A stretch of 64,000 nucleotides of DNA from a virus. The position numbers and the translations under genes were made by a program. Position 1 is the first letter of the stretch; every line of letters begins with the position of its first letter. Of this stretch, positions 1 to 64,000 are shown one piece after another. The stretch lies in the IMG/VR virus record IMGVR_UViG_3300045988_070924, positions 1 through 64,000 of that record; one strand, written 5' to 3'. Below the pieces are notes generated by a model that ran no database searches, had not been told where the DNA came from, and was given only the letters and a program-made list of their open reading frames with translations.

Positions 1-312
1 AGCTTCTTCTTCAGTTTCATAAAAAGTACCTATACAAGGAGACCCATAAGAATCTTCATATATATTTATCCAATATTCCTTTTTCTTAGGAGCAAAGAAC
101 AAATCATTTAAACTTACTTCTGCTTTCGGTATATACTTCTGACCATCTCTTGTATAAGTGACTACGTCTTCTTCATCACCTTTATAAACAAGTGCTACAA
201 TAGGCCATTTACCCTTTTTATCTGTGCAGAGAATCCTCGCAGCATAACCATCTCTAGTTACAATTTTTCGGTCTGGATTCTTCAAGTATTCATCTAAATT
301 AAACTGTTTCAT
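1..312 (-). CDS. hypothetical protein (C-terminus outside window); tandem paralog of 316..705
   Basis: Absent from the ORF track because no stop lies in the window. Read by eye from the ATG at 312: MKQFNLDEYLKNPDRKIVTRDGYAARILCTD...LFFAPKKKEYWINIY. Shares the LxEYLKNPxRKIxTxDG and LFFAPxKKExWINIY blocks with the next ORF. Confidence 0.6.
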   Translation of the reverse strand, partial: MKQFNLDEYLKNPDRKIVTRDGYAARILCTDKKGKWPIVALVYKGDEEDVVTYTRDGQKYIPKAEVSLNDLFFAPKKKEYWINIYEDSYGSPCIGTFYETEEEA

Positions 313-315
313 AGT

Positions 316-705
316 TTACTCCTCCCATTGGATTTTAATTGTTGAAATATAGCCCACAAGACCACTTCCTATTGCTGATTCCGCTTCTTCCTTTGTATTA
401 TAAACTTGTGACCCAGGAGTTATCATTGAAGATAGATTATATTTATAAATATTTATCCAACCTTCTTTCTTCTCTGGTGCGAAAAATAAATCATATGGAT
501 TATCTTTCGTTCCTCTTGTTTCTACTCCATCTTCCCAATAAGTCTTAATAATCTCATCTCCATTTGGTATTGTGATTAACGCTACAATTTGCTTTGTATT
601 TAATCCACATCTGTCAACACAAATAATTCGTGCTCTTCTGCCATCCTTTGTAGTAATTTTTCTTTGCGGATTTTTTAAGTATTCTCTTAAGTTAAACGGT
701 CTCAT
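316..705 (-). CDS. hypothetical protein, paralog of 1..312
   Basis: 129-aa ORF tightly packed in the minus-strand block. Shares motif blocks with the upstream partial ORF. Confidence 0.6.
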   Translation of the reverse strand: MRPFNLREYLKNPQRKITTKDGRRARIICVDRCGLNTKQIVALITIPNGDEIIKTYWEDGVETRGTKDNPYDLFFAPEKKEGWINIYKYNLSSMITPGSQVYNTKEEAESAIGSGLVGYISTIKIQWEE

Positions 706-714
706 ATCTTCTTA

Positions 715-1005
715 TTATTTATGTTTGCCATATCCTGCAATTCCTGTGTAACTGCAATTATCCAAGAACTCCTGTGCATCAGCTTTAAGAGTGTTAGTAT
801 TTATTTTGTCCTTATATCTTATGATAAGAGCACAAGCATTTGCTAACTCTTCTGTCTTTTCTCTTGCTGTTTTCTTGAGAGAATCCTCTTTGTGTTTGAC
901 AAGTTCTGCAATTGAAATTGTATCATCTTCTAACAGAGTCATGAGAATAACGTACCTGTCTAATGGGCTTTCTTTCAAGAATTTTATAATTTCCTTGTTA
1001 GTCAT
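715..1005 (-). CDS. hypothetical protein
   Basis: 96-aa ORF, co-oriented, with 3-9 nt spacing to its neighbours. Confidence 0.5.
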   Translation of the reverse strand: MTNKEIIKFLKESPLDRYVILMTLLEDDTISIAELVKHKEDSLKKTAREKTEELANACALIIRYKDKINTNTLKADAQEFLDNCSYTGIAGYGKHK

Positions 1006-1008
1006 AGT

Positions 1009-1221
1009 TTATTCCTCCATTGCTTTTCTGAATTTAATTTCAAACTCATTAAATGAAGATGTTATTATCTCTTCCTTGTGTTCCTTAAACCATTCAAGAG
1101 CTTTTTCTATCATCAACTTTTCTCCTGCTTCAAAACCACATTTCCAAAGATTAAAATCTCGCTCTTGTCTCTTGGCTATTTCGGCTTTACTTGGGCCGGG
1201 TCTCATTATAACTGAACTCAT
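1009..1221 (-). CDS. hypothetical protein
   Basis: 70-aa ORF, co-oriented and tightly packed. Confidence 0.45.
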   Translation of the reverse strand: MSSVIMRPGPSKAEIAKRQERDFNLWKCGFEAGEKLMIEKALEWFKEHKEEIITSSFNEFEIKFRKAMEE

Positions 1222-1273
1222 AATTATTCCTCCTATTTGTTATTTTATGGTTATTATTTAAGTAGTAACAACT

Positions 1274-1504
1274 TTACCACCTACTTGCAAAAGAAGTTTC
1301 TCCCACTCTATCCATTTCTTCTTGATACCTTCCACTATAAAACTCTTCTCTTGCCTTTTTAGCTGCCATTTCCTCTTCAGGAGTTCTTTGATGGTCTATA
1401 ACAAGTTCACCCTTAAAATTTCGAGTAATAAGGTTGGAATATACCTTCATGTTTTTTGGATACTTTGCTAATGCAGAAATTAGCTCTTCTACTGTTGTTA
1501 TCAT
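1274..1504 (-). CDS. hypothetical protein
   Basis: 76-aa ORF, co-oriented. Confidence 0.45.
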   Translation of the reverse strand: MITTVEELISALAKYPKNMKVYSNLITRNFKGELVIDHQRTPEEEMAAKKAREEFYSGRYQEEMDRVGETSFASRW

Positions 1505-1536
1505 ATTATTATATTATTAAAGTTTCTATTAAAAAA

Positions 1537-1661
1537 CTTCCCTGCTTGGACTCGAACCAAGGACCCTGAGATTACAAATCTGAAGTAACTGTAAATATCA
1601 CCACAATTAGGGAACATTCTTCACAGTTCTGTACATGCTCTACCAACTGAGCTACAGGGAA
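1537..1661 (-). tRNA. tRNA-Thr(UGU)-like gene with a 52-nt insertion (1584..1635) between the D arm and the anticodon arm; possibly a chimeric ncRNA or pseudogene
   Basis: Hand fold of the minus strand. Acceptor TTCCCTG/CAGGGAA, D arm GCTC-AGTTGGTA-GAGC, T arm CTTGG-TTCGAGT-CCAAG. Anticodon arm TCAGA-TTTGTAA-TCTCA with one C-C mismatch. Total length 125 nt. The insertion carries the E-family motif AGTTACTTCA. Confidence 0.55.
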
Positions 1662-1672
1662 GTTTAGATTGA

Positions 1673-1755
1673 AAGGCACTATGTAACAATCTTTAGAGTT
1701 CTATTGAAAACTAAGAAACAGTTGAAGTAACTCTAAATATCAACAATAGTGCCTT
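1673..1755 (-). ncRNA. E-family structured element, copy E2 (transcribed strand not established)
   Basis: Outer stem AAGGCACTAT/ATAGTGCCTT and inner stem TTTAGAGTT/AACTCTAAA. Conserved plus-strand motif TGAAGTAACT at 1723-1732. Conserved internal-loop bases. Confidence 0.5.
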
Positions 1756-1759
1756 ATAT

Positions 1760-1857
1760 AAGATATCATAAGAACATTTAGACAGAGGTGTTGTTATATG
1801 AGAGTCAAAAATTGCAAATTTGATGAAGTAACTCTGTCTGTCACTATACAATATCTT
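1760..1857 (-). ncRNA. E-family structured element, copy E3
   Basis: Outer stem AAGATAT/ATATCTT and inner stem AGACAGAG/CTCTGTCT. TGAAGTAACT at 1824-1833. Confidence 0.5.
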
Positions 1858-1864
1858 TATTTAG

Positions 1865-1950
1865 TACCAGAAATGAGACTTGAACTCACACGGGCATTGC
1901 TGCCCAAGGGATTTTAAGTCCCTCGTGTCTACCAATTCCACCATTCTGGC
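1865..1950 (-). tRNA. tRNA-Leu(UAA), class II
   Basis: Acceptor GCCAGAA/TTCTGGT, anticodon arm AGGGA-CTTAAAA-TCCCT, long variable arm, T loop TTCAAGT. Confidence 0.85.
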
Positions 1951-1959
1951 ATTTTAATG

Positions 1960-2033
1960 TAGGGAGTAAGGGACTTGAACCCTTAGTCTTGAGTGTATAA
2001 GACTCCTGCTTTCACCAATTAAGCTAACTCCCT
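1960..2033 (-). tRNA. tRNA-Ile(UAU)
   Basis: 74-nt cloverleaf. Acceptor AGGGAGT/ACTCCCT, anticodon loop CTTATAC, T arm AAGGG-TTCAAGT-CCCTT. Confidence 0.8.
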
Positions 2034-2092
2034 ATAAAACAGGTGTACTTCACAGCAGACCTGTCCATGTTCATCCTCTAAAAGAAGAATTG

Positions 2093-2164
2093 TACCCCCA
2101 GAAGGAATTGAACCCTCATTTAAAGAGTAGAAATCTTTTGTTCTATCCATTGAACTATAGGGGC
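2093..2164 (-). tRNA. tRNA-Arg(UCU)
   Basis: 72-nt cloverleaf. Acceptor GCCCCTA/TGGGGGT, anticodon arm AAAGA-TTTCTAC-TCTTT, T loop TTCAATT. Confidence 0.85.
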
Positions 2165-2192
2165 ATTGAGGCAGACTTGCTGCCTCTTTTCA

Positions 2193-2465
2193 CTATATCT
2201 CTATAGTGGTATCAAAATCATCCCAGTCTTCTTTTTCACTAACCTCGAACATCTCATCATCAATCTTGCTCCAGAAATCTCTACCTTCAGGGGTCTCCGC
2301 CCAAAAGAAAGCCTTATTAACAGTGCTAGGTGACTCTTTACCAAGAAGATAGTATAGTATCTGCTCTGGGGAGTTCATTGCTACTATACAGTTATTTATA
2401 AACTGAGGTAACCAAGGCTGCTTCAATATCCACTCAGATGCTTTCGGATTGACCTCTATTTCCAT
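2193..2465 (-). CDS. hypothetical acidic protein
   Basis: 90-aa ORF immediately downstream of the AAA+ gene in the same operon. Confidence 0.5.
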   Translation of the reverse strand: MEIEVNPKASEWILKQPWLPQFINNCIVAMNSPEQILYYLLGKESPSTVNKAFFWAETPEGRDFWSKIDDEMFEVSEKEDWDDFDTTIEI

Positions 2466-2476
2466 AATATGCCCTC

Positions 2477-3865
2477 CTATTTGCCTCTAAGAATCTGCTT
2501 GATTCCTTCAGCCATTATAGTCTGCATGCTCTGATAGAACTCCTTCTCAGGAGTCATGCTCATATCCTTCTTTCTTGAGAGGTTTACCTGTCTGTCATAA
2601 GCCTTGACAGCATTCTTGAGAATCTCATCAGTTACAAGATTGTTCTCTGCAAAGATAAGTTTACTCTTGATAGATTCAACTATCTCTGCCATGAATGCAG
2701 GTGCTATCTCCATCTTCTCTATAAGGTCGAGGGATTCTTTAAGTTCACCAACCTTATATCCATCTTTGAAGGACTCTTTGATGAATCTCAATGCTGTCTC
2801 CTTATCAAGGCAGTCCATAGTAATTACTGAACCAATTCTCTTTCCTCTGAGGAATGTAGGTTCAATAAGTTCTATGTGGTTGGTAGTGAACAAAGTAATG
2901 ACATTCATATCTTTGGTATCACCACCATCAAGAGTGTTCAGAATATCCTGAAGAGATGCATCTCTTTCTCCTCTTGTAACCTGGTCAATGTCCTCTACAA
3001 AGACTATCACTCCATTGCATGACCTGTCTATGATTTTCACCATCCTCAAGGTCTCTGCAAGAAGAGAAGGGTCCTTAAGATATACAAAAGTCCAATTGTT
3101 CTTGGTAGCCTCTCTTGCAAGTTTGAATGCAAGAAGGGTCTTTCCAGTACCATACTTCCCTTCAAACAGACATCCATACTTAAGAGGAATGCCTGCCTTG
3201 AGACATTTCTCAGGATACAGGATTCTTGACCTCAAAGGCTGAAGGTCAAACTCTGTCTGCTTTGACAAGACCATCAATTGACTATCTATATGGCTGAGGT
3301 TGAGTCTCTTAGGCTCTTTGCCTCTCTCTGTTATCTCAAGAGCCTGATTCTTGTAGATAGAGTTTGTAGCAAGGAGTTCCCTTGTCCTGTCCACGATATC
3401 ATCAATCATGGACTGATACTTAGACTTGCACACTCCTGTTATAACCAGTTCTGAAGTACTATTGGAGTAGTTCAACTCTATATAGGAATCACCACCAAGT
3501 TCAGGCAATGAAATCCTACCAAAAGGTACTTTTGTTCGTGAGCCATCAGCAAGGATAACATCAAAAGTATTGATATTACCAGAGCCTGAAGGACCTGCAT
3601 CTTTCTCAGCCCTTACTGAGCCAAATATCTCTTCAACAGCCTTGTTAAACTGGAATGCACCGTCAGTCTTCCAACATTTGATGTTGTAATTGAGAGATAC
3701 GTCCTGTTCAGACATTTCTATCTCATTCTTGATGAAGGCAAGAACTTCTGCATACTTCATGTCTGACTTACAGGCTGTAATGATACGCTCTTTTTGCTGC
3801 TGTTCAAAGAAATTTACTTTCTTCTTGAGCACATCCTTTGTGCTCTGGATAATTGTTTGTTCCAT
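2477..3865 (-). CDS. classic-clade AAA+ ATPase with an uncharacterised N-terminal domain
   Basis: Walker A GKYGTGKT, Walker B VIVFVEDID, and TNHIELIEPTFLRGKRIG (second region of homology). The ATG at 3865 is preferred over the track start at 3931, which would overlap the upstream ORF. An A-rich spacer precedes the ATG. Confidence 0.8.
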   Translation of the reverse strand: MEQTIIQSTKDVLKKKVNFFEQQQKERIITACKSDMKYAEVLAFIKNEIEMSEQDVSLNYNIKCWKTDGAFQFNKAVEEIFGSVRAEKDAGPSGSGNINTFDVILADGSRTKVPFGRISLPELGGDSYIELNYSNSTSELVITGVCKSKYQSMIDDIVDRTRELLATNSIYKNQALEITERGKEPKRLNLSHIDSQLMVLSKQTEFDLQPLRSRILYPEKCLKAGIPLKYGCLFEGKYGTGKTLLAFKLAREATKNNWTFVYLKDPSLLAETLRMVKIIDRSCNGVIVFVEDIDQVTRGERDASLQDILNTLDGGDTKDMNVITLFTTNHIELIEPTFLRGKRIGSVITMDCLDKETALRFIKESFKDGYKVGELKESLDLIEKMEIAPAFMAEIVESIKSKLIFAENNLVTDEILKNAVKAYDRQVNLSRKKDMSMTPEKEFYQSMQTIMAEGIKQILRGK

Positions 3866-3876
3866 TGTTTTTTTTT

Positions 3877-4122
3877 TTAATAAATACTTGTCAATATGTT
3901 CTTGGCATTTTCTATAGTTGTTGTTAAGCATCCAAACTCTATAATTTCACCACTTTTCCTTATGACCAGATTCTTCTGAGGTATGTTATATCTGTCCATG
4001 TCACCATAGACAGCCTCCTTAAGAAGGTCATAAGGAACAGCAGTGTTCTTACAGAATAGGATTCTTTTCTCAGGGACATAAATTACATCATATCCCTGAA
4101 TGTTTCCTACTGTTTGTCTCAT
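3877..4122 (-). CDS. hypothetical protein between the Ro60-like and AAA+ genes
   Basis: 81-aa ORF. Its start overlaps the stop of the upstream gene by 4 nt. Confidence 0.5.
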   Translation of the reverse strand: MRQTVGNIQGYDVIYVPEKRILFCKNTAVPYDLLKEAVYGDMDRYNIPQKNLVIRKSGEIIEFGCLTTTIENAKNILTSIY

Positions 4123-5528
4123 TCATCAAAAGTATTTTCAATACCTTCATATGCTGCTATGAATGTTAGGAAATTCTCTGAAAAGCCACTTATTTCAGCA
4201 TCCCAAGCACCCTTATAGTTCACACCATGCCTTTCAGATGATACATCACAGATGTAGTTGTGTTTTCCAAAAGGCTTTGGAACTCTCTTATCAGGATAGT
4301 CACAGTCCTGTGAGTCTGAGAATACAATTATTCTATCAAACTCTCCAGTAAACTGTTCTCTTGACCACTCAAGACACTGTCTTGTGAAGATTCCTCCACC
4401 TCCAACCCTACTATTTGCTTTATCTATCTGCTTGAGAAGGTTGAATCCCTTTGAAGGATATTTGATTACTTCTGATTTATGCTCTTTGGTATAGTCATTA
4501 CCAGCAGTTACTACCAACTCAAAGTCTTCACACTGGTTTGCAGCAAGCATAGCCATAGCCTTTGCAGCATCAAGCCTTGTGAGTTTAGACTTACTTGAGA
4601 TTGAAGCATACTTCATAGAACCAGAAGCATCAAGTATGAACAGAGTCCTACCAGGGACTTTAGGAAGATTAGACCATGAAGTTATCATAGCATCTTCTAT
4701 ATCCCTCTCAAACTCAGGATTCATTCTGGCTGCCTGCAAGAAGTTCATAGGCAATAGCATTGAAGCCTTAAGGTTTTCAAAGCCATATTTTATTACTTTC
4801 TTGTCTACATCTGCATCCCTCATGTTTCTCAGGTTTCTAAGGAATGCAAGACCTCCAATCTTATTCTCACTGATGAGTTTGGTCCATGTTTCCTTCTTGT
4901 CTTTTCCTGCTGAAAGCATGGTCTCCCAAGTTTCAGGTACAGGAAGAGTCCTTGAAGCAATCATCTTGAAGAGTTCTGCTTCCTTTTCATCCCAAGGTCT
5001 TGGGTGAACAAGAAACATTACATCTCTGAGTTTTATTGCAGCATCTCTGTCATACTTTGCAAACTTATAGGCATTGAAATTATGAAATGCTGCTGCAAGT
5101 CCTTTCTTTGCCTGATTAGCCAGTGACTTCTTTCCTCCTTTCCAATATATAGAAAGGAAGTCAGTCAGCATATCTGCCCTTGTTATAATCTTTGGTAGCA
5201 AGTCTCTTACAAATAGCCTATGTTCAGGGTACTTGCACATTCCAGATGCCAGAAACAAAGGTGTGTGCCTGAGTTTCTGTAGAGTTCTTGCTGCCAAAGC
5301 AACAGTATATACATCTTCTGCACTACATAGAGGTATGAGCCTTTCAATCTCTTCAGCAATCTTCTTGCCATCACAATAGGCAACATCTTCCCAAAGAAGA
5401 TTAGCCAAGGTGAGTCTTTTAAGAAGAGCAATGTTTGACTGCTTAGCAGCAAGAGCACCACTACCTCCAGCAAGTCTTTCATCTGTAAATTTAGATGTTG
5501 ACTTGATGTTTGGATTCAATTTAGACAT
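4119..5528 (-). CDS. rsr: Ro60/Rsr-like protein (TROVE domain plus vWA domain)
   Basis: The segments FAKYDRDAAIKLRDVMFLVHPRP, ETWTKLISENKIGGLAFLRNLRNM and LLPMNFLQAARM correspond, from memory, to the human Ro60 segments [44 protein letters not shown] and IHPFHILIALETY. The C-terminal vWA domain has the MIDAS motif LFILDASGSM. Confidence 0.85.
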   Translation of the reverse strand: MSKLNPNIKSTSKFTDERLAGGSGALAAKQSNIALLKRLTLANLLWEDVAYCDGKKIAEEIERLIPLCSAEDVYTVALAARTLQKLRHTPLFLASGMCKYPEHRLFVRDLLPKIITRADMLTDFLSIYWKGGKKSLANQAKKGLAAAFHNFNAYKFAKYDRDAAIKLRDVMFLVHPRPWDEKEAELFKMIASRTLPVPETWETMLSAGKDKKETWTKLISENKIGGLAFLRNLRNMRDADVDKKVIKYGFENLKASMLLPMNFLQAARMNPEFERDIEDAMITSWSNLPKVPGRTLFILDASGSMKYASISSKSKLTRLDAAKAMAMLAANQCEDFELVVTAGNDYTKEHKSEVIKYPSKGFNLLKQIDKANSRVGGGGIFTRQCLEWSREQFTGEFDRIIVFSDSQDCDYPDKRVPKPFGKHNYICDVSSERHGVNYKGAWDAEISGFSENFLTFIAAYEGIENTFDE

Positions 5529-5554
5529 AGTAAACTAATGTTTTAATTGTTTGA

Positions 5555-5586
5555 CAAAGGTAAATAAAATAATTGGTATTACCAAA
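5555..5586 (-). promoter_or_regulatory. Bacteroidota-type promoter for the Ro60-like operon
   Basis: On the minus strand: TTTG (5586-5583), a 20-nt spacer, then TACCTTTG (5562-5555), about 27 nt upstream of the ATG at 5528. Confidence 0.6.
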
Positions 5587-5591
5587 TAATT

Positions 5592-5819
5592 TTACATACC
5601 AAACCTTAAATTCCCATTGTTCCCACCAATAAGTTTTTTCTTACCACAATTCAGACATTCACATACTCTGTATCCATTTATTTCAGAGAGTCCAATTGTG
5701 AATAAGGCATTGAAGAATCTTGGGATTCCTGCTCTTTCTCCCAAGTCATTGGTGGTGTAAATCTCATGGGCTGTGGTTCTGCCACATATGGGACAGTACG
5801 TTTGTATAACTCTGGACAT
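5592..5819 (-). CDS. zinc-ribbon protein
   Basis: 75 aa with CPICG...CLNCG (two CxxC pairs). Confidence 0.55.
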   Translation of the reverse strand: MSRVIQTYCPICGRTTAHEIYTTNDLGERAGIPRFFNALFTIGLSEINGYRVCECLNCGKKKLIGGNNGNLRFGM

Positions 5820-6088
5820 TTCTTGATAGTTCTAACAGTGTCTACCCTGACTTTAAGTTCTACTTTATATTTGCCTCTGTCATAATCTATAACAGCCTTG
5901 TTCATGCTTGTTTCTATACTTGCGTAAGAAATAAGTATACATAGACTAAGTGTGGCTACAGTGAGGACCCAACTTGTGATTTTCAGTAGTCTGTCTGTTT
6001 TTTTCTCAAAAGGTGGGAGGCATATCTTACAAACTATACCAAATCCCATCCATAGCAACACACTGAATATAAATTGTCCATAGTCCAT
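5678..6088 (-). CDS. membrane protein; its 3' part overlaps the zinc-ribbon ORF in another frame
   Basis: Two N-terminal hydrophobic helices. The last ~140 nt overlap 5592..5819, so the true C-terminus is uncertain. Confidence 0.4.
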   Translation of the reverse strand: MDYGQFIFSVLLWMGFGIVCKICLPPFEKKTDRLLKITSWVLTVATLSLCILISYASIETSMNKAVIDYDRGKYKVELKVRVDTVRTIKKCPELYKRTVPYVAEPQPMRFTPPMTWEKEQESQDSSMPYSQLDSLK

Positions 6089-6723
6089 TATAATCTTACT
6101 TTATAGTAGTTAAGTCTTGCCTGTAGTGAATCAATATTATGATTAGTAAGTATATGGGTGTGTATAGTTTTTAATTTACTTTCATAATATTTATCAGTAG
6201 CATACCTATTTCCATTTATATCTGTAAAGGAATCAAATAAATCTTCTATTGTTTTGCCATTAAGATAATTGGAGTTCAATAAATATAGATATGGTTCAAC
6301 AGAATCATTTGGATTTTTGTATTTGAATTTAATATCTTCAAGACTATAATTGTCATAAGCACCTACATTCCAGATGCTGTTTGTCCTATAAGCCAATCCT
6401 GTTGTACCAAATTTACTTTCCAATTCTCCTTGAGCTAATACAAAAGAAATAGGTATTTTATACTTTTCACATTTTTCTACAAGAATCAAAGCTCTAAGAT
6501 TTGAATTAGGAGCTATTGAATCTATGTAATTTTGTGTGGCATCTACAAGGTCTGATTTCACACCTTGATATTTTACATGCAATTCCTTCATATATTCAGT
6601 TGCAGTATCATATTCTCCATTCTCACTTTTAGGAAAAGCCCAAGTAAAAGCAAAAATAGCTATGATAGCTACTATTGAAATACAGATAGAATTTAATGTA
6701 ATTCTAAATCTTTCTGTAGTCAT
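6088..6723 (-). CDS. membrane-anchored glucosaminidase-like peptidoglycan hydrolase (tentative)
   Basis: N-terminal TM helix. AQGELESKFGTTGLAYRTNSIWNVGAYD resembles the glucosaminidase/FlgJ-type catalytic block (ESxxG...N.FG). Confidence 0.45.
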   Translation of the reverse strand: MTTERFRITLNSICISIVAIIAIFAFTWAFPKSENGEYDTATEYMKELHVKYQGVKSDLVDATQNYIDSIAPNSNLRALILVEKCEKYKIPISFVLAQGELESKFGTTGLAYRTNSIWNVGAYDNYSLEDIKFKYKNPNDSVEPYLYLLNSNYLNGKTIEDLFDSFTDINGNRYATDKYYESKLKTIHTHILTNHNIDSLQARLNYYKVRL

Positions 6724-7022
6724 GGTTTTTGATTTTTGTTAAATATGCTAAGAATAGCATTCCAGAATTTTACATACCAAGGAACCTTCTTAGCTTCTTC
6801 TCTAGGAGTTTTATAGGCATTTGCAAGTGCACAATCTATTACATAACTATCAATAATATCCCTATTTCTATAATATCTTGAGGAAACTGCCTTTCTAGAT
6901 ATAAGAATATTAAATTTGTTAATTATTTCATCTTGTGCCTGCATGAAAGCCAAAGTATGATTTCTCTGATGATTCAAGATACATTTAGCTATTATCTTGT
7001 CCATCTCTTTTGTCCACTTCAT
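6720..7022 (-). CDS. hypothetical protein
   Basis: 100-aa ORF with a 4-nt overlap to the downstream gene. Confidence 0.5.
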   Translation of the reverse strand: MKWTKEMDKIIAKCILNHQRNHTLAFMQAQDEIINKFNILISRKAVSSRYYRNRDIIDSYVIDCALANAYKTPREEAKKVPWYVKFWNAILSIFNKNQKP

Positions 7023-7263
7023 TATAATCCTTTATTAGTTGGTTAATAATAAGTTTTATGAGGATAAATACTAATAGTATAGGAACTGTCACTATAATTA
7101 ACTTAATAAAAACTGCCAACATGATGATGAAAATTGATATAATAACAGCTCCTACTCCTATTATTATTCCCATTTCTTTTGCACTAAGTATTTTATTCCA
7201 ATACAGAGTAGTACTATAGGCAAGCCCAATATTGCAATCATCACTAAGAGAGCTATAATACAA
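6985..7263 (-). CDS. small membrane protein (the internal Met at 7173 may be the true start)
   Basis: Long hydrophobic stretch GIIIGVGAVIISIFIIMLAVFIKLIIVTVPILLVFILI. Confidence 0.4.
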   Translation of the reverse strand: MYYSSLSDDCNIGLAYSTTLYWNKILSAKEMGIIIGVGAVIISIFIIMLAVFIKLIIVTVPILLVFILIKLIINQLIKDYNEVDKRDGQDNS

Positions 7264-7321
7264 AATATCACATTTCCTGTTGCTGTTACTGGTTCCATAA
7301 TATTATTCTTTTACTATCTTT

Positions 7322-7717
7322 TTATTGTTTATTCTTTCTTTCTTTTTGTGCTTTGAGCCTTGCTCTTAAACCTTCATTTTCTGCTATTGGCTTATAAGCA
7401 AGATTCATAAAATAATGAAGTAGTGAGAGTACACATACTATGCAGAACCAAGTGAACAGAAAATCATATATTATGTTTCCTGATACTGGCATAAGATGGT
7501 ATTTCAGACCTCTTGTGGTGAACATAATCACCAGCACTACATAGTGACCCAGACAATAAGGGCAGTGAATAAGTTCTTCTATCTTTCCGCCTATGTGGTC
7601 TTCTATAAGATTTCTGAGCCATTCAAATATACTTGTAACACTTATTGTATAGGATATACTGGCTGCACACAATGCTACAGCCAGTATATAAGTCCAATCA
7701 CCACCCATAGTAATCAT
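7322..7717 (-). CDS. multi-pass membrane protein with a CPYC motif
   Basis: 131 aa, 3-4 predicted TM helices, HCPYCLGHY between helices. Confidence 0.5.
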   Translation of the reverse strand: MITMGGDWTYILAVALCAASISYTISVTSIFEWLRNLIEDHIGGKIEELIHCPYCLGHYVVLVIMFTTRGLKYHLMPVSGNIIYDFLFTWFCIVCVLSLLHYFMNLAYKPIAENEGLRARLKAQKERKNKQ

Positions 7718-8033
7718 CAGGATTGTGGTCCTCTACAGAACCTGTATACTCACCCTCATATACTGCCCCTGCTACATCCTCTAGTGCCTTCATCTTGTCA
7801 TAGTCACTATCTATAAGGTCACCATCTTTTACACCCTCATAGTCTTCAGGAACTATTGCATGATAGAGGTTTTCACTAGTGGAACCACATCCACACTTTG
7901 ATACATAGGTGAAGTTTATGACTTTCTTTCTGGTCTCAGGTATTTCCTGAGATTTTATGTTCTCAAACATCTCCTTGAGATTCTCCTCTTCCTGAGGTTC
8001 TTCTCTCTTTTTGAATAATTGTCCTATTCCCAT
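7698..8033 (-). CDS. hypothetical acidic protein
   Basis: 111-aa ORF. It overlaps both neighbours by a few codons, which suggests translational coupling. Confidence 0.5.
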   Translation of the reverse strand: MGIGQLFKKREEPQEEENLKEMFENIKSQEIPETRKKVINFTYVSKCGCGSTSENLYHAIVPEDYEGVKDGDLIDSDYDKMKALEDVAGAVYEGEYTGSVEDHNPDDYYGW

Positions 8034-9097
8034 GTCTTTATTATCTTAGTTAAGATAGATTCAGATAGTTCTCCATTTGCTTCTCTGATGATAGAGTAGG
8101 AAGCCTTGTCTACAATACCCTTTATAAGAGCACCAGACAATTTTCCATTGAATTGGCTGTATGCTTCCTTAGATATGCTTTTAGCCAGTTTATTAACATT
8201 TCCAGATACAGGTTTGCCCTTAAGATATATCTTGAAGATGTCTTCTGCATCCTCAACTGTAGGTCTTGAAATTTCAAGCCTAAGGTCAATTCTTCCTGGT
8301 CTGATGATTGCTGGGTCAAGAGCATCCTTGAAGTTGGTAGCAAGGATTATAAAAGTAGAATTACTTTCAAACCCATCAAGTTCACTCAAGAATGTAGGAA
8401 CAATGGTGAGGTCTACATCTGATGACCTTCTACTGCCCCTTGCATTAAGTACAGCTTCTGCTTCATCAATAAATATGACTGACCTCTGTTTCCTTACTCT
8501 GTAGTTCTGTCTTGCCCTTGAGAACATACTCTTAATATTATTCTCAGTTACACCAACATATGGACTGAGCATTTCTCCACCCTTCAAATAAATAAAAGAG
8601 TCTGGATTCAACTCAGTACCATTAAGGAATGCTGATGCAATAGCCTTGGCTACCATAGTTTTACCACATCCTGGAGGACCATAAAGAAGAACTCCTCTTG
8701 ATGGTTCAAGACCCATTCTCTTGAGATAGTCAGGATGTTTTATAGGCAATTCTATAGCATCTCTTATCTGTGAAATCTGACTCTTGAGACCTCCAATCTG
8801 CTCCCATTTGATATGTTCAAACTCTACAGGCTTGACAGGTTTCTCAAGTTCTTCTGGAAGAATACATATAATCATATTCTTGTTTACCATTACCTTGTCT
8901 CCTATCTTTGGGTTTTCATCGAGTTTAGGTGATTTAGGTATGATTACCTCATTACCATTTACTATAACTCTATACAACCCATTGTGCTGAGAGATGACAA
9001 CACTTTCCATGTAAGGTCCTTCTATGACCATCTCAAGTAGTTTTTCATACTCTGAGATTTTATCTCTCAAAGCATCAATTTCTTCCTGATAACTCAT
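8024..9097 (-). CDS. PAN/ARC/Rpt-like AAA+ unfoldase (coiled coil + OB domain + AAA)
   Basis: N-terminal heptad-like MSYQEEIDALRDKISEYEKLLEMV, then an OB-like YRVIVNGNEVIIPKSPKLDENPKIGDKVMVNKNMIICILP. Walker A GPPGCGKT, Walker B VIFIDEAEAV, and ATNFKDALDPAIIRPGRIDLRLEISRP. Confidence 0.8.
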   Translation of the reverse strand: MSYQEEIDALRDKISEYEKLLEMVIEGPYMESVVISQHNGLYRVIVNGNEVIIPKSPKLDENPKIGDKVMVNKNMIICILPEELEKPVKPVEFEHIKWEQIGGLKSQISQIRDAIELPIKHPDYLKRMGLEPSRGVLLYGPPGCGKTMVAKAIASAFLNGTELNPDSFIYLKGGEMLSPYVGVTENNIKSMFSRARQNYRVRKQRSVIFIDEAEAVLNARGSRRSSDVDLTIVPTFLSELDGFESNSTFIILATNFKDALDPAIIRPGRIDLRLEISRPTVEDAEDIFKIYLKGKPVSGNVNKLAKSISKEAYSQFNGKLSGALIKGIVDKASYSIIREANGELSESILTKIIKTWE

Positions 9098-9206
9098 TTT
9101 AGCACCTCCTTGTTAAATGTTGATACTACTGTGAAGGTCTTTTCTCCTTGAGAAATTCCTTCTTTTTTTTTGTTACATAACATTGTTTTTTTTGTGGGTT
9201 AAATAG

Positions 9207-9280
9207 TGACTCCACTGGGACTTGAACCCAGATAACCTACCTTAAAAGGGTAGTGCATTAACCAATTATGCTATGGAGTC
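9207..9280 (-). tRNA. tRNA-Lys(UUU)
   Basis: Acceptor GACTCCA/TGGAGTC, anticodon arm CTACC-CTTTTAA-GGTAG, T arm CTGGG-TTCAAGT-CCCAG. Confidence 0.85.
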
Positions 9281-9287
9281 CTCCAGA

Positions 9288-9572
9288 CTACTTGTCCTCG
9301 CCAGTATCATTCTTTGAACCACCAGTAGCCATATCAAGCATCAGTGTAGCAGCCAGAATATTCCTAAGATTAGGAGTCTTCTTTATGGCTGATAGAAGTG
9401 CTGTAATAAGATTCTGGTTCTGTCCAACCACTGCACACGTTGATGATTTCTCATCTGTTGCAAGGACTATACATCCTCTCTTTTCCTTGTTTTCAGAAGT
9501 CCATTTGACTACATTCTCACAGACATCTATTCTCTTCTGTTCACCTTTGGTTGGTGTTCTATCATCTTTCAT
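9288..9572 (-). CDS. hypothetical protein; likely paralog of 9575..9886
   Basis: 94 aa. Both ORFs share the pattern W-x4-9-(K/N)R(G)C(A/I)IV(I)L(G/A)(T)D followed by a Cys and an LI(T/A)(A/S)L block. Confidence 0.5.
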   Translation of the reverse strand: MKDDRTPTKGEQKRIDVCENVVKWTSENKEKRGCIVLATDEKSSTCAVVGQNQNLITALLSAIKKTPNLRNILAATLMLDMATGGSKNDTGEDK

Positions 9573-9574
9573 GA

Positions 9575-9886
9575 CTATTTCTCCTCTTCTTCTGATTTGT
9601 TGAACATAGACAGCAGTTCTCCAAGAGACCCCATCAGACTATAAGCTGCAAACTCCTTGAGGTCCTTATTATGGTCCAATGAACTTCCGAGAGATGCTAT
9701 TAGGAGTTCTCCTGGACCTATCATGCCACATAAAGACCTTCCTGCATCTTCCTTGTTTTCTCTGTCACCCAGAATGACTATTGCACATCTGTTGTCTGAG
9801 TCTTGGTCACACCAAGAGGTGATGAGCTCATTGATTTTCCCCTTCTGTTCATCAACAGAGAGAGATTTGAAATCTTTTTCTTTCAT
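9575..9886 (-). CDS. hypothetical protein; likely paralog of 9288..9572
   Basis: 103 aa. Poly-A leader directly upstream of the ATG. Confidence 0.5.
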   Translation of the reverse strand: MKEKDFKSLSVDEQKGKINELITSWCDQDSDNRCAIVILGDRENKEDAGRSLCGMIGPGELLIASLGSSLDHNKDLKEFAAYSLMGSLGELLSMFNKSEEEEK

Positions 9887-9940
9887 TTGTTTTTTTTTTT
9901 AAGATTAGTACTAATATGTTAAGAAATGTATTTTATTTAA

Positions 9941-10035
9941 AAAGGGCTATGCAACAGTTTGTGGAGTATAATTAAGTACCCAAAAACTTATTTCATTATC
10001 AGTGAAGTAACTCCACTATTCAGCAATAGCCCTTT
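9941..10035 (-). ncRNA. E-family structured element, copy E4
   Basis: Outer stem AAAGGGCTAT/ATAGCCCTTT and inner stem GTGGAGT/ACTCCAC. TGAAGTAACT at 10003-10012. Lies immediately 3' of ORF 10050..10820. Confidence 0.5.
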
Positions 10036-10049
10036 GTCTTTAGCTCAGT

Positions 10050-10820
10050 TTATCCCTCAGCCTTCAGCATTTCATATGCCTTTTTGACATCTTCCTGCTT
10101 CTGGAAATATACTATTCCCAGATACATCACTCTTTCATGTGTACCTATACAATAGTTATTATCCAGCTTAATGCTGTTAGGAAGGTTATAGGAATAGTGA
10201 GTCTTTGCCAAGAAATACTTGGTCTTGGTTACGTCTGGCTCCCATGTACCATTGAAATACTTGGCTATAAGTGCCAGTTTCATATGAAGAGTGAGTTCAC
10301 TACCTATCTCTACCCCTATTTCCTTGGAGAGTTTCATGGTGCTTGAAGCATCTTTACTACCCAGTTTCATGTTCAGGTGAAGGCTTGTTATTCCAAGAGA
10401 TTCAAGAACTTCCTTGAGGCTCTGTGGTTCACTCAATTCCTTTTCAGTATATGCCTGAAGAGCCAGCTTATGCAGAGTCTGGTCTTTGCCATTATACCAA
10501 TTTCTTGCCTCTTCAAGAGAGACTTTGACGTTTCTTTTTTCCCTGTTATTACTTGTTTGATGGTTGTTAAATCTTGTTGATGGTGTTTCTACCTGAGTAT
10601 CAATAGGCAGTAGCTCCTTGAGTATAAATTCATTGTAGGTATTGTAGATTCCTACAGGATAATCAAAGACCCTAACTACCTTCATAGGAGCATCTCCATA
10701 GTTTGGATTTCTCAGTATATCTCCTTCCCTCACATAGGGCATCTTTGGGATTTTGAATGTGCATTTCTTTGTTCTTGAAGAACTGCTTTCAGGAAACACT
10801 ACTGTACATAATCTCATCAT
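10050..10820 (-). CDS. hypothetical protein
   Basis: 256-aa ORF with no motif I can recognise. Confidence 0.55.
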   Translation of the reverse strand: MMRLCTVVFPESSSSRTKKCTFKIPKMPYVREGDILRNPNYGDAPMKVVRVFDYPVGIYNTYNEFILKELLPIDTQVETPSTRFNNHQTSNNREKRNVKVSLEEARNWYNGKDQTLHKLALQAYTEKELSEPQSLKEVLESLGITSLHLNMKLGSKDASSTMKLSKEIGVEIGSELTLHMKLALIAKYFNGTWEPDVTKTKYFLAKTHYSYNLPNSIKLDNNYCIGTHERVMYLGIVYFQKQEDVKKAYEMLKAEG

Positions 10821-10866
10821 ATTATATTTGTTTATAAATCTTCTCCGTAAGGGTTTCTCTAATAAA

Positions 10867-10949
10867 AGAGAGGCTATGTAATAAGCTGTAAAGTGTTTTT
10901 CATAATACCCTAAATTGAAGTAACTTTACAAATCAACAATAACCTCTCT
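10867..10949 (-). ncRNA. E-family structured element, copy E5
   Basis: Outer stem AGAGAGG/CCTCTCT and inner stem TGTAAAGT/ACTTTACA. TGAAGTAACT at 10916-10925. Lies immediately 3' of the small ORF 10957..11097. Confidence 0.5.
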
Positions 10950-10956
10950 GATTATT

Positions 10957-11097
10957 TTATTCGTGGTATCCACAGTTTGGACAGTAACATCCATCATACA
11001 TATTGTCACAATTAGGACATCTGTACTCTGGTTCCCAATCTAACCCTTCTGATGTTATATCTTCAGAAGGGTTATCTAGAAGTTCTATATCATTCAT
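10957..11097 (-). CDS. 46-aa zinc-ribbon mini-protein
   Basis: Below the track cut-off. Read by eye: MNDIELLDNPSEDITSEGLDWEPEYRCPNCDNMYDGCYCPNCGYHE. Confidence 0.45.
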   Translation of the reverse strand: MNDIELLDNPSEDITSEGLDWEPEYRCPNCDNMYDGCYCPNCGYHE

Positions 11098-11100
11098 GGT

Positions 11101-11229
11101 CTACTCTTTTAGTAAGACATACAAAACTGTAGAATTTTCCTTTCTGAGCATGTATTTCTCCTCTGTAGGGAATTCAACAGAGTACTTTACTTCCTCTGTT
11201 GGAATAGATTTCTTTTCAAACTGTTTCAT
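11101..11229 (-). CDS. possible 42-aa ORF
   Basis: Read by eye: MKQFEKKSIPTEEVKYSVEFPTEEKYMLRKENSTVLYVLLKE. Sits tightly between its neighbours. Confidence 0.3.
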   Translation of the reverse strand: MKQFEKKSIPTEEVKYSVEFPTEEKYMLRKENSTVLYVLLKE

Positions 11230-11581
11230 TTTTATCTTCTTTGGGGTCATTACCAGTTAATATGGCAATATCTTCTGATGTTATGAATGTTTTACATATG
11301 TAGATTAATGCAAATCCTATCCCAAATACTATCAGTATTCCAGTGGATGTAAAAGAATCTGCAAGACATACTGCAAAAATCCAGTATATCAAAGTTGAAT
11401 ACATCAGTATTCCTTTGATTATGTATATGATTGTTTTCATTTTAGTGAAAATATTGTAAGTTGTGAGTAATTTACTTATTAAAAATAGGACAATCTTTGC
11501 AAGAAATGTGCAGTGATTTGCTCTAAGTTCATCACAGTAGAAAATAAAACAAAAGGACAAAATGGTCATAGAATAGACCAT
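11216..11581 (-). CDS. membrane protein (the internal Met at 11440 is a plausible start)
   Basis: Hydrophobic helices IYWIFAVCLADSF and GILIVFGIGFALIYI. Confidence 0.4.
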   Translation of the reverse strand: MVYSMTILSFCFIFYCDELRANHCTFLAKIVLFLISKLLTTYNIFTKMKTIIYIIKGILMYSTLIYWIFAVCLADSFTSTGILIVFGIGFALIYICKTFITSEDIAILTGNDPKEDKNETV

Positions 11582-11606
11582 TCTGTCCTAATGTCAAGAG
11601 CCATGA

Positions 11607-11897
11607 TTACATGGCTGTACCATCTGCTCTGTAGATGTCATCATCACCATCCCTCTCTAAGGTGATGATGTCTACGGACTTAATGTCCACGGAGTCACCT
11701 TCCTCAAGCTGACTGTCTCTTGAAAGAGGCATAAATTTCTTGCCTCCAGCCTTCATCAAGAAGCACATTGAAAGTCCATACTGACCTTCAACTACCTTAG
11801 CAGATTCAACCTGAGCTACCTCAGCCTTGCTGAGTTTCTCTCTGCCAGCTTCACTCCATGAGCCAGCATAAGTACGGAGTTTGTCCAAAAATCCCAT
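11607..11897 (-). CDS. hypothetical protein; distant paralog of 12328..12633
   Basis: 96 aa, locally GC-richer. Shares the EEGD(S/T)(V/I)D block and the C-terminal pattern with 12328..12633. Preceded by the 34-nt motif. Confidence 0.55.
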   Translation of the reverse strand: MGFLDKLRTYAGSWSEAGREKLSKAEVAQVESAKVVEGQYGLSMCFLMKAGGKKFMPLSRDSQLEEGDSVDIKSVDIITLERDGDDDIYRADGTAM

Positions 11898-11953
11898 AGT
11901 GCTTGAATGTTTGAATGTTTGTAGATAAACTTAGTTGGTCCACATATCTTGTG

Positions 11954-11987
11954 TCCCAAAGTATGGAGAATATGCTGTGTTGTTTTA
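11954..11987 (-). promoter_or_regulatory. conserved 34-nt motif, copy A (candidate phage-specific promoter)
   Basis: Plus strand: TCCCAAAGTATGGAGAATATGCTGTGTTGTTTTA. Lies 56 nt upstream of the ATG at 11897. Confidence 0.45.
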
Positions 11988-12073
11988 CTCTAAGAAATTA
12001 AACTCCCAGCCCTATACCTATATATATTATAAGGTATAAAAACTGAGAGTCCCCACACATAATACATCAAAGG

Positions 12074-12193
12074 TTATTTATCATCATCCTTAGATGAAAA
12101 GGCATCAGGTACCAGGAATATTAGAGTAAGTACTGTAAGTACAATAAACCCTAAGACCCCATGAATATCACCTAATATTCTAATTAATTCCAT
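12074..12193 (-). CDS. possible 39-aa single-pass membrane peptide
   Basis: Read by eye: MELIRILGDIHGVLGFIVLTVLTLIFLVPDAFSSKDDDK. Lies 60 nt downstream of motif copy B. Confidence 0.35.
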   Translation of the reverse strand: MELIRILGDIHGVLGFIVLTVLTLIFLVPDAFSSKDDDK

Positions 12194-12253
12194 ATTTCTA
12201 ACTTAAAATGTTTAGTAAGTATTAATCTAATTATTGTTTATTGGACTGTTTCA

Positions 12254-12287
12254 TCCCAAAGAATGAAAACAATGTTGTGTTGTTTTA
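12254..12287 (-). promoter_or_regulatory. conserved 34-nt motif, copy B
   Basis: Plus strand: TCCCAAAGAATGAAAACAATGTTGTGTTGTTTTA. Confidence 0.45.
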
Positions 12288-12290
12288 TAG

Positions 12291-12323
12291 AAAAAAGAGA
12301 TGACCAGCTACTGCTGGTCTCTC
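12291..12323 (-). terminator. intrinsic terminator after 12328..12633
   Basis: Stem GAGA(T)GACCAGC/GCTGGTCTCTC with loop TACT. On the minus strand it is followed by TTTTTT. Confidence 0.6.
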
Positions 12324-12327
12324 TCTG

Positions 12328-12633
12328 CTACATGGTTCTACCTGTGCATCTGGTGATGGTCTTCTCACCATTGGTGAGCTGGAACACCATGAAGCTGCTT
12401 GGGTCAATGGTGTCACCTTCCTCACCCTTGAACTTGCGGTCAAGCTGCCATGACACATAGCCTGTGTCCAGCATGACTACTGCATACAAGTGGTCATACT
12501 CCTCTGAGTATCTCACTTCAATGGACTTGACCTTCTTGAGGTCTGCCTTCTTAATCTGCTGTGCTGAGCCTGGCACAAGCTTCCAGGAGGACTCTGAGTA
12601 TGTCCTTACCTCTTTACCAAGGAATGTCTTCAT
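12328..12633 (-). CDS. hypothetical protein; distant paralog of 11607..11897
   Basis: 101 aa. Has its own upstream motif and a downstream terminator. Confidence 0.55.
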   Translation of the reverse strand: MKTFLGKEVRTYSESSWKLVPGSAQQIKKADLKKVKSIEVRYSEEYDHLYAVVMLDTGYVSWQLDRKFKGEEGDTIDPSSFMVFQLTNGEKTITRCTGRTM

Positions 12634-12691
12634 GGTGTAAGATGTATTATGTGTTAGGGTTCACTGATGTGTGGGGGGAGGGAACCCATTC

Positions 12692-12725
12692 TCCCAATGA
12701 CCAGGGGGAGTGTTGTGTTGTTATA
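12692..12725 (-). promoter_or_regulatory. conserved 34-nt motif, copy C
   Basis: Plus strand: TCCCAATGACCAGGGGGAGTGTTGTGTTGTTATA. Lies 58 nt upstream of the ATG at 12633. Confidence 0.45.
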
Positions 12726-12798
12726 TCCCATCCATAGAAATCAAGCAAAAATTAAAAAAAAACAAAAAAAAAATAAAGAAAAAAAAATTATTTATATA

Positions 12799-12830
12799 TT
12801 TGGATATGTCAGTTTTTTTACTTACCTTTG
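12799..12830 (+). promoter_or_regulatory. Bacteroidota-type promoter opening the plus-strand block
   Basis: TTTG (12799-12802), a 20-nt spacer, TACCTTTG (12823-12830). A-tracts lie upstream (12741-12790). Confidence 0.65.
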
Positions 12831-12836
12831 CATCTA

Positions 12837-13135
12837 CAGTAGAAATAGCAAGTATACTGAGAATACTGATACCTTTTTAGGTAGGAGGGCATATATAGGA
12901 CTGAACTGCTTCTCACCAAGTCAAGAAAGTAGTGGATATTGACCAAGGGTTGGTAATGAGGAGGCTGCTTTAGGGCAGTGATAAAAGGGGACGGACTAAT
13001 ATTATATAACCAGGGGATGGACTATATATGTTGAGAGCCTTAATCTCAAGCCAGGGTGATGGAAAAGAGCCACCCAGGTCCCTTCTTTATTAAGATAGGT
13101 CTATTAGTTAAACTCCCAGTAGAATAAGGAGAAGT
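12837..13135 (+). promoter_or_regulatory. ~300-nt untranslated leader, candidate structured RNA
   Basis: No ORF longer than ~22 codons. GC-richer than its surroundings. Hairpins TTGAGA-GCCTTAA-TCTCAA and GGGTG...CACCC. Direct repeats AGGGGAYGGACTA at 12986 and 13012, with a third degenerate copy at 13053. Confidence 0.35.
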
Positions 13136-13459
13136 ATGGAATTTAAGAGTAAAAAGTTTAATTTCTTTGGAGAAACATGGTATATTAAGTATGTGGACCA
13201 TGCTCCTGTATTAGAAGACCAAGCAGATGATGCTTTTAATGGTGGTGTTATCATGCCCTTAAAAAGGACCATATATATATCTACCAAATGGCCTAATGGA
13301 AAACCAATAAATAAAGAATCTATTGAGAATAGTTTGAGGCATGAATTGGTTCATCTAATCTTCCTCAATGGTCAATATTTAGGTTGTTATGATGATGAAC
13401 CATTAGTAGAATGGACTGCAAAGTCTCTAAGTATATTACTTAATCAACATGTCATCTAA
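13136..13459 (+). CDS. small HExxH zinc-metallopeptidase-like protein
   Basis: SLRHELVHLIF (HExxH). 107 aa. Confidence 0.5.
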   Translation: MEFKSKKFNFFGETWYIKYVDHAPVLEDQADDAFNGGVIMPLKRTIYISTKWPNGKPINKESIENSLRHELVHLIFLNGQYLGCYDDEPLVEWTAKSLSILLNQHVI

Positions 13460-13488
13460 GCTGCCCGCAGGGCATAGATTAACATACA

Positions 13489-13854
13489 ATGAAGATAATT
13501 TATAATAGATTTATTCCTTTCAAGGGGTTCTCTGTAACTAATTTGTTTGGAACTCTCTTTGTAAGACAAGAGAAGGGAAAACTTGAACCTTATGTATCTC
13601 CAAGAATCATTAATCATGAGTCTATTCATACAGAACAGATGAAGGAACTTGGGTATATCTTCTTTTATATATGGTATTTTATAGAGTGGCTTTTAGAGGT
13701 ACTATTGCCACCTTATAATAAGGCTTACCATGATATATCTTTTGAAGAGGAAGCATACAACAATGAGAATAATCCTAACTACTTAAAGAGTAGGAAAAGA
13801 TACAATTGGATTAAATTTGTATTTAACAAGAAATTAAGAAGAAAGTTAAAATGA
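13489..13854 (+). CDS. small HExxH protein with a hydrophobic segment
   Basis: INHESIHTEQ (HExxH) followed by YIFFYIWYFIEWLL. Confidence 0.45.
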   Translation: MKIIYNRFIPFKGFSVTNLFGTLFVRQEKGKLEPYVSPRIINHESIHTEQMKELGYIFFYIWYFIEWLLEVLLPPYNKAYHDISFEEEAYNNENNPNYLKSRKRYNWIKFVFNKKLRRKLK

Positions 13855-15506
13855 AGTGGAATGACCTTACAATGAAGGAAAGGTCAGACTTGATGAGCCT
13901 ATTTCTGAAAGCAGGAGTAGGCTCTTTGTCTGATATGAAGCATATATATGATGGAACAAAAGACACTATACCTATGCAAACTGATGATAATGGAAATCTT
14001 AGAGACTCTGTTACTCCTACTACAGTTTCTGCATCTCTTTCTAGAGATGAATGGAATAATCTTTATGCACAAGGAAAAGTTTCTTTATCACAAATTCCTA
14101 GAAAATACCAATCTTGGATTGATGGGCAAAACTCTAAATTTAAGGCAGATATAACAAAGGCTATGCATAATGCTGGTGAGAACTATCTTATACCAGCATT
14201 TTTAACAGCCGCCACATTAAATCCTATAATAGGAGGAGCATCAGATATTGCAAGCATAGGTAGCCAAATTGCAACTGGAAATTTTACAGGAGCTGCAATA
14301 GATGCGGCTACTGCATTTTTACCAGAAGTTTTAGAAAAGCCTATTACGCAATTTTTAAGAAAAAGAAGATTTTTAAAAAATATTCCTAAAGTTCCTGATT
14401 TTAAAGGAAGTGAGAGTTCTGTCTACATAGTGGGGGATAGAGCATTTAAAATTACTGACCAAGGAATGGCACCTAATACCAAAGAAGAAGCAAAAAGAAT
14501 AGCTAAAACCTTTATGGATAAAAGAAACTCTATTCCTAATCAAGCACCTCTGAAATATGAAGGATTAGTTCCATCTCAAACACCTAAATTTGACAAAAAC
14601 GGAAATCCTTTGTACTATCCAGTTTTTTCTCAGGAGAAAATGCTGCCTTTCTCAAATGATATATCAGAGACAGAACAAGAATATATTATGAAAAAATTAG
14701 ATGATAGGATGAATCCATTTGGGTGGACCAGACAAGGAAGTGGATATGTACATCCTAGTGGGAAACATGTCAGTGATTTAAAGCCTGAAAATTTAGCTAC
14801 TGGAAATGATGGTAATATATATATTATAGATGGGGATGTTTGGGGCTACAAAAATGGCGGGTTTGTAGAGAATCCTCTTAAGTATAAATATCCAGATGGT
14901 GGAGATATAGAAGTATATGGTGGGGAAATAGCTCCTGCTGTAGTGAAACCATCTCCTGTGTTTGTTGATTTAGTAACATATCCTATAAGCAGAGCATATA
15001 AAATATCACATTCTGCTTTATTTTCAAATATCTCTAGAGACAGTACACAATCCGAAAAGGAGAATTTAAAACCTTTAATAATAGATAAAAGATTTGATGC
15101 TACATATAATCTTCTAACTAACAATTGTTCTGACTATACTGGAAGATTCCTAGAAAATGCACTACACTTAAAAGGGCTTACTAAAGGAATAACTACCCCT
15201 AAGGGATTATCAAACAAGATAAGAGAATATGCCTATAAGGGGGATATAAATATGATGGAAGATGCCAATTGGGATAATAGAAAAAAGAAATATACTGTAC
15301 AGAGCATAGAAATTCCTTGGTATGATTACAGAAAGGCAGAGGATATAGCAAGACAACAGTTATTAGAAGATTTGATTCAGAATAATAAACAATTATCTCC
15401 AAAGAGGATATCTAAACTAAGAGAAAGGTATAATAAAGATTTTCCAAAATTACAGTATTATATTGATGATAAGGGAAATGTGATTCATGAAAGAAATTCT
15501 TTTTAA
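13851..15506 (+). CDS. multidomain protein: Ser/Thr-kinase-like core plus C-terminal PPPDE-like (papain-fold) peptidase motif
   Basis: AFKI (VAIK-like), HVSDLKPENL (catalytic-loop-like), IIDGD (DFG-like). The C-terminal YNLLTNNCSDYTGRFL resembles the PPPDE/DeSI catalytic-Cys block. Confidence 0.5.
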   Translation: MKWNDLTMKERSDLMSLFLKAGVGSLSDMKHIYDGTKDTIPMQTDDNGNLRDSVTPTTVSASLSRDEWNNLYAQGKVSLSQIPRKYQSWIDGQNSKFKADITKAMHNAGENYLIPAFLTAATLNPIIGGASDIASIGSQIATGNFTGAAIDAATAFLPEVLEKPITQFLRKRRFLKNIPKVPDFKGSESSVYIVGDRAFKITDQGMAPNTKEEAKRIAKTFMDKRNSIPNQAPLKYEGLVPSQTPKFDKNGNPLYYPVFSQEKMLPFSNDISETEQEYIMKKLDDRMNPFGWTRQGSGYVHPSGKHVSDLKPENLATGNDGNIYIIDGDVWGYKNGGFVENPLKYKYPDGGDIEVYGGEIAPAVVKPSPVFVDLVTYPISRAYKISHSALFSNISRDSTQSEKENLKPLIIDKRFDATYNLLTNNCSDYTGRFLENALHLKGLTKGITTPKGLSNKIREYAYKGDINMMEDANWDNRKKKYTVQSIEIPWYDYRKAEDIARQQLLEDLIQNNKQLSPKRISKLRERYNKDFPKLQYYIDDKGNVIHERNSF

Positions 15507-15512
15507 AAAATA

Positions 15513-15544
15513 TTTGCATAATTCAAATTTTTTACTTACCTTTG
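15513..15544 (+). promoter_or_regulatory. Bacteroidota-type promoter
   Basis: TTTG (15513-15516), a 20-nt spacer, TACCTTTG (15537-15544). The ATG is at 15569. Confidence 0.65.
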
Positions 15545-15568
15545 TAGTACAATTTAAATAAAGAGAAG

Positions 15569-15805
15569 ATGACAAAGAAAAGATGGATTGCGCTTGCTAT
15601 TGTAGCAGTGGTAGTAGTTGGGTCACTTGGGCTTATTAAGCTGTTCCCATTCTGGGCTACACTTGCCTGCCTTGTTTCAGTGGTTGCTGGATTTGCAGCA
15701 GGTTATCTCTTTAAGAAAGATATTATCAAAGAGGTAGAAAAGGTAGTTGAGGTAGTGAAGGAAGTACCTGTAAAGGCAACAAAGAAAACTACTAAGAAGG
15801 CTTAG
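15569..15805 (+). CDS. small membrane protein with a lysine-rich tail
   Basis: 78 aa with two hydrophobic helices. Confidence 0.55.
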   Translation: MTKKRWIALAIVAVVVVGSLGLIKLFPFWATLACLVSVVAGFAAGYLFKKDIIKEVEKVVEVVKEVPVKATKKTTKKA

Positions 15806-15817
15806 GCCTTCTTATAC

Positions 15818-15890
15818 TGAAGGGTGGTGTAACGGTAAACATTCCTGTCTTTGAAACAGGTAGATGAAAGTTCGAGTCTTTCCCCTTCAA
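15818..15890 (+). tRNA. tRNA-Gln(UUG)
   Basis: Acceptor TGAAGGG/CCCTTCA, anticodon arm CCTGT-CTTTGAA-ACAGG, T arm GAAAG-TTCGAGT-CTTTC. Confidence 0.85.
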
Positions 15891-15913
15891 CAAACTAATA
15901 CCAACTATTATAT

Positions 15914-15986
15914 GCTCTCATCATCTAAAGGTTAGGATGCTGCCCTTTCAAGGCAGAAATGTTAGGTTCAAATCCTACTGAGAGTA
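15914..15986 (+). tRNA. tRNA-Glu(UUC)
   Basis: Acceptor GCTCTCA/TGAGAGT, anticodon arm CTGCC-CTTTCAA-GGCAG. Confidence 0.8.
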
Positions 15987-15990
15987 CCAT

Positions 15991-16064
15991 AGGCTATGGG
16001 TCTGCTTGGTGAAGATGCCACTCTGTCACAGTGGAGAAGATGAGTTCAAATCTCATATAGCCTG
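15991..16064 (+). tRNA. tRNA-Asp(GUC)
   Basis: Acceptor AGGCTAT/ATAGCCT, anticodon arm CCACT-CTGTCAC-AGTGG, T arm ATGAG-TTCAAAT-CTCAT. Confidence 0.85.
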
Positions 16065-16070
16065 CATATT

Positions 16071-16155
16071 GGAAGAGTAACTGAGTGAGACTCAGCCTTG
16101 TCTTGAAAACAAAGGGTACTCTGAGGGGTATGGGGGGCAGGACCTCACTCTTCCG
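16071..16155 (+). tRNA. tRNA-Ser(UGA)-like, class II, with a non-canonical D/T elbow
   Basis: Acceptor GGAAGAG/CTCTTCC, anticodon loop CTTGAAA, 5-bp variable arm TACTC/GGGTA. The D arm is CTGAG-TGAGA-CTCAG (no GG) and the T loop is GGCAGGA (no TTC). Confidence 0.55.
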
Positions 16156-16156
16156 C

Positions 16157-16351
16157 ATGGTAGAGATATATAGAAAGAAAGGTTGGGAATTAAATCCTAA
16201 TGACAAAGTTGTAAATGCTATTCTTAGGAGATGTGAGATGAATAATGGAGAATGTCCATGTCACAATAATTCAGTAGATAAACATTGTCCTTGTTCAGAT
16301 TATAGAGATAATGATATTTGTCATTGTGGATTGTATGTAAAAGGAGAGTAA
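16157..16351 (+). CDS. ferredoxin-thioredoxin-reductase catalytic-chain-like mini-protein
   Basis: 64 aa from the ATG at 16157. Carries the CPC-x8-CPC-x8-CHC cysteine signature (CPCHNNSVDKHCPCSDYRDNDICHC). Confidence 0.6.
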   Translation: MVEIYRKKGWELNPNDKVVNAILRRCEMNNGECPCHNNSVDKHCPCSDYRDNDICHCGLYVKGE

Positions 16352-16428
16352 ACCAGTAAGGTTGCTGGCTCTGTCTGCTAAACATGAGGTTCTCTTAGGG
16401 GGATATGTTTCAAGTACATTGCTCTCCG
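16343..16428 (+). tRNA. tRNA-Ser(GCU), class II
   Basis: Acceptor GGAGAGT/GCTCTCC, D arm CCAG-TAAGGTTG-CTGG, anticodon loop CTGCTAA, T loop TTCAAGT. The 5' end overlaps the stop codon of the preceding CDS. Confidence 0.7.
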
Positions 16429-16443
16429 CAATATGATTGTTAT

Positions 16444-16517
16444 AGGGAAGTACAATAATTGGTTAATTGGCTACATTTGGGATGTAGAAGATGAAGGTTC
16501 GAGCCCTTTCTTCCCTA
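16444..16517 (+). tRNA. tRNA-Pro(UGG)
   Basis: Acceptor AGGGAAG/CTTCCCT, anticodon arm CTACA-TTTGGGA-TGTAG. Confidence 0.85.
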
Positions 16518-16521
16518 CTTT

Positions 16522-16594
16522 GGGCTCTTAGTGATAATGGTTAGCACTTCTGCTTTGCAAGCAGAGAGTTGGGGTTCAATTCCCCAAGAGTCCA
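16522..16594 (+). tRNA. tRNA-Ala(UGC)
   Basis: Acceptor GGGCTCT/AGAGTCC with a G3:U70 pair. Anticodon arm TCTGC-TTTGCAA-GCAGA. Confidence 0.85.
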
Positions 16595-16626
16595 CATTTC
16601 TCATTTGTTTTTTTTTTAGTTGAAAC

Positions 16627-16700
16627 TGGGGTATAGCTGGAAGGTCAAGCAACAGACCGTTAATCTGTGGATGAAGGTTCAATTCCTTCTACCCCAGCCA
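16627..16700 (+). tRNA. tRNA-Asn(GUU) with C at position 33; encoded CCA
   Basis: Acceptor TGGGGTA/TACCCCA, anticodon arm ACAGA-CCGTTAA-TCTGT, T arm GAAGG-TTCAATT-CCTTC, 3' GCCA. Confidence 0.75.
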
Positions 16701-16703
16701 CTT

Positions 16704-16777
16704 GGGTCCTTGGTGTAATGGTAGCATAGAAGTCTCCAAAACTTTTGGTTAGAGTTCAAATCTTTAAGGGCCTGCCA
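16704..16777 (+). tRNA. tRNA-Trp(CCA); encoded CCA
   Basis: Anticodon arm GAAGT-CTCCAAA-ACTTT, T arm TAGAG-TTCAAAT-CTTTA, 3' GCCA. Confidence 0.8.
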
Positions 16778-16780
16778 TAT

Positions 16781-16853
16781 GGGTATGTCTTCTAATTGGT
16801 TAGGAAACCTGACTGATACTCAGGAAATGAAGGTTCAAGTCCTTACTTACCCA
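16781..16853 (+). tRNA. tRNA-Ile(GAU)
   Basis: Anticodon arm CCTGA-CTGATAC-TCAGG. One T-T mismatch in the acceptor stem. Confidence 0.8.
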
Positions 16854-16855
16854 CT

Positions 16856-16928
16856 GGTGTCTTTAGCTTAATGGTAGAGCGCTTGATTGTGGCTCAAGAT
16901 GATGTTGGTTCAACTCCAATAAGACACC
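16856..16928 (+). tRNA. tRNA-His(GUG) with encoded G-1
   Basis: G-1 pairs with C73. Acceptor GTGTCTT/AAGACAC, anticodon arm CTTGA-TTGTGGC-TCAAG. Confidence 0.85.
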
Positions 16929-16934
16929 CTGATT

Positions 16935-17007
16935 CTCCAGGTGGCAGAAAGGTTAATGCAGTAGTCCGCAAAACTACTTTGTGTAAGTTCAATTCTTACC
17001 CTGGAGT
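16935..17007 (+). tRNA. tRNA-Cys(GCA) with C at position 33
   Basis: 73-nt cloverleaf in the standard register. Acceptor CTCCAGG/CCTGGAG, anticodon arm GTAGT-CCGCAAA-ACTAC. Confidence 0.8.
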
Positions 17008-17011
17008 CTAT

Positions 17012-17085
17012 GCTTCCATAGCTGAATTGGTTAAAGCAACTGCCTCTTAAGCAGTGGACTGTAGGTTCAAGTCCTGCTGGAAGCA
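17012..17085 (+). tRNA. tRNA-Lys(CUU)
   Basis: Acceptor GCTTCCA/TGGAAGC, anticodon arm ACTGC-CTCTTAA-GCAGT. Confidence 0.85.
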
Positions 17086-17190
17086 CTACTTATTAGTAGT
17101 TCTATGAAAAGAGTAATTAAAACTGTAAAATGTGCCATGAGGAGATGGTCAGCTAGCTCATCTATGACACCTACAGGGATTATCCCATTT

Positions 17191-17208
17191 AAGGGATAAA
17201 CCCTTTTT
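17191..17208 (+). terminator. possible small intrinsic terminator after the main tRNA run
   Basis: AAGGG-ATAAA-CCCTT followed by TTT. Confidence 0.3.
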
Positions 17209-17286
17209 ACTCTAAAAGAACTTTCTTAAACACTATATATATTGGGAGTACTGCACAGATGGTGATGTGTACTGAAATGATGAAAC

Positions 17287-17673
17287 ATGTTTGAAAATGC
17301 AATAAACAGTAAGAAGCAGGGTGATATAGGAATGTGTTATGCATTAGCATATTTCTCCAAGATGGGGTATACTGTTAGTATTCCTATAACAGATTCACAG
17401 GACTATGATTTAATTATAGATAATGGAACTCTGCTTAAGGTACAAGTAAAAACCACTAAATGCCTTAATAAAGGAAAATACCAAGTGGCATTAAAAACAT
17501 GTGGGGGCAATAAAAGTGGACATGTCATTAAGAAATTTAGTGACAATAGTAGTGATTTATTATTCATATTAGATGATAATGGAAATATGTATCTAATACC
17601 TAAATGTGAAATACAGGGTAATACTGCTATACTTTTAGGAGAAGATAAGGAAAGATATAAAGTGTATCTATAA
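17287..17673 (+). CDS. PD-(D/E)XK nuclease, I-Ssp6803I-like homing-endonuclease family (tentative)
   Basis: KQGDIGMCYALAYFSKMGYTVSIPITDSQDYDLIID...KVQVKT matches the D...(D/E)xK layout of the PD-(D/E)XK group-I-intron endonuclease family. Confidence 0.55.
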   Translation: MFENAINSKKQGDIGMCYALAYFSKMGYTVSIPITDSQDYDLIIDNGTLLKVQVKTTKCLNKGKYQVALKTCGGNKSGHVIKKFSDNSSDLLFILDDNGNMYLIPKCEIQGNTAILLGEDKERYKVYL

Positions 17674-17680
17674 TTTCAAT

Positions 17681-17754
17681 GGAGACTTAACATTGGTGGT
17701 AAATGTGCTGGACTGAAAATCCAGAAAAGTGTGGTTCAACTCCCACAGTCTCCA
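17681..17754 (+). tRNA. tRNA-Phe(GAA)
   Basis: Acceptor GGAGACT/AGTCTCC, D arm ACAT-TGGTGGTAA-ATGT, anticodon arm CTGGA-CTGAAAA-TCCAG. Confidence 0.8.
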
Positions 17755-17776
17755 CTAAAAAAAACTTACAATTTTA

Positions 17777-17808
17777 TTTGGAAGTTTAAAATAAAATACT
17801 TATATTTG
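17777..17808 (+). promoter_or_regulatory. Bacteroidota-type promoter
   Basis: TTTG (17777-17780), a 20-nt spacer, TATATTTG (17801-17808). The ATG is at 17817. Confidence 0.6.
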
Positions 17809-17816
17809 CAGAAGAA

Positions 17817-18275
17817 ATGATAGGAGATTTACTTTTAGACCCTATACCAGCTCCTGGTCAGGCACCAAAAGATGGGGCTCCAGATACCTTCTCATTCTTT
17901 ATAAGTTTTATAAACAGACTTGAAGGATGGAAGACTAAATGTAAGAATCTTCACTGGGCAGCTCCAAAGAAGAATATTCATGTATATCTGGATGACTTTC
18001 TTGAAATTTTAAGTGACTATCAGGACTCTCTTGCAGAAGAGATGCAAGGAATACTTGGTCACATGGCTCCAAACAAGATAGTTGGAACTGAGAGTGACAC
18101 TCTTAATGCAATGGAGTTCATACTTGAGGTGAAGAACCTGACCCTTAAATTCTACTCATCAATTCCAGACTCAGTGGAATATGCAGGAGTAAGGTCAGAG
18201 TGTGAGACTTTCATTCACAACATATGGAAGTACAAGTACTTGTTTGAACTTTGTGATTCAACAAGAAGCTATTAA
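17817..18275 (+). CDS. Dps/ferritin-like protein
   Basis: NLHWAAPKKNIHVYLDDFLEILSDYQDSLAEEMQG parallels the Dps block HWNVxGxxFxxLHxxxxExxxxxxxxxDxxAER. Confidence 0.55.
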   Translation: MIGDLLLDPIPAPGQAPKDGAPDTFSFFISFINRLEGWKTKCKNLHWAAPKKNIHVYLDDFLEILSDYQDSLAEEMQGILGHMAPNKIVGTESDTLNAMEFILEVKNLTLKFYSSIPDSVEYAGVRSECETFIHNIWKYKYLFELCDSTRSY

Positions 18276-18285
18276 AAGAATTGTT

Positions 18286-18358
18286 GCCTTCTTAGCACAA
18301 CTGGTGGTGCAGCTGATTTGTAATCAGCAGGTTATAGGTTCAAATCCTATAGAAGGCT
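18286..18358 (+). tRNA. tRNA-Thr(UGU), canonical
   Basis: Acceptor GCCTTCT/AGAAGGC, D arm GCAC-AACTGGTG-GTGC, anticodon arm GCTGA-TTTGTAA-TCAGC. Confidence 0.85.
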
Positions 18359-18557
18359 CAAGGTGTCAGTAAATCAGACTGCAAGCTGAGACAGGCTGAA
18401 ACTCCTTAGTAATAATTGCAGCTACATAGTAGATTACATGAAGGAGGGTGCTGGAGAAGAAGGTAGACCAGTTCAAGAGAAGTACCAATAGATAAGACAC
18501 CTGTGGTGATGCAGGGAGTCCCTCTCAGAGGATAAAGTCACACAAAGCTTCTCAAAT
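18359..18557 (+). other. 199-nt non-coding spacer inside the tRNA array (candidate ncRNA or decayed tRNA)
   Basis: No ORF longer than 17 codons. Long-range pairing AGGTGTC (18361) with GACACCT (18496). Local hairpins CTGG...CCAG and CCTC-TCA-GAGG. Confidence 0.25.
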
Positions 18558-18629
18558 GCAGTATTGGTGTTAAGGGTAGCATAAGACTCTTCCAAAGTCA
18601 AGGTAACTGTTCAAATCAGTTATACTGCT
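18558..18629 (+). tRNA. tRNA-Gly(UCC)
   Basis: Acceptor GCAGTAT/ATACTGC, anticodon arm AGACT-CTTCCAA-AGTCA, T arm AACTG-TTCAAAT-CAGTT. Confidence 0.85.
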
Positions 18630-18639
18630 CAATAAAAAT

Positions 18640-18722
18640 TGCGGGGTGTCAGAAGTTGGTATCTGGGGAGTCTCATAAGCTCCTGCTTTTTAGCCTCGGG
18701 GGTTCGAGTCCCCCTCCCGCAA
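18640..18722 (+). tRNA. atypical tRNA with a CAU anticodon and a 14-nt variable region
   Basis: Acceptor TGCGGGG/TCCCGCA, D arm CAGA-AGTTGGTA-TCTG, anticodon arm GGAGT-CTCATAA-GCTCC, extra TGCTTTTTAGCCTC, T arm GGGGG-TTCGAGT-CCCCC. Confidence 0.6.
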
Positions 18723-18741
18723 CTGATTAATATTCAATATT

Positions 18742-18897
18742 ATGGGAGAAGATAAGAATGTTAAAATAATGTATGCCATCTATGGTGATACTATCAGGGA
18801 GATAGTAAAACAGTCTAATGAACTGGGCATACAGAGAGATGCTATTGTATCTCTTATTAAGGAAGGAGGTCAGTTTATCTTGACCTATTATGCTTAA
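18742..18897 (+). CDS. possible 51-aa ORF
   Basis: Read by eye: MGEDKNVKIMYAIYGDTIREIVKQSNELGIQRDAIVSLIKEGGQFILTYYA. Confidence 0.4.
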   Translation: MGEDKNVKIMYAIYGDTIREIVKQSNELGIQRDAIVSLIKEGGQFILTYYA

Positions 18898-18908
18898 ATT
18901 TCAAGGCA

Positions 18909-19178
18909 ATGGAAGAGAAGAATGTAAAGGAAGTTGCTCCTATTTCAGAGGAAGAGTTTCAGGGCTTACTTAGAAACACACTTAAACTTCACTACTTTGA
19001 GTGTGTCAAAAGATTTAAGTCAGTAAAGAGAGCCTTTAAGAAGGGATATATAACCAGCTTTGGTTATATTCTCCCAAAGAGACCTTTTAACAATAAGAAA
19101 CATACTAAAGGTAGAGAGGCTAATATTGAAAAGAAGAGAATTTGGGAAAGAATCACAGGTAAAAGAGTAATATGGTAG
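18909..19178 (+). CDS. hypothetical basic protein
   Basis: 89-aa ORF. Confidence 0.5.
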   Translation: MEEKNVKEVAPISEEEFQGLLRNTLKLHYFECVKRFKSVKRAFKKGYITSFGYILPKRPFNNKKHTKGREANIEKKRIWERITGKRVIW

Positions 19179-19387
19179 AACAAGATTTCAATAGTGAACC
19201 AGTATTTTACTGCAAGCATTGTCTATCACTTAACATTAAGTCAGTAGATGATTCTATAGATACTGATTATCTTGATTTCTGTGATGAATGTGGTAGTACT
19301 GAAGTTGGGCAGACTGATATACATACTTGGGAGAAAATGTATGAACAGAAGTATGGTAGGAATTTTTTAACAGGAGAAGAAGTATAA
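19172..19387 (+). CDS. zinc-ribbon protein
   Basis: CKHC...CDEC. 71 aa. Confidence 0.5.
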   Translation: MVEQDFNSEPVFYCKHCLSLNIKSVDDSIDTDYLDFCDECGSTEVGQTDIHTWEKMYEQKYGRNFLTGEEV

Positions 19388-19680
19388 TGGAAGAGAAAGT
19401 AAAAGCACAGGCACCTGAGCAGCCAAAGCAGCTCAGTTATGAGGAACTTAGGAACATAGCTGGACAGCTTCAACAGCAGAATATGCAGTTGAGAAGAGCT
19501 CTTAATGACCTCAACTATAAGAATATGTTTGAGAGACTCAATTACCTGTTCAAGGTTATGGAGTTCTCACATATGTTCAGTGATGAATTTGTAGGTAAGT
19601 GTGTAACAGAGATTGAGTCACTTATGACTATTCCTGAAGATACATCAGAGGATACTACTGAACCTAAAGCAGAGGAATAA
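19387..19680 (+). CDS. hypothetical coiled-coil protein
   Basis: 97 aa. ATGA start/stop overlap with the upstream ORF. Confidence 0.5.
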   Translation: MEEKVKAQAPEQPKQLSYEELRNIAGQLQQQNMQLRRALNDLNYKNMFERLNYLFKVMEFSHMFSDEFVGKCVTEIESLMTIPEDTSEDTTEPKAEE

Positions 19681-19682
19681 TC

Positions 19683-20060
19683 ATGAAGAAGCCTGACAGT
19701 GTAGTAATGGTTCCAGGCAATATTGATTCCTTCTTTAGAAAATGGTTTGAATTTCTTGAGCCATTCCATAGACTTACAGCAAGAGAAATGGATGTGGCTA
19801 CTGCATTTGTCAAGCAGAGATATAAACTAAGTAAGGTAGTTAAAGACCCAGATATACTTGATAAGGTATTGATGAGTGAAGATACCAAAAAAGCAGTGAG
19901 GGAGGAATGCAATATAACCCTTCCTCACTTTCAAGTGATAATGGGTAAACTTAGAAAGAATCAGATAATTGTGGATGGAAAGATAAATCCAAGATTCATA
20001 CCTAATATAGATGAAGAATCTGGTTCATTTAAGCTATTGTTATACTTTACATTGAAGTAA
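19683..20060 (+). CDS. hypothetical protein
   Basis: 125-aa ORF. Confidence 0.5.
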   Translation: MKKPDSVVMVPGNIDSFFRKWFEFLEPFHRLTAREMDVATAFVKQRYKLSKVVKDPDILDKVLMSEDTKKAVREECNITLPHFQVIMGKLRKNQIIVDGKINPRFIPNIDEESGSFKLLLYFTLK

Positions 20061-20335
20061 TGAACTATAAGCCAATATTTGAGAAAGTCTCTCAGGAGAC
20101 AGGAATACCTGAAGAGGTTGTATCTTTAGCCTATAGGACATTCTGGAAGTTCATTAGAGAGACAATCACAGAACTACCTTTGAAGGAGAATCTCACTGAA
20201 GAGGAATTTAAGGAGCTCAGGACATGTTTCAATGTTCCATCATTGGGCAAACTTGTATGTACCTATGAGAGGTATTTGGGAATGAAAAAGAGATTTAAGT
20301 ATCTCAATGGTTTAAAGAGTAGAAGTAATGATTAA
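20060..20335 (+). CDS. HU/IHF-like DNA-binding fold (tentative)
   Basis: The N-terminus MNYKPIFEKVSQETGIPEEVVSLAYRTFWKFIRETI resembles the HU/IHF helix-turn-helix start. Confidence 0.35.
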   Translation: MNYKPIFEKVSQETGIPEEVVSLAYRTFWKFIRETITELPLKENLTEEEFKELRTCFNVPSLGKLVCTYERYLGMKKRFKYLNGLKSRSND

Positions 20336-20774
20336 TATAAAGAAAATTAGACCACTGTTTACTAAAATAGTAACAACACTTGATAGATATGAGGAAGACC
20401 AGACTACTAAAGGTGGTCTTGTAGTAGCACAGAAGCAGGCAGGTTCTGTTAAAGAATACCAGAGGATTGTAGCAGTAGGTTCTAATCCTGCTGGACTTAA
20501 AGTAGGAGATATAGTTATGATTAATCCTGCAAGATATGCAGTGATGAAACATAAGCAGGGTTCTCTAAAGGATGGAGTTATTGAGGACAATCCAGTGCTT
20601 GGCTATAATCTTCCAATCATAGAACTTGATGGAGTCCCTCATTTGCTCCTTGAAACACAGGATGTGGATTTTGTTATAGAGGAATATGAGGATGATACCC
20701 CTGAGGAAACAATAGAATCAAGAGCAGCCAAGGCTGGAATCTATGCCCCAGGAACAAGTAAGATAATATCTTAG
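20328..20774 (+). CDS. GroES-like co-chaperonin (Hsp10 fold) with insertions
   Basis: IRPLFTKIVT...TKGGLVV...RIVAVGSNPAGLKVGDIVMINP...LLLETQDVDFVIEE follows the GroES pattern. Confidence 0.55.
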   Translation: MINIKKIRPLFTKIVTTLDRYEEDQTTKGGLVVAQKQAGSVKEYQRIVAVGSNPAGLKVGDIVMINPARYAVMKHKQGSLKDGVIEDNPVLGYNLPIIELDGVPHLLLETQDVDFVIEEYEDDTPEETIESRAAKAGIYAPGTSKIIS

Positions 20775-20780
20775 TTATAT

Positions 20781-20806
20781 AGCCAGTTTAATAAACTGGC
20801 TTTTAT
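20781..20806 (+). terminator. intrinsic terminator
   Basis: AGCCAGT-TTAATAA-ACTGGCT followed by TTTTATT. Confidence 0.6.
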
Positions 20807-20817
20807 TGGTTATAGAT

Positions 20818-21372
20818 ATGAAGTTAATAGAATATGATAACTACCAGTTAAAGTTGTCAGATGAAGCCTATCTTGTGAGACCTATAAGGAAACTTTTCAA
20901 TCAGGACAGGTCTTCTACTAAGGAGAAATTCTGGCAGCAGATAAGTTATCTTTACTTTATGACTGACCCAATCAGTTCATATATGTATATAACTGACCCA
21001 GAGGAAAGGGCAAAGGAAATAAAAATACAGGAAGGTCTTCCAGAAGACTTCAAACCCTCAAAGGAACTTGAAGAGGCTATGGACATCTATGCAAAGTTAT
21101 GCAATACTTCCTCTACTCTGCTTCTTCAGGATACAAGAGTTGCCATAGACAAGTTAAGGGAGTTTCTTAGGAACGTAGACCTTAATGAAAGGGATGATAA
21201 GGGTAAGCCTGTATATCCTGTGAATACCATAACCTCTGCTATAAAACAGATTCCAGAACTTGCTAAGTCTCTTTCTGAAGCTGAAAGGGCGGTTCAAAAG
21301 GAACTTGAAGAGTCTGGAAGAGCAAGAGGTGGTAATAACAAAACAATTTTCGATGATGGCATAATCTTATAA
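20818..21372 (+). CDS. hypothetical protein
   Basis: ATG at 20818; the track start at 20806 is a non-ATG codon. 184 aa. Confidence 0.5.
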   Translation: MKLIEYDNYQLKLSDEAYLVRPIRKLFNQDRSSTKEKFWQQISYLYFMTDPISSYMYITDPEERAKEIKIQEGLPEDFKPSKELEEAMDIYAKLCNTSSTLLLQDTRVAIDKLREFLRNVDLNERDDKGKPVYPVNTITSAIKQIPELAKSLSEAERAVQKELEESGRARGGNNKTIFDDGIIL

Positions 21373-21386
21373 ATCAGTAAGTTAAA

Positions 21387-21698
21387 ATGGAAGAGATAAT
21401 AAGGGCACTTACAAGGTTAGCAATAGAAAGAACAAAGAATCCATTTATAAGGTTCATTGTAAGAAAGACCAGCAAACCACTGAAGATAAAGGCATATAAG
21501 GAACTTACATTGGAACTGTTTCTTCATTCTGAAGGGAAAAATACTTTAGTATTGAAGGTACAACAGTCTATAAATACATCAGGAACTGATGATTCCAAGG
21601 TATGGGACCTTATGGAACCTTTCTTTACATATGAGGTGCTCAAGTGGGTAATGTCAGGGGAAGGAAAGGAGGTGATAGATGGATATAAGATGGAATAA
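21387..21698 (+). CDS. hypothetical protein
   Basis: 103-aa ORF directly upstream of TerL, overlapping it. Confidence 0.5.
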   Translation: MEEIIRALTRLAIERTKNPFIRFIVRKTSKPLKIKAYKELTLELFLHSEGKNTLVLKVQQSINTSGTDDSKVWDLMEPFFTYEVLKWVMSGEGKEVIDGYKME

Positions 21699-23934
21699 AT
21701 ATCAGACTCCTTATGAACTACTTAATCTTGAAAATGAACCTCAAGAAATACAAGATGGTTTCTGGGACTTCATAAATAATGTTCCTTACATAAGAAGTCT
21801 GATTTCAGAAAACAGACCAAGGGCTTGTGACCTTCCAAGGGATGAAGAAGGTAAGATTATAATTGATATAACAAAACCTCATATAATAGAGGATAGTGAT
21901 TACTTCAGACCAACAGCAATACATTATAAGGAGACTGGAAGATTTACAGACTTGAGACCTAATCCAAATCCAAATTCTGAGTTTGGCAAGTGGATTAGAG
22001 AGGAAATAAGGAGATGCTATGAAGGTTATGTCAGACCTTCTGATGGTGAATGGATAACTGGTGACCTATATTTCTTCCTCAATTATTGTCCTATTCTTCA
22101 AGACAGAAAGGATGAGAAAGGAGGAAGAAGAGCTAATAGGGTTGTAGATTTCCCTAAATTCTGGGAGGGTCATTATTATTTATCACATTATCTTAATATA
22201 GCCAGAAAAAATGGGCATCATGCTGCTGAATTGGCTTCGAGAGGAAAAGGAAAAAGTTATTTTGGTGCAGCCCTGCTTGCAAAAAGGTTCATACTTGGAG
22301 AATCTCTTGAAGTAAACAAGAAAGTACAGTGTGTTGTAACTGCCTCTGAAAAGAAATATCTGTCAGGTGCTAACCAGATACTTGATATGTTCTCTGGATA
22401 TATAGACTTCTGTGCTCAGAATACCCAGTTTCCTTCAAAGAGATTGGTCAATACCATGCAGAATCTTCAGTGGACTATGGGTTACCAGGACCTTGACAGT
22501 GGTACAAAGAAGGGAACTCTCAACTCAGTAATAGGTATCACATCCAAGGATGATGAGTCTAAGCTGAGAGGTTCAAGAGGTGTACTCTATCTTATAGAGG
22601 AGTTTGGTACATTCCCAAGACTTCTTGGTCTTTACAACACTCTTAGACCATCAGTAGAAGATGGAGAGAATATATATGGTCTTATCTTCATGTATGGTAC
22701 TGCTGGAGATAATGAGTCTGACTTTGCTTCAGCTCAGGAGATTATGTACAATCCTCTTGGATATAATATGCAGGACCTTCCAAATGTCTATGATAAGGAA
22801 GGTCAGGGTAGAAAGTTATTTACTTTCTTCTTCCCTGGTTATATGAATAGGGCAGAATGTTATGATAAGGATGGAAATTCAGATGTAACAAAAGCTCTTC
22901 TTGAGATACTTAAGGATAGGTATCTTGTAAAGTACAACTCTACTGATATCAACTCAATAACCAAGAGAATTGCTGAAATCCCTATAACTCCACAGGAAGC
23001 TATCCTCAAGACAAGGGGTAATCTGTTCCCAGTTACAGACCTTAATGAAAGACTTAATCAGCTGGATAATAATCCAAGAGAGTTTGATGATGTCTACACA
23101 GGTACTCTGATACAGAATGCCAAAGGAGAAGTAGAGTTCTGTCCTACTGCTGATTTGCCAATCAGAGATTTCCCTCTAAAAGATAATAAGGCAGAAGGCG
23201 CACTTGAGATATTCAATCTTCCAGAGAAGAACAGAGAGGACAGGGTATTTCCTGACAGGTATATTATAGGTCATGACCCTGTTGATGATGATGAGTCAGA
23301 TACACTTTCTCTCACTTCAACCTTTGTTCTTGACCTATGGACAGACCAGATAGTAGCAGAGTATACTGGAAGAAAAACACATGCTGATGATAACTTTGAG
23401 ATGGTTAGGAAACTTTGCCTGTTCTATAATGCAAAGTGCCTCTATGAGAACAATAAGAAAGGTATATTTGCATACTTCTCAAGAATGAACTGCACATATC
23501 TTCTTGCAGATACTCCTGAATATCTTAAGGATAAGGACCTTATAAAAGTCATAGGAGTAGGTAATAAATCAAAAGGAGTGAATGCAACAGCTCCTATTAA
23601 CAATTATGCTAACACCCTTATAAGGGATTGGTTGCTTAAGCCAATAACAGTTGTACAGGAAGTAGATGGTGAGCAAGTTGAGACTACTATATTCAATCTC
23701 TATAGAATAAGAAATAGGGCTCTCCTTAAGGAGCTTATTCTGTTTAATCCAGATATAAACGTGGATAGAGTAAGGGCATTAGGTATGGTAATGCTGTATA
23801 GAGAGGAGAAAGTAATTCTGTATCAGGGAGATATGAAGAGGGATGATGATAAGGTGTCGGCTGATTATTTAGGTAATGACCCTTTCTTCAAGATTAATTA
23901 TGATGATAGATTGATGAAATTTAGCAAAAAGTAA
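21679..23934 (+). CDS. terL: terminase large subunit
   Basis: 751 aa. Walker-A-like ASRGKGKSYFGA, an acidic nuclease-type C-terminal half, and a position directly upstream of the portal-sized gene. Confidence 0.75.
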   Translation: MDIRWNKYQTPYELLNLENEPQEIQDGFWDFINNVPYIRSLISENRPRACDLPRDEEGKIIIDITKPHIIEDSDYFRPTAIHYKETGRFTDLRPNPNPNSEFGKWIREEIRRCYEGYVRPSDGEWITGDLYFFLNYCPILQDRKDEKGGRRANRVVDFPKFWEGHYYLSHYLNIARKNGHHAAELASRGKGKSYFGAALLAKRFILGESLEVNKKVQCVVTASEKKYLSGANQILDMFSGYIDFCAQNTQFPSKRLVNTMQNLQWTMGYQDLDSGTKKGTLNSVIGITSKDDESKLRGSRGVLYLIEEFGTFPRLLGLYNTLRPSVEDGENIYGLIFMYGTAGDNESDFASAQEIMYNPLGYNMQDLPNVYDKEGQGRKLFTFFFPGYMNRAECYDKDGNSDVTKALLEILKDRYLVKYNSTDINSITKRIAEIPITPQEAILKTRGNLFPVTDLNERLNQLDNNPREFDDVYTGTLIQNAKGEVEFCPTADLPIRDFPLKDNKAEGALEIFNLPEKNREDRVFPDRYIIGHDPVDDDESDTLSLTSTFVLDLWTDQIVAEYTGRKTHADDNFEMVRKLCLFYNAKCLYENNKKGIFAYFSRMNCTYLLADTPEYLKDKDLIKVIGVGNKSKGVNATAPINNYANTLIRDWLLKPITVVQEVDGEQVETTIFNLYRIRNRALLKELILFNPDINVDRVRALGMVMLYREEKVILYQGDMKRDDDKVSADYLGNDPFFKINYDDRLMKFSKK

Positions 23935-23952
23935 TACTACTCTTAATAATTT

Positions 23953-23985
23953 ACTTATCCTATTGTTTAATAGGATAAGTTTTAT
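23953..23985 (+). terminator. intrinsic terminator after terL
   Basis: ACTTATCCTATT-GTTT-AATAGGATAAGT followed by TTT. Confidence 0.65.
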
Positions 23986-23993
23986 TACTTTTG
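23986..23993 (+). promoter_or_regulatory. -7 box of a Bacteroidota-type promoter
   Basis: TACTTTTG, 22 nt upstream of the ATG at 24016. Confidence 0.45.
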
Positions 23994-24015
23994 CACAGTT
24001 AAAAAGTAACTAAGA

Positions 24016-26439
24016 ATGTCAGAATTTATTAATTTTCCAAGGCAACAACTGCCCTTCTCACAGAAGACAAAGAAGTGGAGGAAGCAATGTATGGATTGGG
24101 CAGATTCCAAGACATTCTTCAACTACTCTCCTGTAAGGAAAAGCACAATACATAAGAAGATAAACTATGACCTCATTAATGGAAAGCTCCATATGGAGGA
24201 CATGGAAGCAATCATAAACCCAGAAAGTATAAAGGTAGGCTACATACCTGATAGAATACAGCACTATCCTATCATAAACTCCAAACTGAATGTTCTTAGG
24301 GGTGAGGAGACAAAAAGGGTATTTGACTTTAAGGTGGTAGTGACTAATCCTAATGCTGTATCAGAGGTTGAAGACCATAAGAAGGAACAGCTTTTTGCTT
24401 CACTTCAACAGTTGATTGCTGATAACTCACTCTCTGAGGAAGATTTTAATCAGGAGCTAGAGAAGCTCAATGACTACTATACATACCAGTGGCAGGATAT
24501 GAGAGAGATAAGAGCAAATGCTCTTCTTAATCATTATATAAAGGAATATAATATGCCTCTTCTCTTCAACAATGGTTTCATGGATGCCATGACTGTGGGT
24601 GAAGAGATTTATCAGTGTGATATAGTAGGAGGAGAGCCAGTCATTGAAAGGGTAAATCCTCTTAAGATAAGAGTGTTCAAGTCTGGCTATTCCAACAGAA
24701 TAGAAGATGCAGACATTATAATCATAGAAGATTACTGGAGCCCAGGAAGGGTTATAGATACTTTCTATGATGTTCTCTCTAAAAAGGACATGGAGTATAT
24801 TGAAAAGTTGCCTGACCATATAGGTCAAGCATATTCAGACTCTATGGACAATATAGATGAGAGGTATGGATTTGTAAATAATAATATGGTAGGGGATGAA
24901 GTAGTTACTGATGGTTTCTACTTTGACCCACTTAACCTGTTCTCAGATGCAGTAGTGAACTCTCTTCTCCCTTATGACCTTGCAGGTAATCTTAGAGTTC
25001 TAAGAATGTACTGGAAATCAAGAAGGAAGATAAAGAAGGTAAAGTCATATGACCCTGAAACAGGTGAAGAGACTTTCAACTTCTATCCAGAGACTTATAT
25101 CTGTAATCCTGACTTAGGAGAAGAAGAACAGACATTCTGGATTAATGAAGCTTGGGAAGGAACTAAAATTGGTCAGGATATCTATGTTAATATGAGACCA
25201 AGAGTTGTGCAGTACAACAGGCTTTCAAATCCATCAAGATGCCATTTTGGTATAGTAGGTTCTATATATAACCTTAATGAATCAAGACCTTTCTCTCTTG
25301 TTGATATGATGAAGCAGTACAACTACATGTATGATGCTGTTCATGATAGACTTAACAAGATGATTGCCAAGAACTGGGGTAAGATTATACAGCTTGACCT
25401 TGCCAAGGTTCCAAAAGGATGGGAAATAGAGAAATGGTTGTACTATGCCAAGGTTAATGGAATTGCTGTAGTAGACTCCTTCAAAGAGGGAAATATAGGT
25501 GCTGCAACAGGAAAGCTTGCAGGAGCACTTAATAATGCCTCTACAGGTGTGATTGACGCTGACTGGGGTAATAACATACAGCAATATATAAACCTTCTTG
25601 AGTTTATCAAGCTTGAGATGTCTGAAGTTGCAGGTATCACAAGACAGAGAGAAGGTCAGATAAGCAATAGAGAGACTGTAGGTGGTGTTGAGAGGGCAAC
25701 TCTTCAGTCATCACATATAACAGAATGGCTCTTTACTATACATGATGATGTGAAGAGGAGAGCACTTGAGTGCTTCCTTGAAACTGCAAAAGCGGCCCTT
25801 AAAGGAAGAAGCAAGAAGTTCCAGTATATATTATCTGACAGTTCAATGCAGATAGTAAATATAGAGGGAGATGAATTTGCAGAAGCTGACTATGGTCTTG
25901 TAGTAGACAACTCTGAAGGACTTCAAAAGTTACAGTCTCAGCTTGAGACACTTGCTCAGGCAGCCTTGCAAAACCAGACCCTTTCCTTCTCAACTATAAT
26001 GAAGATATACGGTTCTTCATCCCTTGCTGAAAAGCAAAGAATGGTTGAGAATGATGAAAGGAAGATGAGGGAAATGGCTCAACAGCAACAGCAGCAGGAA
26101 CTTCAGGCTCAGCAGCAACAGGCTCAGATGCAACAGCAGACTGAAATGCAGAAGATGCAGCAGGAAGATATACTTAATCAGAGAGATAATGAGACCAAGA
26201 TTCTTGTTGCTCAGATTAATGCTCAATCTAAACTTCAGGATTCAGAGGTAGACATTAATGATGGTATTCAGGAGCCTATGTCTGAAGAAGCAGCTGCAAA
26301 ACTTAGGGAGCAGATAAGAGAGTTTGATGCTAAAATGATACTTGAAAGGGAGAAACTCAAGGCACAGAGAGATAAGCAGGAAGAGGATGCCAGATTAAAG
26401 GAGAAACAAATAAACAAGAAACCAGTAAGTAGTAAATAA
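24016..26439 (+). CDS. portal protein
   Basis: 807 aa. Lies immediately after terL. Gln/Glu-rich low-complexity C-terminal tail. Confidence 0.7.
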   Translation: MSEFINFPRQQLPFSQKTKKWRKQCMDWADSKTFFNYSPVRKSTIHKKINYDLINGKLHMEDMEAIINPESIKVGYIPDRIQHYPIINSKLNVLRGEETKRVFDFKVVVTNPNAVSEVEDHKKEQLFASLQQLIADNSLSEEDFNQELEKLNDYYTYQWQDMREIRANALLNHYIKEYNMPLLFNNGFMDAMTVGEEIYQCDIVGGEPVIERVNPLKIRVFKSGYSNRIEDADIIIIEDYWSPGRVIDTFYDVLSKKDMEYIEKLPDHIGQAYSDSMDNIDERYGFVNNNMVGDEVVTDGFYFDPLNLFSDAVVNSLLPYDLAGNLRVLRMYWKSRRKIKKVKSYDPETGEETFNFYPETYICNPDLGEEEQTFWINEAWEGTKIGQDIYVNMRPRVVQYNRLSNPSRCHFGIVGSIYNLNESRPFSLVDMMKQYNYMYDAVHDRLNKMIAKNWGKIIQLDLAKVPKGWEIEKWLYYAKVNGIAVVDSFKEGNIGAATGKLAGALNNASTGVIDADWGNNIQQYINLLEFIKLEMSEVAGITRQREGQISNRETVGGVERATLQSSHITEWLFTIHDDVKRRALECFLETAKAALKGRSKKFQYILSDSSMQIVNIEGDEFAEADYGLVVDNSEGLQKLQSQLETLAQAALQNQTLSFSTIMKIYGSSSLAEKQRMVENDERKMREMAQQQQQQELQAQQQQAQMQQQTEMQKMQQEDILNQRDNETKILVAQINAQSKLQDSEVDINDGIQEPMSEEAAAKLREQIREFDAKMILEREKLKAQRDKQEEDARLKEKQINKKPVSSK

Positions 26440-26446
26440 TTAAGCT

Positions 26447-27733
26447 ATGATAATCAGAGATATTGTATTTTCTACTAATCCCCCTGCAACTCCTTATGTA
26501 TTATGGATTAAAGCAGGTGCCAATAATATTAACACACTCCATATATATGATGGAGGATGGAGAAAAATAGGTACTAGTTCTGGAGGAGGAACTTCTGACT
26601 ACAATGACTTAGAGAATAAACCTAAGATTAATAATGTAGTTCTTGAAGGAAACCTTACTCTCAATGACTTGGGGATTATAATTCCAGACCTTAAGAATTA
26701 TATTACAGAGGATGCTTTAAATACAGCACTTCTTGAATATGCTAAAAAGTCTGATATACCTTCAGTAGAAGGATTGCTTTCTGAAACAAAAGCCCAAGAA
26801 CTCTATCAGCCAAGAGGAAACTATGCTCTTAAAAGTGATATTCCAGATACTTCTGGCTTTATCACAGAAACTCAGGTAGATACTAAATTAGAGAACTATG
26901 CTCAAACATCAGATATTCCTGATACTTCTGGTTTAGCTTCTAAGGATGAGTTAAATGAAGCTATTTCTAACCAGAAGTTTAAGACTATCAATGGTCAGGA
27001 AATAACTGGTGAGGGGAATATAGAGATTCAAGGAGGAGGCTCTGTAACTGTAGATGATGTCCTTAGTGAGACTTCTGTTAATCCAGTTCAGAATAAAGTA
27101 ATCACTGAGCAAATCAATACTATGAATGAATTGCTTGCTCAACTTGATGAAAAAGTATTTCCTACTACCCTTTCTGTATCTGGAGGAGGAACTTATGATG
27201 AAGGTACTTCTCAGACAGTTATGGTATCTTGGAAACTCATGAAGAATGGACAGACTCTTACTCCTGATTCAGTAGCTGTAAATGGAGAAACAGTAGACCC
27301 AGCAACAGGTTATAAAGTATTTACTGATGTAACTACAACTACAACTTATAGAGTGGTAGTAGTTTATAAAGGTAAGACTTATAATGGAAGTACTACAGCT
27401 ACTTTCAAGAAGACTTACTATAGATATTATGGTGCTTTACCTGTAGGAACTTCTGTAGGAAGTATTACAGAGCCTATGATAACTTCTTTAAAGAAAGAAG
27501 TATGTACCTCTGCTTCTGCTACTCTAACCTATAATTTAGAAGACCAGAGAGCAGTTTATGCGTATCCTTCTACTTTTGGACTTCTAACAAAAGTATTAGA
27601 TGATGCCACTTCAATGCCTTATGATGATTTTGTAAAAGAGGCAGAAATGGTAATTGATGGAGAAAATTACTATATCTATGCTTTACAAAATCCATCTTCA
27701 GTAACTGATTATAAATTTAGATTTGTTAAATAA
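26447..27733 (+). CDS. fibre-like structural protein
   Basis: YNDLENKPKINNV motif and repeated SDIPDTSG(F/L) units typical of phage fibre proteins. Confidence 0.5.
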   Translation: MIIRDIVFSTNPPATPYVLWIKAGANNINTLHIYDGGWRKIGTSSGGGTSDYNDLENKPKINNVVLEGNLTLNDLGIIIPDLKNYITEDALNTALLEYAKKSDIPSVEGLLSETKAQELYQPRGNYALKSDIPDTSGFITETQVDTKLENYAQTSDIPDTSGLASKDELNEAISNQKFKTINGQEITGEGNIEIQGGGSVTVDDVLSETSVNPVQNKVITEQINTMNELLAQLDEKVFPTTLSVSGGGTYDEGTSQTVMVSWKLMKNGQTLTPDSVAVNGETVDPATGYKVFTDVTTTTTYRVVVVYKGKTYNGSTTATFKKTYYRYYGALPVGTSVGSITEPMITSLKKEVCTSASATLTYNLEDQRAVYAYPSTFGLLTKVLDDATSMPYDDFVKEAEMVIDGENYYIYALQNPSSVTDYKFRFVK

Positions 27734-28179
27734 TGGCAGTACAATTTGCATCTAATATAAAATATGAGGGAAGACTTTCTAATTTTACCAGAGATTCTTT
27801 TCCTACTTTAGAAGCTATGAAAGCTTTTAAGGAATCTGCATTAGACCCTGGACATATATCTTTCTGTGAAGAGGATAGGAACACATATAAATATGACCCT
27901 AATAACTCTGTAGATGTAGTCACTGGAAAGTGGAGATTGTTTGGTGGAGGAATTACTTATCATGAAGTTCCTACTCTTACAGAGGATTATATGATAACTT
28001 CTAATCCTTCTCTTACTAATGAAGTAATTTATTATATTACAATAGGAGAGACAGTGCACAAGGTAATTGGAGATTCTACTATCAAATGGCAAGATGGTAA
28101 GAGCCCAGTTTCTGAAGCAAACTCTGTAATAGTTGTAAGTGTTTTGAATAATTTAGCTGTTTGGGGGATTTTCAAATGA
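27733..28179 (+). CDS. structural protein (fibre/collar associated)
   Basis: 148 aa with coupled start/stop codons. Confidence 0.45.
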   Translation: MAVQFASNIKYEGRLSNFTRDSFPTLEAMKAFKESALDPGHISFCEEDRNTYKYDPNNSVDVVTGKWRLFGGGITYHEVPTLTEDYMITSNPSLTNEVIYYITIGETVHKVIGDSTIKWQDGKSPVSEANSVIVVSVLNNLAVWGIFK

Positions 28180-28331
28180 GTATGTTTAGAAATCTATTAA
28201 AAAACAACTCCTCTTCCTACATTAGACTTTCTCCAAGCTCTTTGAATTATACTACGGATGAGGAGGCACAAACACTTACTGTAGAGTCCAATGATAATTG
28301 GACTTTGCATGTAACTTATAAAGAAAAGTAG
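28176..28331 (+). CDS. 51-aa stand-alone BACON-like domain ORF
   Basis: Read by eye: MSMFRNLLKNNSSSYIRLSPSSLNYTTDEEAQTLTVESNDNWTLHVTYKEK. ATGA overlap with the upstream stop. Confidence 0.4.
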   Translation: MSMFRNLLKNNSSSYIRLSPSSLNYTTDEEAQTLTVESNDNWTLHVTYKEK

Positions 28332-28334
28332 AAA

Positions 28335-29588
28335 ATGTTTACAATACAACAAATACAAGAGATTGCAAGAAAACTTTCTGCAATGTGCAAGAAAGATTCA
28401 GACTTTAAACCTATAGCTTTTTGGAAATCTCTTAGTAAGAAGGACAGTATAGCATTTGTAAAAAATGGAGAAAATAGGTCTATGACTTTAGACCAACTTT
28501 ATACTTATGTGAGACAAAATATAAATAGTGATATTGGGGATGCCTTACAGAGAGTAGCAGCTTTGGAAGAAAGAGCAGATAAGATAGAACAGGATATACA
28601 TACTATTAATGACACTATCAGTTCTCTTACAAGCAATATTAATAATAGATTTGCTTATATAGACAAGAGTTTAGAAGATATCAATACTGCATTAAGTATA
28701 TTAACTACTAAATATACACTTACTGTAAATCCTGTTACTCCTGATGCAACTGTTACTATAAATGGAATAGTACAGACTTCAATGCAAGTAACCAATGGTT
28801 CAATAGTTAACGTTAAAGTGTCTGCTGATGGGTATAAGACTTATGAAGAGTTTATTTTGGTTGACAAGGATATGGTCATTACTCCTGAGCTTCAGAAAGA
28901 AGAAGTGACTTTTTCTATAACTACTATTCCCACAGATTGTGTAGTGAAACTTAATGGTGTTGCTAGAAATTCTATTAATATAATAAAAGGTTCTTCAGTA
29001 AATTGGGAAGTATCTAAAAGTGGCTATATAACAAAAAGTGGCAGTACAATTGTTACAGAAAATACTTCAATGCAAGTATCTCTAGATGTAATAGGAGAAG
29101 GTAAAATTAACTTTACTATAAATGTAATTTCTCCTTTAGATGCAGTTGTAACTATAAATGGAGAAACTACTAATTCAATTATTGTTGATAAGAACTCAGA
29201 AGTTACTTGGTCTGTAGAAGCTCCTCATTATGAGTCTAAGAACGGTACTCAGACAGTAACTGAAGATACTACAGTAGATGTAACTCTTGTTGCAAATAAG
29301 TATACTCTTACTATAAATCCTACTCCAGCAGATGCAGTAGTAGAATTAAATGGAGAAGTTAAAAACTCTATTACAGCAGATTATAATACTGATATTAGTA
29401 TTAAGATATCTAAAAAAGGATACAAGACTTATACTGAAAAGTATAAACTAATACAAACTGAAACTAAAGATATTATTCTTGAAGTAGAAGAGTTTGTAGA
29501 TATTAATCCTGAGCATATGGAATTTAATTCTGGTGGAGAATCTAAGAGTCTACAGATTGAATCCAATACTTCTTGGAACATTGATTAA
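28335..29588 (+). CDS. protein with four PEGA-like repeats and a C-terminal BACON-like domain
   Basis: Four ~60-aa repeats (KYTLTVNPVTPDATVTINGIV..., EVTFSITTIPTDCVVKLNGVA..., KINFTINVISPLDAVVTINGET..., KYTLTINPTPADAVVELNGEV...). The C-terminus reads FNSGGESKSLQIESNTSWNID. Confidence 0.55.
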   Translation: MFTIQQIQEIARKLSAMCKKDSDFKPIAFWKSLSKKDSIAFVKNGENRSMTLDQLYTYVRQNINSDIGDALQRVAALEERADKIEQDIHTINDTISSLTSNINNRFAYIDKSLEDINTALSILTTKYTLTVNPVTPDATVTINGIVQTSMQVTNGSIVNVKVSADGYKTYEEFILVDKDMVITPELQKEEVTFSITTIPTDCVVKLNGVARNSINIIKGSSVNWEVSKSGYITKSGSTIVTENTSMQVSLDVIGEGKINFTINVISPLDAVVTINGETTNSIIVDKNSEVTWSVEAPHYESKNGTQTVTEDTTVDVTLVANKYTLTINPTPADAVVELNGEVKNSITADYNTDISIKISKKGYKTYTEKYKLIQTETKDIILEVEEFVDINPEHMEFNSGGESKSLQIESNTSWNID

Positions 29589-29647
29589 AATTGATTAGTA
29601 ACTTACAAGGGAGAGTTTTAATCTCCCTTGTTAAAAACATAAATAAA

Positions 29648-30283
29648 ATGGCAAAACCAGATTGGATTACATTAAGTAAAAATTCAGGTTCAGGCAATGA
29701 TACAATATCTGTGGAAGCTCAACCTAATGCTCAAAGATATTGCAGAGAGGGAATAATAACAGTAAACTCAGGAAATGGGAGTACCTCTAAACAGGTAAAA
29801 GTATCTCAGTTTGGAGCAGCAACTTATAATATAGATTTAACTTTTGTAGGGGTGCCAGAAGGAAATCTTTTTAAGATATCTTCATGTTACTATACTTTTG
29901 CAGGAGATGCAGCAGAAGATGATGATTCTACATACATAGTTAAAGTTAAACTCCTGAATGATGGACTCCCATTTCAGTTACCTGATGGCAGTACAATTTT
30001 AGAGCTACCTGTTGAGATGGTCACTGGGGAATCAGTAGGAACAGGCAAAAAGACTTTTACTACTTCATTCAAAATAAGTAGTAAGGACGCATTGTCCTTT
30101 TATACCACAATGTTTGCAACATCTTCATTAGGTACTGTAGTTGTAGATGAGAATACAAGTAATGTTAGATGTGAGAAGGAAACACTTGCAGTAGATGTTA
30201 GCAATATTCCTGAAACAGCAGCTGGAGGTGTTACCGTTGTTACTGTAGGTACACAAGATAGTGTAACATGGACTGTTGAATAA
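29648..30283 (+). CDS. BACON-domain structural protein (paralog 1)
   Basis: ATG at 29648. MAKPDWITLSKNSGSGNDTISVEAQPN...VKVSQ. Confidence 0.55.
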   Translation: MAKPDWITLSKNSGSGNDTISVEAQPNAQRYCREGIITVNSGNGSTSKQVKVSQFGAATYNIDLTFVGVPEGNLFKISSCYYTFAGDAAEDDDSTYIVKVKLLNDGLPFQLPDGSTILELPVEMVTGESVGTGKKTFTTSFKISSKDALSFYTTMFATSSLGTVVVDENTSNVRCEKETLAVDVSNIPETAAGGVTVVTVGTQDSVTWTVE

Positions 30284-30300
30284 AATAAAAATAAGTGATT

Positions 30301-30969
30301 ATGGCAAAACCAGATTGGATATCATTTAGTGAATCTTCAGGAGAGGGTTCAGGCAGTTTTTCTATACTAGTTGATAAAAATGACTCAACTTCTGCAAGAA
30401 GTGGAGTAGTTACTATAAAAACTATTAGTGGATTAACTCATGAAATACAAGTAACTCAGGCAGGAAAAGTAGCAAATTCTTTTCAGGGTTCTGGAAAGTT
30501 CTGTTCTATTGGCATAGAAGCAAGTACTTTCCCTAGTGGGGTAAATCAAGTAACTTTTTGTGCTTCAATTATATTATCAGGTAATACCCAGCAGATAAGT
30601 GCAGGTACTTTAACTTTAACTAAAGATGAAAGCACAGGAATGTCTTTTGGAGATTTGTCTTTGGATTCTGAAAAAATATCAGTAGATAGTGGAGTGTATG
30701 TTGGGAGAATATTGGTAACCTGTAATCCAGGAAATATACCTTGGAGCACACCTTTTAATAGATTTACTGGAAGTCTAGAATATGACCCAGGAAATATAGC
30801 ATTTGGAACCTCTACATCTTCTACTTCCTATTCTGCTTCTTTTCAGCAGCCATTTGGCTATGCATGGGGATTTTACATACCTGAAAAAATTCCTATTTCA
30901 GGAGAGACTACTCTTGTTTATAAGACTCCTTCAAACTTACCAGCTATTTTAATTACCGAAGTAAGGTAA
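30301..30969 (+). CDS. BACON-domain structural protein (paralog 2)
   Basis: ATG at 30301. MAKPDWISFSESSGEGSGSFSILVDKN...QVTQ. The first 20 nt are identical to 29648-29667. Confidence 0.55.
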   Translation: MAKPDWISFSESSGEGSGSFSILVDKNDSTSARSGVVTIKTISGLTHEIQVTQAGKVANSFQGSGKFCSIGIEASTFPSGVNQVTFCASIILSGNTQQISAGTLTLTKDESTGMSFGDLSLDSEKISVDSGVYVGRILVTCNPGNIPWSTPFNRFTGSLEYDPGNIAFGTSTSSTSYSASFQQPFGYAWGFYIPEKIPISGETTLVYKTPSNLPAILITEVR

Positions 30970-31023
30970 AATTAATTATATTTTTACAAAAAACATTTCT
31001 TTAATTTAAAATCAATTTAAATT

Positions 31024-32691
31024 ATGGCTAAACCAAAATGGATTACAATTGGAACCACAGAAGGTTCCATGAATGGCTCAAGTGAAATCACTGCTGCTGC
31101 CTACACTGGTAGAGTTGCCAGAGAGGGTACTATTACAGGTACAACAGCAGGCGGAGCTACTGATACTACAGCTGTATCTCAGGCGGGTGCTGAAGAATTT
31201 ATTAATGTGTCTAACCAGAGTTCAGATACCGCAACTGCTGTTGGTCAAAGTATTACTCTTTCAGGTAAATCTAATTCTGCTGACCTTAAAATTGCCCAAG
31301 GAGTCCACATTGAAGGTACTACATATAAACTAGCTATTGCTGGAGTAACAATAGATTCTTGGAATGGTATTGATAATATAGAAATTCCAGGAGACCCAGG
31401 AGCATCAGCAGAGTACGACTTCACTATGACAGTGGTTATTCCTGAAAATAAATCTACTGAGTCTCTAACTGAACAATTTGAGATAATAAATGCAAATGAT
31501 ACTGTAAGGTATTCTCAAGTTGTTATTACTCAAGCAGCTGGTGTTAAGAATTATGCAACTCCAGTCATCTCTGCATTTGCTTACCCTATAGCATCTGCTG
31601 GTGGAGATTTAATTACTCCTTCAGTATTTAGCTACTCACAGACTTGGGGATGGAATGAGTCTAATACAAATGGTGGAACTCTCACTGGTACTCTTGAGGC
31701 TCCAGTTGCTGGTACAACATTTAAGTTTACAGGTCCATATATAGACCAGGAACCAAATGAGACTGGTGAGGTTGTATTTACATCAAAGGAAACCACTGTC
31801 TCAGGCATTACTGAAAGTACAGTTACTGCAACTGTAACTCTTAATGGTAAGACTTCTGCTGAAAAGACTGCCGCAGCTAATCAGGCAGCTAATAATGCTT
31901 CCTATGGAGATGTTAATTTCTCTAGCAGAGTTCCTTCAGCTTCTGATATTCCAGCTTCAGGTGGTTCTGTTGGTTCATCTAACATCACATGGTCTGGTAC
32001 TGGAGTTATTGCTACTCAGACAATTAGCTATACTTCTGGTTCTATAGTTACTATTTCTAATGATGCTGGCTCTTCAGTTCCAACATTTAATGCTATTGCA
32101 GTTACCTATAGTGCAGCTGTTACAGCAGCTTCTAAGGGTACGGCAGTTTCTGCAAGAACTGAAGCAGGTGTCATTACAATTACCGCAGCAGGTGCTGCCG
32201 ACAAGATAGCCACTAAGTCAGTTACTGTATATCAGGCAGCTAACTCTGCAACTTACGGTGATGTAACTATTGGTCAGGCTACTCCAGTATCTCTTGCTGC
32301 TCCAGGTGAGACTTATGCTATTGTTCCTGCAATGAAGCAGACAGTTACTTACACTTCAGGTGCTACTAGAACTGAGGCTACTCCAGCAGACAATAAGGTA
32401 CAGCTCTCTGCTGACTACACAGTTAAGACTGCTAAGGAAGGCTTCTCACTTGAGACTAATACTGGTAAGGTTACTGTTAATCTTAACCCTACAACTGCTC
32501 CTAGAAATGGCTTTGTTGTTACAATCTCAGCTGAGGGTGAGGGTGGTAAGACTGCTACTAAGGATATTACATTCAACCAGCAGGGTTCAGCTTCAACTCT
32601 TGACCTCTCTCCTGATACATTGTCATTCGTTGCAGAAGGTGAGACCAAGACATTGACTATCACATCTAATGATTCTTGGACATTGTCCTAA
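31024..32691 (+). CDS. Thr/Ala/Ser-rich protein with N- and C-terminal BACON-like domains (paralog 3)
   Basis: N-terminus MAKPKWITIGTTEGSMNGSSEITAAAY...AVSQ. C-terminus LSPDTLSFVAEGETKTLTITSNDSWTLS. Confidence 0.55.
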   Translation: MAKPKWITIGTTEGSMNGSSEITAAAYTGRVAREGTITGTTAGGATDTTAVSQAGAEEFINVSNQSSDTATAVGQSITLSGKSNSADLKIAQGVHIEGTTYKLAIAGVTIDSWNGIDNIEIPGDPGASAEYDFTMTVVIPENKSTESLTEQFEIINANDTVRYSQVVITQAAGVKNYATPVISAFAYPIASAGGDLITPSVFSYSQTWGWNESNTNGGTLTGTLEAPVAGTTFKFTGPYIDQEPNETGEVVFTSKETTVSGITESTVTATVTLNGKTSAEKTAAANQAANNASYGDVNFSSRVPSASDIPASGGSVGSSNITWSGTGVIATQTISYTSGSIVTISNDAGSSVPTFNAIAVTYSAAVTAASKGTAVSARTEAGVITITAAGAADKIATKSVTVYQAANSATYGDVTIGQATPVSLAAPGETYAIVPAMKQTVTYTSGATRTEATPADNKVQLSADYTVKTAKEGFSLETNTGKVTVNLNPTTAPRNGFVVTISAEGEGGKTATKDITFNQQGSASTLDLSPDTLSFVAEGETKTLTITSNDSWTLS

Positions 32692-32713
32692 TCATAGATT
32701 AGAATAAAATTAA

Positions 32714-32752
32714 CAAGAGGTTAAGTGTTCTACTTAACCTCTTGCTTTTTTT
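32714..32752 (+). terminator. intrinsic terminator
   Basis: CAAGAGGTTAAGT-GTTCT-ACTTAACCTCTTG followed by CTTTTTTT. Confidence 0.7.
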
Positions 32753-32764
32753 ATTTATACTTCT

Positions 32765-32772
32765 TACCTTTG
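32765..32772 (+). promoter_or_regulatory. -7 box of a Bacteroidota-type promoter
   Basis: TACCTTTG, 19 nt upstream of the ATG at 32792. Confidence 0.5.
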
Positions 32773-32791
32773 CCTATTGGAGGAAAAAGAT

Positions 32792-33412
32792 ATGAAACTT
32801 AAAAGTTGGATATATATAGGAGTAGCTGTTCTTGTACTTGGTATGATTGGTGTTATATCACTACAGTCTTCAAGAATAGATAGTCTGAAGAAAGATTTGT
32901 CAATAAGTATAGCCAATGAGAAGGCTTTATTTGCTGACAATGATTCTCTTAATAATAAAGGAAGAACATTACAGCTTACAGTAGAACAATTAAACTATAT
33001 TAATGACTCCATCATTGTGAAGATGAATGAAGTCAGAAAGGAACTTAAGATTAAAGACAAGAACATAAAGGAACTTGAATATCAATTATCTGAAGCCAAG
33101 AAGACTGATACCTTGATATTCAGAGATACTCTTTTCAGAAATCCAGAACTTAAGATAGATACTACTTTAAGAGATAAATGGTATTCTCTTAATCTAAAAC
33201 TTGAATATCCATCTACTGTAATTGCCTCTCCCAAGTTCATATCAGAGAGGTATGTAGTGCAGAGTTTAAGGAAAGAGACTATTAAACCTCCTAAGAAGTG
33301 TTGGCTGGGGAGACTATTCCAAAAGAGACATAAGGTGATTGAGACGGAAGTAATTGAGAAGAGTCCTTATATAATAAACAAACAGGAAAAATATATAAAG
33401 ATTATCGAGTGA
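32792..33412 (+). CDS. membrane-anchored coiled-coil protein (lysis cassette; spanin-like?)
   Basis: ATG at 32792. N-terminal TM helix WIYIGVAVLVLGMIGVISL followed by a coiled coil. Confidence 0.45.
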   Translation: MKLKSWIYIGVAVLVLGMIGVISLQSSRIDSLKKDLSISIANEKALFADNDSLNNKGRTLQLTVEQLNYINDSIIVKMNEVRKELKIKDKNIKELEYQLSEAKKTDTLIFRDTLFRNPELKIDTTLRDKWYSLNLKLEYPSTVIASPKFISERYVVQSLRKETIKPPKKCWLGRLFQKRHKVIETEVIEKSPYIINKQEKYIKIIE

Positions 33413-33801
33413 TGGATTTAGGAGTATTGATTACAGCAGGTATAGGTACTGTGACTACATTCTGCTCTGCATTTTTTACTTTTCTATTCTCAAAGAAGAA
33501 GTACAATGCAGAAGTAGATAGCACACAGATATCCAATATGCAGGCATCTTTAGATATATATCAGGACATGGTTAAAGACCTTGGCAGAAAACTTGATTTG
33601 TATTCAAAGATTGTAGACAAGAATAAGGCTGAAGTAATGAGACTTAAGAGTGTGGTCATCAAGATGATTGGTAAAATCTGTACAATTGAATCCTGTAAGA
33701 ACAGATGCCCTTATAGTGACACGGAGCTTGATGATTTGTTCAGACTATTAGATTTTGATACTGATGAAACTGACTATAAAGAGAACTATAACAAGAAATA
33801 G
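33409..33801 (+). CDS. small membrane protein (holin-like?)
   Basis: N-terminal TM helix GVLITAGIGTVTTFCSAFFTFLF. 130 aa. Confidence 0.4.
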   Translation: MMDLGVLITAGIGTVTTFCSAFFTFLFSKKKYNAEVDSTQISNMQASLDIYQDMVKDLGRKLDLYSKIVDKNKAEVMRLKSVVIKMIGKICTIESCKNRCPYSDTELDDLFRLLDFDTDETDYKENYNKK

Positions 33802-34222
33802 CTACACTTTAGGTAAGCTGTATATAGATGGGGTCTATTTCTGTGATACTTTGGAGGATAGAGACAGAGGACTTACTCAAAATATGTCAGTAGAGCAAAT
33901 AAAGTCTATTAAAGTACCTGGAGAAACAGCTATTCCAAAAGGAACCTACAGAGTTACTTTAGATGTAGTTAGTCCTAAATTCTCCAAATATCCATTCTAT
34001 ATGGAAACTTGTGGAGGTAAATTACCAAGACTTATTGATGTAAAAGGCTATGAGGGTGTTCTTATTCATGTTGCAGATGGCCCAAAGAGGGATTCCTTGG
34101 TACAGGGATGCATAGGAGTAGGCAACCTTTCAGCAGAAGAATATCTTATGAATGGTAAGAAAGTATTTGCTGAACTCTACAATAAGTTGAAGGGCAATAA
34201 TATAGAACTTGAAATTGTTTAA
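33764..34222 (+). CDS. DUF5675-like protein, possible cell-wall enzyme
   Basis: TLGKLYIDGVYFCDTLEDRDRG...TAIPKGTYRV...GYEGVLIHVADG...GCIGVG follows the pattern I recall for that family. Confidence 0.4.
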   Translation: MKLTIKRTITRNSYTLGKLYIDGVYFCDTLEDRDRGLTQNMSVEQIKSIKVPGETAIPKGTYRVTLDVVSPKFSKYPFYMETCGGKLPRLIDVKGYEGVLIHVADGPKRDSLVQGCIGVGNLSAEEYLMNGKKVFAELYNKLKGNNIELEIV

Positions 34223-34296
34223 TTATGGCTTGCAAGAAAAGTAAAGGTAAGGGAAAGAAGGGTAAGTAGTATTACTCTAAGTGAAAAAGTTTATAG

Positions 34297-34330
34297 GCAA
34301 TAAGGAAAATGTTTTCCTTATTGTCTTTTA
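34297..34330 (+). terminator. intrinsic terminator
   Basis: CAATAAGGAA-AATGTT-TTCCTTATTG followed by TCTTTT. Confidence 0.55.
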
Positions 34331-34343
34331 CATTTTTTGTATA

Positions 34344-34351
34344 TATCTTTG
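34344..34351 (+). promoter_or_regulatory. -7 box of a Bacteroidota-type promoter (scaffold-MCP operon)
   Basis: TATCTTTG, 24 nt upstream of the ATG at 34376. Confidence 0.5.
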
Positions 34352-34375
34352 CATGAAGTTTAAGGAGAAGATAAT

Positions 34376-35521
34376 ATGGAAGAACTTGATTTGAACAACA
34401 TCCTCAGCCCAGAAGAGGTAGATAATCTCTTTGATGAGGAAGGAAGTAAGACACAGGAAACTCCACCTGAACCAACGGAGGATGATAAGAAAAATAATGA
34501 AACTACTGAGGTTCAAGTAGATGCAGAAGATTTATTTGAATCAGAGAGCGTAGGTAGTGGAAAAGAAGATAAGCAAGGAAAGGAAGATACCTCCCCAGAT
34601 GGGACTGGTACTTCTCCCAAAACCAACTTCTACTCTTCCATTGCCAGTGCCTTGAAAGAAGATGGTATCTTCCAGAACCTTGATGATTCTAAAGCCAGTG
34701 AAATAAAAGATGCAGAATCTTTTGCACAGGCTATAAGAGATGAAGTTTCTGCTCAATTTGATGAAAGACAGAAGAGGATTGATGAAGCATTGAATGCTGG
34801 AATTGAACCTTCTGAAATCCAGAAGTATGAGAGAACACTCAATTATCTTGATTCAATCAAGGATGAGAATATTTCAGATGAGTCAGAGCAGGGTGAACAG
34901 TTAAGAAGACAGCTCATCTATAATGACTTCATCAATAGAGGTTACTCTAAAGAAAGAGCTCAAAGGGAAGTAAAGAAGTCTTTTGATACAGGCACTGATA
35001 TAGAAGATGCCAAAGAGTCTCTAAAGAGCAATAAGGAGTTCTTCAAGAGCTCTTATGACTCTATAGTAGAGGAGGCTAAGAAAGAAGAGGAAAAGGAGAT
35101 TGAGGAGAGAAAGAAGGATGCTGAAACTCTCAAGAAGAACATACTTGAAGAGGAGAAGGTATTTGGAGAGCTCCAGATAGACAAGGCTACAAGACAGAAG
35201 GTCTTTGATAATGTAAGTAAGCCTGTCTATAAGGACCCTGAAACAGGGGAACTCTTCACAGCATTACAGAAGTATGAGATGGATAATAGACTTGATTTTC
35301 TTAAGAATGTAGGTCTCATATACACTCTTACTGATGGCTTTAAGAACCTTGATGGGCTTATTAAAGGAAAAGTAAAGAAGGAAGTGAGGAAGGGATTGAG
35401 AGAGCTTGAAACCACTATCAACAATACTGCAAGAACCGCAGATGGTAATCTGAAGTTTGCAACTGGAGTTGATGAAGACCCTGAGTCTTATGTGGGCAAG
35501 GGCTGGCATCTTGATGTCTAA
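34376..35521 (+). CDS. scaffolding-like protein
   Basis: 381 aa, highly acidic and Lys/Glu-rich with coiled-coil character. Lies immediately upstream of the MCP. Confidence 0.5.
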   Translation: MEELDLNNILSPEEVDNLFDEEGSKTQETPPEPTEDDKKNNETTEVQVDAEDLFESESVGSGKEDKQGKEDTSPDGTGTSPKTNFYSSIASALKEDGIFQNLDDSKASEIKDAESFAQAIRDEVSAQFDERQKRIDEALNAGIEPSEIQKYERTLNYLDSIKDENISDESEQGEQLRRQLIYNDFINRGYSKERAQREVKKSFDTGTDIEDAKESLKSNKEFFKSSYDSIVEEAKKEEEKEIEERKKDAETLKKNILEEEKVFGELQIDKATRQKVFDNVSKPVYKDPETGELFTALQKYEMDNRLDFLKNVGLIYTLTDGFKNLDGLIKGKVKKEVRKGLRELETTINNTARTADGNLKFATGVDEDPESYVGKGWHLDV

Positions 35522-35559
35522 CCTCCTATTCTGAATTAACAACAATAACATAAAAATTT

Positions 35560-37074
35560 ATGGCAGGAAAGCTTGGTAAATTTCAGATGTTAGGCTTCCA
35601 GCACTGGAAAGGTACAACCAAGGAAAACCACCTTGGACAAATCTTCCAGTTAGCACCTCAGAAGGCTACAAACCTTATGGTGCAGCTGCTTGCCTACTAC
35701 AGAGGTAAGACCCTTGACACATTCCTCAATCAGTTCCCAACAAGGGAGTTTGATGATGACAATGAATATTACTGGGATGTGATTGGTTCTTCAAGGAGAA
35801 ACATTCCACTTGTTGAAGCAAGGAATGGGAATGGAGATGTTGTAAAGGATACAGATGCACCTGTAGGTGCTGGTTATACTCCATTCTATCTTGTATTCCC
35901 AGAAGATTGGTTTGCTGATGGAGAAATCCTTTGGGGTAACTACAATGAGGCATATCCACTTAGGGTTCTTGGAGAAGCAAGGTTTGAGGGAACTAATGCG
36001 GTTTATAAGGTAGAGGTCTTTGGTACTAATTCTAAGGGTGTACCAGCAGAAAGACTTCTTGCAGGAGAAAGGTTCTCTATTGGTTATGCTCCGGTAGAAA
36101 GAAGTTTCTCAAGGAAGGTTGGTGACATCAGATTCAGCTCACCAGTTTCTATGAGAAATGAGTGGTCTACTATTAGAATTCATCACAAGGTTGGTGGTTC
36201 AATGCTTAATAAGAAGCTTGCAGTAGGTATTCCTATTACTAAGGAAACTGAAGGTGGAAAGCTTGTTAAGGATACCACTAATATGTGGATGCACTATGTA
36301 GACTATGAACTTGAACTTCAGTTCTCAGAAGCAAAGAATAATGTACTTGCTTGGGGTGTTTCCAACAGGAACAGTAATGGTGAGTACCTTAACTTTGGTA
36401 AGTCAGGTGAGGCCATCAAGACTGGTGCAGGTCTGTTTGAGCAGATGGAAGTAGCTAATACAATGTACTACAACCACTTCTCACTTAAACTCATTGAGGA
36501 TGCTCTTTATGAACTTTCAGCATCTAAGCTTGATTTCAATGACAGATACTTTGTTATCAAGACTGGTGAAAGAGGAGCAATTCAGTTCCACAAGGAAGTC
36601 CTCAAGACAGTTTCAGGTTGGACACAGTTTGTACTTGACAATAACTCTATTGGAGTAGTTCAGAAGACTCAGAGCAAGCTTCATGAGAATGCTCTCTCAG
36701 CTGGTTTCCAGTTTGTAGAGTATAAGGCTCCTAATGGAGTAAGGGTTAAGATTGATGTAGACCCATTCTATGATGACCCAGTAAGAAACAAGATTCTTCA
36801 CCCAGAGGGTGGTGTAGCATACTCATATAGGTATGACATTATGTACATTGGTACAATGGACCAGCCTAATATCTTCAAGTGTGCTATCAAGGGTCAGACA
36901 GAGTTCAGGGGCTATGAGTGGGGTCTTAGAAATCCATTCACTGGTCAGATGGGTAATCCATACATGAGCCATGATGAGGATTCAGCAACATTCCACAGAA
37001 TGGCAACTCTTGGAATCTGTGTTCTTGACCCTACAAGAACAATGTCAATTATACCTGCAATACTTCAGGGATAA
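35560..37074 (+). CDS. major capsid protein
   Basis: 504 aa. Lies after the scaffold-like ORF and is followed by a strong terminator. Size and position match the crAss-like head module. Confidence 0.7.
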   Translation: MAGKLGKFQMLGFQHWKGTTKENHLGQIFQLAPQKATNLMVQLLAYYRGKTLDTFLNQFPTREFDDDNEYYWDVIGSSRRNIPLVEARNGNGDVVKDTDAPVGAGYTPFYLVFPEDWFADGEILWGNYNEAYPLRVLGEARFEGTNAVYKVEVFGTNSKGVPAERLLAGERFSIGYAPVERSFSRKVGDIRFSSPVSMRNEWSTIRIHHKVGGSMLNKKLAVGIPITKETEGGKLVKDTTNMWMHYVDYELELQFSEAKNNVLAWGVSNRNSNGEYLNFGKSGEAIKTGAGLFEQMEVANTMYYNHFSLKLIEDALYELSASKLDFNDRYFVIKTGERGAIQFHKEVLKTVSGWTQFVLDNNSIGVVQKTQSKLHENALSAGFQFVEYKAPNGVRVKIDVDPFYDDPVRNKILHPEGGVAYSYRYDIMYIGTMDQPNIFKCAIKGQTEFRGYEWGLRNPFTGQMGNPYMSHDEDSATFHRMATLGICVLDPTRTMSIIPAILQG

Positions 37075-37079
37075 ATCAT

Positions 37080-37113
37080 AAGGGGTAGGGTAGTACCCTA
37101 TCCCTTTATTTTT
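37080..37113 (+). terminator. intrinsic terminator after the MCP
   Basis: AAGGGGTAGGG-TAGTA-CCCTATCCCTT followed by TATTTTT. Confidence 0.65.
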
Positions 37114-37128
37114 AAAGGGAGATAAATA

Positions 37129-38118
37129 ATGGCAAAGAAAATGGAAGAGTCTATTGATTTTGGAGCTATAGATGATAGCCCAATTTCAGTACATGAAGTT
37201 AGTTCTATGGGAGGTAATGAACCACCTGCAAGAATAGAAAGTGAGAAGAAGCCAAAACCAAGTAGAGTGGTTGAATCTTGCTTAAGAAATGAGAGAGTAA
37301 TTATCAGGCATGTCCCTAAGGAGGGAGGGCTTGTTACTAACCCTAAGCATATCCTCTATGGAGGTATGGCTGAAAGTGCAGTGAGATACTTTACAGTTCC
37401 TATCCTTGGGTCTTCTGGTGCATATAAGAATGTACTTACAGATGATGAGAAGACATTTCTTGAGGAGATTATGGGGCTTGAATATAATGCTCTCTCTATC
37501 TATAAGAAGGAGAACAATTACTGGGATAACTATCAGGTTAGACTGACAAAGCAAGACAATTATCTTGACCTTTCAGTACCAGATGATTATATCAAGTACA
37601 AGGTCCTTAAGGCTAACTCTGACTTTATTGCAGATTCTCTTGAGACATTACAGGACAAGCCAAAGGTAACATACCAGTTTGTAATGATTAGGGAGGGTGA
37701 GCAGGAAAGCCAGGAGAGTGAAAAGATGTCAGCTACTATGAAGTGCTACATGGAATATGGTAGAATTAAGGATGACAGAGATGCTCTTAGGTGCATTATT
37801 GAACTTATAGATGGTAGACCTGTAGCCTCTAATTCAAAACTTGAGTTCCTTCAGGGCAAGATTAATAACCTTATTCAGGCTGATTCTAAGTTGTTCCTCA
37901 AGATAATCACTGACCCACTTCTTAGTACTAAGGTGCTTATCAGTAAGGCTATTGAAGCAGGAGTAATATCAAAGAGAGGTGACCAGTTATACCTCAGAAG
38001 TGACAACTCACCACTGTGTGACCACAATGAGGACCCTACTCTGAATGTAGCTGCAAGATACCTTAACCTTCCTAAGAATCAAGAGCTTAAACTTTCAATT
38101 GAAGCAAAGGTAAAATAA
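37129..38118 (+). CDS. virion structural protein
   Basis: 329-aa ORF in the head/connector module. Confidence 0.45.
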   Translation: MAKKMEESIDFGAIDDSPISVHEVSSMGGNEPPARIESEKKPKPSRVVESCLRNERVIIRHVPKEGGLVTNPKHILYGGMAESAVRYFTVPILGSSGAYKNVLTDDEKTFLEEIMGLEYNALSIYKKENNYWDNYQVRLTKQDNYLDLSVPDDYIKYKVLKANSDFIADSLETLQDKPKVTYQFVMIREGEQESQESEKMSATMKCYMEYGRIKDDRDALRCIIELIDGRPVASNSKLEFLQGKINNLIQADSKLFLKIITDPLLSTKVLISKAIEAGVISKRGDQLYLRSDNSPLCDHNEDPTLNVAARYLNLPKNQELKLSIEAKVK

Positions 38119-38119
38119 T

Positions 38120-38794
38120 ATGACAACACAAGAGTTTTCACTTGAATTTGATTTAATGTATAATAACATTTCTTCAAATCAAGCTCCAGGACTTTCAGAA
38201 TATGAGAAAAGCTTGTTCTTAACCCAAGCACAAGAAGCTCTGGTTCTTGATATTTATTCAGGAAAACTTGGAAGTCCTTTTGAAAGTACTGAGGAAGTTA
38301 CTGATTATTTGAGTCCTTTGGTTAAGCAAGTTACATATACAAGTAAAGTAGAAGGTAAGGGATTGGATTCAAGGTCAGTATTCTTTAATATAGATACAGA
38401 CATTTGGTTTAAGACAGGAGAAAAGGCAATAATAAAGGATGATTCCCTTAAATGTGGAAATTCTACAGAAAGAGAAGTAGATGTAGTTCCAGTAACACAA
38501 GATACTTTATATAGAACTAAGAATAGCCCATTTAGAGGACCTAATGAAAGAAGGATATTAAGATTGGACTGTGAAGCCAATAAAGTTGAATTAATAAGTA
38601 AATATCCTATTGAGTCTTATACAATAAGATATCTTTCAAAACCAGAACCTATAATACTTGAAGATTTACCAGAAGGTCTGACTATTAATGGTATAAGTAC
38701 ACCTCAAACTTGTAAATTAAGTTCAGCAATTCATAGAGCAATCCTCATCAGAGCAGTAAGTATTGCTAAGTCTGTTTGGGGTTCACAACAATAG
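38120..38794 (+). CDS. virion structural protein
   Basis: 224-aa ORF. Confidence 0.45.
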   Translation: MTTQEFSLEFDLMYNNISSNQAPGLSEYEKSLFLTQAQEALVLDIYSGKLGSPFESTEEVTDYLSPLVKQVTYTSKVEGKGLDSRSVFFNIDTDIWFKTGEKAIIKDDSLKCGNSTEREVDVVPVTQDTLYRTKNSPFRGPNERRILRLDCEANKVELISKYPIESYTIRYLSKPEPIILEDLPEGLTINGISTPQTCKLSSAIHRAILIRAVSIAKSVWGSQQ

Positions 38795-38824
38795 TTTTAC
38801 AAATATTTTAATAAATAATAATTT

Positions 38825-39847
38825 ATGGCAGCTTTTTCAGTGCATCAGGTAAGGCAGCTCTATGTTGCTAATGCCTACAAAGAGAATCTTGCAGCTCTTA
38901 AGGATGCTGGAGATATCACTGTAGTAAAGGAAGCTAAAGGCAGTGCTATCTATTTCCAGTACATGGGAGCACTTCTTGATAAGATGAGAAGTGACCTTAT
39001 CAAGATTGAGAATATTACCAGTCTCACAGCTACTAAAGCTGAAGACATGGCTACTAAGCTCAAGGGATATACTCTTACTCTTGACCCTGAGGTAAATGGT
39101 GGTCAGCCAGTAGCTGGGCAGGATTATATTCTTAGACTTGCATTTAGAGAGTATATTGGTATGTCAGAAGCAGACCAGTACTTCAAGTATGGTATGGTTC
39201 ATGCTTATTCAGGTCTTTCTGCATCTGATTTCTATAAGAAGATGGCACACTCTTTAGTAATTAATCTTTCAAAGGATGTAACAGCTCTTGTAGATGTTTA
39301 CCTCTATGATGGTTCTAATGAAACTAAAGTAGAGGCAATGAGTTGGGAGGCTTTTGATAAAGCCTATACTGGAACTTATACAGCAATTAGGTTTGTAGAA
39401 GCAGTTCAACCTTGGCATTTAGGTACAATGCCTCAGGCAGTAATTCCTTTTAAGGTTCAGCCAGTAAATGTTCTTGTAGATGGTGACCAGAGAATTTGGG
39501 GAGAAGTTAAGTCTTATGACCCTCAGGCTTCTCTTCCAGAAGGACAGCTTATTGCAGACCTTGAGTACTTCTGCATGGGTGAAAGAGGAGACCAGTACAG
39601 AAATATGGGATGGCCTAATGTTATTCCTACCAAGTATCTGGTTGACCCTAGCAAGAAATATGATGTTCTTAATATCCACTATTTCTATCAGGGTGATGGA
39701 ATTTCAGTACAGAAGTCTGAAAAGGACATCCAGATTGTAGTTCCTAGACCAGGAGAAGAGGATTATACAAAAATCAATGCTCTTATCGCAGCTATTAAGG
39801 ATATTGTCCCAGCTGAGACAAGAGCATCCCTTGAGGAACTTAAATAA
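38825..39847 (+). CDS. abundant virion protein (auxiliary capsid or decoration candidate)
   Basis: 340 aa, followed by its own terminator. Confidence 0.4.
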   Translation: MAAFSVHQVRQLYVANAYKENLAALKDAGDITVVKEAKGSAIYFQYMGALLDKMRSDLIKIENITSLTATKAEDMATKLKGYTLTLDPEVNGGQPVAGQDYILRLAFREYIGMSEADQYFKYGMVHAYSGLSASDFYKKMAHSLVINLSKDVTALVDVYLYDGSNETKVEAMSWEAFDKAYTGTYTAIRFVEAVQPWHLGTMPQAVIPFKVQPVNVLVDGDQRIWGEVKSYDPQASLPEGQLIADLEYFCMGERGDQYRNMGWPNVIPTKYLVDPSKKYDVLNIHYFYQGDGISVQKSEKDIQIVVPRPGEEDYTKINALIAAIKDIVPAETRASLEELK

Positions 39848-39850
39848 ACT

Positions 39851-39880
39851 AAAGGGACCTTAAAAAGGTCCCTTTTATTG
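39851..39880 (+). terminator. intrinsic terminator
   Basis: AAAGGGACC-TTAAAAA-GGTCCCTTT followed by TATTGTTT. Confidence 0.65.
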
Positions 39881-39902
39881 TTTAATTTTCAACTGAATTA
39901 GT

Positions 39903-40463
39903 ATGGTAATTTTTAATGATTTAAGAATAACTCCTGATGGTCAAAATCTTTTTATAGATGTTAAGGTAGCTCCATACAAATACTTTGAAAATATGTATAT
40001 ATCTTCAATAAGTATTGATACAGAAGAAACATTTTCTCCTACAGGAAAACCAAGTTCTAATGCAGTTGTAGTATATGAAAATCAAGATACAACTGTAAAA
40101 GAGTACAGTATAAATCTCTCACCAGATAAATTCAAGTTATCAGCATTTAATAGTCATATATTTTATGTATATGTATCTGTAGCTGGTACTCCTTCTATTG
40201 ATACTCCTTGTGCAATGGACACTGAGTATACTTTAGGGGTAGTATTAAATTGGCAACCTATATATCAAAAAGGTATAAATCATATGAAGCAAGTAGTTAA
40301 TGGCTGTTGTGAATTGCCTAAAGACTTCATAGATTATATACTTAGATTCAAAGCATTTGAACTTGCTATTAGAACTGCTCAATATACTTTGGCAAATGAT
40401 AAGTTCAAAGAGTGGTTTGCAGAAGAGAATGTGAAGTTTAACCCTCCTTGTAGATGTAAATAA
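39903..40463 (+). CDS. virion structural protein
   Basis: 186-aa ORF. Confidence 0.45.
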   Translation: MVIFNDLRITPDGQNLFIDVKVAPYKYFENMYISSISIDTEETFSPTGKPSSNAVVVYENQDTTVKEYSINLSPDKFKLSAFNSHIFYVYVSVAGTPSIDTPCAMDTEYTLGVVLNWQPIYQKGINHMKQVVNGCCELPKDFIDYILRFKAFELAIRTAQYTLANDKFKEWFAEENVKFNPPCRCK

Positions 40464-40464
40464 T

Positions 40465-40854
40465 ATGTATGCAGGAAAAACAACTCAACAAGCTCTTGAT
40501 GCCCTCAATGAATATTTCACTAATCTTAGTCAAACAGGCTATTTAAGATATGATACAGTTGTAAAAATATTAGGATTATTATTAGTAGATTCTTTTCTTA
40601 ATACTGACCTAAATACCTATGTAACTGAGGAAGACTACAACATAATGGCAAAATTTTTATATTGTTTGTATGGAAGTAATTGCCTTATGCCTTATCTTCA
40701 ATTCTATAAAGAAATACCTCAGTTAGGCACTATTCTTCCAAAGCCTGGAGGAATGCAACCTTATAGAGGAACAGAGGAAGATATATTAAGATTTACTGAA
40801 CAAGATTTTAGGGTGAGAGCTACTGAATATAAAACAGATTTTTGGGATAATTAA
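40465..40854 (+). CDS. virion structural protein
   Basis: 129-aa ORF. Confidence 0.45.
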   Translation: MYAGKTTQQALDALNEYFTNLSQTGYLRYDTVVKILGLLLVDSFLNTDLNTYVTEEDYNIMAKFLYCLYGSNCLMPYLQFYKEIPQLGTILPKPGGMQPYRGTEEDILRFTEQDFRVRATEYKTDFWDN

Positions 40855-40877
40855 GTTTACATAATATAACAAAATTG

Positions 40878-40931
40878 ATTAGACTATTGCATGAATGACT
40901 ATTTTTTCTTACATTTGTGCAATAGTCTAAT
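40878..40931. repeat. 14-bp perfect inverted repeat enclosing a promoter -7 box
   Basis: ATTAGACTATTGCA (40878-40891) and TGCAATAGTCTAAT (40918-40931). TACATTTG (40910-40917) lies in the 26-nt loop. Confidence 0.6.
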
Positions 40932-40952
40932 TTAGTTAATATAAGTAGAATT

Positions 40953-41681
40953 ATGGCAACATATAGAGAAGTGGTATATATGGCTTTAGATGAGTTAAAA
41001 CTTATCTCAAATGATGCCACTTATACACCAGAACATCTCATCTTTCTTGCAGATAACTATAGGGCACTCCTTCTTGACAGGAGGTATAGGGATGCAAGAA
41101 AAGGAGAGGTTTCAAGAAGTAATTATCAAGAGATATGCTTTGACCTTATAGAAGTTCCAGCTATTCCTGGAACAAGCTGCTATGGAGTATATCTCAGGAG
41201 TACTGAGAAAGTTCCATCATTAATGAGTGTTGGTATTAAACATATATATCCAGTAGATTACTTTAGCTCAGAACATATATCCTATATACCTCTTGAGAGA
41301 ATGCCTTATGTGGGAAACAACAAATGGCTTTCTAATATGATATATGTTACTAAAGGACCTGATGATTACCTGTATTTGAAATCAGCTAATCCTCAATTCT
41401 TATATCTCAAGAAACTTAGAGTAGATGCAGTTTTTCAGGATTCTCAGAAAGCAGCTAGTATGTCTTGTAGTGCTGAATCTGGTGCTAATTGTGATATACT
41501 TGATTCTGAGTTTCCTCTTGAAGATACTCTCATATCACCTCTTGTACAGCTTATGGTACAGGAATTAAGTGGAGCTAGATATTTGCCTACAGATAAGCAA
41601 AATAATGCTTCAGATGATATGAGTGGAATGATGGGAGTTAATCCTAGAACCACTAAATCTACTAAAACAGAGGAAGACTAA
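40953..41681 (+). CDS. virion structural protein
   Basis: 242-aa ORF. Confidence 0.45.
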   Translation: MATYREVVYMALDELKLISNDATYTPEHLIFLADNYRALLLDRRYRDARKGEVSRSNYQEICFDLIEVPAIPGTSCYGVYLRSTEKVPSLMSVGIKHIYPVDYFSSEHISYIPLERMPYVGNNKWLSNMIYVTKGPDDYLYLKSANPQFLYLKKLRVDAVFQDSQKAASMSCSAESGANCDILDSEFPLEDTLISPLVQLMVQELSGARYLPTDKQNNASDDMSGMMGVNPRTTKSTKTEED

Positions 41682-42238
41682 TGGGAATAAGGGAGTTTAT
41701 GTCTTCTGCTAAGAAGGCTAAAGGAAAAAGAGTACACAAAGCCAGGAATTCCTGGGGAGTAAAAGATGCCTTCCACTACTATAGAAAGACAAGACCAAAG
41801 GAGTCTGAATATGTACTTACTGAATGTGAGTTCCTAAGTATCATAAGAAAGACCAATGATATCCTAAGGCAGCTTATTATACAGGGAGAAGAGATTGTAT
41901 TGCCTGAGAAGATGGGAAAATTGGAGCTCAGGAAGAGACCAACTATAGTAGAATTTAAGGAAGGTAAACTTAGGACCAATCTTCCAGTAGATTGGGACTC
42001 TACTCTAAAACTGTGGTATGAGGATGAACAGTCTTATAAGGATAAGAGGCTTGTAAGACAGGAAACTAAAGAAGTATTCAAAGTCTTCTATAATAAATAT
42101 AGAGCAGACTACCAAAATAAATCTTTCTATCAATTCCATATCAACAGGGAAATTAAGAAAGGACTTAAGCATAAAATAAAAAATGGGGAAATAGATTCCC
42201 TTATGTTATATAGAATTAGGCATGGAGAAGACAACTAA
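41681..42238 (+). CDS. basic protein with an HU/IHF-like segment (tentative)
   Basis: LTECEFLSIIRKTNDILRQLIIQGEEIVLPEKMGKLELRKR resembles an HU/IHF arm region. Confidence 0.35.
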   Translation: MGIREFMSSAKKAKGKRVHKARNSWGVKDAFHYYRKTRPKESEYVLTECEFLSIIRKTNDILRQLIIQGEEIVLPEKMGKLELRKRPTIVEFKEGKLRTNLPVDWDSTLKLWYEDEQSYKDKRLVRQETKEVFKVFYNKYRADYQNKSFYQFHINREIKKGLKHKIKNGEIDSLMLYRIRHGEDN

Positions 42239-42947
42239 CATAAGAAGGGTTGCTGACAGAATAATGAGACATCCTCTTCTCAGAGATGTGCCCTTTGAAA
42301 CTATTCTTGATTACACTGTAGATTTTTTACAGATAGTAGGAGTCCCTTCTCTCTTTGAAGAGAAGACTGCTTTACTTCATGTAGAGGATTACAGATGTAT
42401 GCTGCCTTGTGATTATGTATCTATGATACAGGTAAGGACAGCCAAGAAAGTTGATGGCATAGAACCTAACCATAGGTCTCATATATCCTATAGGTATTCT
42501 ACTGACTCATTTCATATGAGTACTGAGAAACCTGATGTAGGAAGATATGGGACTGACCTTACATATAAGATTCAAGGATGTGTTATATATACCTCAACCA
42601 AGGATACAGATATAGAGATAGCCTATAATGCCATAGCAACTGATGGTGAAGGTTATCCTTTATTACCTGACAATCCTTCCTTCCTCAGAGCTCTTGAAGC
42701 TTATATCAAGAAACAGCAGTTCACTATACTGTTTGATTTAGGGAAACTACAGCCTGCCATTCTACAGAATGCCCAGCAGGAATATGCATTTTATGTTGGA
42801 GACTGTGAAACTGAATTTAACAGACTTTCTCTTGATAAGGCTGAGTCTCTGTTTAACTCTTGGAGAACTCTCCTTATAAGGGATAGTGAGCATAGGCATG
42901 GCTTTGTTAATAATGGAGCCAAAGAATATTTAACCATTCAGCCATAA
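42222..42947 (+). CDS. virion structural protein
   Basis: 241-aa ORF. Confidence 0.45.
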   Translation: MEKTTNIRRVADRIMRHPLLRDVPFETILDYTVDFLQIVGVPSLFEEKTALLHVEDYRCMLPCDYVSMIQVRTAKKVDGIEPNHRSHISYRYSTDSFHMSTEKPDVGRYGTDLTYKIQGCVIYTSTKDTDIEIAYNAIATDGEGYPLLPDNPSFLRALEAYIKKQQFTILFDLGKLQPAILQNAQQEYAFYVGDCETEFNRLSLDKAESLFNSWRTLLIRDSEHRHGFVNNGAKEYLTIQP

Positions 42948-42948
42948 T

Positions 42949-45900
42949 ATGGAACAGAAGATTGCATCATTTCAAAATAAAGGAATGACAAGAGACCTCT
43001 CAATAAGTAAAGTAAATAATGAGTTTGCTTATGAGAACTTTAATGTCAGAATAATAGCTAGAGACCATGATACTCTTCTTTCTGTCACAAATGAAAGAGG
43101 GAATAAAGAGATAGAACTTAAGGGGCAGCCTTTTACTAAAGGCACTCCTTATGTAATAAAGTATTATGCTGATGGAGATTTTGAAGTTGATTCTAAAATT
43201 ACAAGCTATACTAATTCATTAACCCTTCTTTGGAAACTTAAGTCAGGTGAAACTGGAAGTATGACTTATGCTTACAGCGCTAATAAATGGAAGTTCAAAG
43301 ATGGGGATTCTATAATTAGTCCTATTTCAGAAGTAGAGTATTTAAAAGCAGAGCTGGGATATGTATTGGAAGATTATACTTATCACCCTATAAATATTAT
43401 TTATCATGATAGTAATGATGATGAATTTTTATATGAAAGTGAAGATTTTCCAACAGCAGCTCCTCCAATAACTTTAAAGGGGATTCTAATAGGGCACAGT
43501 GTATTAAATAATTATATGGTTCTATTTACTCATGAAGAGGATACTAAGATAGACCATATTTATAGAATAGAGTATGTTGATGAGGAGAATTGGAGAAGCT
43601 TATCACTGTTTGATGGAAATTTAGGATTTGATTCTAAACATCCAATAGAAACTCTTGCCAATTATGAAACAGAAGCTGTTCAAAAAGTTTATTGGGTAGA
43701 TGGAATTAACCAGCCAAGATTTATCAATATAAAGAAACTTGACTATAACAGTGATAATCCAAGTCAGTTTGATTTTGTAACAGAATTTAATCCTAGTCTT
43801 GGTGTTGAGATAACTAAAACATTTTTAGGAACTTCTTCATTCAGTAGTGGGACTATACAATACTTTTTCACTTATTCAAATAATTCTGGACAAGAAACTA
43901 ATATAGTTGGTAAAAGCAATATCTATAATCTCAGTGACCAAGAGAGGGCAACTCCAGCTGATTCCACAGCTTCTTGTGCTTTTAAAATAGACTTGACAGG
44001 TTTAGACAAGAGGTTTGATAATGTAAACATTTATTCTATTATTACTACCTCTACTTTATCTTGTAATAAAGTAGCAACTTTACCTATTACAGATGAAGTT
44101 TCTTATGTAGATACAGGTTCTTATACTATATCAATAGACCCAACTACTCTCCTTTATATAGGAGGAACAGAGATTCATGCAGAGACTCTTGCTCAAAAAG
44201 ACAATACTTTATTCTTAGGAAACATAGAACTTCAAACAGATGCAGTTGATACTGAACTTAAAAATCTTATAGATGCTACTATAGGAAAAGATTCAGATGG
44301 GAATTTTACTGGTGAAAGTTCCATGATTGAATTTGAATATTCTGATAAATATGTATTTCAGAATAACAGCTTAGGGACTGTATATTATGAAGACCAACAA
44401 CTTAATTTAGGTTCTGATAAATATCTGTTCTTTAAGGGTGGAGAAAAATATAGATTTGGACTAGTTTTCTTAACAGGCACAGGAAGAAGAAGTTCAGTAT
44501 ACTGGATAGGAGATAAGGTTAATACTTTGTATCCAAAATCAAACTCTATCAGAACATATAAGGCAGTAGCTAAATGCACAATACCTCAAGAAGTAGCTTC
44601 TTATATTTCTAAAAATACCCCTTATAAAAGGGCTATTTTAGTAAGAGCACTTATGGCTGAATCTGATAGGTCTGTCATAGCTCAAGGTTTTGTTAATCCT
44701 ACTGTATTCAATGCAACTCAAAGAGTATTGAATTCCCCTTATGCAATGTCTTCTTGGTTTTTTAGACCTAAGAACAGCAATGTTATTACAAATACTCATT
44801 TCTCACAAATACCAGCAAACAAAAGTATTTCAGCAGAAATACAGAATGTCAATGGAGAATATGATGAACAAGGTAAAGAAATAACTAAACCACCTTATTT
44901 TACTAAGGATGAAATAGCTTTAAAGAAAAGACAAGTTTGGATTAGGTGGACTGTCAAGGCTTATTATAAAGACAATAAAGGAGGATTTTATGGAGTAACA
45001 GGTGCTGAAGCTAAAGCAGTGTTAGAGTTCTTCAATAATGAAGGAAAACAAGAAATAGACAATAATGATGGATTAATTCCAGAAGCAACTATAAATATCA
45101 GTTCTAAATGGAGAGAAGCTTATGCAACAGGAGGTTTTGATAAAGTATGGCAGGAGTTCGAGAGGTCTTATAGGAAAGATTTATATCCAAGATTATTAGC
45201 TCATTATCCAAAATATGCAAAATTTTTCCCATCAGAAGCTTCAGAAGAAATGAAGAATGCTCTTTATGCAGATTGGAAAAATGCAGGAAAGGCAGCTTAT
45301 CATAAGAGAACCTCTGCTCCTCTACAAAGAAGAAAAATAAAGATAGGAGGAGTATTAGCAAATAATGGACTTTTATATAGTAAGACTTTAGGTAATAGAT
45401 TTTATATAGATGAGTCTATAATAACTCTTAATTCTCCTGATATAGAGTTTGGAGAATATCAAACTCTTCCTGATAATTTTAAATTTAGAATTATAGGTTA
45501 TTCCCCACTTACAGCAGGAGCTACTAATTTCTATATGAATCCTGAAAAGGATAATTCAAATAGTAGTTTCTTGCCAGATAATTTAAATAAAGAGAATATT
45601 TCTCAATATCCAGAACAGGCTCCTACTTTACCATTTTTTAGTGGAGATACTATTATAGAAAAAGACAAAAGTTCTGTGGTAGCTCCTTATATAATATACC
45701 CTTGGCATAAAACAGGTGCCTTATATAAGAAAGATGATGTTGAGGAATATGTAGTTAAAGATAAAATACTTGCTAATCTTAAATATAGTTTATTTACTAA
45801 TTATTGCTGGCTCAATAAATATAGAACAGATTTAGATATAACTAAGACTGGAGATTATAATTATTATATGAAGATGGCTTGGGAGCCTAAAGGAGGAATC

Positions 45901-48633
45901 AGTAATATAAATATAGCTGATGAATCTATAGACAATGTATTCTTAAATATTAGGGATGAAAGGCTTTACTATAATAATTATGATTTTGTTTTAAGTGTTA
46001 GTTCTGATGATACATCTTCAGAAAAATATAAAGAGTATACTACTGGAGATAAGCAATATACAGAAGGATTAGACTTTTTATCAGATACTGCTAATTGGGA
46101 AGCTGTTGTTACAAACTCTACAGCACCAGTAAATGTAGCAGCAAAGAGTAAAAAGAACTGTATTCTGTCTTTTAATCCTGTAGGAGATGAAACAATTATA
46201 TTACCTTCAGTAAATGCAGATACTCCTGATATTAATTTATCTAATTATTATCTTCCTTGGGAAACTTATGTTGATGAATCACCAATAAATGACACTCTTA
46301 TAACTGGGGATTATCCTTATTATATTCCAGATAGATTATTGAATTCTGATTCTGTTTATATAATAGAGCTTGATAATACTTCTACGGTAGATGCTTATAA
46401 TTCTTTTGATAAGGATTTTAAAAATGCTAAAAATGCTTATTCAAATAAATTAGCTATTGCTTTTATTAAAGAAATATCAGGTAGTGCTGTTACTTATCTA
46501 GGAGAAGATGTAGAATATAAAAAGAATGTTTATCCTGGTTTCAAAATAACAGTAGTACCAATCAAAGAATCTGGAATTACCAGTAAATATAATATTACTA
46601 TAACTGAAGGAAATGAGACCGGAACTTATAAACTAATATACATAAATTCTGAAGGAGTAGAAGAAAAGAGTATAGAAATTATTAATTCCATAGTAGTTAC
46701 AAAAGAAGAAGCTAATAATTATTCTTTCAAAGTAAAAGCTACCTACACTCCTTTATTTCCAGGATATTCCTCTACAAGGGAAAATATGCAAATATTTGAC
46801 CTTAAAGCACCTATATTTGCTGGTTCTTCCGTAACTTTAATAGTTAATGATATAAATAAAGGGGTATGTATAAAAACGGATACTGGATTAAATCCTGAAC
46901 TTGAAGTTATATACTTAAAAGATTATAAAGGAACGTCTTATAAATATACTAGAAAAATAAATACTTTGACTGAGGTAGTTTTAAATAATATTATAATAAA
47001 ACCAGACAATTTATCCATTCCTCTAGATACTTATGAATCAGGTAAAATAGATACAGATACTTTTGATACTTCTTTGCTTTTTGTAGGAGAACTTTATAGA
47101 GATATTGAAGATTATTCAAAGAAGGATTATAGATATGGGGGAGTAGCAGAAGATGCTCTAAAAAAGAATACTTTTGTGGATTGTGGTGCTGTTACTGACA
47201 TTACTAAGTCTAATATTCTTTATGGAGTAGAAGGTGACTCTTATTATCAGAGATATGATGTCCTCAAAACTATACCATATTCAAAAGGTAAAGACAACAG
47301 TATTATTGAAATCTTTTCTGGAATGATTGAAAGTAGAATCAATCTTAATGGAAAGACTGATAAGAATATGTCTACTTCTGATTATACTCTTATAAACACA
47401 GAAACCTTTAATAGTATTAATAAAGCTTATACCAGACAGGATTCATTCAATACATCTGTTGTACTTGGCAGCTCTGATACTACTACTTCTTATCCTACTC
47501 AGTTTACTTGGACTAAAGAAAAAACTCCAGGAGAAGATATAGATACTTGGACTAATATTACTTTATCTGAAATTGAAACTCTTGATGGTGATAAGGGACC
47601 ACTTAGAGCTATAAGAAGGTTCCAGAACTCACTTATAGCATTCCAGGATAAAGGTATTGCTGAGATACTCTTTAATTCAAGAACTCAGATTGGAACTCAG
47701 CAAGGAGTACCTATTGAGATTGCCAACTCAGGTAAGGTTGATGGAAAGAGATATATTACTGACAAGGCTGGATGTATCAACAAGTGGTCCATAGTTGAAA
47801 CCAAGAATGGTATGTACTTCATAGATAATATCAACAGTTCACTCAGTCTGTTCACAGGAACTGTGAAATCTCTCTCTGATGAGAAGGGGTTCAAGGATTG
47901 GGTAGGAAGAAACAACTCTACTGATTTATGGAATCCTGTGGACTTTAATAACTTTGTTGCTTACTGGGATAGGGTGAATGATGATGTCTACTTCCTTAGA
48001 GGGAATGAAGAGAAACAGCAGGATGTACTGTGCTATAATGAAATGCTTGGGCAATTTACATCATTCTTCAGCTATGGAGAAGTCCCAATGATGGTTAATG
48101 TTCAAGATAAATTTGTAGCATTCAGAGAGGATAACAAGGGAGTAAATAAATTGTGGCTACAGGGTGAAGGAGAGTTCAATAATCTGTTTGGAAGTCTGCA
48201 AGGCTATCATATGTTATACAGAATTACTCCTGACCCTTATGGAGACAAAACATTCAGTACTCTTGAATATAGAGCTGACATGTTTGATATGAGTGACCCA
48301 AATTATAATCCTTATATGCCTGGTGAGGGAAAACTTACAGGAGATACCTTTGATACTCTTGAAGTATGGAATGAATATCAGGGAAACAAGATTTCTGTAG
48401 GTGACTCTACTTCTCCTCTATATCCTTTTAGGGCAAGAGATAAATATCCTGATGTAAGAAGAAAGTTCAGAATATGGAGAATGGATATTCCAAGAGATAA
48501 GAAGGGTCCTGATAATCCTTATGGATTGAATAGAATAAGAAACCCTTGGATATATCTTAAACTATCTAAGACTCCAACTCTTTCTAATGAAAGAATGGAG
48601 TTCCATGATTTGGCAGTAAGATATTTTGAATAG
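42949..48633 (+). CDS. giant tail-complex structural protein
   Basis: Uninterrupted 1894-aa ORF in the tail module. Confidence 0.5.
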   Translation: MEQKIASFQNKGMTRDLSISKVNNEFAYENFNVRIIARDHDTLLSVTNERGNKEIELKGQPFTKGTPYVIKYYADGDFEVDSKITSYTNSLTLLWKLKSGETGSMTYAYSANKWKFKDGDSIISPISEVEYLKAELGYVLEDYTYHPINIIYHDSNDDEFLYESEDFPTAAPPITLKGILIGHSVLNNYMVLFTHEEDTKIDHIYRIEYVDEENWRSLSLFDGNLGFDSKHPIETLANYETEAVQKVYWVDGINQPRFINIKKLDYNSDNPSQFDFVTEFNPSLGVEITKTFLGTSSFSSGTIQYFFTYSNNSGQETNIVGKSNIYNLSDQERATPADSTASCAFKIDLTGLDKRFDNVNIYSIITTSTLSCNKVATLPITDEVSYVDTGSYTISIDPTTLLYIGGTEIHAETLAQKDNTLFLGNIELQTDAVDTELKNLIDATIGKDSDGNFTGESSMIEFEYSDKYVFQNNSLGTVYYEDQQLNLGSDKYLFFKGGEKYRFGLVFLTGTGRRSSVYWIGDKVNTLYPKSNSIRTYKAVAKCTIPQEVASYISKNTPYKRAILVRALMAESDRSVIAQGFVNPTVFNATQRVLNSPYAMSSWFFRPKNSNVITNTHFSQIPANKSISAEIQNVNGEYDEQGKEITKPPYFTKDEIALKKRQVWIRWTVKAYYKDNKGGFYGVTGAEAKAVLEFFNNEGKQEIDNNDGLIPEATINISSKWREAYATGGFDKVWQEFERSYRKDLYPRLLAHYPKYAKFFPSEASEEMKNALYADWKNAGKAAYHKRTSAPLQRRKIKIGGVLANNGLLYSKTLGNRFYIDESIITLNSPDIEFGEYQTLPDNFKFRIIGYSPLTAGATNFYMNPEKDNSNSSFLPDNLNKENISQYPEQAPTLPFFSGDTIIEKDKSSVVAPYIIYPWHKTGALYKKDDVEEYVVKDKILANLKYSLFTNYCWLNKYRTDLDITKTGDYNYYMKMAWEPKGGISNINIADESIDNVFLNIRDERLYYNNYDFVLSVSSDDTSSEKYKEYTTGDKQYTEGLDFLSDTANWEAVVTNSTAPVNVAAKSKKNCILSFNPVGDETIILPSVNADTPDINLSNYYLPWETYVDESPINDTLITGDYPYYIPDRLLNSDSVYIIELDNTSTVDAYNSFDKDFKNAKNAYSNKLAIAFIKEISGSAVTYLGEDVEYKKNVYPGFKITVVPIKESGITSKYNITITEGNETGTYKLIYINSEGVEEKSIEIINSIVVTKEEANNYSFKVKATYTPLFPGYSSTRENMQIFDLKAPIFAGSSVTLIVNDINKGVCIKTDTGLNPELEVIYLKDYKGTSYKYTRKINTLTEVVLNNIIIKPDNLSIPLDTYESGKIDTDTFDTSLLFVGELYRDIEDYSKKDYRYGGVAEDALKKNTFVDCGAVTDITKSNILYGVEGDSYYQRYDVLKTIPYSKGKDNSIIEIFSGMIESRINLNGKTDKNMSTSDYTLINTETFNSINKAYTRQDSFNTSVVLGSSDTTTSYPTQFTWTKEKTPGEDIDTWTNITLSEIETLDGDKGPLRAIRRFQNSLIAFQDKGIAEILFNSRTQIGTQQGVPIEIANSGKVDGKRYITDKAGCINKWSIVETKNGMYFIDNINSSLSLFTGTVKSLSDEKGFKDWVGRNNSTDLWNPVDFNNFVAYWDRVNDDVYFLRGNEEKQQDVLCYNEMLGQFTSFFSYGEVPMMVNVQDKFVAFREDNKGVNKLWLQGEGEFNNLFGSLQGYHMLYRITPDPYGDKTFSTLEYRADMFDMSDPNYNPYMPGEGKLTGDTFDTLEVWNEYQGNKISVGDSTSPLYPFRARDKYPDVRRKFRIWRMDIPRDKKGPDNPYGLNRIRNPWIYLKLSKTPTLSNERMEFHDLAVRYFE

Positions 48634-48636
48634 TTA

Positions 48637-48680
48637 AAAGAGTAGTAAGTAAATCACTTACTACTCTTTTATTATTTTAT
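48637..48680 (+). terminator. intrinsic terminator
   Basis: AAAGAGTAGTAAGT-AAATC-ACTTACTACTCTTT followed by a T-rich run. Confidence 0.7.
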
Positions 48681-48711
48681 ATACCTTATTGTTTAAGTCA
48701 ATTAATTTTAC

Positions 48712-48719
48712 TACCTTTG
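48712..48719 (+). promoter_or_regulatory. -7 box of a Bacteroidota-type promoter
   Basis: TACCTTTG, 17 nt upstream of the ATG at 48737. ATTG lies 20 nt upstream of the box. Confidence 0.5.
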
Positions 48720-48736
48720 CAACAAATAATTATGTT

Positions 48737-50869
48737 ATGGCTAAATGTAATATTAAAAGAAGACATAGTAAAACACTTGACTTATCTCTACAAAGAAGAA
48801 ATAAGCCAACTGTTGGTAACATATTTGATGGAGAACATAATTTTGGAGCTACCATTCAACCAATCAATAACTTTGTAAGTAACTTTGGAGATATAAGGAA
48901 ACTTACTCCAAAACAAGCAAAGCAAGCTGGAATCACTCCTACTAGTACCCTTACTGCTCCTAGTTCACCTAGTTCAGGGTCTGGATTTGATGTCTCTAAT
49001 TTTATGGGACAAGCAGGAAATGTAGTTGGAGGAATAACTTCAATTATAGATTCTTCATTAAAGAATGCTCAAATTGCAGATACTACTGGAATAGAAAATA
49101 ATATAAGAGATTTAAGAGATACTGATTTCTCAGAAGCTACTAACAGTGATTCTCTTATAGATGCCTACAATAATCTTAATTTTCTTAAAGATGATTATTC
49201 TTGGAGAGATGTAAGAGGAGTATCTAATGGAGAATTAGTTGGAAATACTTTATCAGCTGTAGGTTCTGGAGCTATGGCTGGAGCTTCTGTTGGAGGTCCT
49301 TATGGAGCTATAGCAGGAGCTGCTATAGGATTAGGAGGAAGTCTTGCAGGAATATTTACAGGTAAAAAGAAGGCAAAGAAAAAAGCTAGATTCCTTAATC
49401 AAGCAGCAGAAGCTGCCAATGATTTAGCAATAGATAATTATGATTTCCAAGTGAATGATGTTATGCAGAATAATGCTAGAAATGCTATGCAATATGCTTA
49501 TGCTGCTGAAGGAGGACCTATTAATATAAAAAAGAAGAATAGAGGAAAATTCACAGAGTCTGCTAGTAGAGCAGGTATGGGAGTACAAGAATATGCAAGA
49601 CATATATTAGCCAATAAAGATAAATATTCTTCTACTCTTGTAAAGAGAGCTAACTTTGCTAGAAATGCAGCTGGTTGGAAACATGCTTTAGGGGGATATA
49701 TAAAAGATAGAGATAATATGTATGATAGTTTGTTAGAATCTCAAACACATGGAGGAGACTTCAGTAATGGAGTTACCTTTATAAATAATGGGGGAACTCA
49801 TGAACAAAATCCTTTTGAAGGTGTTCCTATGGGAGTAGCTCCAGATGGGCAACCTAATTTAGTAGAAGAAGGAGAAGTTTTATATAATGATTATGTATTT
49901 TCTAATAGACTTCATCCTACTGATAAAGAGCTAAAGGAATCTAATCTTCCTAAAAAATATAAAGGACATACCTTTGCTCTTATTGCAGAAGATATGAGTA
50001 AAGAATCAGCAGAAAGACCTAATGACCCTATAAGTAAAAGGGGACTTGAAGCTTCGTTAGGTAAGTTAGCTTCAATTCAAGAAGAACAAAGAATGAAGAA
50101 AGGAAAAATAGGTACTCAACAAATGATGGCATTTGGAGGTAGAAAGTTTGCAGGAACTAAAGATACTTATTCAAGATATGCTCCAGCAGCAGGTTCTGCA
50201 ATAGGAGCAGTTCAAAGTGTATTCCAAAAACCTGATTATACTAATTCAGATTTAATTCTTGATGTTGTTAATAATTTATCAAGAAATAAAGTTTCTCCAA
50301 CATTGTTGGGCAATTATTTGAGGTATAATCCTATTAATAGAAATTATTATTTAAATCAACTTCAAGGACAAGCAGGAGCTACAAGAAGAGCAGTTATGAA
50401 TTCCGGGCTTAATTCTGGCCAAAGAATAGCTGGCTTACTTGCAGCAGACTACAATGCTCAACAAGGAATTGCAGATACTTTACTTAAAGCTGATATGTAT
50501 AATGAGCAACTTAGGCAAAATGCAGCACAGTTTAATAGAGGAACTGACCAATATAACTCTGGAGCACTTATGCAGGCTGCTGCACAAAATGCGCAATTAG
50601 CTCAAGCAAGAGATAATATGAGATTATCAGGAACAACTACAGCAGCTAATATGAGAGAATTGGCAGATACTGCATTAGCTACTTCAAGAAGTGCCAATCT
50701 TACAAACTTCTTTGATAACTTAGGTTCAATAGGAAGAGAAAATAGAGATGCTAATATGCTTCAAGCAATGATAGATTCTGATTTATTTGGAACTCTCAGT
50801 GAGCCTATGAAGAGAGGCTGGAATAAGAATGGAGGAATGCTAACTAAAAGAAGTAGGAGGAGAAAATAA
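48737..50869 (+). CDS. Gly/Ala-rich internal virion (cargo-like) protein
   Basis: ATG at 48737. Contains GSGAMAGASVGGPYGAIAGAAIGLGGSLAGIF, a basic tail and Gln/Asn-rich stretches. Confidence 0.45.
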   Translation: MAKCNIKRRHSKTLDLSLQRRNKPTVGNIFDGEHNFGATIQPINNFVSNFGDIRKLTPKQAKQAGITPTSTLTAPSSPSSGSGFDVSNFMGQAGNVVGGITSIIDSSLKNAQIADTTGIENNIRDLRDTDFSEATNSDSLIDAYNNLNFLKDDYSWRDVRGVSNGELVGNTLSAVGSGAMAGASVGGPYGAIAGAAIGLGGSLAGIFTGKKKAKKKARFLNQAAEAANDLAIDNYDFQVNDVMQNNARNAMQYAYAAEGGPINIKKKNRGKFTESASRAGMGVQEYARHILANKDKYSSTLVKRANFARNAAGWKHALGGYIKDRDNMYDSLLESQTHGGDFSNGVTFINNGGTHEQNPFEGVPMGVAPDGQPNLVEEGEVLYNDYVFSNRLHPTDKELKESNLPKKYKGHTFALIAEDMSKESAERPNDPISKRGLEASLGKLASIQEEQRMKKGKIGTQQMMAFGGRKFAGTKDTYSRYAPAAGSAIGAVQSVFQKPDYTNSDLILDVVNNLSRNKVSPTLLGNYLRYNPINRNYYLNQLQGQAGATRRAVMNSGLNSGQRIAGLLAADYNAQQGIADTLLKADMYNEQLRQNAAQFNRGTDQYNSGALMQAAAQNAQLAQARDNMRLSGTTTAANMRELADTALATSRSANLTNFFDNLGSIGRENRDANMLQAMIDSDLFGTLSEPMKRGWNKNGGMLTKRSRRRK

Positions 50870-52701
50870 TGGCTACAGCATATACAACAATAGGAAGTAA
50901 ATTTCAACCATATACTCTTGCTGAAATGCTTGTACCTTATCAAATGTATAAGCAGGAATTTGATAAGAGAGAAGAACTTTATAATACATATGCAGAGAAT
51001 GCAGGACTAATAGGCTCTCAACTAGATGACACTCTTGATAAAGATTTAATGGACACTGTATATAATCCTTATATGCAGGAATTAAATTCAGCAGCTGCAA
51101 CTCTTTCTTCTAAAGGATTGTCTTCTGAAAATAGGAAGACTCTACAGAATCTTAGAAGAAGGTTCGGTTCTGATATAGCTCCAATTAAAGTAGCTACAGA
51201 AGCTAGAGCTGAAGCTAGGAAAAACTGGGATAAATTATCTAGTCAAGATAGAACTCTCATGACTAATGCTAATCCTTATTATCAGGCAGTTTCAAACTAT
51301 ATGAATGGTAAATCTCCAGAGACTTATTATGTAAGTGGGAATGAGCTTTATGGTAGAGGCAAAGCACTTGCAGAAGCTTTCTCTAGAACACTTAGAGATG
51401 TTCCAGAAGGAGAAGCTTTAGCTAGTACTTTAGGAGGACAGTATTATAGAATTACTAAACAATATGGTCCTGATTCTAAACAAATGCAGGACTTTATGAA
51501 TGATGTGGCAGATAGTATTCCTGAATTAAGAAGTCAAATTGAAGATATTCTTAATAATACAGATATTGGTAAACAGGGATTTACACAAGAAGATAGAAAT
51601 AAAGCAGAACAGTATATTATAGAAGGGATGAAAGCAGGTCTTTCGGGTAAAACTGATGTCCAATACTTAGAGAATAAAAATTTCATTGACCCTTATAAGA
51701 GATGGCAAATGAATAAAGGAAGTGACGATACTACTCCTGAATCTCCTTTATTCTATGATTTTGTAGGGACAGAAATTACTCCAGATGAAGATGTTAATCT
51801 TAAACAGATGAATGCTGTTCTTAACAATCTTAGAGCATATAAAGAAGCAACAGATAAGGGCGAAACAATTTCACCATATACTACTAGAATGGGTTATGCT
51901 AATAAAGTGTTAGATGACCAATCTAAAAAAATCGAAGAGTATATTCAAAATAGACAGAAGGAAAATCCAAATTGGAATCCAGATACTGATTTAGGACTTA
52001 TAAATCTTAATAGGGAACTTACTAGAACTCTGGATGCATATGCTAGAGTGGGAGCATCTGTTCCTCAAAGAAATAAAGAGTATAGAACTGAAAATCCAAT
52101 TTATGCAGATTATTCTAAACTGTCAAAACAATTTGGCACAGATGATATCAATGCTCTTATAAAAAATCAGCAGACGGCAATATTACATGCTACCAATATA
52201 AATAAATATGCTAAATTTAAAAATACCCAATCTAGTCTTGCTATGAGAGATTTAAGAACAAATCTCATGTCAGGAATTACAGATAGGTCTGATAGTAGAC
52301 AGGTTAAAAAGATGATACATAAGTTAGGAAATCCAAAAGATGTTCCTAATGAGGAAACTTTAAAGAAAATTTTTGAAGATTCTTCTGCAACTATACAATT
52401 TAATCCTTATACTGGAAAGGCTATTATAGAAGGTAAAGAAGGTAGCTATGAAATTAATAAAGAGGCAGCTTTCCATAATATATATGTTCCAACTCCTTTT
52501 GGTATAATGAGTGGTGATGAAATACTGGATGAAATTACAACATTTGCACAACAGCAGTATGACAGCAATAATAAAGATGCAAAGGCAGTTATGGATGTAA
52601 TGTTGAACTCATTCTTTGGAGCATTAAATAATTCTTATAATGGTGGAGCACCAGAAGCTTCTAAAACTAATAGTAAAGCTTCAACATTTCCTATAGAATA
52701 A
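50869..52701 (+). CDS. virion/cargo protein
   Basis: 610-aa ORF with a coupled ATGA junction. Confidence 0.45.
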   Translation: MATAYTTIGSKFQPYTLAEMLVPYQMYKQEFDKREELYNTYAENAGLIGSQLDDTLDKDLMDTVYNPYMQELNSAAATLSSKGLSSENRKTLQNLRRRFGSDIAPIKVATEARAEARKNWDKLSSQDRTLMTNANPYYQAVSNYMNGKSPETYYVSGNELYGRGKALAEAFSRTLRDVPEGEALASTLGGQYYRITKQYGPDSKQMQDFMNDVADSIPELRSQIEDILNNTDIGKQGFTQEDRNKAEQYIIEGMKAGLSGKTDVQYLENKNFIDPYKRWQMNKGSDDTTPESPLFYDFVGTEITPDEDVNLKQMNAVLNNLRAYKEATDKGETISPYTTRMGYANKVLDDQSKKIEEYIQNRQKENPNWNPDTDLGLINLNRELTRTLDAYARVGASVPQRNKEYRTENPIYADYSKLSKQFGTDDINALIKNQQTAILHATNINKYAKFKNTQSSLAMRDLRTNLMSGITDRSDSRQVKKMIHKLGNPKDVPNEETLKKIFEDSSATIQFNPYTGKAIIEGKEGSYEINKEAAFHNIYVPTPFGIMSGDEILDEITTFAQQQYDSNNKDAKAVMDVMLNSFFGALNNSYNGGAPEASKTNSKASTFPIE

Positions 52702-52712
52702 ATCAATGAATT

Positions 52713-55700
52713 ATGGGAGAGAATGAAATAAAAGACCCAAGAGAAATAGGAGTATCTGGACTTAGAGGATTAAATGCCAGAACTTCAAATGATAGAGACT
52801 ATATAGCAGCATATAAAAATTTTACCCTACCTAATTGGAAGGATAATTCTACAAGAAGACAGGGCTTAATAGATAGCGGTCCTATAGAAAGTGTTGGAGT
52901 AGAAGGATTTGGAGAAAGTAGGTATGATAAAAAAATGAGTCAGCTAAGTGAGCTCAAAGATTTAAATGAATCAAGAGCTAATATACAACCTTGGTATGAC
53001 CAAATAGGAGCAGGTATACTTAAAGGAGGAGTACTTGCTGCTACTACTTTTGCTGACGGTGTTGCTGGTACTATAATAGGAGCTATGAACGCTTTTTCTA
53101 ATGCTGATAAAATTGCAGAAAGTGACAACCCTTGGAGGGAATTAGGCAACCAATTTATTAATAATCCTTTCAGTACATATATGCAGGATATTAATGAAAA
53201 AGTAGAGTCAGTGCTCCCTAATTATTATACCAGGGCAGAACAAGAAGACCCTTGGTGGGAACATATATTTTCTGCAAATTTCATTGGAGATAAGTTTTTA
53301 AAGAACCTTGGATTTACTGTGGGTGCTGCACTTTCTGGTAAAGTAAGTGCTGGTGCTATATCTAAAACTATGGGACTTAAAGGTGTAAGAGATGCCTTCA
53401 AAGGAGCTGTTACTACAGCTTCTGGAAGGACTCTTAATACAGCTTCTGAAATAGCAAAAGCCTATAAGACGGGAGATGCCTTTATGGATGGAGTAAAACT
53501 AACAGAAGATTTAGGCAAAGCAGCCAAACAACTAAAGAATGCAGAATGGACTCTTAAAACTATTGGTGCAGTAAGTGCTGCAATGGGAGAGGGCAGAATA
53601 GAAGCTATAACTAATAGTAAAGAGTGGTCATCATATCATGAGCAGTTATTAAAGGATAAACATCAACAAGATGTAGATAGTATTGAAGGACAGTTATTTG
53701 AAGAGCATCCTGAATGGTTTACAAATGGGCAAATTACAAATCTTGATGGTATAAAAGAATGGAATAAAAGGAAGGAAGGGATTGATGATAAATATAATGA
53801 ATCTCTTGCAAAACTTGCTGAGTATAGAGCAGATATGGCTAATGCCGACTTTGGGCTTAATGTAATCATGCTTTCTGCATCTAATCTGTGGCAATATGGA
53901 AGGTTCTTATCTGGAGGATATAATACAGGAAGGCTTGCTAATGGATTAATTAAAGGAAGTCTTAAAGAAGGATTTAAGAAATCTAAGGGAGCAGTTGTAA
54001 AACAATATGCTAGAGCATTATCAAATCCACTTGCAGAGGCAAATGAAGAAATGATGCAATCTTGGTTTTCTGAAGGTACTGGATTACAGCAGGCTTCTAA
54101 ACTTAATAGTTTTTATGGAGCTAAAGTAGACCCAGAGGCTGAGGAAGAGACTGCTGGATTTCTTAATTCTATGCTTACTGGATTTTCTAATATTTATGGC
54201 AATGCAAAAAGTTGGGAAGAAGGTTTTATAGGAGGACTTACAGGACTTTTAGGAATTCCATCTATATCTAGAACAACTACAGAAGGAGGTAAAAAGAAGC
54301 TCAAATTATCCCTTAAAGGAGAGCTTTGGGAAGGATTGGCAGATGCTAATAAAGATAAAAAAGAAGCATATTCTCTTGTAGATGCTCTTAATACCAGAGT
54401 AAAAGACCCAGAATTTATCAATTATTATCAAGGATTTATAAGGCATCAGAAGTATCAAAATGATATGGAAGCTGCTTTAAAAGAAGGTAAACCTTTTGAC
54501 TATAAGAATGCAGAACATTCTCAATTTATCTCTGATGCTATAATGTTTGAAAAGGCTGGAAGATTGCAGGACTTATATGACATTATAGAGGAGGCAGGAA
54601 ATGTAACTCAGGATGATATAAATGATATAAGAAACCTTACAGTTGATAAGAATACAGGGAAGTCAATCTTTGAAGGTAAATCAGACCAGGAAGTAATTAA
54701 CCATGTTAATAAGCAGGTCAGGGATATAAAGACCAAACTTCAGAAGTATTCTGAAATCTCTGCTAATCTTAAGACACTCTATGGAGAAGATATGGCTGAT
54801 GACTATCTTGAGGAGATGACTTGGATGATGACTCAAATTGATGATTGGGAATCAAGATTCAAGTCTCTTTTTGAAGAAGTAAAGAAGGGGGCTTCTCAGG
54901 TTATCGGGGATAGAGATAAAAGGTTCTTTGGAAGAAATGCAAACAGGAAGATAGGAGAATTGACTGATATTACAGCTGAATCTTTGCTGAATACTCTTAA
55001 TAGAAAGGAAGTCAGGGATATTCTATCTGATGAGAAAATTCTTGCTGATAAAGATAAGGACAAATCACTAAGGAACATGAAACTTTTCAAGGACTTATCT
55101 GATATGCTTAAAATATATGAAGCAAGAAATAAGTTCATTGATAAGTATACTGCACTTTCAAAGAATCCGGAGCTCTTCTCACAGCAGGTACAGGATTCTA
55201 TAAAGGCTGTTAAGGAGGATAACGTAAAGAGGGTTCTTGATGAAGCCAAACTTAAAGCAGACTCAGCAACTTCAGTTAATGACCTTAGGGAAATATTCTC
55301 TAATTATCCTGAGCAAAAGAAGGATATAATAGAGTCATTGAAGAATAGTGATAATGATACTCTCAAGAAGCTGGCAGAGGCTTATGAAGACCTTGATGAG
55401 TCTTCTGCTATATTCACAGATATTCTGTCTGCTACAGAGCCTTCTCCTGAAGTAATATCAGCTAAGAACATCATACAGGATGCTCTTAAAAATGCTGAAT
55501 CACTTGATGATATACTTACTACTCTTGACCAAGCACAGGACTCTTCTATACCAGAAGAAGTAAAGACTACTCTTCAGGAGATAGTTGATAAGTTCATAGA
55601 GCAGAAGAAGTCAGGGAAAACTTCAAGAAAGGACACAAAGAAATCAAAGAATAAGCCTAAGAAAGCTGGAAAGAAAGGGTTCTTTGATATGTTGTCTGAT

Positions 55701-58013
55701 TCTCCAGATGTTAAGGATGCTCTATCTGAGGAAGAAGCTGAAGGTGAGGAGGAAGATAAAGAAAAACCTTCTAAGGAAGAACCTCCTCATGTTCCTTCTG
55801 AACCTGTTGAGGGTAGGGTAGAACCAGAAAGCCTTGAAGAAAAGAGTCAGGATGAACTTGTAGATATAGCCAAGAAGGGTGATAATTCTCTTTCAAAGGA
55901 AGATGATACTGCTCTAAGAAGACTTGCTGCAAAGATACATAACAACAGACTTCTTCCTGCTGCTGGTGAGGAGAGTAATGTGGAAGTTGAAGATAATGCA
56001 TCTCCTGAAGATAATGGTATTACACAGGGACTTAGAAGCTGGGTTGAGACTGAGTATGAATTTAATCCTCTTAAGAACAGAAAAGAGAGAAAGGCTGTAT
56101 TAAGGAATAATCCAATAGTAAATGCCTTACAGGAATTAGGAGCTTTTCAGTATGTGGATGAAGGCTATCTTGCAGATAGAGTTGATGCAAATGAAGATTT
56201 GCCAATACATCTTATCATATCTTCAGATAGCAGACTTAACAGTCATATACTGCTTGCTGTAGAAATAGGAGAAAAAGACAAATCTCTGAATCCAGTAGAA
56301 GGAAATGATGGAAAGAGGTATCAAGTAGTAGGAGTCCTTGGTTTCAATAAGAATAATAAGGAGTCCATAAAGAACTACAATGATATAGTGGATGCAGTAA
56401 ATGATGAGTATTCTGATTCTGAAAGTAATAAAGGAAGTGTATTTGTTTCATCCTATTATACTAAGGTAACCCACATATATAGTGGAAGAATGGTCAAGTC
56501 TACAGAAGACTCACCAGTTGAGAGTAAAGACCTCACAAAGGAATTTCTTAGGGGAAGACCTCTTAGGATTGGTATCTATTACAACAGTACAAGATTTGAA
56601 ACTCCAGGTCTTGATAATGTTGAAATAGTCCCACTCAATACTAATAATCAGAATCCAAGGGCTGGTTCTATATGGCTCATGACCAAGGAAGCTGATGGAA
56701 GATGGTATCCTAAACATCTAAGGGCAAAGAGGTTCACAGAAACTGAATATCCACTTGATACATGGGGGGACTCTCCAATAGTTGAAAGGATAGGAAGGGA
56801 TGCCGCAGTCCTTGTAAGTCCAGAAAGCACTCAATATCAGAAGTCTCTTGCCAAGTATGACCTTAAGGAAGTTCTACATTTCCCAGAAGGGATTGATATA
56901 GCCTTCTCAAAGAAGGGAAATATTATATCTATACCAGGAATTATAGAGAATATAACTGGGGGAGCAACCTCTTTGGATGAAGCAGTAGTACTTCTGGCTC
57001 AGGCACTCCAAAGTGATGAACTTGGATTAAGGTTCAATGTAGTTACTTCAGAACTTACTGACCCTCAGTATCAGGAGGATATACTCAAGTCTGGCATACT
57101 TACCACTGATTTATATCAGCCTGGTAATGTTAATGCAAGTTTTGATATTGCACCAGTTAATTCAGAAGGTAAGCCATCTGTTGAAGGAGGTGAGATTGCT
57201 CTTAAAGGTCATACTGGAAAGAGGGGAATACAGAATGTTCTTAATAGAACCACATTGACTCTTAACAGCAAGAGTTATAGCATAGATTCAGAAGGTAATA
57301 TCTATGATGATAAGGGGGAGGCAGTTTCAAATCAGAATAGTATAGATGAACTCACCTTACTTTCCAAGATAAACCAAGGCTTGATAAATCCAGTTTCAGG
57401 TAGTAAGAGACTTTACTTAGGAGTTTATACCAATGATGGTACAGAGTTTGGTATAGTCAATGGAGTTGTCAAGACAGGAAACTCTCTGAAGGAACTTAAG
57501 AGTAAAGCAGAAAAGCTTCATAAGAAAGAACTTCAGAACAGGAAAGTAGGGGAAACTGCACTTGGAATGGAAGCTGCTGAAGGTGCTAATCTTTCATATC
57601 TTGAATCTCAGTATGGAGTTTCTGACAAAGTTCCAAAGCAGGAAACAGCAAAGGAAGAACCAGCAGATTCTGAAGATGGAATCTCAATGGAGACTATATC
57701 TGATGAACTTGCTATGGCTATCCTTGGAGGAGAAGAAGCTTCAAAGCCAGTAAAGAAAGCACCAGAAACCAAAGTATCAAAACCTACATTTACTCTTACT
57801 GAATCCTTCACTCCAATATCTGATGAAACCAAATTACAGATTTCATCTTATATAAGAGGAAATAGGGGAGTTCTCAGAGAGCTTGGATTTAAGAATGTTG
57901 AAGAGTTTATGGACTTCATAAGAAATCCAGAGAATAATCTTCCAAGTCCTGAGACTATAACCTCAGTAGAAGCATTCAACAGTCTTATTGACACTATAAA
58001 GAATTGTAGATAG
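52713..58013 (+). CDS. giant virion/cargo protein
   Basis: 1766-aa ORF with a long Lys/Glu-rich central region. Confidence 0.5.
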   Translation: MGENEIKDPREIGVSGLRGLNARTSNDRDYIAAYKNFTLPNWKDNSTRRQGLIDSGPIESVGVEGFGESRYDKKMSQLSELKDLNESRANIQPWYDQIGAGILKGGVLAATTFADGVAGTIIGAMNAFSNADKIAESDNPWRELGNQFINNPFSTYMQDINEKVESVLPNYYTRAEQEDPWWEHIFSANFIGDKFLKNLGFTVGAALSGKVSAGAISKTMGLKGVRDAFKGAVTTASGRTLNTASEIAKAYKTGDAFMDGVKLTEDLGKAAKQLKNAEWTLKTIGAVSAAMGEGRIEAITNSKEWSSYHEQLLKDKHQQDVDSIEGQLFEEHPEWFTNGQITNLDGIKEWNKRKEGIDDKYNESLAKLAEYRADMANADFGLNVIMLSASNLWQYGRFLSGGYNTGRLANGLIKGSLKEGFKKSKGAVVKQYARALSNPLAEANEEMMQSWFSEGTGLQQASKLNSFYGAKVDPEAEEETAGFLNSMLTGFSNIYGNAKSWEEGFIGGLTGLLGIPSISRTTTEGGKKKLKLSLKGELWEGLADANKDKKEAYSLVDALNTRVKDPEFINYYQGFIRHQKYQNDMEAALKEGKPFDYKNAEHSQFISDAIMFEKAGRLQDLYDIIEEAGNVTQDDINDIRNLTVDKNTGKSIFEGKSDQEVINHVNKQVRDIKTKLQKYSEISANLKTLYGEDMADDYLEEMTWMMTQIDDWESRFKSLFEEVKKGASQVIGDRDKRFFGRNANRKIGELTDITAESLLNTLNRKEVRDILSDEKILADKDKDKSLRNMKLFKDLSDMLKIYEARNKFIDKYTALSKNPELFSQQVQDSIKAVKEDNVKRVLDEAKLKADSATSVNDLREIFSNYPEQKKDIIESLKNSDNDTLKKLAEAYEDLDESSAIFTDILSATEPSPEVISAKNIIQDALKNAESLDDILTTLDQAQDSSIPEEVKTTLQEIVDKFIEQKKSGKTSRKDTKKSKNKPKKAGKKGFFDMLSDSPDVKDALSEEEAEGEEEDKEKPSKEEPPHVPSEPVEGRVEPESLEEKSQDELVDIAKKGDNSLSKEDDTALRRLAAKIHNNRLLPAAGEESNVEVEDNASPEDNGITQGLRSWVETEYEFNPLKNRKERKAVLRNNPIVNALQELGAFQYVDEGYLADRVDANEDLPIHLIISSDSRLNSHILLAVEIGEKDKSLNPVEGNDGKRYQVVGVLGFNKNNKESIKNYNDIVDAVNDEYSDSESNKGSVFVSSYYTKVTHIYSGRMVKSTEDSPVESKDLTKEFLRGRPLRIGIYYNSTRFETPGLDNVEIVPLNTNNQNPRAGSIWLMTKEADGRWYPKHLRAKRFTETEYPLDTWGDSPIVERIGRDAAVLVSPESTQYQKSLAKYDLKEVLHFPEGIDIAFSKKGNIISIPGIIENITGGATSLDEAVVLLAQALQSDELGLRFNVVTSELTDPQYQEDILKSGILTTDLYQPGNVNASFDIAPVNSEGKPSVEGGEIALKGHTGKRGIQNVLNRTTLTLNSKSYSIDSEGNIYDDKGEAVSNQNSIDELTLLSKINQGLINPVSGSKRLYLGVYTNDGTEFGIVNGVVKTGNSLKELKSKAEKLHKKELQNRKVGETALGMEAAEGANLSYLESQYGVSDKVPKQETAKEEPADSEDGISMETISDELAMAILGGEEASKPVKKAPETKVSKPTFTLTESFTPISDETKLQISSYIRGNRGVLRELGFKNVEEFMDFIRNPENNLPSPETITSVEAFNSLIDTIKNCR

Positions 58014-58023
58014 AGATACTACA

Positions 58024-58071
58024 AAAGAAAAAAAAAGAGGAAGTAGAATAACTACTCCCTCTTTTTTTTTT
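58024..58071. terminator. bidirectional intrinsic terminator between convergent blocks
   Basis: An A-run, then AGAGGAAGTAG-AATAA-CTACTCCCTCT (one A-C mismatch), then a T-run. Confidence 0.7.
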
Positions 58072-61000
58072 ATCTATCAGCAAATATAGTGTACATATAA
58101 TCTTCCTCAGAGAGGTCTGCTACCTTCCTGAGCTGACCAAAAATAGGAATTGTCTGTGAAGCATCCCTCTCCCACTCACTCCATCCCTTGTATCTTCCAG
58201 ATTCAAGTTCATTAAACATATTCCAGAACTTAACCAAATCAAGCAGTCCATTGAAACTGTTTATGGCTGCTGCTGGACTTTGTAGTATAGTCCATGCATT
58301 CTCAATGGCTGAGAACCAAGGTATAGCAGCACCAGTCTCCAGTTGCATTCTTTTAAGCTGATATACAATCATTCTCTCGCCCCATCTGCCTTTTTTATCC
58401 TTCTCAGGTCCTATCATGGCAATAAGTGCTGCAAGTGTAGCAAAGGTTCCAAGCTCTGTTAAAGCCCTTCTTATGTTAGCCTTCTCATGAGTGCTAAGAC
58501 TATTCCAGTTGGTTGCAAGGTCAAACTTTGCTCTTCCTATATCCTTCATAAGGTTTAAAGCAAATCTTCCTATAGTTCTATAATAACCTTCTCTCCAATG
58601 GTCAAGTTTAGCATCATAACTGGCACTTGAGAACCTTCTTGAGTAATGGGCAGGCATCCACTGTCTAAACTGCATAGCAAGTCTTCCAAGAGAATATCTT
58701 TGGATAGCTCCTCTGTCAGTCTCATTGAATGCACCATTAAGAGATTGATTGACTTTTCCAATCCTTAGTTTCTGGTTTGTAATAAAGTTTTCATATCTCT
58801 TCTCCACCTCTTCATACAATTCAGAGCTCCTGTCAAGCCCTTCTGTAGAAAGAAGATTACCATCAAGGTCTTTTATTCCCTCCTTAAGGACTATCTTTGA
58901 TGCTCCTTCATGGTCAGTCTTTACTTCAAAAGCATCAAACAGGCTCATCTCTTTTCCACTTCTGTCCTTTACTTTGACATTATTGAGCATAGCCAACATA
59001 TTCCTACTGTGAAGATAGTGCTCTCCCATGTTGTTAAGGAGGAATATATTTGTTGAACCTATGATTCTTGACAAAGGTCCTTTGTAATACCCTTGTGATT
59101 TAAGGTTTCCATAGAACTCCTCAAGAGCATCAAACTTGTCTATAAGGAGACCAAGCTTACTTGTTTTCTTTGTAGAGTTGAGTTCTGCCATATATTGTGG
59201 AAGAAGTGCATAGTAGTTCTTCTTACCTATGGCTGAGTCTTTCATATTAAAGTATTCTCCAGACATAGCCTCTATGAACAACTGCATTTTACCCATAGTG
59301 ACATTGCTTATAGCAGAAAACACGTTAAGACCAAGTCCAAGTGCTCCTGTATAACTCTTCAAAGTATCCATAGTCTTGGCTTTATCTATCTCCTCACCAA
59401 AAACATTCCAGGTTCCTTCATCTTTCTTATGCTGACCATACAGAACAGAAGCATAATAATTATCTATTCTCTCTCCAATGTTGGTTCTTTCTCCAGGTTT
59501 GGTATAGGTCTTACTGAACTTCTTATGGACAACCTTGAAAACATCTATCAGTTTTGAGTCTCCAGACATCTGCTTGACTTGCCTCTCTTTGATAAGGTCT
59601 CTTGTAAGCTCAAGTGCATCAATCACTTTACTCATCTCATTATAGTTTACAGCCATAGATGCATATGCCATAATAGATGAAGTGAAATCTGTACTCAGCC
59701 TCTCCATATCTTCAAGAGGAGTTGTATAGTACACTGGTAGTTTCTGTATAGGATTTCCTGAGAAATCCAGACTTATCTTCTTTGACTTAGTAAAAGAGGA
59801 TTCTCCATCACCAAGAACTGTTGTATCTCCCCAGTCAGTATCATCACTTCTTCTGAGGAAACTGTCCTTGAGGTTCTCTATAACCATTTTCCCAGCCTTC
59901 TTAGGATTAGTCACATTATCCATAATAGCTTCAGTAACATCATTCCTTATCTGGACTGCATTGAAAGTATTTGCAAACCTTGCTGGTATCAGTGAGTCAA
60001 GAGTAGCCTTAAGGTTAATCATAGTATTGTAATACTCTCTCTGTGCAGGTGCAAGTTTACTTATTCTATCAACACCATAAAGACTCTTCTTAGGAAGTTC
60101 TTCCTTTCTACCTGAGTCTGCATCTATAAGAACAGTTTCAGTATGTCTTCTTTCCCATGCATCAAGTTTTGACTTGACTATGTAGTAAGGAAGTTTTTCA
60201 TCCATAAGTCTCTTCTTTTCAGCATCATACTCCTCCTTAAACTTAACAAAGTCAATATCACTTATTATTCTTCCAGTAAGCTTTCCATCCTTGTCTCTCT
60301 CATACATAAAGTCTGTAGTATACCCAGCCTGTGAAAGTTTAGTATGAGCACTTCTCACTCCTGCAAGAACCTCTTCAAGCACTGAATCCCTCTTAAACTG
60401 TGTAGATTTGACTACTTTATCTACAAGAGACAGCATTGGGTCTGATGCATCACTCATTGAACTGATATAGCTGTCAAGGAAGTTAATATCCTTATCAGCC
60501 ATCTTCATTATCATTTCAAGAGTAATTCTCTTGCCCTTATCTTTTCCAGAATCAATAATCTTATCCTCCCCCCAGTACATTTTAAGGAAGCTGTAAAGAG
60601 TATTGAACCTCATGCTTTTATACCCAGAGTTAATCTTGTTAATTATCCTGAATACAGAAGAAGCTTTGTCTGCAATAGTAGCAGCATCTTCAGTAGACAG
60701 TTCAACTTCTCCTCTCTCCTTCATAGCATCTATACTCATCATTTGTTTGATGATAGGCTCATATGCATCTGAGAACTCTTTAATCTTCCTTAGAGTAGAA
60801 CTAATCTTTCTGATTCTGTTTAAGTCTGATTCTTCATTGAGATTATTAGCATCAAGTTTGCTTAAGTTGGTATTCAGTTGTTCTAGCTGTTGAAGGCTAT
60901 CTGAAAGAAAAGCAAGACAGCTCTTGGAGTATTTCTTCTTTTCAATCAGGTCCTGAAGGTTCTTTATTGACTCAAGGTCATCTTCACTATATCTACCACT

Positions 61001-62146
61001 TTTACTTCTTAACCTTAAAATCTCAAGTCTCTTACTTGCAATCTCAAGAGCTTTCTCAGCCAGTTCCTCCATTCCAGATACAGACTTCTCTGCATTGTAC
61101 AAGGTCTTTGCATTAACTATAAGGTCTTTATCTACTAATGGAAGTATAGACTCATCAAGGATAGAACTTGCTACCTGAGAAGCATCTCTATTGGCCTGTA
61201 GTATGATATTATCAACATCATCTTCAGACATACTGCCAAACTTGGATTTAACCCAATTCCAAAGTCTCTCAAGCAAAGAAGGTCTACTTACAGGAAGAGT
61301 TTCACCAGTGATATACTTCTGAAGCAATTGTCCAGCAGCTTCCTTCTGGAGAGATTCCATATCTCCTTTATAAAGCCTTACATAGGTATCAAAGTTTTCA
61401 CCAAGAATTTCCTTTATGACTTCATAAGAACCTACAGAATTTACAAGCCTCTGAACCAAAGGCTGGTTCATAAGTCCTTCTATCATAAGATGGCTGAACT
61501 CTTCAGGAAAGGCATCTTCCCCTCTCTGACCTTTGGCTATTTGTATAACTGTCTTCAGTCCTTCTGCATTTGTCCTTGCATTCTCAGGACTGAACATAGC
61601 ATTGAATCTTGGGGTATTAAGTACTTCAACATCAAATCCAAGCCTTCTAAGGATACCCCTCAACTGATTGTTAAGAGAACTGTTAAATACAAGCTTCTCA
61701 GGAGAGGTTGCATTCTGAGGAGTCTTAGGCTCAACATTTATTACATACCCTCCATCTTTACTTCCAATATCAGCAACCATCCTTGGATGGTTCTTATTAA
61801 ATTCAACTACTGAATTGATAATCTCATCAGCAGAAGAATGTATAACAGGTTCCCCTTTACTATTTATAGCACCAAGTTCTCTCTTAGCACCTTCTATTGA
61901 TATACCTTCATCTAATAGACTATCTATATCAACAGCCTTAATGAGAGAGGAAAGAGTAGGTTCTCCATTCTTATCCTTCTCAATACCCTTAAGAGAACTC
62001 ATGAACTCTGGAACCTGAGTAAGTCCCCAAATGTACTTTGCTGATTCTCTATTACCAGTGTAGGTAACCAGCTCCTTAAAGAGCTGGCTATCCACTTCCT
62101 GGTTTCCTACTTTTACTGTAGGAACATAAACACAAGATTTAGCCAT
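58070..62146 (-). CDS. giant protein of unknown function (possibly an ejected/virion-associated enzyme module)
   Basis: Uninterrupted 1358-aa ORF. I recognised no catalytic motif. Confidence 0.5.
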   Translation of the reverse strand: MAKSCVYVPTVKVGNQEVDSQLFKELVTYTGNRESAKYIWGLTQVPEFMSSLKGIEKDKNGEPTLSSLIKAVDIDSLLDEGISIEGAKRELGAINSKGEPVIHSSADEIINSVVEFNKNHPRMVADIGSKDGGYVINVEPKTPQNATSPEKLVFNSSLNNQLRGILRRLGFDVEVLNTPRFNAMFSPENARTNAEGLKTVIQIAKGQRGEDAFPEEFSHLMIEGLMNQPLVQRLVNSVGSYEVIKEILGENFDTYVRLYKGDMESLQKEAAGQLLQKYITGETLPVSRPSLLERLWNWVKSKFGSMSEDDVDNIILQANRDASQVASSILDESILPLVDKDLIVNAKTLYNAEKSVSGMEELAEKALEIASKRLEILRLRSKSGRYSEDDLESIKNLQDLIEKKKYSKSCLAFLSDSLQQLEQLNTNLSKLDANNLNEESDLNRIRKISSTLRKIKEFSDAYEPIIKQMMSIDAMKERGEVELSTEDAATIADKASSVFRIINKINSGYKSMRFNTLYSFLKMYWGEDKIIDSGKDKGKRITLEMIMKMADKDINFLDSYISSMSDASDPMLSLVDKVVKSTQFKRDSVLEEVLAGVRSAHTKLSQAGYTTDFMYERDKDGKLTGRIISDIDFVKFKEEYDAEKKRLMDEKLPYYIVKSKLDAWERRHTETVLIDADSGRKEELPKKSLYGVDRISKLAPAQREYYNTMINLKATLDSLIPARFANTFNAVQIRNDVTEAIMDNVTNPKKAGKMVIENLKDSFLRRSDDTDWGDTTVLGDGESSFTKSKKISLDFSGNPIQKLPVYYTTPLEDMERLSTDFTSSIMAYASMAVNYNEMSKVIDALELTRDLIKERQVKQMSGDSKLIDVFKVVHKKFSKTYTKPGERTNIGERIDNYYASVLYGQHKKDEGTWNVFGEEIDKAKTMDTLKSYTGALGLGLNVFSAISNVTMGKMQLFIEAMSGEYFNMKDSAIGKKNYYALLPQYMAELNSTKKTSKLGLLIDKFDALEEFYGNLKSQGYYKGPLSRIIGSTNIFLLNNMGEHYLHSRNMLAMLNNVKVKDRSGKEMSLFDAFEVKTDHEGASKIVLKEGIKDLDGNLLSTEGLDRSSELYEEVEKRYENFITNQKLRIGKVNQSLNGAFNETDRGAIQRYSLGRLAMQFRQWMPAHYSRRFSSASYDAKLDHWREGYYRTIGRFALNLMKDIGRAKFDLATNWNSLSTHEKANIRRALTELGTFATLAALIAMIGPEKDKKGRWGERMIVYQLKRMQLETGAAIPWFSAIENAWTILQSPAAAINSFNGLLDLVKFWNMFNELESGRYKGWSEWERDASQTIPIFGQLRKVADLSEEDYMYTIFADR

Positions 62147-62147
62147 A

Positions 62148-64000
62148 TTAGCAAATTCCCTTTACAATATCTATCATTTTCTTCATAACCTTAGAAGCAG
62201 TCTCAGAGTCTATATGCTCTTCAATCATGCTCTTATACTTATCTACCTTCTTTGACTGTCCTTTGACAAGAGATGTCATAAGATTGTTCAGTTCATCCTC
62301 ATCAAATACCTCGCTGAGTATATTCTCAACATCAGTCTCTGAGAGTTCTACTACTTCAGCCTCTCCATCATCCTCAGGAACTTCTCTTGCTGGAGAATCC
62401 TGAACCTCCTTCTCATGTACATCTTCCTCAGAAGTTCTCTGGATAGAAGTTCTTATCTCACTTCCAGATTCATTCATATCATATTCAAGGAAGTTGTTGG
62501 TATTACCAAGAGTTGTTGTCTCAGTATAGGTAATAGAACCATCTGAGTTGATTTCAGGATTGAAATACACCTTATCATTATAGAGGATAACAGGGACAGC
62601 TACTGTCTCTTTAGTAGATACTTTTCCACTTCCCCTTTTCACCTTTTTGACAATGAACTGTGAAGAAGCACTGTCTGAAGCAAATGTGAAGGTTATCTTC
62701 CTGTTACCAGCTCCATCTTCAGTGATAGAAGATGCAATTCCCTTTCTCTGTGTTATATGAGGAACAACCCTGAAGTTGTCTGTATGATTCCTTCTATACT
62801 GAAGAAGGAAGTCATTCACATCAAAGGAGTCATTATAATTGACATCCCTGATACTTTCAACATATCCTGGAATTGCAAGTTTCACATCAGTTGAAGCAAG
62901 ATGGAGGAAAGTCTTAGGACTAAATGAAAGTCCTGTTCTGTACATATTGTAGAAGAACAGTTTGACTCCAAGGTCTCTTGTACTTTCATTTGTTATAAGA
63001 TTTGTCCAAGCATCTCTCACTCTCTCTTGAACATCCTGAGTATATCCACCAGTCTTTGCTTCCAAAGTTGGAACAGGGCATTTTCCAGTAGAAGGTTTGA
63101 TAGTTATAATCTTGATAAGTTCATTATCTACTATTCCAGCAGCCTTCTCCTTGAACTCTACTATGAAGTCATGTATGAACTCCTCTCTTACTTTTCCATC
63201 TGAATTAAGGACAGGGTTTGGTCCTCCAGTAAGTTTGTAAAGAACAAAGTCACTGACAAGGGAATTGATAGTCTTGCTATCTACATTTGCCTTTGTAGTT
63301 TCTCTGAACTTTCCAAGAACCTGATTGAATTTATCAGAGTACTGAGGAAAATATCCCTGGAATATCAACTGAGAAGCTCCAGTATCAGATACTGTGGTTG
63401 TATAGAAGGCATCAAGAATAGGAGAGTTCTGAATGACATCCTTTGCATTATCTGAGAAGATTGCATTGCTATCCTCAAACTTGTCAAGGAACTTCTTATA
63501 TCTCTGCTTCATTACAAGGGTATCTGCAATGGTTGGACCAACAGCATTAGTTACTGAGTTGAACTTAGTAAGGAATGTAAGTGTGCCAAGGTCCTGTGAT
63601 ATTTTTGACAATCTCTTGAACAGAATAAGAGCTCTTGTCTGAAAGTCTCCTTTATCACTATTAAGTGATATACCCTGAGCAAGTTCTTCTTTAGAGAAGT
63701 TAGTCAGAGTAAGAGTCTTTTCATAACCCTTTGCATTCTTGTCTTGTTCAAGGAACTTATCAATCAGGTCCTCAGCTGAGATGTAACCCTCATTGTTCCT
63801 CCTGAAGTATTCATTAGTCACCCTTCTTATAATAGGCTGGGAGAGGAGCAGACCTATACTGTCAGAATCAAAACCAAGTCTTGCCAGAACCATTGCTGGT
63901 CCAGAGGTAAATGTATTAAGATTCATAAAGTTAAGTACTGGGTCCTTCACAGCATCCACAGAGGCTGCAAGAAAACCTGCAATAGTCTTGCTTATGAGAC
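62148..64000 (-). CDS. large protein, N-terminus outside the window
   Basis: The reading frame stays open upstream of the track start at 63959, which is a GTG, through to the window edge (...LISKTIAGFLAASVDAVKDPVLN...). Confidence 0.5.
   Translation of the reverse strand, partial: LISKTIAGFLAASVDAVKDPVLNFMNLNTFTSGPAMVLARLGFDSDSIGLLLSQPIIRRVTNEYFRRNNEGYISAEDLIDKFLEQDKNAKGYEKTLTLTNFSKEELAQGISLNSDKGDFQTRALILFKRLSKISQDLGTLTFLTKFNSVTNAVGPTIADTLVMKQRYKKFLDKFEDSNAIFSDNAKDVIQNSPILDAFYTTTVSDTGASQLIFQGYFPQYSDKFNQVLGKFRETTKANVDSKTINSLVSDFVLYKLTGGPNPVLNSDGKVREEFIHDFIVEFKEKAAGIVDNELIKIITIKPSTGKCPVPTLEAKTGGYTQDVQERVRDAWTNLITNESTRDLGVKLFFYNMYRTGLSFSPKTFLHLASTDVKLAIPGYVESIRDVNYNDSFDVNDFLLQYRRNHTDNFRVVPHITQRKGIASSITEDGAGNRKITFTFASDSASSQFIVKKVKRGSGKVSTKETVAVPVILYNDKVYFNPEINSDGSITYTETTTLGNTNNFLEYDMNESGSEIRTSIQRTSEEDVHEKEVQDSPAREVPEDDGEAEVVELSETDVENILSEVFDEDELNNLMTSLVKGQSKKVDKYKSMIEEHIDSETASKVMKKMIDIVKGIC

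What the first reader, a model, noticed from the sequence alone, without database searches (positions are those of the whole stretch)
1537..1857. Three copies of a covarying two-stem RNA element (E family) in the tRNA cluster downstream of the Ro60-like gene
Five intergenic elements in this window share one architecture. Each has an outer stem of 7-10 bp, a conserved asymmetric internal loop, an inner stem of 7-9 bp, and a variable apical region.

The plus-strand 3' halves align as follows.
- E1: TGAAGTAACTGTAAATATCACCACAATTAGGG
- E2: TGAAGTAACTCTAAATATCAACAATAGTGCC
- E3: TGAAGTAACTCTGTCTGTCACTATACAATATC
- E4: TGAAGTAACTCCACTATTCAGCAATAGCCC
- E5: TGAAGTAACTTTACAAATCAACAATAACCTC

The 5' halves share (C)TATG(T/C)AA(C/T)A.

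The stem sequences differ between copies but stay complementary.
- E2: AAGGCACTAT/ATAGTGCCTT and TTTAGAGTT/AACTCTAAA
- E3: AAGATAT/ATATCTT and AGACAGAG/CTCTGTCT
- E4: AAAGGGCTAT/ATAGCCCTTT and GTGGAGT/ACTCCAC
- E5: AGAGAGG/CCTCTCT and TGTAAAGT/ACTTTACA

This compensatory variation argues for selection on RNA structure rather than on a protein-binding DNA repeat.

E1-E3 lie in the same minus-strand operon as a Ro60/Rsr ortholog (4119..5528), about 2.3 kb downstream. In bacteria, Ro60 partners with Y RNAs, which are 70-120 nt stem-internal loop-stem RNAs usually encoded near rsr. These elements are therefore candidate phage Y-RNA-like ligands. An alternative is RNase III-type processing signals such as those in the T7 early region. 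I do not recognise the motif as any named RNA family.
Basis: partly seen in the sequence, partly recalled or inferred. Interest (0 to 1): 0.85.

Follow-up and report, generated by a model that had tools for sequence, protein, structure and literature searches.

The report
New Ro60-linked RNA family in crAss-like phages
The repeats are genes for a previously undescribed family of small structured RNAs, some fused to complete tRNAs, that lie beside the Ro60 (TROVE) gene in crAss-like and other phages and are most likely its RNA partners.

Summary
E2-E5 are four hairpin RNAs (S-type) on the minus strand.

E1 is different. It is a 125-nt tRNA-Thr(UGU)-like gene carrying the same module as a 52-nt extra arm (T-type).

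A covariance model built only from unrelated contigs finds exactly E2-E5 in the 64-kb window (E 7e-12 to 2e-9; next hit E 0.9).

Covariation is strong: 93-96% of cells are paired against 62-67% when shuffled, and 17-18 of 18 pairs change on both sides. G-U pairs outnumber A-C 35 to 8, which points to the Ro60-sense strand.

The conserved core is a bulged U, two covarying pairs, an invariant U-U and G-U, an inner helix, and UACUUCA.

Model-validated elements sit next to a TROVE gene, always on its strand. In metagenomes 34 of 71 validated loci hold one (median gap 185 nt), against 0 of 48 chance pattern matches. TROVE identity falls as low as 25%.

crAss001 has five elements in the unannotated gap after gp96. 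DAC15, which has no TROVE gene, has none.

No Rfam family matches, and the canonical GNCGAA Ro60-binding motif is absent.

Best reading: a new class of Y-RNA-like Ro60 partners. Binding has not been tested.

The parts
1673..1755 (-). E2, an S-type E RNA of 83 nt. Read 5'->3' on the minus strand: outer stem AAGGCACUAU/AUAGUGCCUU; bulged U; two pairs GU/AC; U-U and G-U; inner stem UUUAGAGU/ACUCUAAA; then UACUUCA at the start of the apical loop.
   Evidence: R1 81.7 bits. Independent model R3 61.2 bits, E 7e-12. Fold z -4.6.
1761..1856 (-). E3, an S-type E RNA of 96 nt. Outer stem AGAUAUUGUA/UAUGAUAUCU with two G-U pairs; UAGUG / UGUUCU core; inner stem AGACAGAG/CUCUGUCU.
   Evidence: R1 62.3 bits. 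R3 52.8 bits, E 7e-10. Minimum-free-energy folding does not recover this structure.
1537..1661 (-). E1, a T-type E RNA: a 125-nt tRNA-Thr(UGU)-like gene. It has acceptor stem UUCCCUG/CAGGGAA, D arm, anticodon arm UCAGA-UUUGUAA-UCUCA and T arm CUUGG-UUCGAGU-CCAAG. An E arm sits between positions 26 and 27.
   Evidence: Direct reading. ARAGORN does not call the intact sequence. After the arm is removed in silico, ARAGORN calls a 73-nt tRNA-Thr(tgt). The Rfam tRNA model scores 22.4 bits, below its 29-bit cut-off.
1584..1635 (-). The 52-nt E arm of E1, a permuted module: spacer; inner 3' strand ACUGUGAA; GAAUGUUCC; loop CUAAUUG; UGGUG; inner 5' strand UUUACAGU; UACU.
   Evidence: R2 hit at 1581-1629, 55.8 bits, E 3.7e-8. 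Alignment A5.
9941..10035 (-). E4, an S-type E RNA of 95 nt, lying between ORFs 10050-10820(-) and 9575-9886(-). Outer stem AAAGGGCUAU/AUAGCCCUUU; core UGCUG / UGUUGC; inner stem GUGGAGU/ACUCCAC.
   Evidence: R1 79.6 bits. R3 51.2 bits, E 1.7e-9. Fold z -3.5.
10868..10948 (-). E5, an S-type E RNA of 81 nt, lying between ORFs 11216-11581(-) and 10050-10820(-). Outer stem GAGAGGUUAU/AUAGCCUCUC; core UGUUG / AUUAC; inner stem UGUAAAGU/ACUUUACA.
   Evidence: R1 73.7 bits. R3 54.7 bits, E 2.6e-10. Fold z -4.3.
4119..5528 (-). Ro60/Rsr-like gene (TROVE plus vWA domains, 469 aa), the presumed protein partner.
   Evidence: Pfam TROVE E 1e-12 and weak vWA_Ro60. Best PDB match is phiLo Ro60, 9KOP/9L5Y, E 8e-15. 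67% identical to crAss001 gp96.
1864..2164 (-). tRNA-Arg(UCU), tRNA-Ile(UAU) and tRNA-Leu(UAA). They lie directly upstream of E3-E2-E1 on the same strand, with 5-12 nt spacers between E3, E2 and E1 and 7 nt between tRNA-Leu and E3. Together they form one compact non-coding array.
   Evidence: ARAGORN and Rfam. No terminator-like site on the minus strand in 1200-2400.

Best explanation
E1-E5 are genes for small structured non-coding RNAs transcribed from the minus strand together with the phage's Ro60 gene. I read them as the RNA subunits of a phage Ro60 ribonucleoprotein, that is, functional counterparts of Y RNAs.

Anatomy, shown here:
- a closing helix of free sequence (6-11 bp);
- a bulged U;
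- two covarying base pairs;
- an invariant U-U and an invariant G-U;
- a short asymmetric loop (5' NNN against 3' NNNUG);
- an inner helix of 6-9 bp that ends in conserved G-C and U-A pairs;
- single-stranded UACUUCA.

This module comes in three packages:
1. a plain hairpin with a variable apical domain (S-type: E2-E5);
2. a hairpin whose apical domain is a whole tRNA (seen in relatives);
3. a closed arm inserted into a complete tRNA, at the 26/27 junction or in the D loop (T-type: E1).

Mechanism, inferred:
- The conserved module is the docking site for Ro60.
- The variable part (apical hairpin or tRNA body) is the effector module. It recruits other factors, as Y RNA tethers Ro60 to PNPase in Deinococcus and in Thermus phage phiLo, and as the tRNA-like domain of YrlA is thought to do.
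- The RNAs are released from the polycistronic early transcript. The T-type ends and the neighbouring tRNAs would be cut by RNase P and 3' tRNA processing enzymes, which also frees the S-type RNAs packed 5-12 nt apart.
For: RNA structure
- Covariation is strong. The two pairs next to the bulged U are AU:19/GC:15 and GC:23/CG:5/UA:5/AU:1, with none unpaired among 34 sequences. U-U and G-U are invariant in 34/34 and 22/22.
- Strand: G-U 35 against A-C 8. All hits of models R1, R2 and R3 lie on the TROVE-sense strand.
- An independent model recovers exactly E2-E5 in the window.

Link to TROVE
- In 13 of 20 loci fetched through the protein, the elements lie within 0-140 nt of the gene or form an array of 3-5 right after it.
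- Viral contigs: a TROVE gene is present in 15 of 24 pattern loci, always on the same strand, at 34-68% identity.
- Genome contigs: 3 of 4 model-positive loci hold a TROVE gene, against 0 of 22 model-negative loci.
- Metagenomes: 34 of 71 model-positive loci against 0 of 48 model-negative, Fisher p 5e-10. All 34 are on the same strand, the median gap is 185 nt, and TROVE identity is 25-74%.
- Negative control: DAC15, from the same subfamily as crAss001, has no TROVE gene and no element.

tRNA chimeras
- tRNA fusions occur in both nesting orders, which parallels the tRNA mimicry of YrlA.

Precedent
- Phage Ro60 proteins with adjacent Y-like RNAs are known (PMC4201824), and binding has been shown for phiLo (PMC12135203).
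- The TROVE gene of crAss001 is an early gene with no known RNA partner (PMC8375218).
Against: - There are no expression or binding data of any kind.
- The motif thought to mediate Ro60 recognition in bacteria (GNCGAAN0-1G) and its metazoan counterpart GGUCCGA are absent: 0 of 110 elements carry GNCGAAN0-1G.
- Neither Rfam Y_RNA nor YrlA gives a hit.
- Some TROVE loci have no element within 10 kb, even with search filters off: L131, L133 and L134 at 57-58% identity, and L136.
- 37 of 71 model-positive metagenome loci show no TROVE gene in the stored flank. Most are short, but a few have 3-8 kb on each side, for example L199.
- In this window E4 and E5 lie 4.4-5.4 kb from the gene, and E1-E3 lie 2.3-2.6 kb from it, with other genes in between.
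- Alignments fitted to a covariance model lean towards pairing and towards G-U.
Confidence: 0.68

Rival explanations
1. The module is the ligand of some other factor, and its position next to TROVE reflects only shared regulation or shared function in RNA or tRNA metabolism. Candidates are a host or phage tRNA-processing, modification or repair enzyme, or a nuclease.
For: - The module is repeatedly joined to complete tRNAs. It sits in tRNA arrays and in one relative directly before a tmRNA gene (L127; tmRNA genes also lie in the same region in L128 and L129).
- The canonical Ro60-binding motif is absent.
- Some elements have no TROVE gene in several kb of flank.
Against: - TROVE is the only gene consistently adjacent across lineages whose TROVE proteins are only 25-74% identical to the window's.
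- It is always on the same strand, with a median gap of 185 nt.
- Other neighbours vary: AAA ATPase, GIY-YIG endonucleases, a C10 peptidase.
- Arrays made only of S-type elements sit beside TROVE where no tRNA-embedded copy was seen; the flanks were not screened for tRNA genes (L170, L191).
Confidence: 0.15
2. The hairpins are RNase III-type processing or stability signals of the early polycistronic transcript, like the T7 R1.1-type sites that have two stems and an internal loop.
For: - The architecture is two stems plus an asymmetric internal loop.
- E4 and E5 are intergenic.
- The elements are tightly packed between tRNAs.
Against: - The invariant positions are non-helical (bulged U, U-U, G-U, UACUUCA) and are conserved from 16% to 54% G+C.
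- In T-type copies the outer stem shrinks to 0-3 bp, too short for RNase III.
- The module is embedded inside tRNAs.
- The TROVE-less relative DAC15 has none, although it has the same genome organisation.
Confidence: 0.07
3. The T-type arms are intervening sequences that are removed to give functional tRNAs, and the S-type elements are free-standing or degenerate copies of the same mobile element.
For: Removing the arm in silico gives canonical 73-74-nt tRNAs with standard 7-nt anticodon loops: Thr UGU, Ile GAU, Met CAU and Lys UUU. The insertion sites differ between copies (26/27 junction or D loop).
Against: - No splicing machinery for such arms is known in bacteria or phages.
- The arm is about 50 nt, and no Rfam ribozyme family matches.
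- S-type copies have the module in the opposite topology, which an intron model does not explain.
- Some T-type anticodon arms are degenerate (crAss001, L128).
Confidence: 0.04
4. They are cis-regulatory elements that control TROVE expression, or DNA-level protein-binding or recombination repeats.
For: They lie close to the TROVE gene and occur in several tandem copies.
Against: - They occur upstream or downstream of the gene, in tandem arrays of up to five or more, and inside tRNA bodies.
- The stems covary while their sequence is free, and G-U pairs are asymmetric between strands, which a DNA site would not show.
- There are no U-tracts, so they are not terminators.
Confidence: 0.04

Closest known systems
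YrlA (Rfam RF02553), the bacterial and phage tRNA-like Y RNA (Chen et al. 2014, PMC4201824; Wang et al. 2018, bioRxiv 10.1101/312249)
   Same: - Encoded within a few kb of Ro60 on the same strand.
- Modular: a stem module plus a tRNA-like module with canonical T and D arms.
- The Rfam YrlA consensus has A.G..CC ('guAuGuucCcca') on the 3' strand just after the D arm. This resembles the E motif AAUGUUCC at the equivalent place in T-type RNAs.
- M. smegmatis YrlA is also cut by RNase P in its acceptor stem.
   Different: - The GNCGAAN0-1G motif is absent (0 of 110).
- There is no model hit at E <= 10, whereas the CcrColossus control scores 42 bits.
- YrlA has a closed acceptor stem, no anticodon loop, and its ends in the Ro60-binding stem.
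- T-type E RNAs have open tRNA ends, often a full anticodon arm, and the module as an additional closed arm.
- The conserved core (bulged U, U-U, G-U, UACUUCA) has no counterpart in the published description.
YrlB, D. radiodurans Yrn1 and Thermus phage phiLo Yrl1/Yrl2 (PMC12135203)
   Same: - Short stem / internal loop / stem RNAs next to Ro60.
- Several paralogues per locus.
- phiLo Ro60, the best solved relative of the window's protein, binds such RNAs and, according to that paper, forms a complex with host PNPase.
   Different: Those RNAs were identified by the CGAA motif in the internal loop. S-type E RNAs lack it and have a different invariant core.
Metazoan Y RNAs (Rfam RF00019)
   Same: - A helix formed by the 5' and 3' ends that contains a bulged nucleotide.
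- About 80-110 nt, with a variable loop module.
- A mammalian Y3 sequence (PMC4619022) contains GUGGUG, AGUUAC and UUGUUCC in the same order as the E blocks.
   Different: - There is no Rfam hit.
- In Y3 those blocks have other structural roles (upper stem and loop), and their spacing differs.
- I treat the resemblance as probably coincidental.
Phage T7 RNase III processing hairpins
   Same: Two stems separated by an asymmetric internal loop, lying between genes of an early transcript.
   Different: E elements have invariant non-helical nucleotides across unrelated phages, occur as arms of tRNAs, and track one gene (TROVE).
Intron-containing or permuted tRNA genes
   Same: A complete tRNA interrupted by about 50 nt at the D loop or the 26/27 junction.
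   Different: There is no bulge-helix-bulge motif, no group I intron, and no known splicing system in the hosts. The same module also exists outside tRNAs.

Membership tests
Y RNA (functional class: Ro60-bound non-coding RNA) | Encoded close to the Ro60 gene on the same strand (bacterial criterion of Chen et al. 2014: within about 4 kb) | tested here: met
   E1-E3 lie 2.3-2.6 kb downstream on the same strand. In relatives the gap is 13-140 nt. In metagenomes 34 of 34 are on the same strand with a median gap of 185 nt.
Y RNA (functional class: Ro60-bound non-coding RNA) | About 80-130 nt, with a long stem formed by the 5' and 3' ends that contains a bulged or irregular helix, plus a variable second module | tested here: met
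   S-type RNAs are 71-165 nt, median 84. They have an outer stem, bulged U, U-U/G-U step and variable apical domain. T-type copies do not meet this topology.
Y RNA (functional class: Ro60-bound non-coding RNA) | Ro60-binding sequence on the 5' strand: GGUCCGA in metazoa, GNCGAAN0-1G in bacteria | tested here: not met
   None of 110 distinct elements contains GNCGAAN0-1G. The 5' strand carries U(A/G)NUG instead.
Y RNA (functional class: Ro60-bound non-coding RNA) | Physical association with Ro60 | not testable with these tools
   Needs RIP/CLIP or EMSA with crAss001 gp96 or the window's protein.
YrlA (Rfam RF02553) | Score at or above the family's covariance-model threshold (69 bits) | tested here: not met
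   No YrlA hit at E <= 10 in window 1400-2300 or in L138 11300-12400. The positive control, CcrColossus, scores 42 bits at E 3e-7.
YrlA (Rfam RF02553) | tRNA-like domain with conserved T arm and D arm | tested here: met
   E1 and 14 other T-type RNAs have a 7-bp acceptor stem, a GGUUCGAGUCC-type T arm and a D arm. S-type copies lack this domain.
YrlA (Rfam RF02553) | Permuted-tRNA topology: closed acceptor stem-loop, no anticodon loop, RNA ends in the Ro60-binding stem | tested here: not met
   E1 has open acceptor ends and an anticodon arm, and the module is a closed extra arm. Relatives with a tRNA inside the hairpin do have their ends in the module, but they keep a whole tRNA.
tRNA (Rfam RF00005) | Cloverleaf recognised by tRNA detectors | tested here: not met
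   Intact E1 is not called by ARAGORN and scores 22.4 bits in Rfam, below the 29-bit cut-off. It is called tRNA-Thr(UGU) only after the 52-nt arm is removed.
Intrinsic terminator | G+C-rich hairpin followed by a U-tract | tested here: not met
   No terminator-like site on the minus strand in 1200-2400. No T-run follows E2-E5.
RNase III processing site | About two turns of double-stranded RNA, recognised by shape with little sequence requirement | tested here: inconclusive
   The S-type shape is compatible. However, T-type copies have outer stems of only 0-3 bp, and the family is defined by invariant non-helical bases. Cleavage cannot be tested here.

The most novel reading that the evidence does not exclude
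The E module is a portable Ro60-docking handle that phages graft onto complete tRNAs in either nesting order: an arm inside a tRNA, or a tRNA inside the hairpin. The resulting Ro60-tRNA chimeric particles would act on the tRNA economy of the infected cell. They might bait or block host anticodon nucleases and other tRNA-targeting defences. Or they might bring an exonuclease or repair activity to damaged tRNAs, echoing the bacterial rsr-yrlBA-rtcBA RNA-repair operon. This would give the early TROVE gene of crAss-like phages an anti-defence role.
Probability: 0.15. Interest if true: 0.9.

Novelty: new variant of a known kind. Interest (0 to 1): 0.75.

Why it matters
- Ro60 and Y RNAs are conserved from bacteria to humans, yet for most bacterial and phage Ro60 genes no RNA partner is known.
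- This family would supply partners for a broad set of phage and metagenomic TROVE proteins that are 25-74% identical to this one.
- It shows that the Ro60-linked RNA need not carry the canonical CGAA-type motif.
- It adds a second, independent way of tethering a tRNA shape to such an RNA.
- The family is present in crAss001, a cultured member of the most abundant group of phages in the human gut. The crAss001 TROVE gene is an early gene of unknown role, so the proposal can be tested directly.
- It also flags about 125-145-nt tRNA chimeras that standard tRNA finders miss.

Tried and rejected
- A loose pattern, TATGYAAYA-gap-TGAAGTAACT, on viral contigs was too unspecific.
- Megablast of 1200-5600 against GenBank phages found only tRNA-sized matches.
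- An ARAGORN deletion scan of T-type RNAs was too permissive to be informative. I replaced it with defined excisions.
- My gapless stem filter on metagenome hits was too strict: it rejected 12 loci that do hold a TROVE gene. I replaced it with the covariance model.
- p-crAssphage could not be fetched, one query was too long, and tblastn with ORF 13851-15506 found nothing. I used DAC15 as the TROVE-less control instead.
- The 2020 review on bacterial Ro60 was not held.
- Rejected readings: terminators (no U-tract); known ribozyme or any Rfam family; homology to metazoan Y3 on the basis of three short shared blocks (different structural roles and no model hit).
Full report
**What is in the window.** All genes in 1-12,000 run on the minus strand. 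The ORF at 4119-5528(-) is a TROVE protein (Pfam E 1e-12, plus weak Ro60-vWA). Its best solved relative is the Ro60 of Thermus phage phiLo (E 8e-15), and it is 67% identical to gp96 of Bacteroides phage crAss001. The 10-mer TGAAGTAACT occurs exactly at 1581, 1723, 1824, 10003 and 10916 on the + strand, where about 0.14 occurrences are expected. Read on the transcribed minus strand, the motif is AGUUACUUCA.

These are E2 1673-1755, E3 1761-1856, E4 9941-10035 and E5 10868-10948. E2, E4 and E5 fold with z of -3.5 to -4.6. E3 is not recovered by energy minimisation but aligns fully to the family models. I call these copies S-type.

**E1 is different.** It lies inside an unannotated 125-nt tRNA-like gene at 1537-1661(-). 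That gene has a perfect 7-bp acceptor stem, a canonical D arm, an anticodon arm UCAGA-UUUGUAA-UCUCA and a T arm CUUGG-UUCGAGU-CCAAG. ARAGORN does not call it. When 52 nt (1584-1635) are removed in silico, ARAGORN calls a 73-nt tRNA-Thr(UGU). Its nearest relative among the window's 19 tRNAs is the genuine tRNA-Thr(UGU), at 69% identity. The 52 nt carry the same conserved blocks as E2-E5 but in permuted order: inner 3' strand, AAUGUUCC, a 7-nt loop where the outer stem would be, UGGUG, inner 5' strand, GUUACU. I call this form T-type.

**Relatives.**
- The Ro60 protein retrieved 20 viral contigs.
- In contigs whose TROVE protein is 64-69% identical, GUUACUUCA occurs 3-4 times immediately after the TROVE stop codon or just before its start, always on the same strand.
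- Examples are L138 (stop at 11401; elements at 11418-11509, 11518-11596, 11602-11728 and 11731-11867), L123, L126 and L135.
- In crAss001 (L140) five elements fill the unannotated 900-bp gap between gp96 and gp95.
- In the window's own lineage (L120-L122) an 81-aa ORF, an AAA ATPase, a 90-aa ORF and three tRNAs have come to lie between Ro60 and the array.

**Structure and covariation.**
- A 15-sequence S-type alignment (A3) with a 10-bp outer and an 8-bp inner helix has 95.7% of cells paired against 67.1% when shuffled. Seventeen of 18 pairs change on both sides, and slid registers give 28-46%.
- Model R1 found 35 hits in 457 kb searched on both strands, all on the TROVE-sense strand. On that alignment 92.7% of cells are paired against 61.8%, and 18 of 18 pairs change on both sides.
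- The 'internal loop' is partly ordered. After the outer helix comes a bulged U, then two pairs that covary perfectly (AU:19/GC:15 and GC:23/CG:5/UA:5/AU:1, none unpaired of 34), then an invariant U-U and an invariant G-U (34/34 and 22/22).
- This explains the linked variants UAGUG/UUCU, UGGUG/UUCC, UGCUG/UUGC and UGUUG/UUAC.
- A model of the permuted T-type hairpin (R2; 86.5% paired against 67.7%) found 27 strong hits, again all TROVE-sense. They include E1 at 1581-1629 (55.8 bits).
- Fifteen T-type RNAs of 125-144 nt were delineated. Fourteen have 7/7 acceptor pairs, with differing sequences.
- In stems, G-U outnumbers A-C 35 to 8. This points to the TROVE-sense strand as the RNA, with the caveat that model-fitted alignments favour G-U.

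**Independent test.** Model R3 was built only from elements of other contigs (alignment A7, none from this lineage). With filters off it finds E2, E5, E3 and E4 at 61, 55, 53 and 51 bits (E 7e-12 to 1.7e-9). Nothing else in the 64-kb window scores better than 14.4 bits (E 0.92) on either strand.

**Association with TROVE.** I scanned three collections with the pattern TAGTG-N9-10-GTTACTTCA-N25-55-TGTTCT.

| Collection | Pattern loci | Result |
|---|---|---|
| Viral contigs | 24 | 15 hold a TROVE gene in the stored flank, all on the element's strand, at 34-68% identity |
| Genome contigs | 26 | 4 are model-positive and 3 of these hold TROVE; 0 of the 22 model-negative loci do |

- In the metagenome set all 34 are on the same strand and the nearest gap has a median of 185 nt. 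TROVE identity to the window's protein is 25-74%, and 22 of the 34 are below 45%.
- Median locus length is about 5 kb in both metagenome groups, so flank length does not explain the difference.
- Element G+C ranges from 16% to 54%, yet UAGUG, GUUACUUCA and UUGUUCU persist.
- Negative control: Bacteroides phage DAC15, from the same subfamily as crAss001 and 99.5 kb long, has no TROVE gene (best tblastn E 0.7) and no element better than E 0.4.
- The implication runs one way. TROVE loci L131, L133, L134 (57-58% identity, from contigs of 158-435 kb) and L136 have no element within the stored flanks (up to 10 kb each side; downstream only for L136).
- Conversely, 37 model-positive metagenome loci show no TROVE gene in their mostly short flanks.

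**tRNA fusions.**
- Defined excisions turn T-type RNAs into canonical tRNAs: E1 becomes Thr(UGU), L123 Lys(UUU), L127 Ile(GAU) and L138 Met(CAU).
- The arm sits at the 26/27 junction in E1 and L123, and in the D loop in L127 and L138.
- The reverse nesting also exists. ARAGORN calls tRNA-Gln inside the S-type hairpins at L128 6261-6399 and in L129, and tRNA-His inside the R1 hit at L122 13769-13903.
- Some T-type anticodon arms are degenerate, for example crAss001 5693-5836 and L128 9577-9702.
- What is conserved, then, is a tRNA-shaped body joined to the module, not decoding capacity.

**Comparison with known families.**
- Rfam release 15 reports only tRNAs at gathering thresholds for the whole window.
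- At E <= 10 nothing relevant appears around E1-E3 or in the L138 array.
- The library does hold YrlA. It detects three copies upstream of the CcrColossus TROVE gene (42 bits, E 3e-7), while R1 and R2 find nothing there.
- The published Ro60-recognition motif GNCGAAN0-1G (PMC4201824) is absent from all 110 distinct elements.
- Shared with YrlA: the position next to Ro60, the modular build and the T and D arms. There is also a possibly homologous AUGUUCC on the strand following the D arm, seen in the YrlA consensus.
- Different from YrlA: topology. YrlA is described as a permuted tRNA with a closed acceptor stem (bioRxiv 10.1101/312249), whereas T-type E RNAs have native tRNA ends. The conserved core also differs.
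- Literature searches found the crAss001 TROVE gene described only as an early gene and 'possible ribonucleoprotein component' (PMC8375218, PMC10136315). I found no description of an RNA partner in Crassvirales.
- Phage Y-like RNAs are known for mycobacteriophages, CcrColossus, Bacillus phage G and phiLo (PMC4201824, PMC12135203).

**Interpretation.**
- Shown: a widespread, strand-specific, covarying RNA motif. It comes in three packages and is tightly and specifically linked to TROVE genes.
- Inferred: the module docks Ro60, and the variable or tRNA part recruits effectors, by analogy with Yrn1, YrlA and phiLo Yrl. Processing by the tRNA maturation machinery is also inferred.
- I put this reading at about 0.68.
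- Rivals, in order: a different protein partner with a tRNA-centred role (0.15); RNase III-type processing hairpins (0.07); excised intron-like arms (0.04); cis-regulatory or DNA-level repeats (0.04).

**Verdict.** This is a real feature and a new variant of a known kind, Ro60-associated Y-like RNAs. It is not in Rfam and is not described in the literature I could search. It is directly testable in crAss001.

Noticed in passing
L128 6261-6399, L129 about 9433-9570, L122 13769-13903: The reverse nesting exists: a complete tRNA (Gln-UUG or His-GUG, called by ARAGORN) sits in the apical domain of an S-type hairpin, so the RNA ends lie in the E module.
   Followed up: partly
L127 4198-4550, L128 6553-6900, L129 9580-9958, L138 8559-8959: ARAGORN calls tmRNA genes with tag peptides in crAss-like relatives. 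In L127 the tmRNA gene starts 6 nt after an S-type element (4109-4192). No tmRNA gene is called in the window.
   Followed up: no
window 2477-3931 (-): A 484-aa AAA ATPase (PF00004, E 1e-13) lies between the vWA-containing Ro60 gene and the tRNA/E array in this lineage only. AAA and vWA proteins often work together, but I did not examine this.
   Followed up: no
L123 about 11965-12100, L138 11731-11867, L140 6090-6233: The last element of each array in the crAss001 clade is a long S-type (about 135-145 nt). Its apical domain holds a further conserved hairpin containing ..ACAGACUGA.., possibly a distinct effector module.
   Followed up: no
E modules compared with a mammalian Y3 sequence printed in PMC4619022: Y3 contains GUGGUG, AGUUAC and UUGUUCC in the same order as the E blocks. 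From my memory only, human Y1 has UAGUG, GUUAC and UUGUUCU, which would follow the A/U against G/C pairing rule of the E core. Their structural roles and spacing differ and Rfam Y_RNA gives no hit, so this is probably coincidence.
   Followed up: partly
window 57041-57050 (-): A sixth exact copy of TGAAGTAACT lies on the opposite strand. It has no support from any model and is a chance match.
   Followed up: yes
L189 (CAZEMX010000008.1): A 41.5-kb contig binned as a Nitrososphaerota archaeon MAG carries a TROVE gene 67% identical to the window's, followed by three E elements. It is most likely a crAss-like phage contig that was mis-binned.
   Followed up: no
L140 721-812 (crAss001): crAss001 has an annotated pseudo-tRNA, 'tRNA-?(Leu|Ile)(taat)'. 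ARAGORN also reads it with a four-base anticodon.
   Followed up: no
L164 983-2032 and 9052-9768; L151 2573-3358: GIY-YIG homing-endonuclease-like ORFs are interspersed with E elements in some contigs, as is common in phage tRNA regions.
   Followed up: no

What the first reader, a model, noticed from the sequence alone, without database searches (positions are those of the whole stretch)
1537..1661. tRNA-Thr(UGU)-like gene with a 52-nt insertion at the D-arm/anticodon-arm junction that can pair with its own anticodon loop
On the minus strand the acceptor stem, D arm (GCTC-AGTTGGTA-GAGC), T arm (CTTGG-TTCGAGT-CCAAG), variable loop and anticodon loop (TTTGTAA) are all tRNA-like. However, 52 nt (1584..1635) are inserted between position 26 and the anticodon stem. 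That is not the canonical 37/38 intron site, and the insert is far too short for a group I intron.

The insert contains the 5' half of the E-family element: ATTGTGGTGATATTTACAGTTACTTCA, compared with E2 ATTGTTGATATTTAGAGTTACTTCA. Its TTACA (plus coordinates 1590-1594) is complementary to TGTAA, the anticodon plus A37 A38 (plus coordinates 1572-1576). Its CCCT can also pair with AGGG in the variable loop. An E-like fold and the cloverleaf are therefore mutually exclusive alternatives.

A canonical tRNA-Thr(UGU) exists at 18286..18358, so this copy is free to do something else. It might be a tRNA-like scaffold fused to an E module, reminiscent of the tRNA-like domain of bacterial YrlA Y RNAs. 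It might equally be a decoy, or an inactivated gene.
Basis: partly seen in the sequence, partly recalled or inferred. Interest (0 to 1): 0.75.

Follow-up and report, generated by a model that had tools for sequence, protein, structure and literature searches.

The report
tRNA-shaped Y RNA of a crAss-like phage
The interrupted tRNA-Thr look-alike is real and conserved, and is most likely a Y-type noncoding RNA: a tRNA-shaped body carrying a docking hairpin for the phage's own Ro60 protein, part of an unannotated RNA family also present in the model gut phage crAss001.

Summary
Confirmed: window 1661..1537 (minus strand) has a full acceptor stem, D arm, T arm and a UGU anticodon hairpin, interrupted by 52 nt.

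Comparison across six phage lineages places the insert between nt 28 and 29 (window 1633..1582). It splits the 5' strand of the anticodon stem. It is not at the 26/27 junction.

The insert is a complete, circularly permuted E module, not half of one. The module reads: helix, bulged U, 2 covarying bp, UG/GUU internal loop, stem 2, UACUUC. It folds independently of the cloverleaf.

A Ro60 (TROVE+vWA) gene lies 2.5 kb upstream on the same strand (5528..4119). E modules follow or precede Ro60 genes on the same strand in many phage lineages, with Ro60 identity down to about 34%. One such array sits in an unannotated 0.9-kb gap after gp96 of crAss001. The Ro60-less relative IAS virus has none.

In distant lineages the same module closes RNAs with YrlA topology, and Rfam's YrlA model hits these significantly but below its threshold.

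Best reading: a non-permuted, tRNA-topology relative of YrlA Y RNAs. Ro60 binding is inferred, not shown. Pseudogene and intron readings are poorly supported. It is a new variant of a known kind.

The parts
1537..1661 (-). Whole chimeric RNA gene (125 nt): a tRNA cloverleaf scaffold with a 52-nt E module inserted in the anticodon stem. No CCA is encoded, and a T run follows.
1655..1661 (-). Acceptor stem, 5' strand, TTCCCTG (U1-A72 at the end of the stem).
   Evidence: 7/7 pairs. Six different compensated acceptor stems occur across lineages.
1637..1652 (-). D arm GCTC-AGTTGGTA-GAGC, with A14, G18 and G19.
   Evidence: the stem is invariant in all class-1 chimeras.
1634..1635 (-). nt 27-28 (TG), the outer 2 bp of the anticodon stem. 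They pair with CA at 1568-1567.
   Evidence: the pairs are TG/CA, CG/CG, GG/CT, AA/TT and GT/AC across lineages.
1582..1633 (-). 52-nt insert, a circularly permuted E module plus a 5' linker (TACAGA, 1633-1628).
   Evidence: The linker varies in sequence and length among close relatives.
1620..1627 (-). E stem 2, first strand, ACTGTGAA. It pairs with 1595-1588.
   Evidence: (G.U becomes A-U in L003)
1611..1619 (-). Box C, GAATGTTCC. The final CC pairs with the GG of box A.
   Evidence: the 2-bp rule shows GG/CC, GT/AC, GC/GC and AG/CT.
1604..1610 (-). Minimal stem 1, CTAATTG (one C-G pair capped by TAATT). It replaces the 6-11-bp stem 1 of the standalone E RNAs.
   Evidence: The identical core AATGTTCCCTAATTGTGGTG occurs in L044/L045 on a different tRNA body.
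1596..1603 (-). Box A, TGGTGATA: bulged U, then GG (2 bp), then UGA. This is the proposed Ro60 contact strand (compare GNCGAA of YrlA).
   Evidence: motif from PMC4201824
1588..1595 (-). E stem 2, second strand, TTTACAGT.
1582..1587 (-). Box B, TACTTC, the invariant 3' junction of every E module. Together with the preceding T it reads UUAC, which fits YUAY.
   Evidence: YUAY
1569..1581 (-). Inner anticodon stem AGA/TCT with the 7-nt loop TTTGTAA. The anticodon TGT is at 1576-1574.
1567..1568 (-). nt 42-43 (CA), the partners of nt 27-28.
1545..1561 (-). T arm CTTGG-TTCGAGT-CCAAG.
   Evidence: seven compensated T stems occur across lineages.
1537..1544 (-). Acceptor stem, 3' strand, CAGGGAA, plus discriminator G73.
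1673..1755 (-). E2, a standalone E RNA: stem 1 AAGGCACTA/TAGTGCCTT, box A TTGTTGA, box C TTGTTAC.
   Evidence: (compensated stem 1 changes in L002/L003)
1762..1855 (-). E1, a standalone E RNA of the TAGTGA/TGTTCT type.
   Evidence: The junction between E1 and E2 mimics a permuted module.
9941..10035 (-). Standalone E RNA between two ORFs, upstream of Ro60.
10867..10949 (-). Standalone E RNA between two ORFs.
4119..5528 (-). Ro60 ortholog (TROVE + vWA, 469 aa), the proposed protein partner.
   Evidence: Pfam TROVE 1e-12, vWA_Ro60; PDB 9l5y/9kop, phage phiLo Ro60, E 8e-15, residues 24-416; 67% identical to crAss001 gp96

Best explanation
This is a gene for a chimeric noncoding RNA of the Y-RNA type, not a decoding tRNA and not a pseudogene.

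Anatomy:
- A normal tRNA cloverleaf is kept: acceptor stem with free ends, D arm, T arm, and an anticodon hairpin with a UGU loop.
- It carries a 46-nt protein-docking hairpin (the E module) plus a 6-nt linker, inserted between nt 28 and 29 of the anticodon stem.
- The E module reads: helix, single bulged U, 2 bp, asymmetric internal loop (5' UGA.. / 3' ..GUU), stem 2, then UACUUC.
- It is the same module that forms the closing stem of the standalone E RNAs in this phage.
- In more distant phages it forms the closing stem of RNAs with YrlA topology.

Proposed mechanism:
1. The RNA is transcribed with the phage's Ro60 operon.
2. Its tRNA body lets host RNase P, 3' trimming and the CCA-adding enzyme cut it out of the tRNA / E RNA array and stabilise it.
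3. The E module binds the phage Ro60 ring.
4. The L-shaped tRNA body then serves as the effector module, as in YrlA. It either tethers Ro60 to a tRNA-recognising factor or RNA-decay/repair machinery, or gates Ro60.

Shown here: the structure, its conservation and covariation, family membership, and genomic linkage to Ro60.

Inferred: Ro60 binding, processing, and the effector function.
For: 1. The anatomy is conserved. Three close relatives keep the chimera. Substitutions and indels fall in the 5' linker, the stem-1 cap and the E2 apical loop. The tRNA body and E core change only in ways that preserve pairing.

2. Six lineages of the same chimera type have different but fully compensated acceptor and T stems. 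Their nt 27-28 covary with nt 42-43.

3. E is a real structured family.
- A descriptor finds 76 modules in 720 kb, against 0-2 in dinucleotide shuffles.
- The 2-bp rule holds in every standalone E that was found without imposing that rule.
- Model R1, built from other lineages, hits window 1627-1582 at E 4.5e-4.
- On the alignment of R1 hits, 90.5% of cells pair, against 25-52% when partners are slid by 1-3 columns.

4. E modules are linked to Ro60.
- A TROVE+vWA gene lies 2.5 kb upstream on the same strand.
- E arrays start 20-200 nt after the Ro60 stop codon in L039-L045, L051, L054, L074, L075, L077 and L079. They lie just upstream of Ro60 in L046, L081, L084, L086 and L087, where Ro60 identity is only 33-40%.
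- In the complete crAss001 genome, all modules sit in the unannotated gap after TROVE gp96.
- IAS virus belongs to the same subfamily and lacks Ro60. It has no R1 hit and only one descriptor hit, inside a coding gene, which I judged spurious.

5. There is a bridge to YrlA.
- In L081, L084, L086 and L087 the E module closes an RNA ordered stem / T arm / closed acceptor stem-loop / D arm / stem.
- Rfam's YrlA model hits these RNAs at 31-42 bits, E 3.6e-6 to 6.5e-3.
- Box A in these RNAs reads GGUGAAG or GGCGUAG, against YrlA's GNCGAAN0-1G.
- UUAC of box B matches YrlA's conserved YUAY.
- Same strand and within 4 kb of Ro60 is the published criterion for YrlA candidates.

6. E and tRNA are joined in three different topologies: in the anticodon stem, in the D loop, and wrapped around a whole tRNA. 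This fits selection for physical linkage of the two modules rather than for an intron.

7. It does not look like a decoding tRNA.
- Sibling lineages have non-canonical anticodon loops (crAss001 9 nt, L044/L045 5 nt).
- The body is only 67% identical to the phage's own tRNA-Thr.
- It has U1-A72, U2-A71 and G73. The real tRNA-Thr has G1-C72 and C2-G71, which are E. coli ThrRS identity elements (from my own knowledge).
Against: - There is no experimental or direct computational evidence that Ro60 binds the E module. The link rests on genomic association and on architectural similarity.
- Neither Rfam YrlA nor Y_RNA gives any hit in window 1400-2200, even at E<=10.
- Box A in this window (UGGUGAUA) lacks the CGAA core.
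- In the jumbo-phage contigs the chimeras sit in tRNA arrays far from Ro60, up to about 220 kb away in the 435-kb contig. Three chimera-bearing contig fragments could not be checked for Ro60.
- The perfectly canonical 7-nt UGU loop here, and the CUUUUAA loops in two other lineages, show some constraint on the anticodon arm that this model does not explain.
- The folding z-score of the whole RNA is modest (-1.89).
- R1 E-values come from a shortened calibration.
Confidence: 0.7

Rival explanations
1. It is a functional tRNA-Thr(UGU) gene. Its E module is an intervening sequence of a new kind, either removed by cleavage and ligation or tolerated in the mature tRNA. The standalone E RNAs would then be unrelated uses of the same hairpin.
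For: - All four arms are intact, and the loop is a canonical U33-UGU-A37A38.
- Deleting the insert in silico gives an ARAGORN tRNA-Thr.
- Other lineages keep canonical Lys(UUU) or Ile(GAU) loops with identical anticodon arms.
- crAss001 encodes a polynucleotide kinase and IAS virus an RNA ligase.
Against: - No bacterial enzyme is known that removes such inserts, and there is no bulge-helix-bulge geometry. The 5' linker varies from 6 to 11 nt among close relatives.
- Fifty-two nt is far too short for a group I intron, and Rfam reports none.
- The same module occurs standalone, in D loops, and wrapped around a tRNA.
- Sibling chimeras have 5-nt or 9-nt 'anticodon' loops.
- U1-A72, U2-A71 and G73 do not fit Thr identity (from my own knowledge).
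- A canonical tRNA-Thr(UGU) already exists at 18286-18359.
Confidence: 0.1
2. The E module is a docking or processing signal for some other factor, such as the phage RNA polymerase (termination or antitermination), an RNase, or a different phage protein. On this view its closeness to Ro60 reflects only shared membership in the early operon.
For: - Standalone E RNAs lie between protein-coding genes and are followed by T runs.
- The TROVE gene belongs to the early operon of crAss001.
- In jumbo phages the modules are not next to Ro60.
- There is no CGAA motif in the AT-rich lineages.
Against: - The association with Ro60 holds across Ro60 lineages that are only 33-40% identical and of very different G+C content. 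The modules lie immediately upstream or downstream on the same strand.
- The Ro60-less relative IAS virus has the same genome plan but no modules.
- In distant lineages the module occupies the position of YrlA's Ro60-binding stem.
Confidence: 0.13
3. It is a tRNA-Thr pseudogene that was inactivated by insertion of a repeated or mobile E element and is now decaying.
For: - tRNA finders do not call it.
- A canonical copy exists elsewhere in the window.
- E elements are repeated in the genome.
Against: - The tRNA body is nearly invariant in four genomes, while the neighbouring loops and linkers vary.
- The changes that do occur preserve pairing (A29G gives G.U; stem 2 G.U becomes A-U).
- Six lineages with different bodies keep the same insertion site, with compensated stems.
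- The body is not a recent copy of the phage's tRNA-Thr (67% identity).
Confidence: 0.03

Closest known systems
YrlA (Rfam RF02553), the bacterial and phage tRNA-like Y RNAs bound by Rsr/Ro60 (Chen et al. 2014, PMC4201824; Wang et al. 2018, bioRxiv 10.1101/312249)
   Same: - It is encoded within 4 kb of a Ro60 gene on the same strand.
- It is modular: a protein-docking bulged stem plus a tRNA-like L-shaped module with canonical D and T arms.
- It has a YUAY-type motif (UUAC) after the stem that leads to the docking site.
- Distant members of the same E family have exact YrlA topology and give significant YrlA hits.
   Different: - The topology is that of a real tRNA. The acceptor stem has free 5' and 3' ends, so RNase P processing and CCA addition are conceivable. 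The docking module is a capped hairpin branching from the anticodon stem.
- YrlA instead has a loop-closed acceptor stem, with the RNA ends in the Ro stem.
- This RNA keeps a complete anticodon hairpin.
- The docking strand reads UGGUGAUA, not GNCGAAN0-1G.
- There is no Rfam hit in the window.
Yrl1/Yrl2 of Thermus phage phiLo and Yrn1 of Deinococcus radiodurans, stem-bulge-stem Y RNAs that bind Ro60 and PNPase (PMC12135203; PMC4201824)
   Same: - They are phage-encoded (Yrl1/2) small RNAs next to a phage Ro60 gene.
- They have a closing stem interrupted by a conserved bulge or internal loop, like the standalone E RNAs here.
- The window's Ro60 is a sequence homolog of the solved phiLo Ro60.
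   Different: - Those RNAs carry the CGAA motif and have no full tRNA cloverleaf.
- The present RNA is a tRNA with the module inserted.
Circularly permuted and intron-split tRNA genes of algae and archaea, including non-canonical intron positions
   Same: - tRNA sequence is interrupted or rearranged at non-37/38 positions.
- The window RNA relates to YrlA-topology members by circular permutation.
   Different: - Those are precursors of decoding tRNAs, processed by the BHB-specific splicing endonuclease and a ligase.
- Here there is no BHB, the host is bacterial (Bacteroides-type), and the inserted sequence is a conserved protein-docking module that also exists on its own.
Metazoan Y RNAs (Rfam RF00019)
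   Same: The docking site has the same architecture: helix, single bulged pyrimidine on the 5' strand, 2 bp, internal loop, upper stem. The bulged C9 is the primary Ro60 site (PMC4030889).
   Different: - There is no sequence similarity detectable by Rfam.
- The bulged base is U, not C.
- The loop module of metazoan Y RNAs is not a tRNA.

Membership tests
Canonical tRNA (RF00005) | 7-bp acceptor stem, D arm with A14/G18G19, and T arm with a TTCRA loop | tested here: met
   all three are present and perfectly paired.
Canonical tRNA (RF00005) | Contiguous 5-bp anticodon stem with a 7-nt loop | tested here: not met
   The stem's 5' strand is split by 52 nt between nt 28 and 29. The loop itself is canonical.
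Canonical tRNA (RF00005) | Called by tRNA detectors at their standard thresholds | tested here: not met
   ARAGORN makes no call. Rfam gives no hit at its gathering score, only 22.4 bits (<29) for a partial alignment.
Canonical tRNA (RF00005) | Threonine identity (G1-C72, C2-G71 in E. coli; from my own knowledge) and aminoacylation | not testable with these tools
   The sequence shows U1-A72, U2-A71 and G73, whereas the window's canonical tRNA-Thr has G1-C72 and C2-G71. Charging needs an experiment.
Bacterial tRNA group I intron | Insert in the anticodon loop, about 200 nt or more, with a group I core | tested here: not met
   The insert is 52 nt and lies in the stem. Rfam reports no intron family at E<=10.
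Archaeal/eukaryal BHB tRNA intron | Bulge-helix-bulge at both exon-intron junctions | tested here: not met
   The junctions are unpaired linkers (TACAGA and TACTTC) with no helix between them. The 5' linker length varies from 6 to 11 nt in close relatives.
YrlA / bacterial Y RNA (RF02553) | Encoded within about 4 kb of a Ro60/TROVE gene on the same strand | tested here: met
   Ro60 is at 5528-4119(-) and the RNA at 1661-1537(-), 2.46 kb downstream.
YrlA / bacterial Y RNA (RF02553) | tRNA-like module with conserved D and T arms | tested here: met
YrlA / bacterial Y RNA (RF02553) | 5' and 3' ends pair to form the Ro60-binding stem, and the acceptor stem is closed by a loop | tested here: not met
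   The ends are in the acceptor stem and the docking module is a capped hairpin. Distant E-family members do have the YrlA arrangement.
YrlA / bacterial Y RNA (RF02553) | GNCGAAN0-1G motif in the 5' strand of the stem | tested here: not met
   Box A is UGGUGAUA (GGUGAU). Relatives read GGUGAAG or GGCGUAG.
YrlA / bacterial Y RNA (RF02553) | Conserved YUAY after the stem leading to the tRNA-like module | tested here: met
   UUAC at 1588-1585, invariant in the family.
YrlA / bacterial Y RNA (RF02553) | Score at or above the Rfam gathering threshold (69 bits) | tested here: not met
   There is no hit in window 1400-2200 at E<=10. YrlA-topology relatives score 27-42 bits.
YrlA / bacterial Y RNA (RF02553) | Physical binding to Ro60 | not testable with these tools
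   This needs RIP/CLIP or a gel-shift assay.
E-module / tRNA chimeras of Ro60-encoding phages (family defined here) | Permuted E core in the order stem 2', box C (..GUUYY), capped stem 1, box A (U-xy-UG), stem 2, UACUUC, with xy pairing to the last 2 nt of box C | tested here: met
   Descriptor hit at 1627-1582. Model R1, built without this lineage, scores 30.6 bits, E 4.5e-4.
E-module / tRNA chimeras of Ro60-encoding phages (family defined here) | Insertion between nt 28 and 29, with nt 27-28 pairing to nt 42-43 | tested here: met
   TG/CA in the window; five pair combinations across lineages.

The most novel reading that the evidence does not exclude
These chimeras would be Y RNAs that are still genuine tRNA-topology molecules.

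- They would be cut out by RNase P, given a CCA end, and perhaps even charged.
- The phage Ro60 would thereby be tethered to whatever recognises a particular anticodon arm (Thr-UGU here; Lys-UUU and Ile-GAU in other lineages).
- Candidate targets are host anticodon nucleases or other tRNA-directed defences, or the tRNA repair and decay machinery.

They would also be a living intermediate in Y RNA evolution. On this view YrlA-type Y RNAs arose when a Ro60-binding hairpin was inserted into a tRNA and the RNA was later circularly permuted. The published proposal instead derives them from a dimeric tRNA precursor.
Probability: 0.25. Interest if true: 0.8.

Novelty: new variant of a known kind. Interest (0 to 1): 0.62.

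Why it matters
- Ro60 and its Y RNAs are conserved from bacteria to humans, yet what the tRNA-like module of bacterial Y RNAs does, and how it arose, is still open.
- This window shows the module in a new form. A true tRNA-topology RNA carries the docking hairpin as an insertion, and sister forms carry it in the D loop or wrapped around a tRNA.
- These forms occur in crAss-like phages, a very abundant group of human-gut viruses, and in jumbo gut phages.
- An equivalent chimera, with a different tRNA body, sits unannotated next to the early TROVE gene gp96 of the culturable model phage crAss001. The binding partner, processing, charging and infection phenotype can therefore be tested directly.
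- For annotation, these genes are missed by tRNA finders and by Rfam. Where they are partly detected they could be misread as odd tRNAs; ARAGORN called parts of them tRNA-His, tRNA-Ile or tRNA-Ser.

Tried and rejected
- ARAGORN with intron search gives tRNA-Cys(ACA) with a 37-nt intron, an 8-bp acceptor stem and a long unpaired variable region. Rejected: the geometry is non-canonical and has no comparative support.
- Rfam's partial tRNA hit at 1610-1537 (22.4 bits) uses the second TTCCCT copy as an acceptor strand. Rejected: the same AATGTTCCCTAATTGTGGTG core occurs in L044/L045 with an unrelated acceptor stem.
Complementarity between that strand and the anticodon region is only 3-6 nt, in AU-rich sequence, and varies across lineages. 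Stem 2 covaries instead.
- E motif as a promoter or a known ribozyme. Rfam gives no hit at E<=10, and the covarying stems argue for an RNA structure.
- blastn of the region against GenBank phages found only tRNA-level similarity. E RNAs diverge too fast for blastn.
- The Ro60 loci of Ralstonia phage RsoM2USA and Microcystis phage Mvi-JY20 gave neither an E module nor a convincing YrlA hit.
- I tried to confirm Ro60 in the contigs of L004, L009 and L027. These are fragments with the tRNA array at a contig end, and no Ro60 was found in them. Inconclusive.
- The Annual Review on bacterial Ro60 (PMC10870794) is not held in the library.
- Library searches found no paper linking crAss-like phages to Y RNAs. 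This is absence within that library only.
Full report
**1. The observation**

Read on the minus strand, window 1661..1537 is:

TTCCCTG-TA-GCTC-AGTTGGTA-GAGC-A-TG-[52 nt]-AGA-TTTGTAA-TCT-CA-GGGTC-CTTGG-TTCGAGT-CCAAG-CAGGGAA-G

- The acceptor stem, D arm, T arm, variable loop and 7-nt UGU loop are all canonical.
- ARAGORN (default mode) and Rfam at its gathering score do not call it.
- Rfam in E-value mode gives only a 22.4-bit partial tRNA match to 1610-1537.
- Deleting the insert in silico gives an ARAGORN tRNA-Thr(UGU).
- The canonical tRNA-Thr(UGU) at 18286-18359 exists. It is only 67% identical to the spliced body, so the element is not a recent duplicate.
- The similarity to the neighbouring E2 element is real: the 19-mer differs at 1 position, with 4 matches against 0.1 expected.

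**2. Where the insert really sits**

Three ~103-kb IMG/VR contigs carry the same chimera. Further chimeras of the same design were found in five other lineages, including Bacteroides phage crAss001.

- The two nucleotides that follow A26 always pair with the two that precede the variable loop: TG/CA, CG/CG, GG/CT, AA/TT, GT/AC.
- The insert therefore lies between nt 28 and 29 (window 1633-1582).
- The anticodon stem is then a perfect 2+3 bp helix, with no C.C mismatch.
- Acceptor stems (six different sequences) and T stems (seven) are fully compensated. The D stem GCTC/GAGC and A26 are invariant.

**3. What the insert is**

The window holds four standalone E RNAs on the same strand: 1855-1762, 1755-1673, 10949-10867 and 10035-9941.

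Their plan is: stem 1 / box A / stem 2 / UACUUC(A) / variable loop / stem 2' / box C / stem 1'.

- Box A begins with a U that has no partner.
- Its next two bases pair with the last two bases of box C: GG/CC, GU/AC, GC/GC, AG/CU.
- This rule holds in every standalone E that was found by a search which did not require it.
- Then comes a conserved internal loop, 5' UG(A).. opposite ..GUU.

The window's insert contains all of this in circularly permuted order:
- linker TACAGA
- stem 2' ACTGTGAA
- box C GAATGTTCC
- a minimal capped stem 1, CTAATTG
- box A TGGTGATA
- stem 2 TTTACAGT
- box B TACTTC

Statistical support:
- A descriptor for both topologies finds 76 modules in 720 kb of collected loci, against 0-2 in dinucleotide shuffles.
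- Covariance model R1 was built from 14 permuted cores of other lineages. It hits 1627-1582(-) full length at 30.6 bits, E=4.5e-4 over the whole window.
- On the alignment of 44 R1 hits, 90.5% of cells pair, against 25-52% when partners are slid by 1-3 columns. Some register noise remains in the 2-bp helix.

RNAfold's unconstrained minimum-energy structure keeps the acceptor, D and T arms and folds the insert as its own hairpin. The E fold and the cloverleaf therefore coexist.

Among the four close relatives, variation is confined to the linker, the stem-1 cap (a 4-nt duplication in L001) and the E2 apical loop. A29G and the stem-2 G-to-A change preserve or improve pairing. E2's stem 1 shows a G-C to G.U to A-U series. 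This is purifying selection, not decay.

**4. The protein partner suggested by context**

ORF 5528-4119(-) is a Ro60 ortholog.
- Pfam TROVE scores 1e-12, and the Ro60 vWA domain is also matched, at 4.5e-4 and below Pfam's cutoff.
- phmmer matches the solved Ro60 of Thermus phage phiLo over residues 24-416, E 8e-15.
- It is 67% identical to TROVE gp96 of crAss001.

The window is thus a crAss-like phage (Steigviridae-like). The chimera lies 2.46 kb downstream of Ro60 on the same strand. This is inside the '4 kb, same strand' rule by which YrlA Y RNAs were originally catalogued.

**5. Linkage of E modules to Ro60 elsewhere**

- Twenty Ro60 loci were fetched with the window's protein. In the nine full-length crAss-like loci at 64-69% identity, box B elements begin directly after the Ro60 stop codon, on the same strand, as arrays of standalone E RNAs plus tRNA chimeras.
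- In the complete crAss001 genome, all modules lie in the 0.9-kb gap between gp96 and gp95, where RefSeq annotates nothing. They comprise three standalone E RNAs, one anticodon-stem chimera that Rfam scores as tRNA at 46.6 bits with an 82-nt insert, and one further chimera (acceptor stem and T arm present, D-arm region degenerate) that I group with the D-loop class.
- IAS virus, of the same subfamily, has no TROVE gene. It has no R1 hit and only one descriptor hit, inside a coding gene, which I judged spurious.
- A second Ro60 query brought in lineages down to 33-40% identity and much higher G+C. There too, box B elements flank Ro60 on the same strand.
- In jumbo-phage contigs the chimeras sit in large tRNA arrays, away from Ro60. 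The two contigs long enough to judge do encode Ro60.

**6. Bridge to YrlA**

In L081, L084, L086 and L087 the E module closes an RNA with this order:

stem 1 / box A / stem 2 / UACUUC / short hairpin / variable loop / T arm / loop-closed 4-8-bp acceptor stem / D arm / stem 2' / box C / stem 1'

- This is the YrlA order.
- Rfam's YrlA model hits these RNAs at 30.8-42.1 bits, E 3.6e-6 to 6.5e-3. That is below the 69-bit threshold but significant.
- Box A there reads UGGUGAAG or UGGCGUAG, against YrlA's GNCGAAN0-1G.
- The UUAC of box B fits YrlA's conserved YUAY kink.
- The bulged pyrimidine followed by 2 bp and an internal loop mirrors the bulged-C9 Ro60 site of animal Y RNAs.

I therefore read the E module as this phage clade's version of the Ro60-binding stem together with the 'anticodon-stem' segment of YrlA.

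**7. Three ways of joining E to a tRNA**

- Class 1: inserted at nt 28|29 of the anticodon stem. This is the window's form.
- Class 2: inserted in the D loop, for example L054 9602-9728 with a CAU loop and L009 8134-8263, which Rfam scores as tRNA at 45.4 bits with a 59-nt D-loop insert.
- Class 3: wrapped around a complete tRNA-His(GUG) cloverleaf in L002 9660-9524 (tRNA 47.6 bits).
- In addition, the permuted YrlA form described in section 6.

What is conserved is the physical linkage of a tRNA-shaped module to an E module, not any one junction. This favours a two-module ribonucleoprotein scaffold over an intron.

**8. Is it a decoding tRNA?**

Probably not.
- Sibling chimeras with the same E core have 5-nt (L044/L045) or 9-nt (crAss001) loops.
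- Close homologs differ in 'anticodon' (UUU versus GAU in L027).
- This one has U1-A72, U2-A71 and G73. The phage's real tRNA-Thr has G1-C72 and C2-G71. That these are Thr identity elements is from my own knowledge.
- A 52-nt branch on the anticodon stem should clash with the ribosome (inference).

Still, the canonical 7-nt loops in three lineages are unexplained. They leave room for recognition of the anticodon arm by some factor.

**9. Mechanism proposed**

1. The RNA is transcribed with the Ro60 operon. TROVE is an early gene in crAss001.
2. It is released from the tRNA-Leu / E1 / E2 / chimera array by tRNA-processing enzymes.
3. The E module docks on Ro60.
4. The tRNA body acts as the effector or gating module, as proposed for YrlA.

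Structure, conservation, membership and linkage are shown. Binding, processing and function are inferred. Confidence 0.7.

**10. Rivals**

- A real tRNA with a new kind of intervening sequence: 0.10.
- The E module serves another factor or acts in cis: 0.13.
- A pseudogene: 0.03.

**11. Novelty**

Phage Ro60 genes and adjacent Y-like RNAs are known from mycobacteriophages, CcrColossus, Bacillus phage G and phiLo. The crAss001 TROVE gene is annotated.

I found no paper in the held library that links crAss-like phages to Y RNAs. The loci are unannotated in RefSeq, and neither Rfam nor ARAGORN recognises them.

The new points are:
- the AT-rich docking motif;
- the non-permuted tRNA topology with free acceptor ends;
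- the multiplicity of graft sites.

This is a new variant of a known kind.

Noticed in passing
L056 5015-5740 (= NC_049977.1, about 95,965-96,870, minus strand): In the model phage crAss001, the 0.9-kb gap after TROVE gp96 has no annotation. It holds three standalone E RNAs, one anticodon-stem chimera (Rfam tRNA 46.6 bits with an 82-nt insert) and one further chimera, with a degenerate D-arm region, that I group with the D-loop class.
   Followed up: yes
L002 9524-9660 (minus strand): A complete tRNA-His(GUG) cloverleaf (Rfam 47.6 bits) is nested in the apical loop of a standalone E RNA. Box B runs straight into the acceptor stem. This is a third way of joining E to a tRNA, and it replaces E1 of the window.
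   Followed up: partly
L054 9602-9728; L036 14864-14991; L009 8134-8263; L004 5165-5302: A second class of chimera has the E module inserted in the D loop of otherwise complete cloverleaves, with CAU, GAU, GUU or GUC-like loops. The window's close relatives have one about 5.5 kb downstream of Ro60, which would lie beyond the start of this window.
   Followed up: partly
L084 2770-2905; L086 about 2760-2920; L081 about 2735-2880; L087 about 2600-2890: In GC-rich phage lineages with Ro60 only 33-40% identical, RNAs with E-module stems and YrlA topology (loop-closed acceptor stem) lie directly upstream of Ro60. They give sub-threshold but significant Rfam YrlA hits.
   Followed up: partly
window 1724-1788 (minus strand): The junction of the tandem E1 and E2 RNAs mimics a permuted E module and is hit by model R1 (28.6 bits). 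This artefact should be expected in tandem arrays.
   Followed up: yes
window 2477-3931 and 8024-9097 (minus strand): Two AAA+ ATPase genes flank the Ro60 gene region. One lies between Ro60 and the RNA array. Their function is unknown.
   Followed up: no
window 18640-18723 (+): ARAGORN calls an 84-nt tRNA-Met(CAU) with an unusually long variable region. Rfam does not report it at its gathering score.
   Followed up: no
L077 5067-5127 (+): A Pistol ribozyme (57.9 bits, above the 34.5-bit gathering score) lies a few hundred nt downstream of a Ro60 / E-RNA array.
   Followed up: no
L079 4992-5080 (+): There is a tRNA-Sec-like hit (55.3 bits, gathering score 47) in the tRNA cluster after a Ro60 gene.
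   Followed up: no
L004 2343-2416; L027 6556-6627: The jumbo-phage tRNA arrays that hold the Lys(UUU)-type chimeras also carry CUA-anticodon (amber suppressor) tRNAs. This suggests stop-codon recoding in those phages.
   Followed up: no
L062 19915-20349 (crAss001 gp61); L060 22458-23186 (IAS virus gp44): RNA-end repair genes are annotated in these crAss-like genomes: a polynucleotide kinase in crAss001 and an RNA ligase in IAS virus. They could be relevant to tRNA repair or to any cleavage-ligation of the chimeras.
   Followed up: no
L039 9661-9796 versus L004 4306-4444: Two unrelated chimera lineages (acceptor GGGGATA versus TGCCATT) share an identical anticodon arm, CG|AGC-CTTTTAA-GCT|CG. 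This points to transfer between lineages or to selection on a tRNA-Lys(UUU)-like arm.
   Followed up: no
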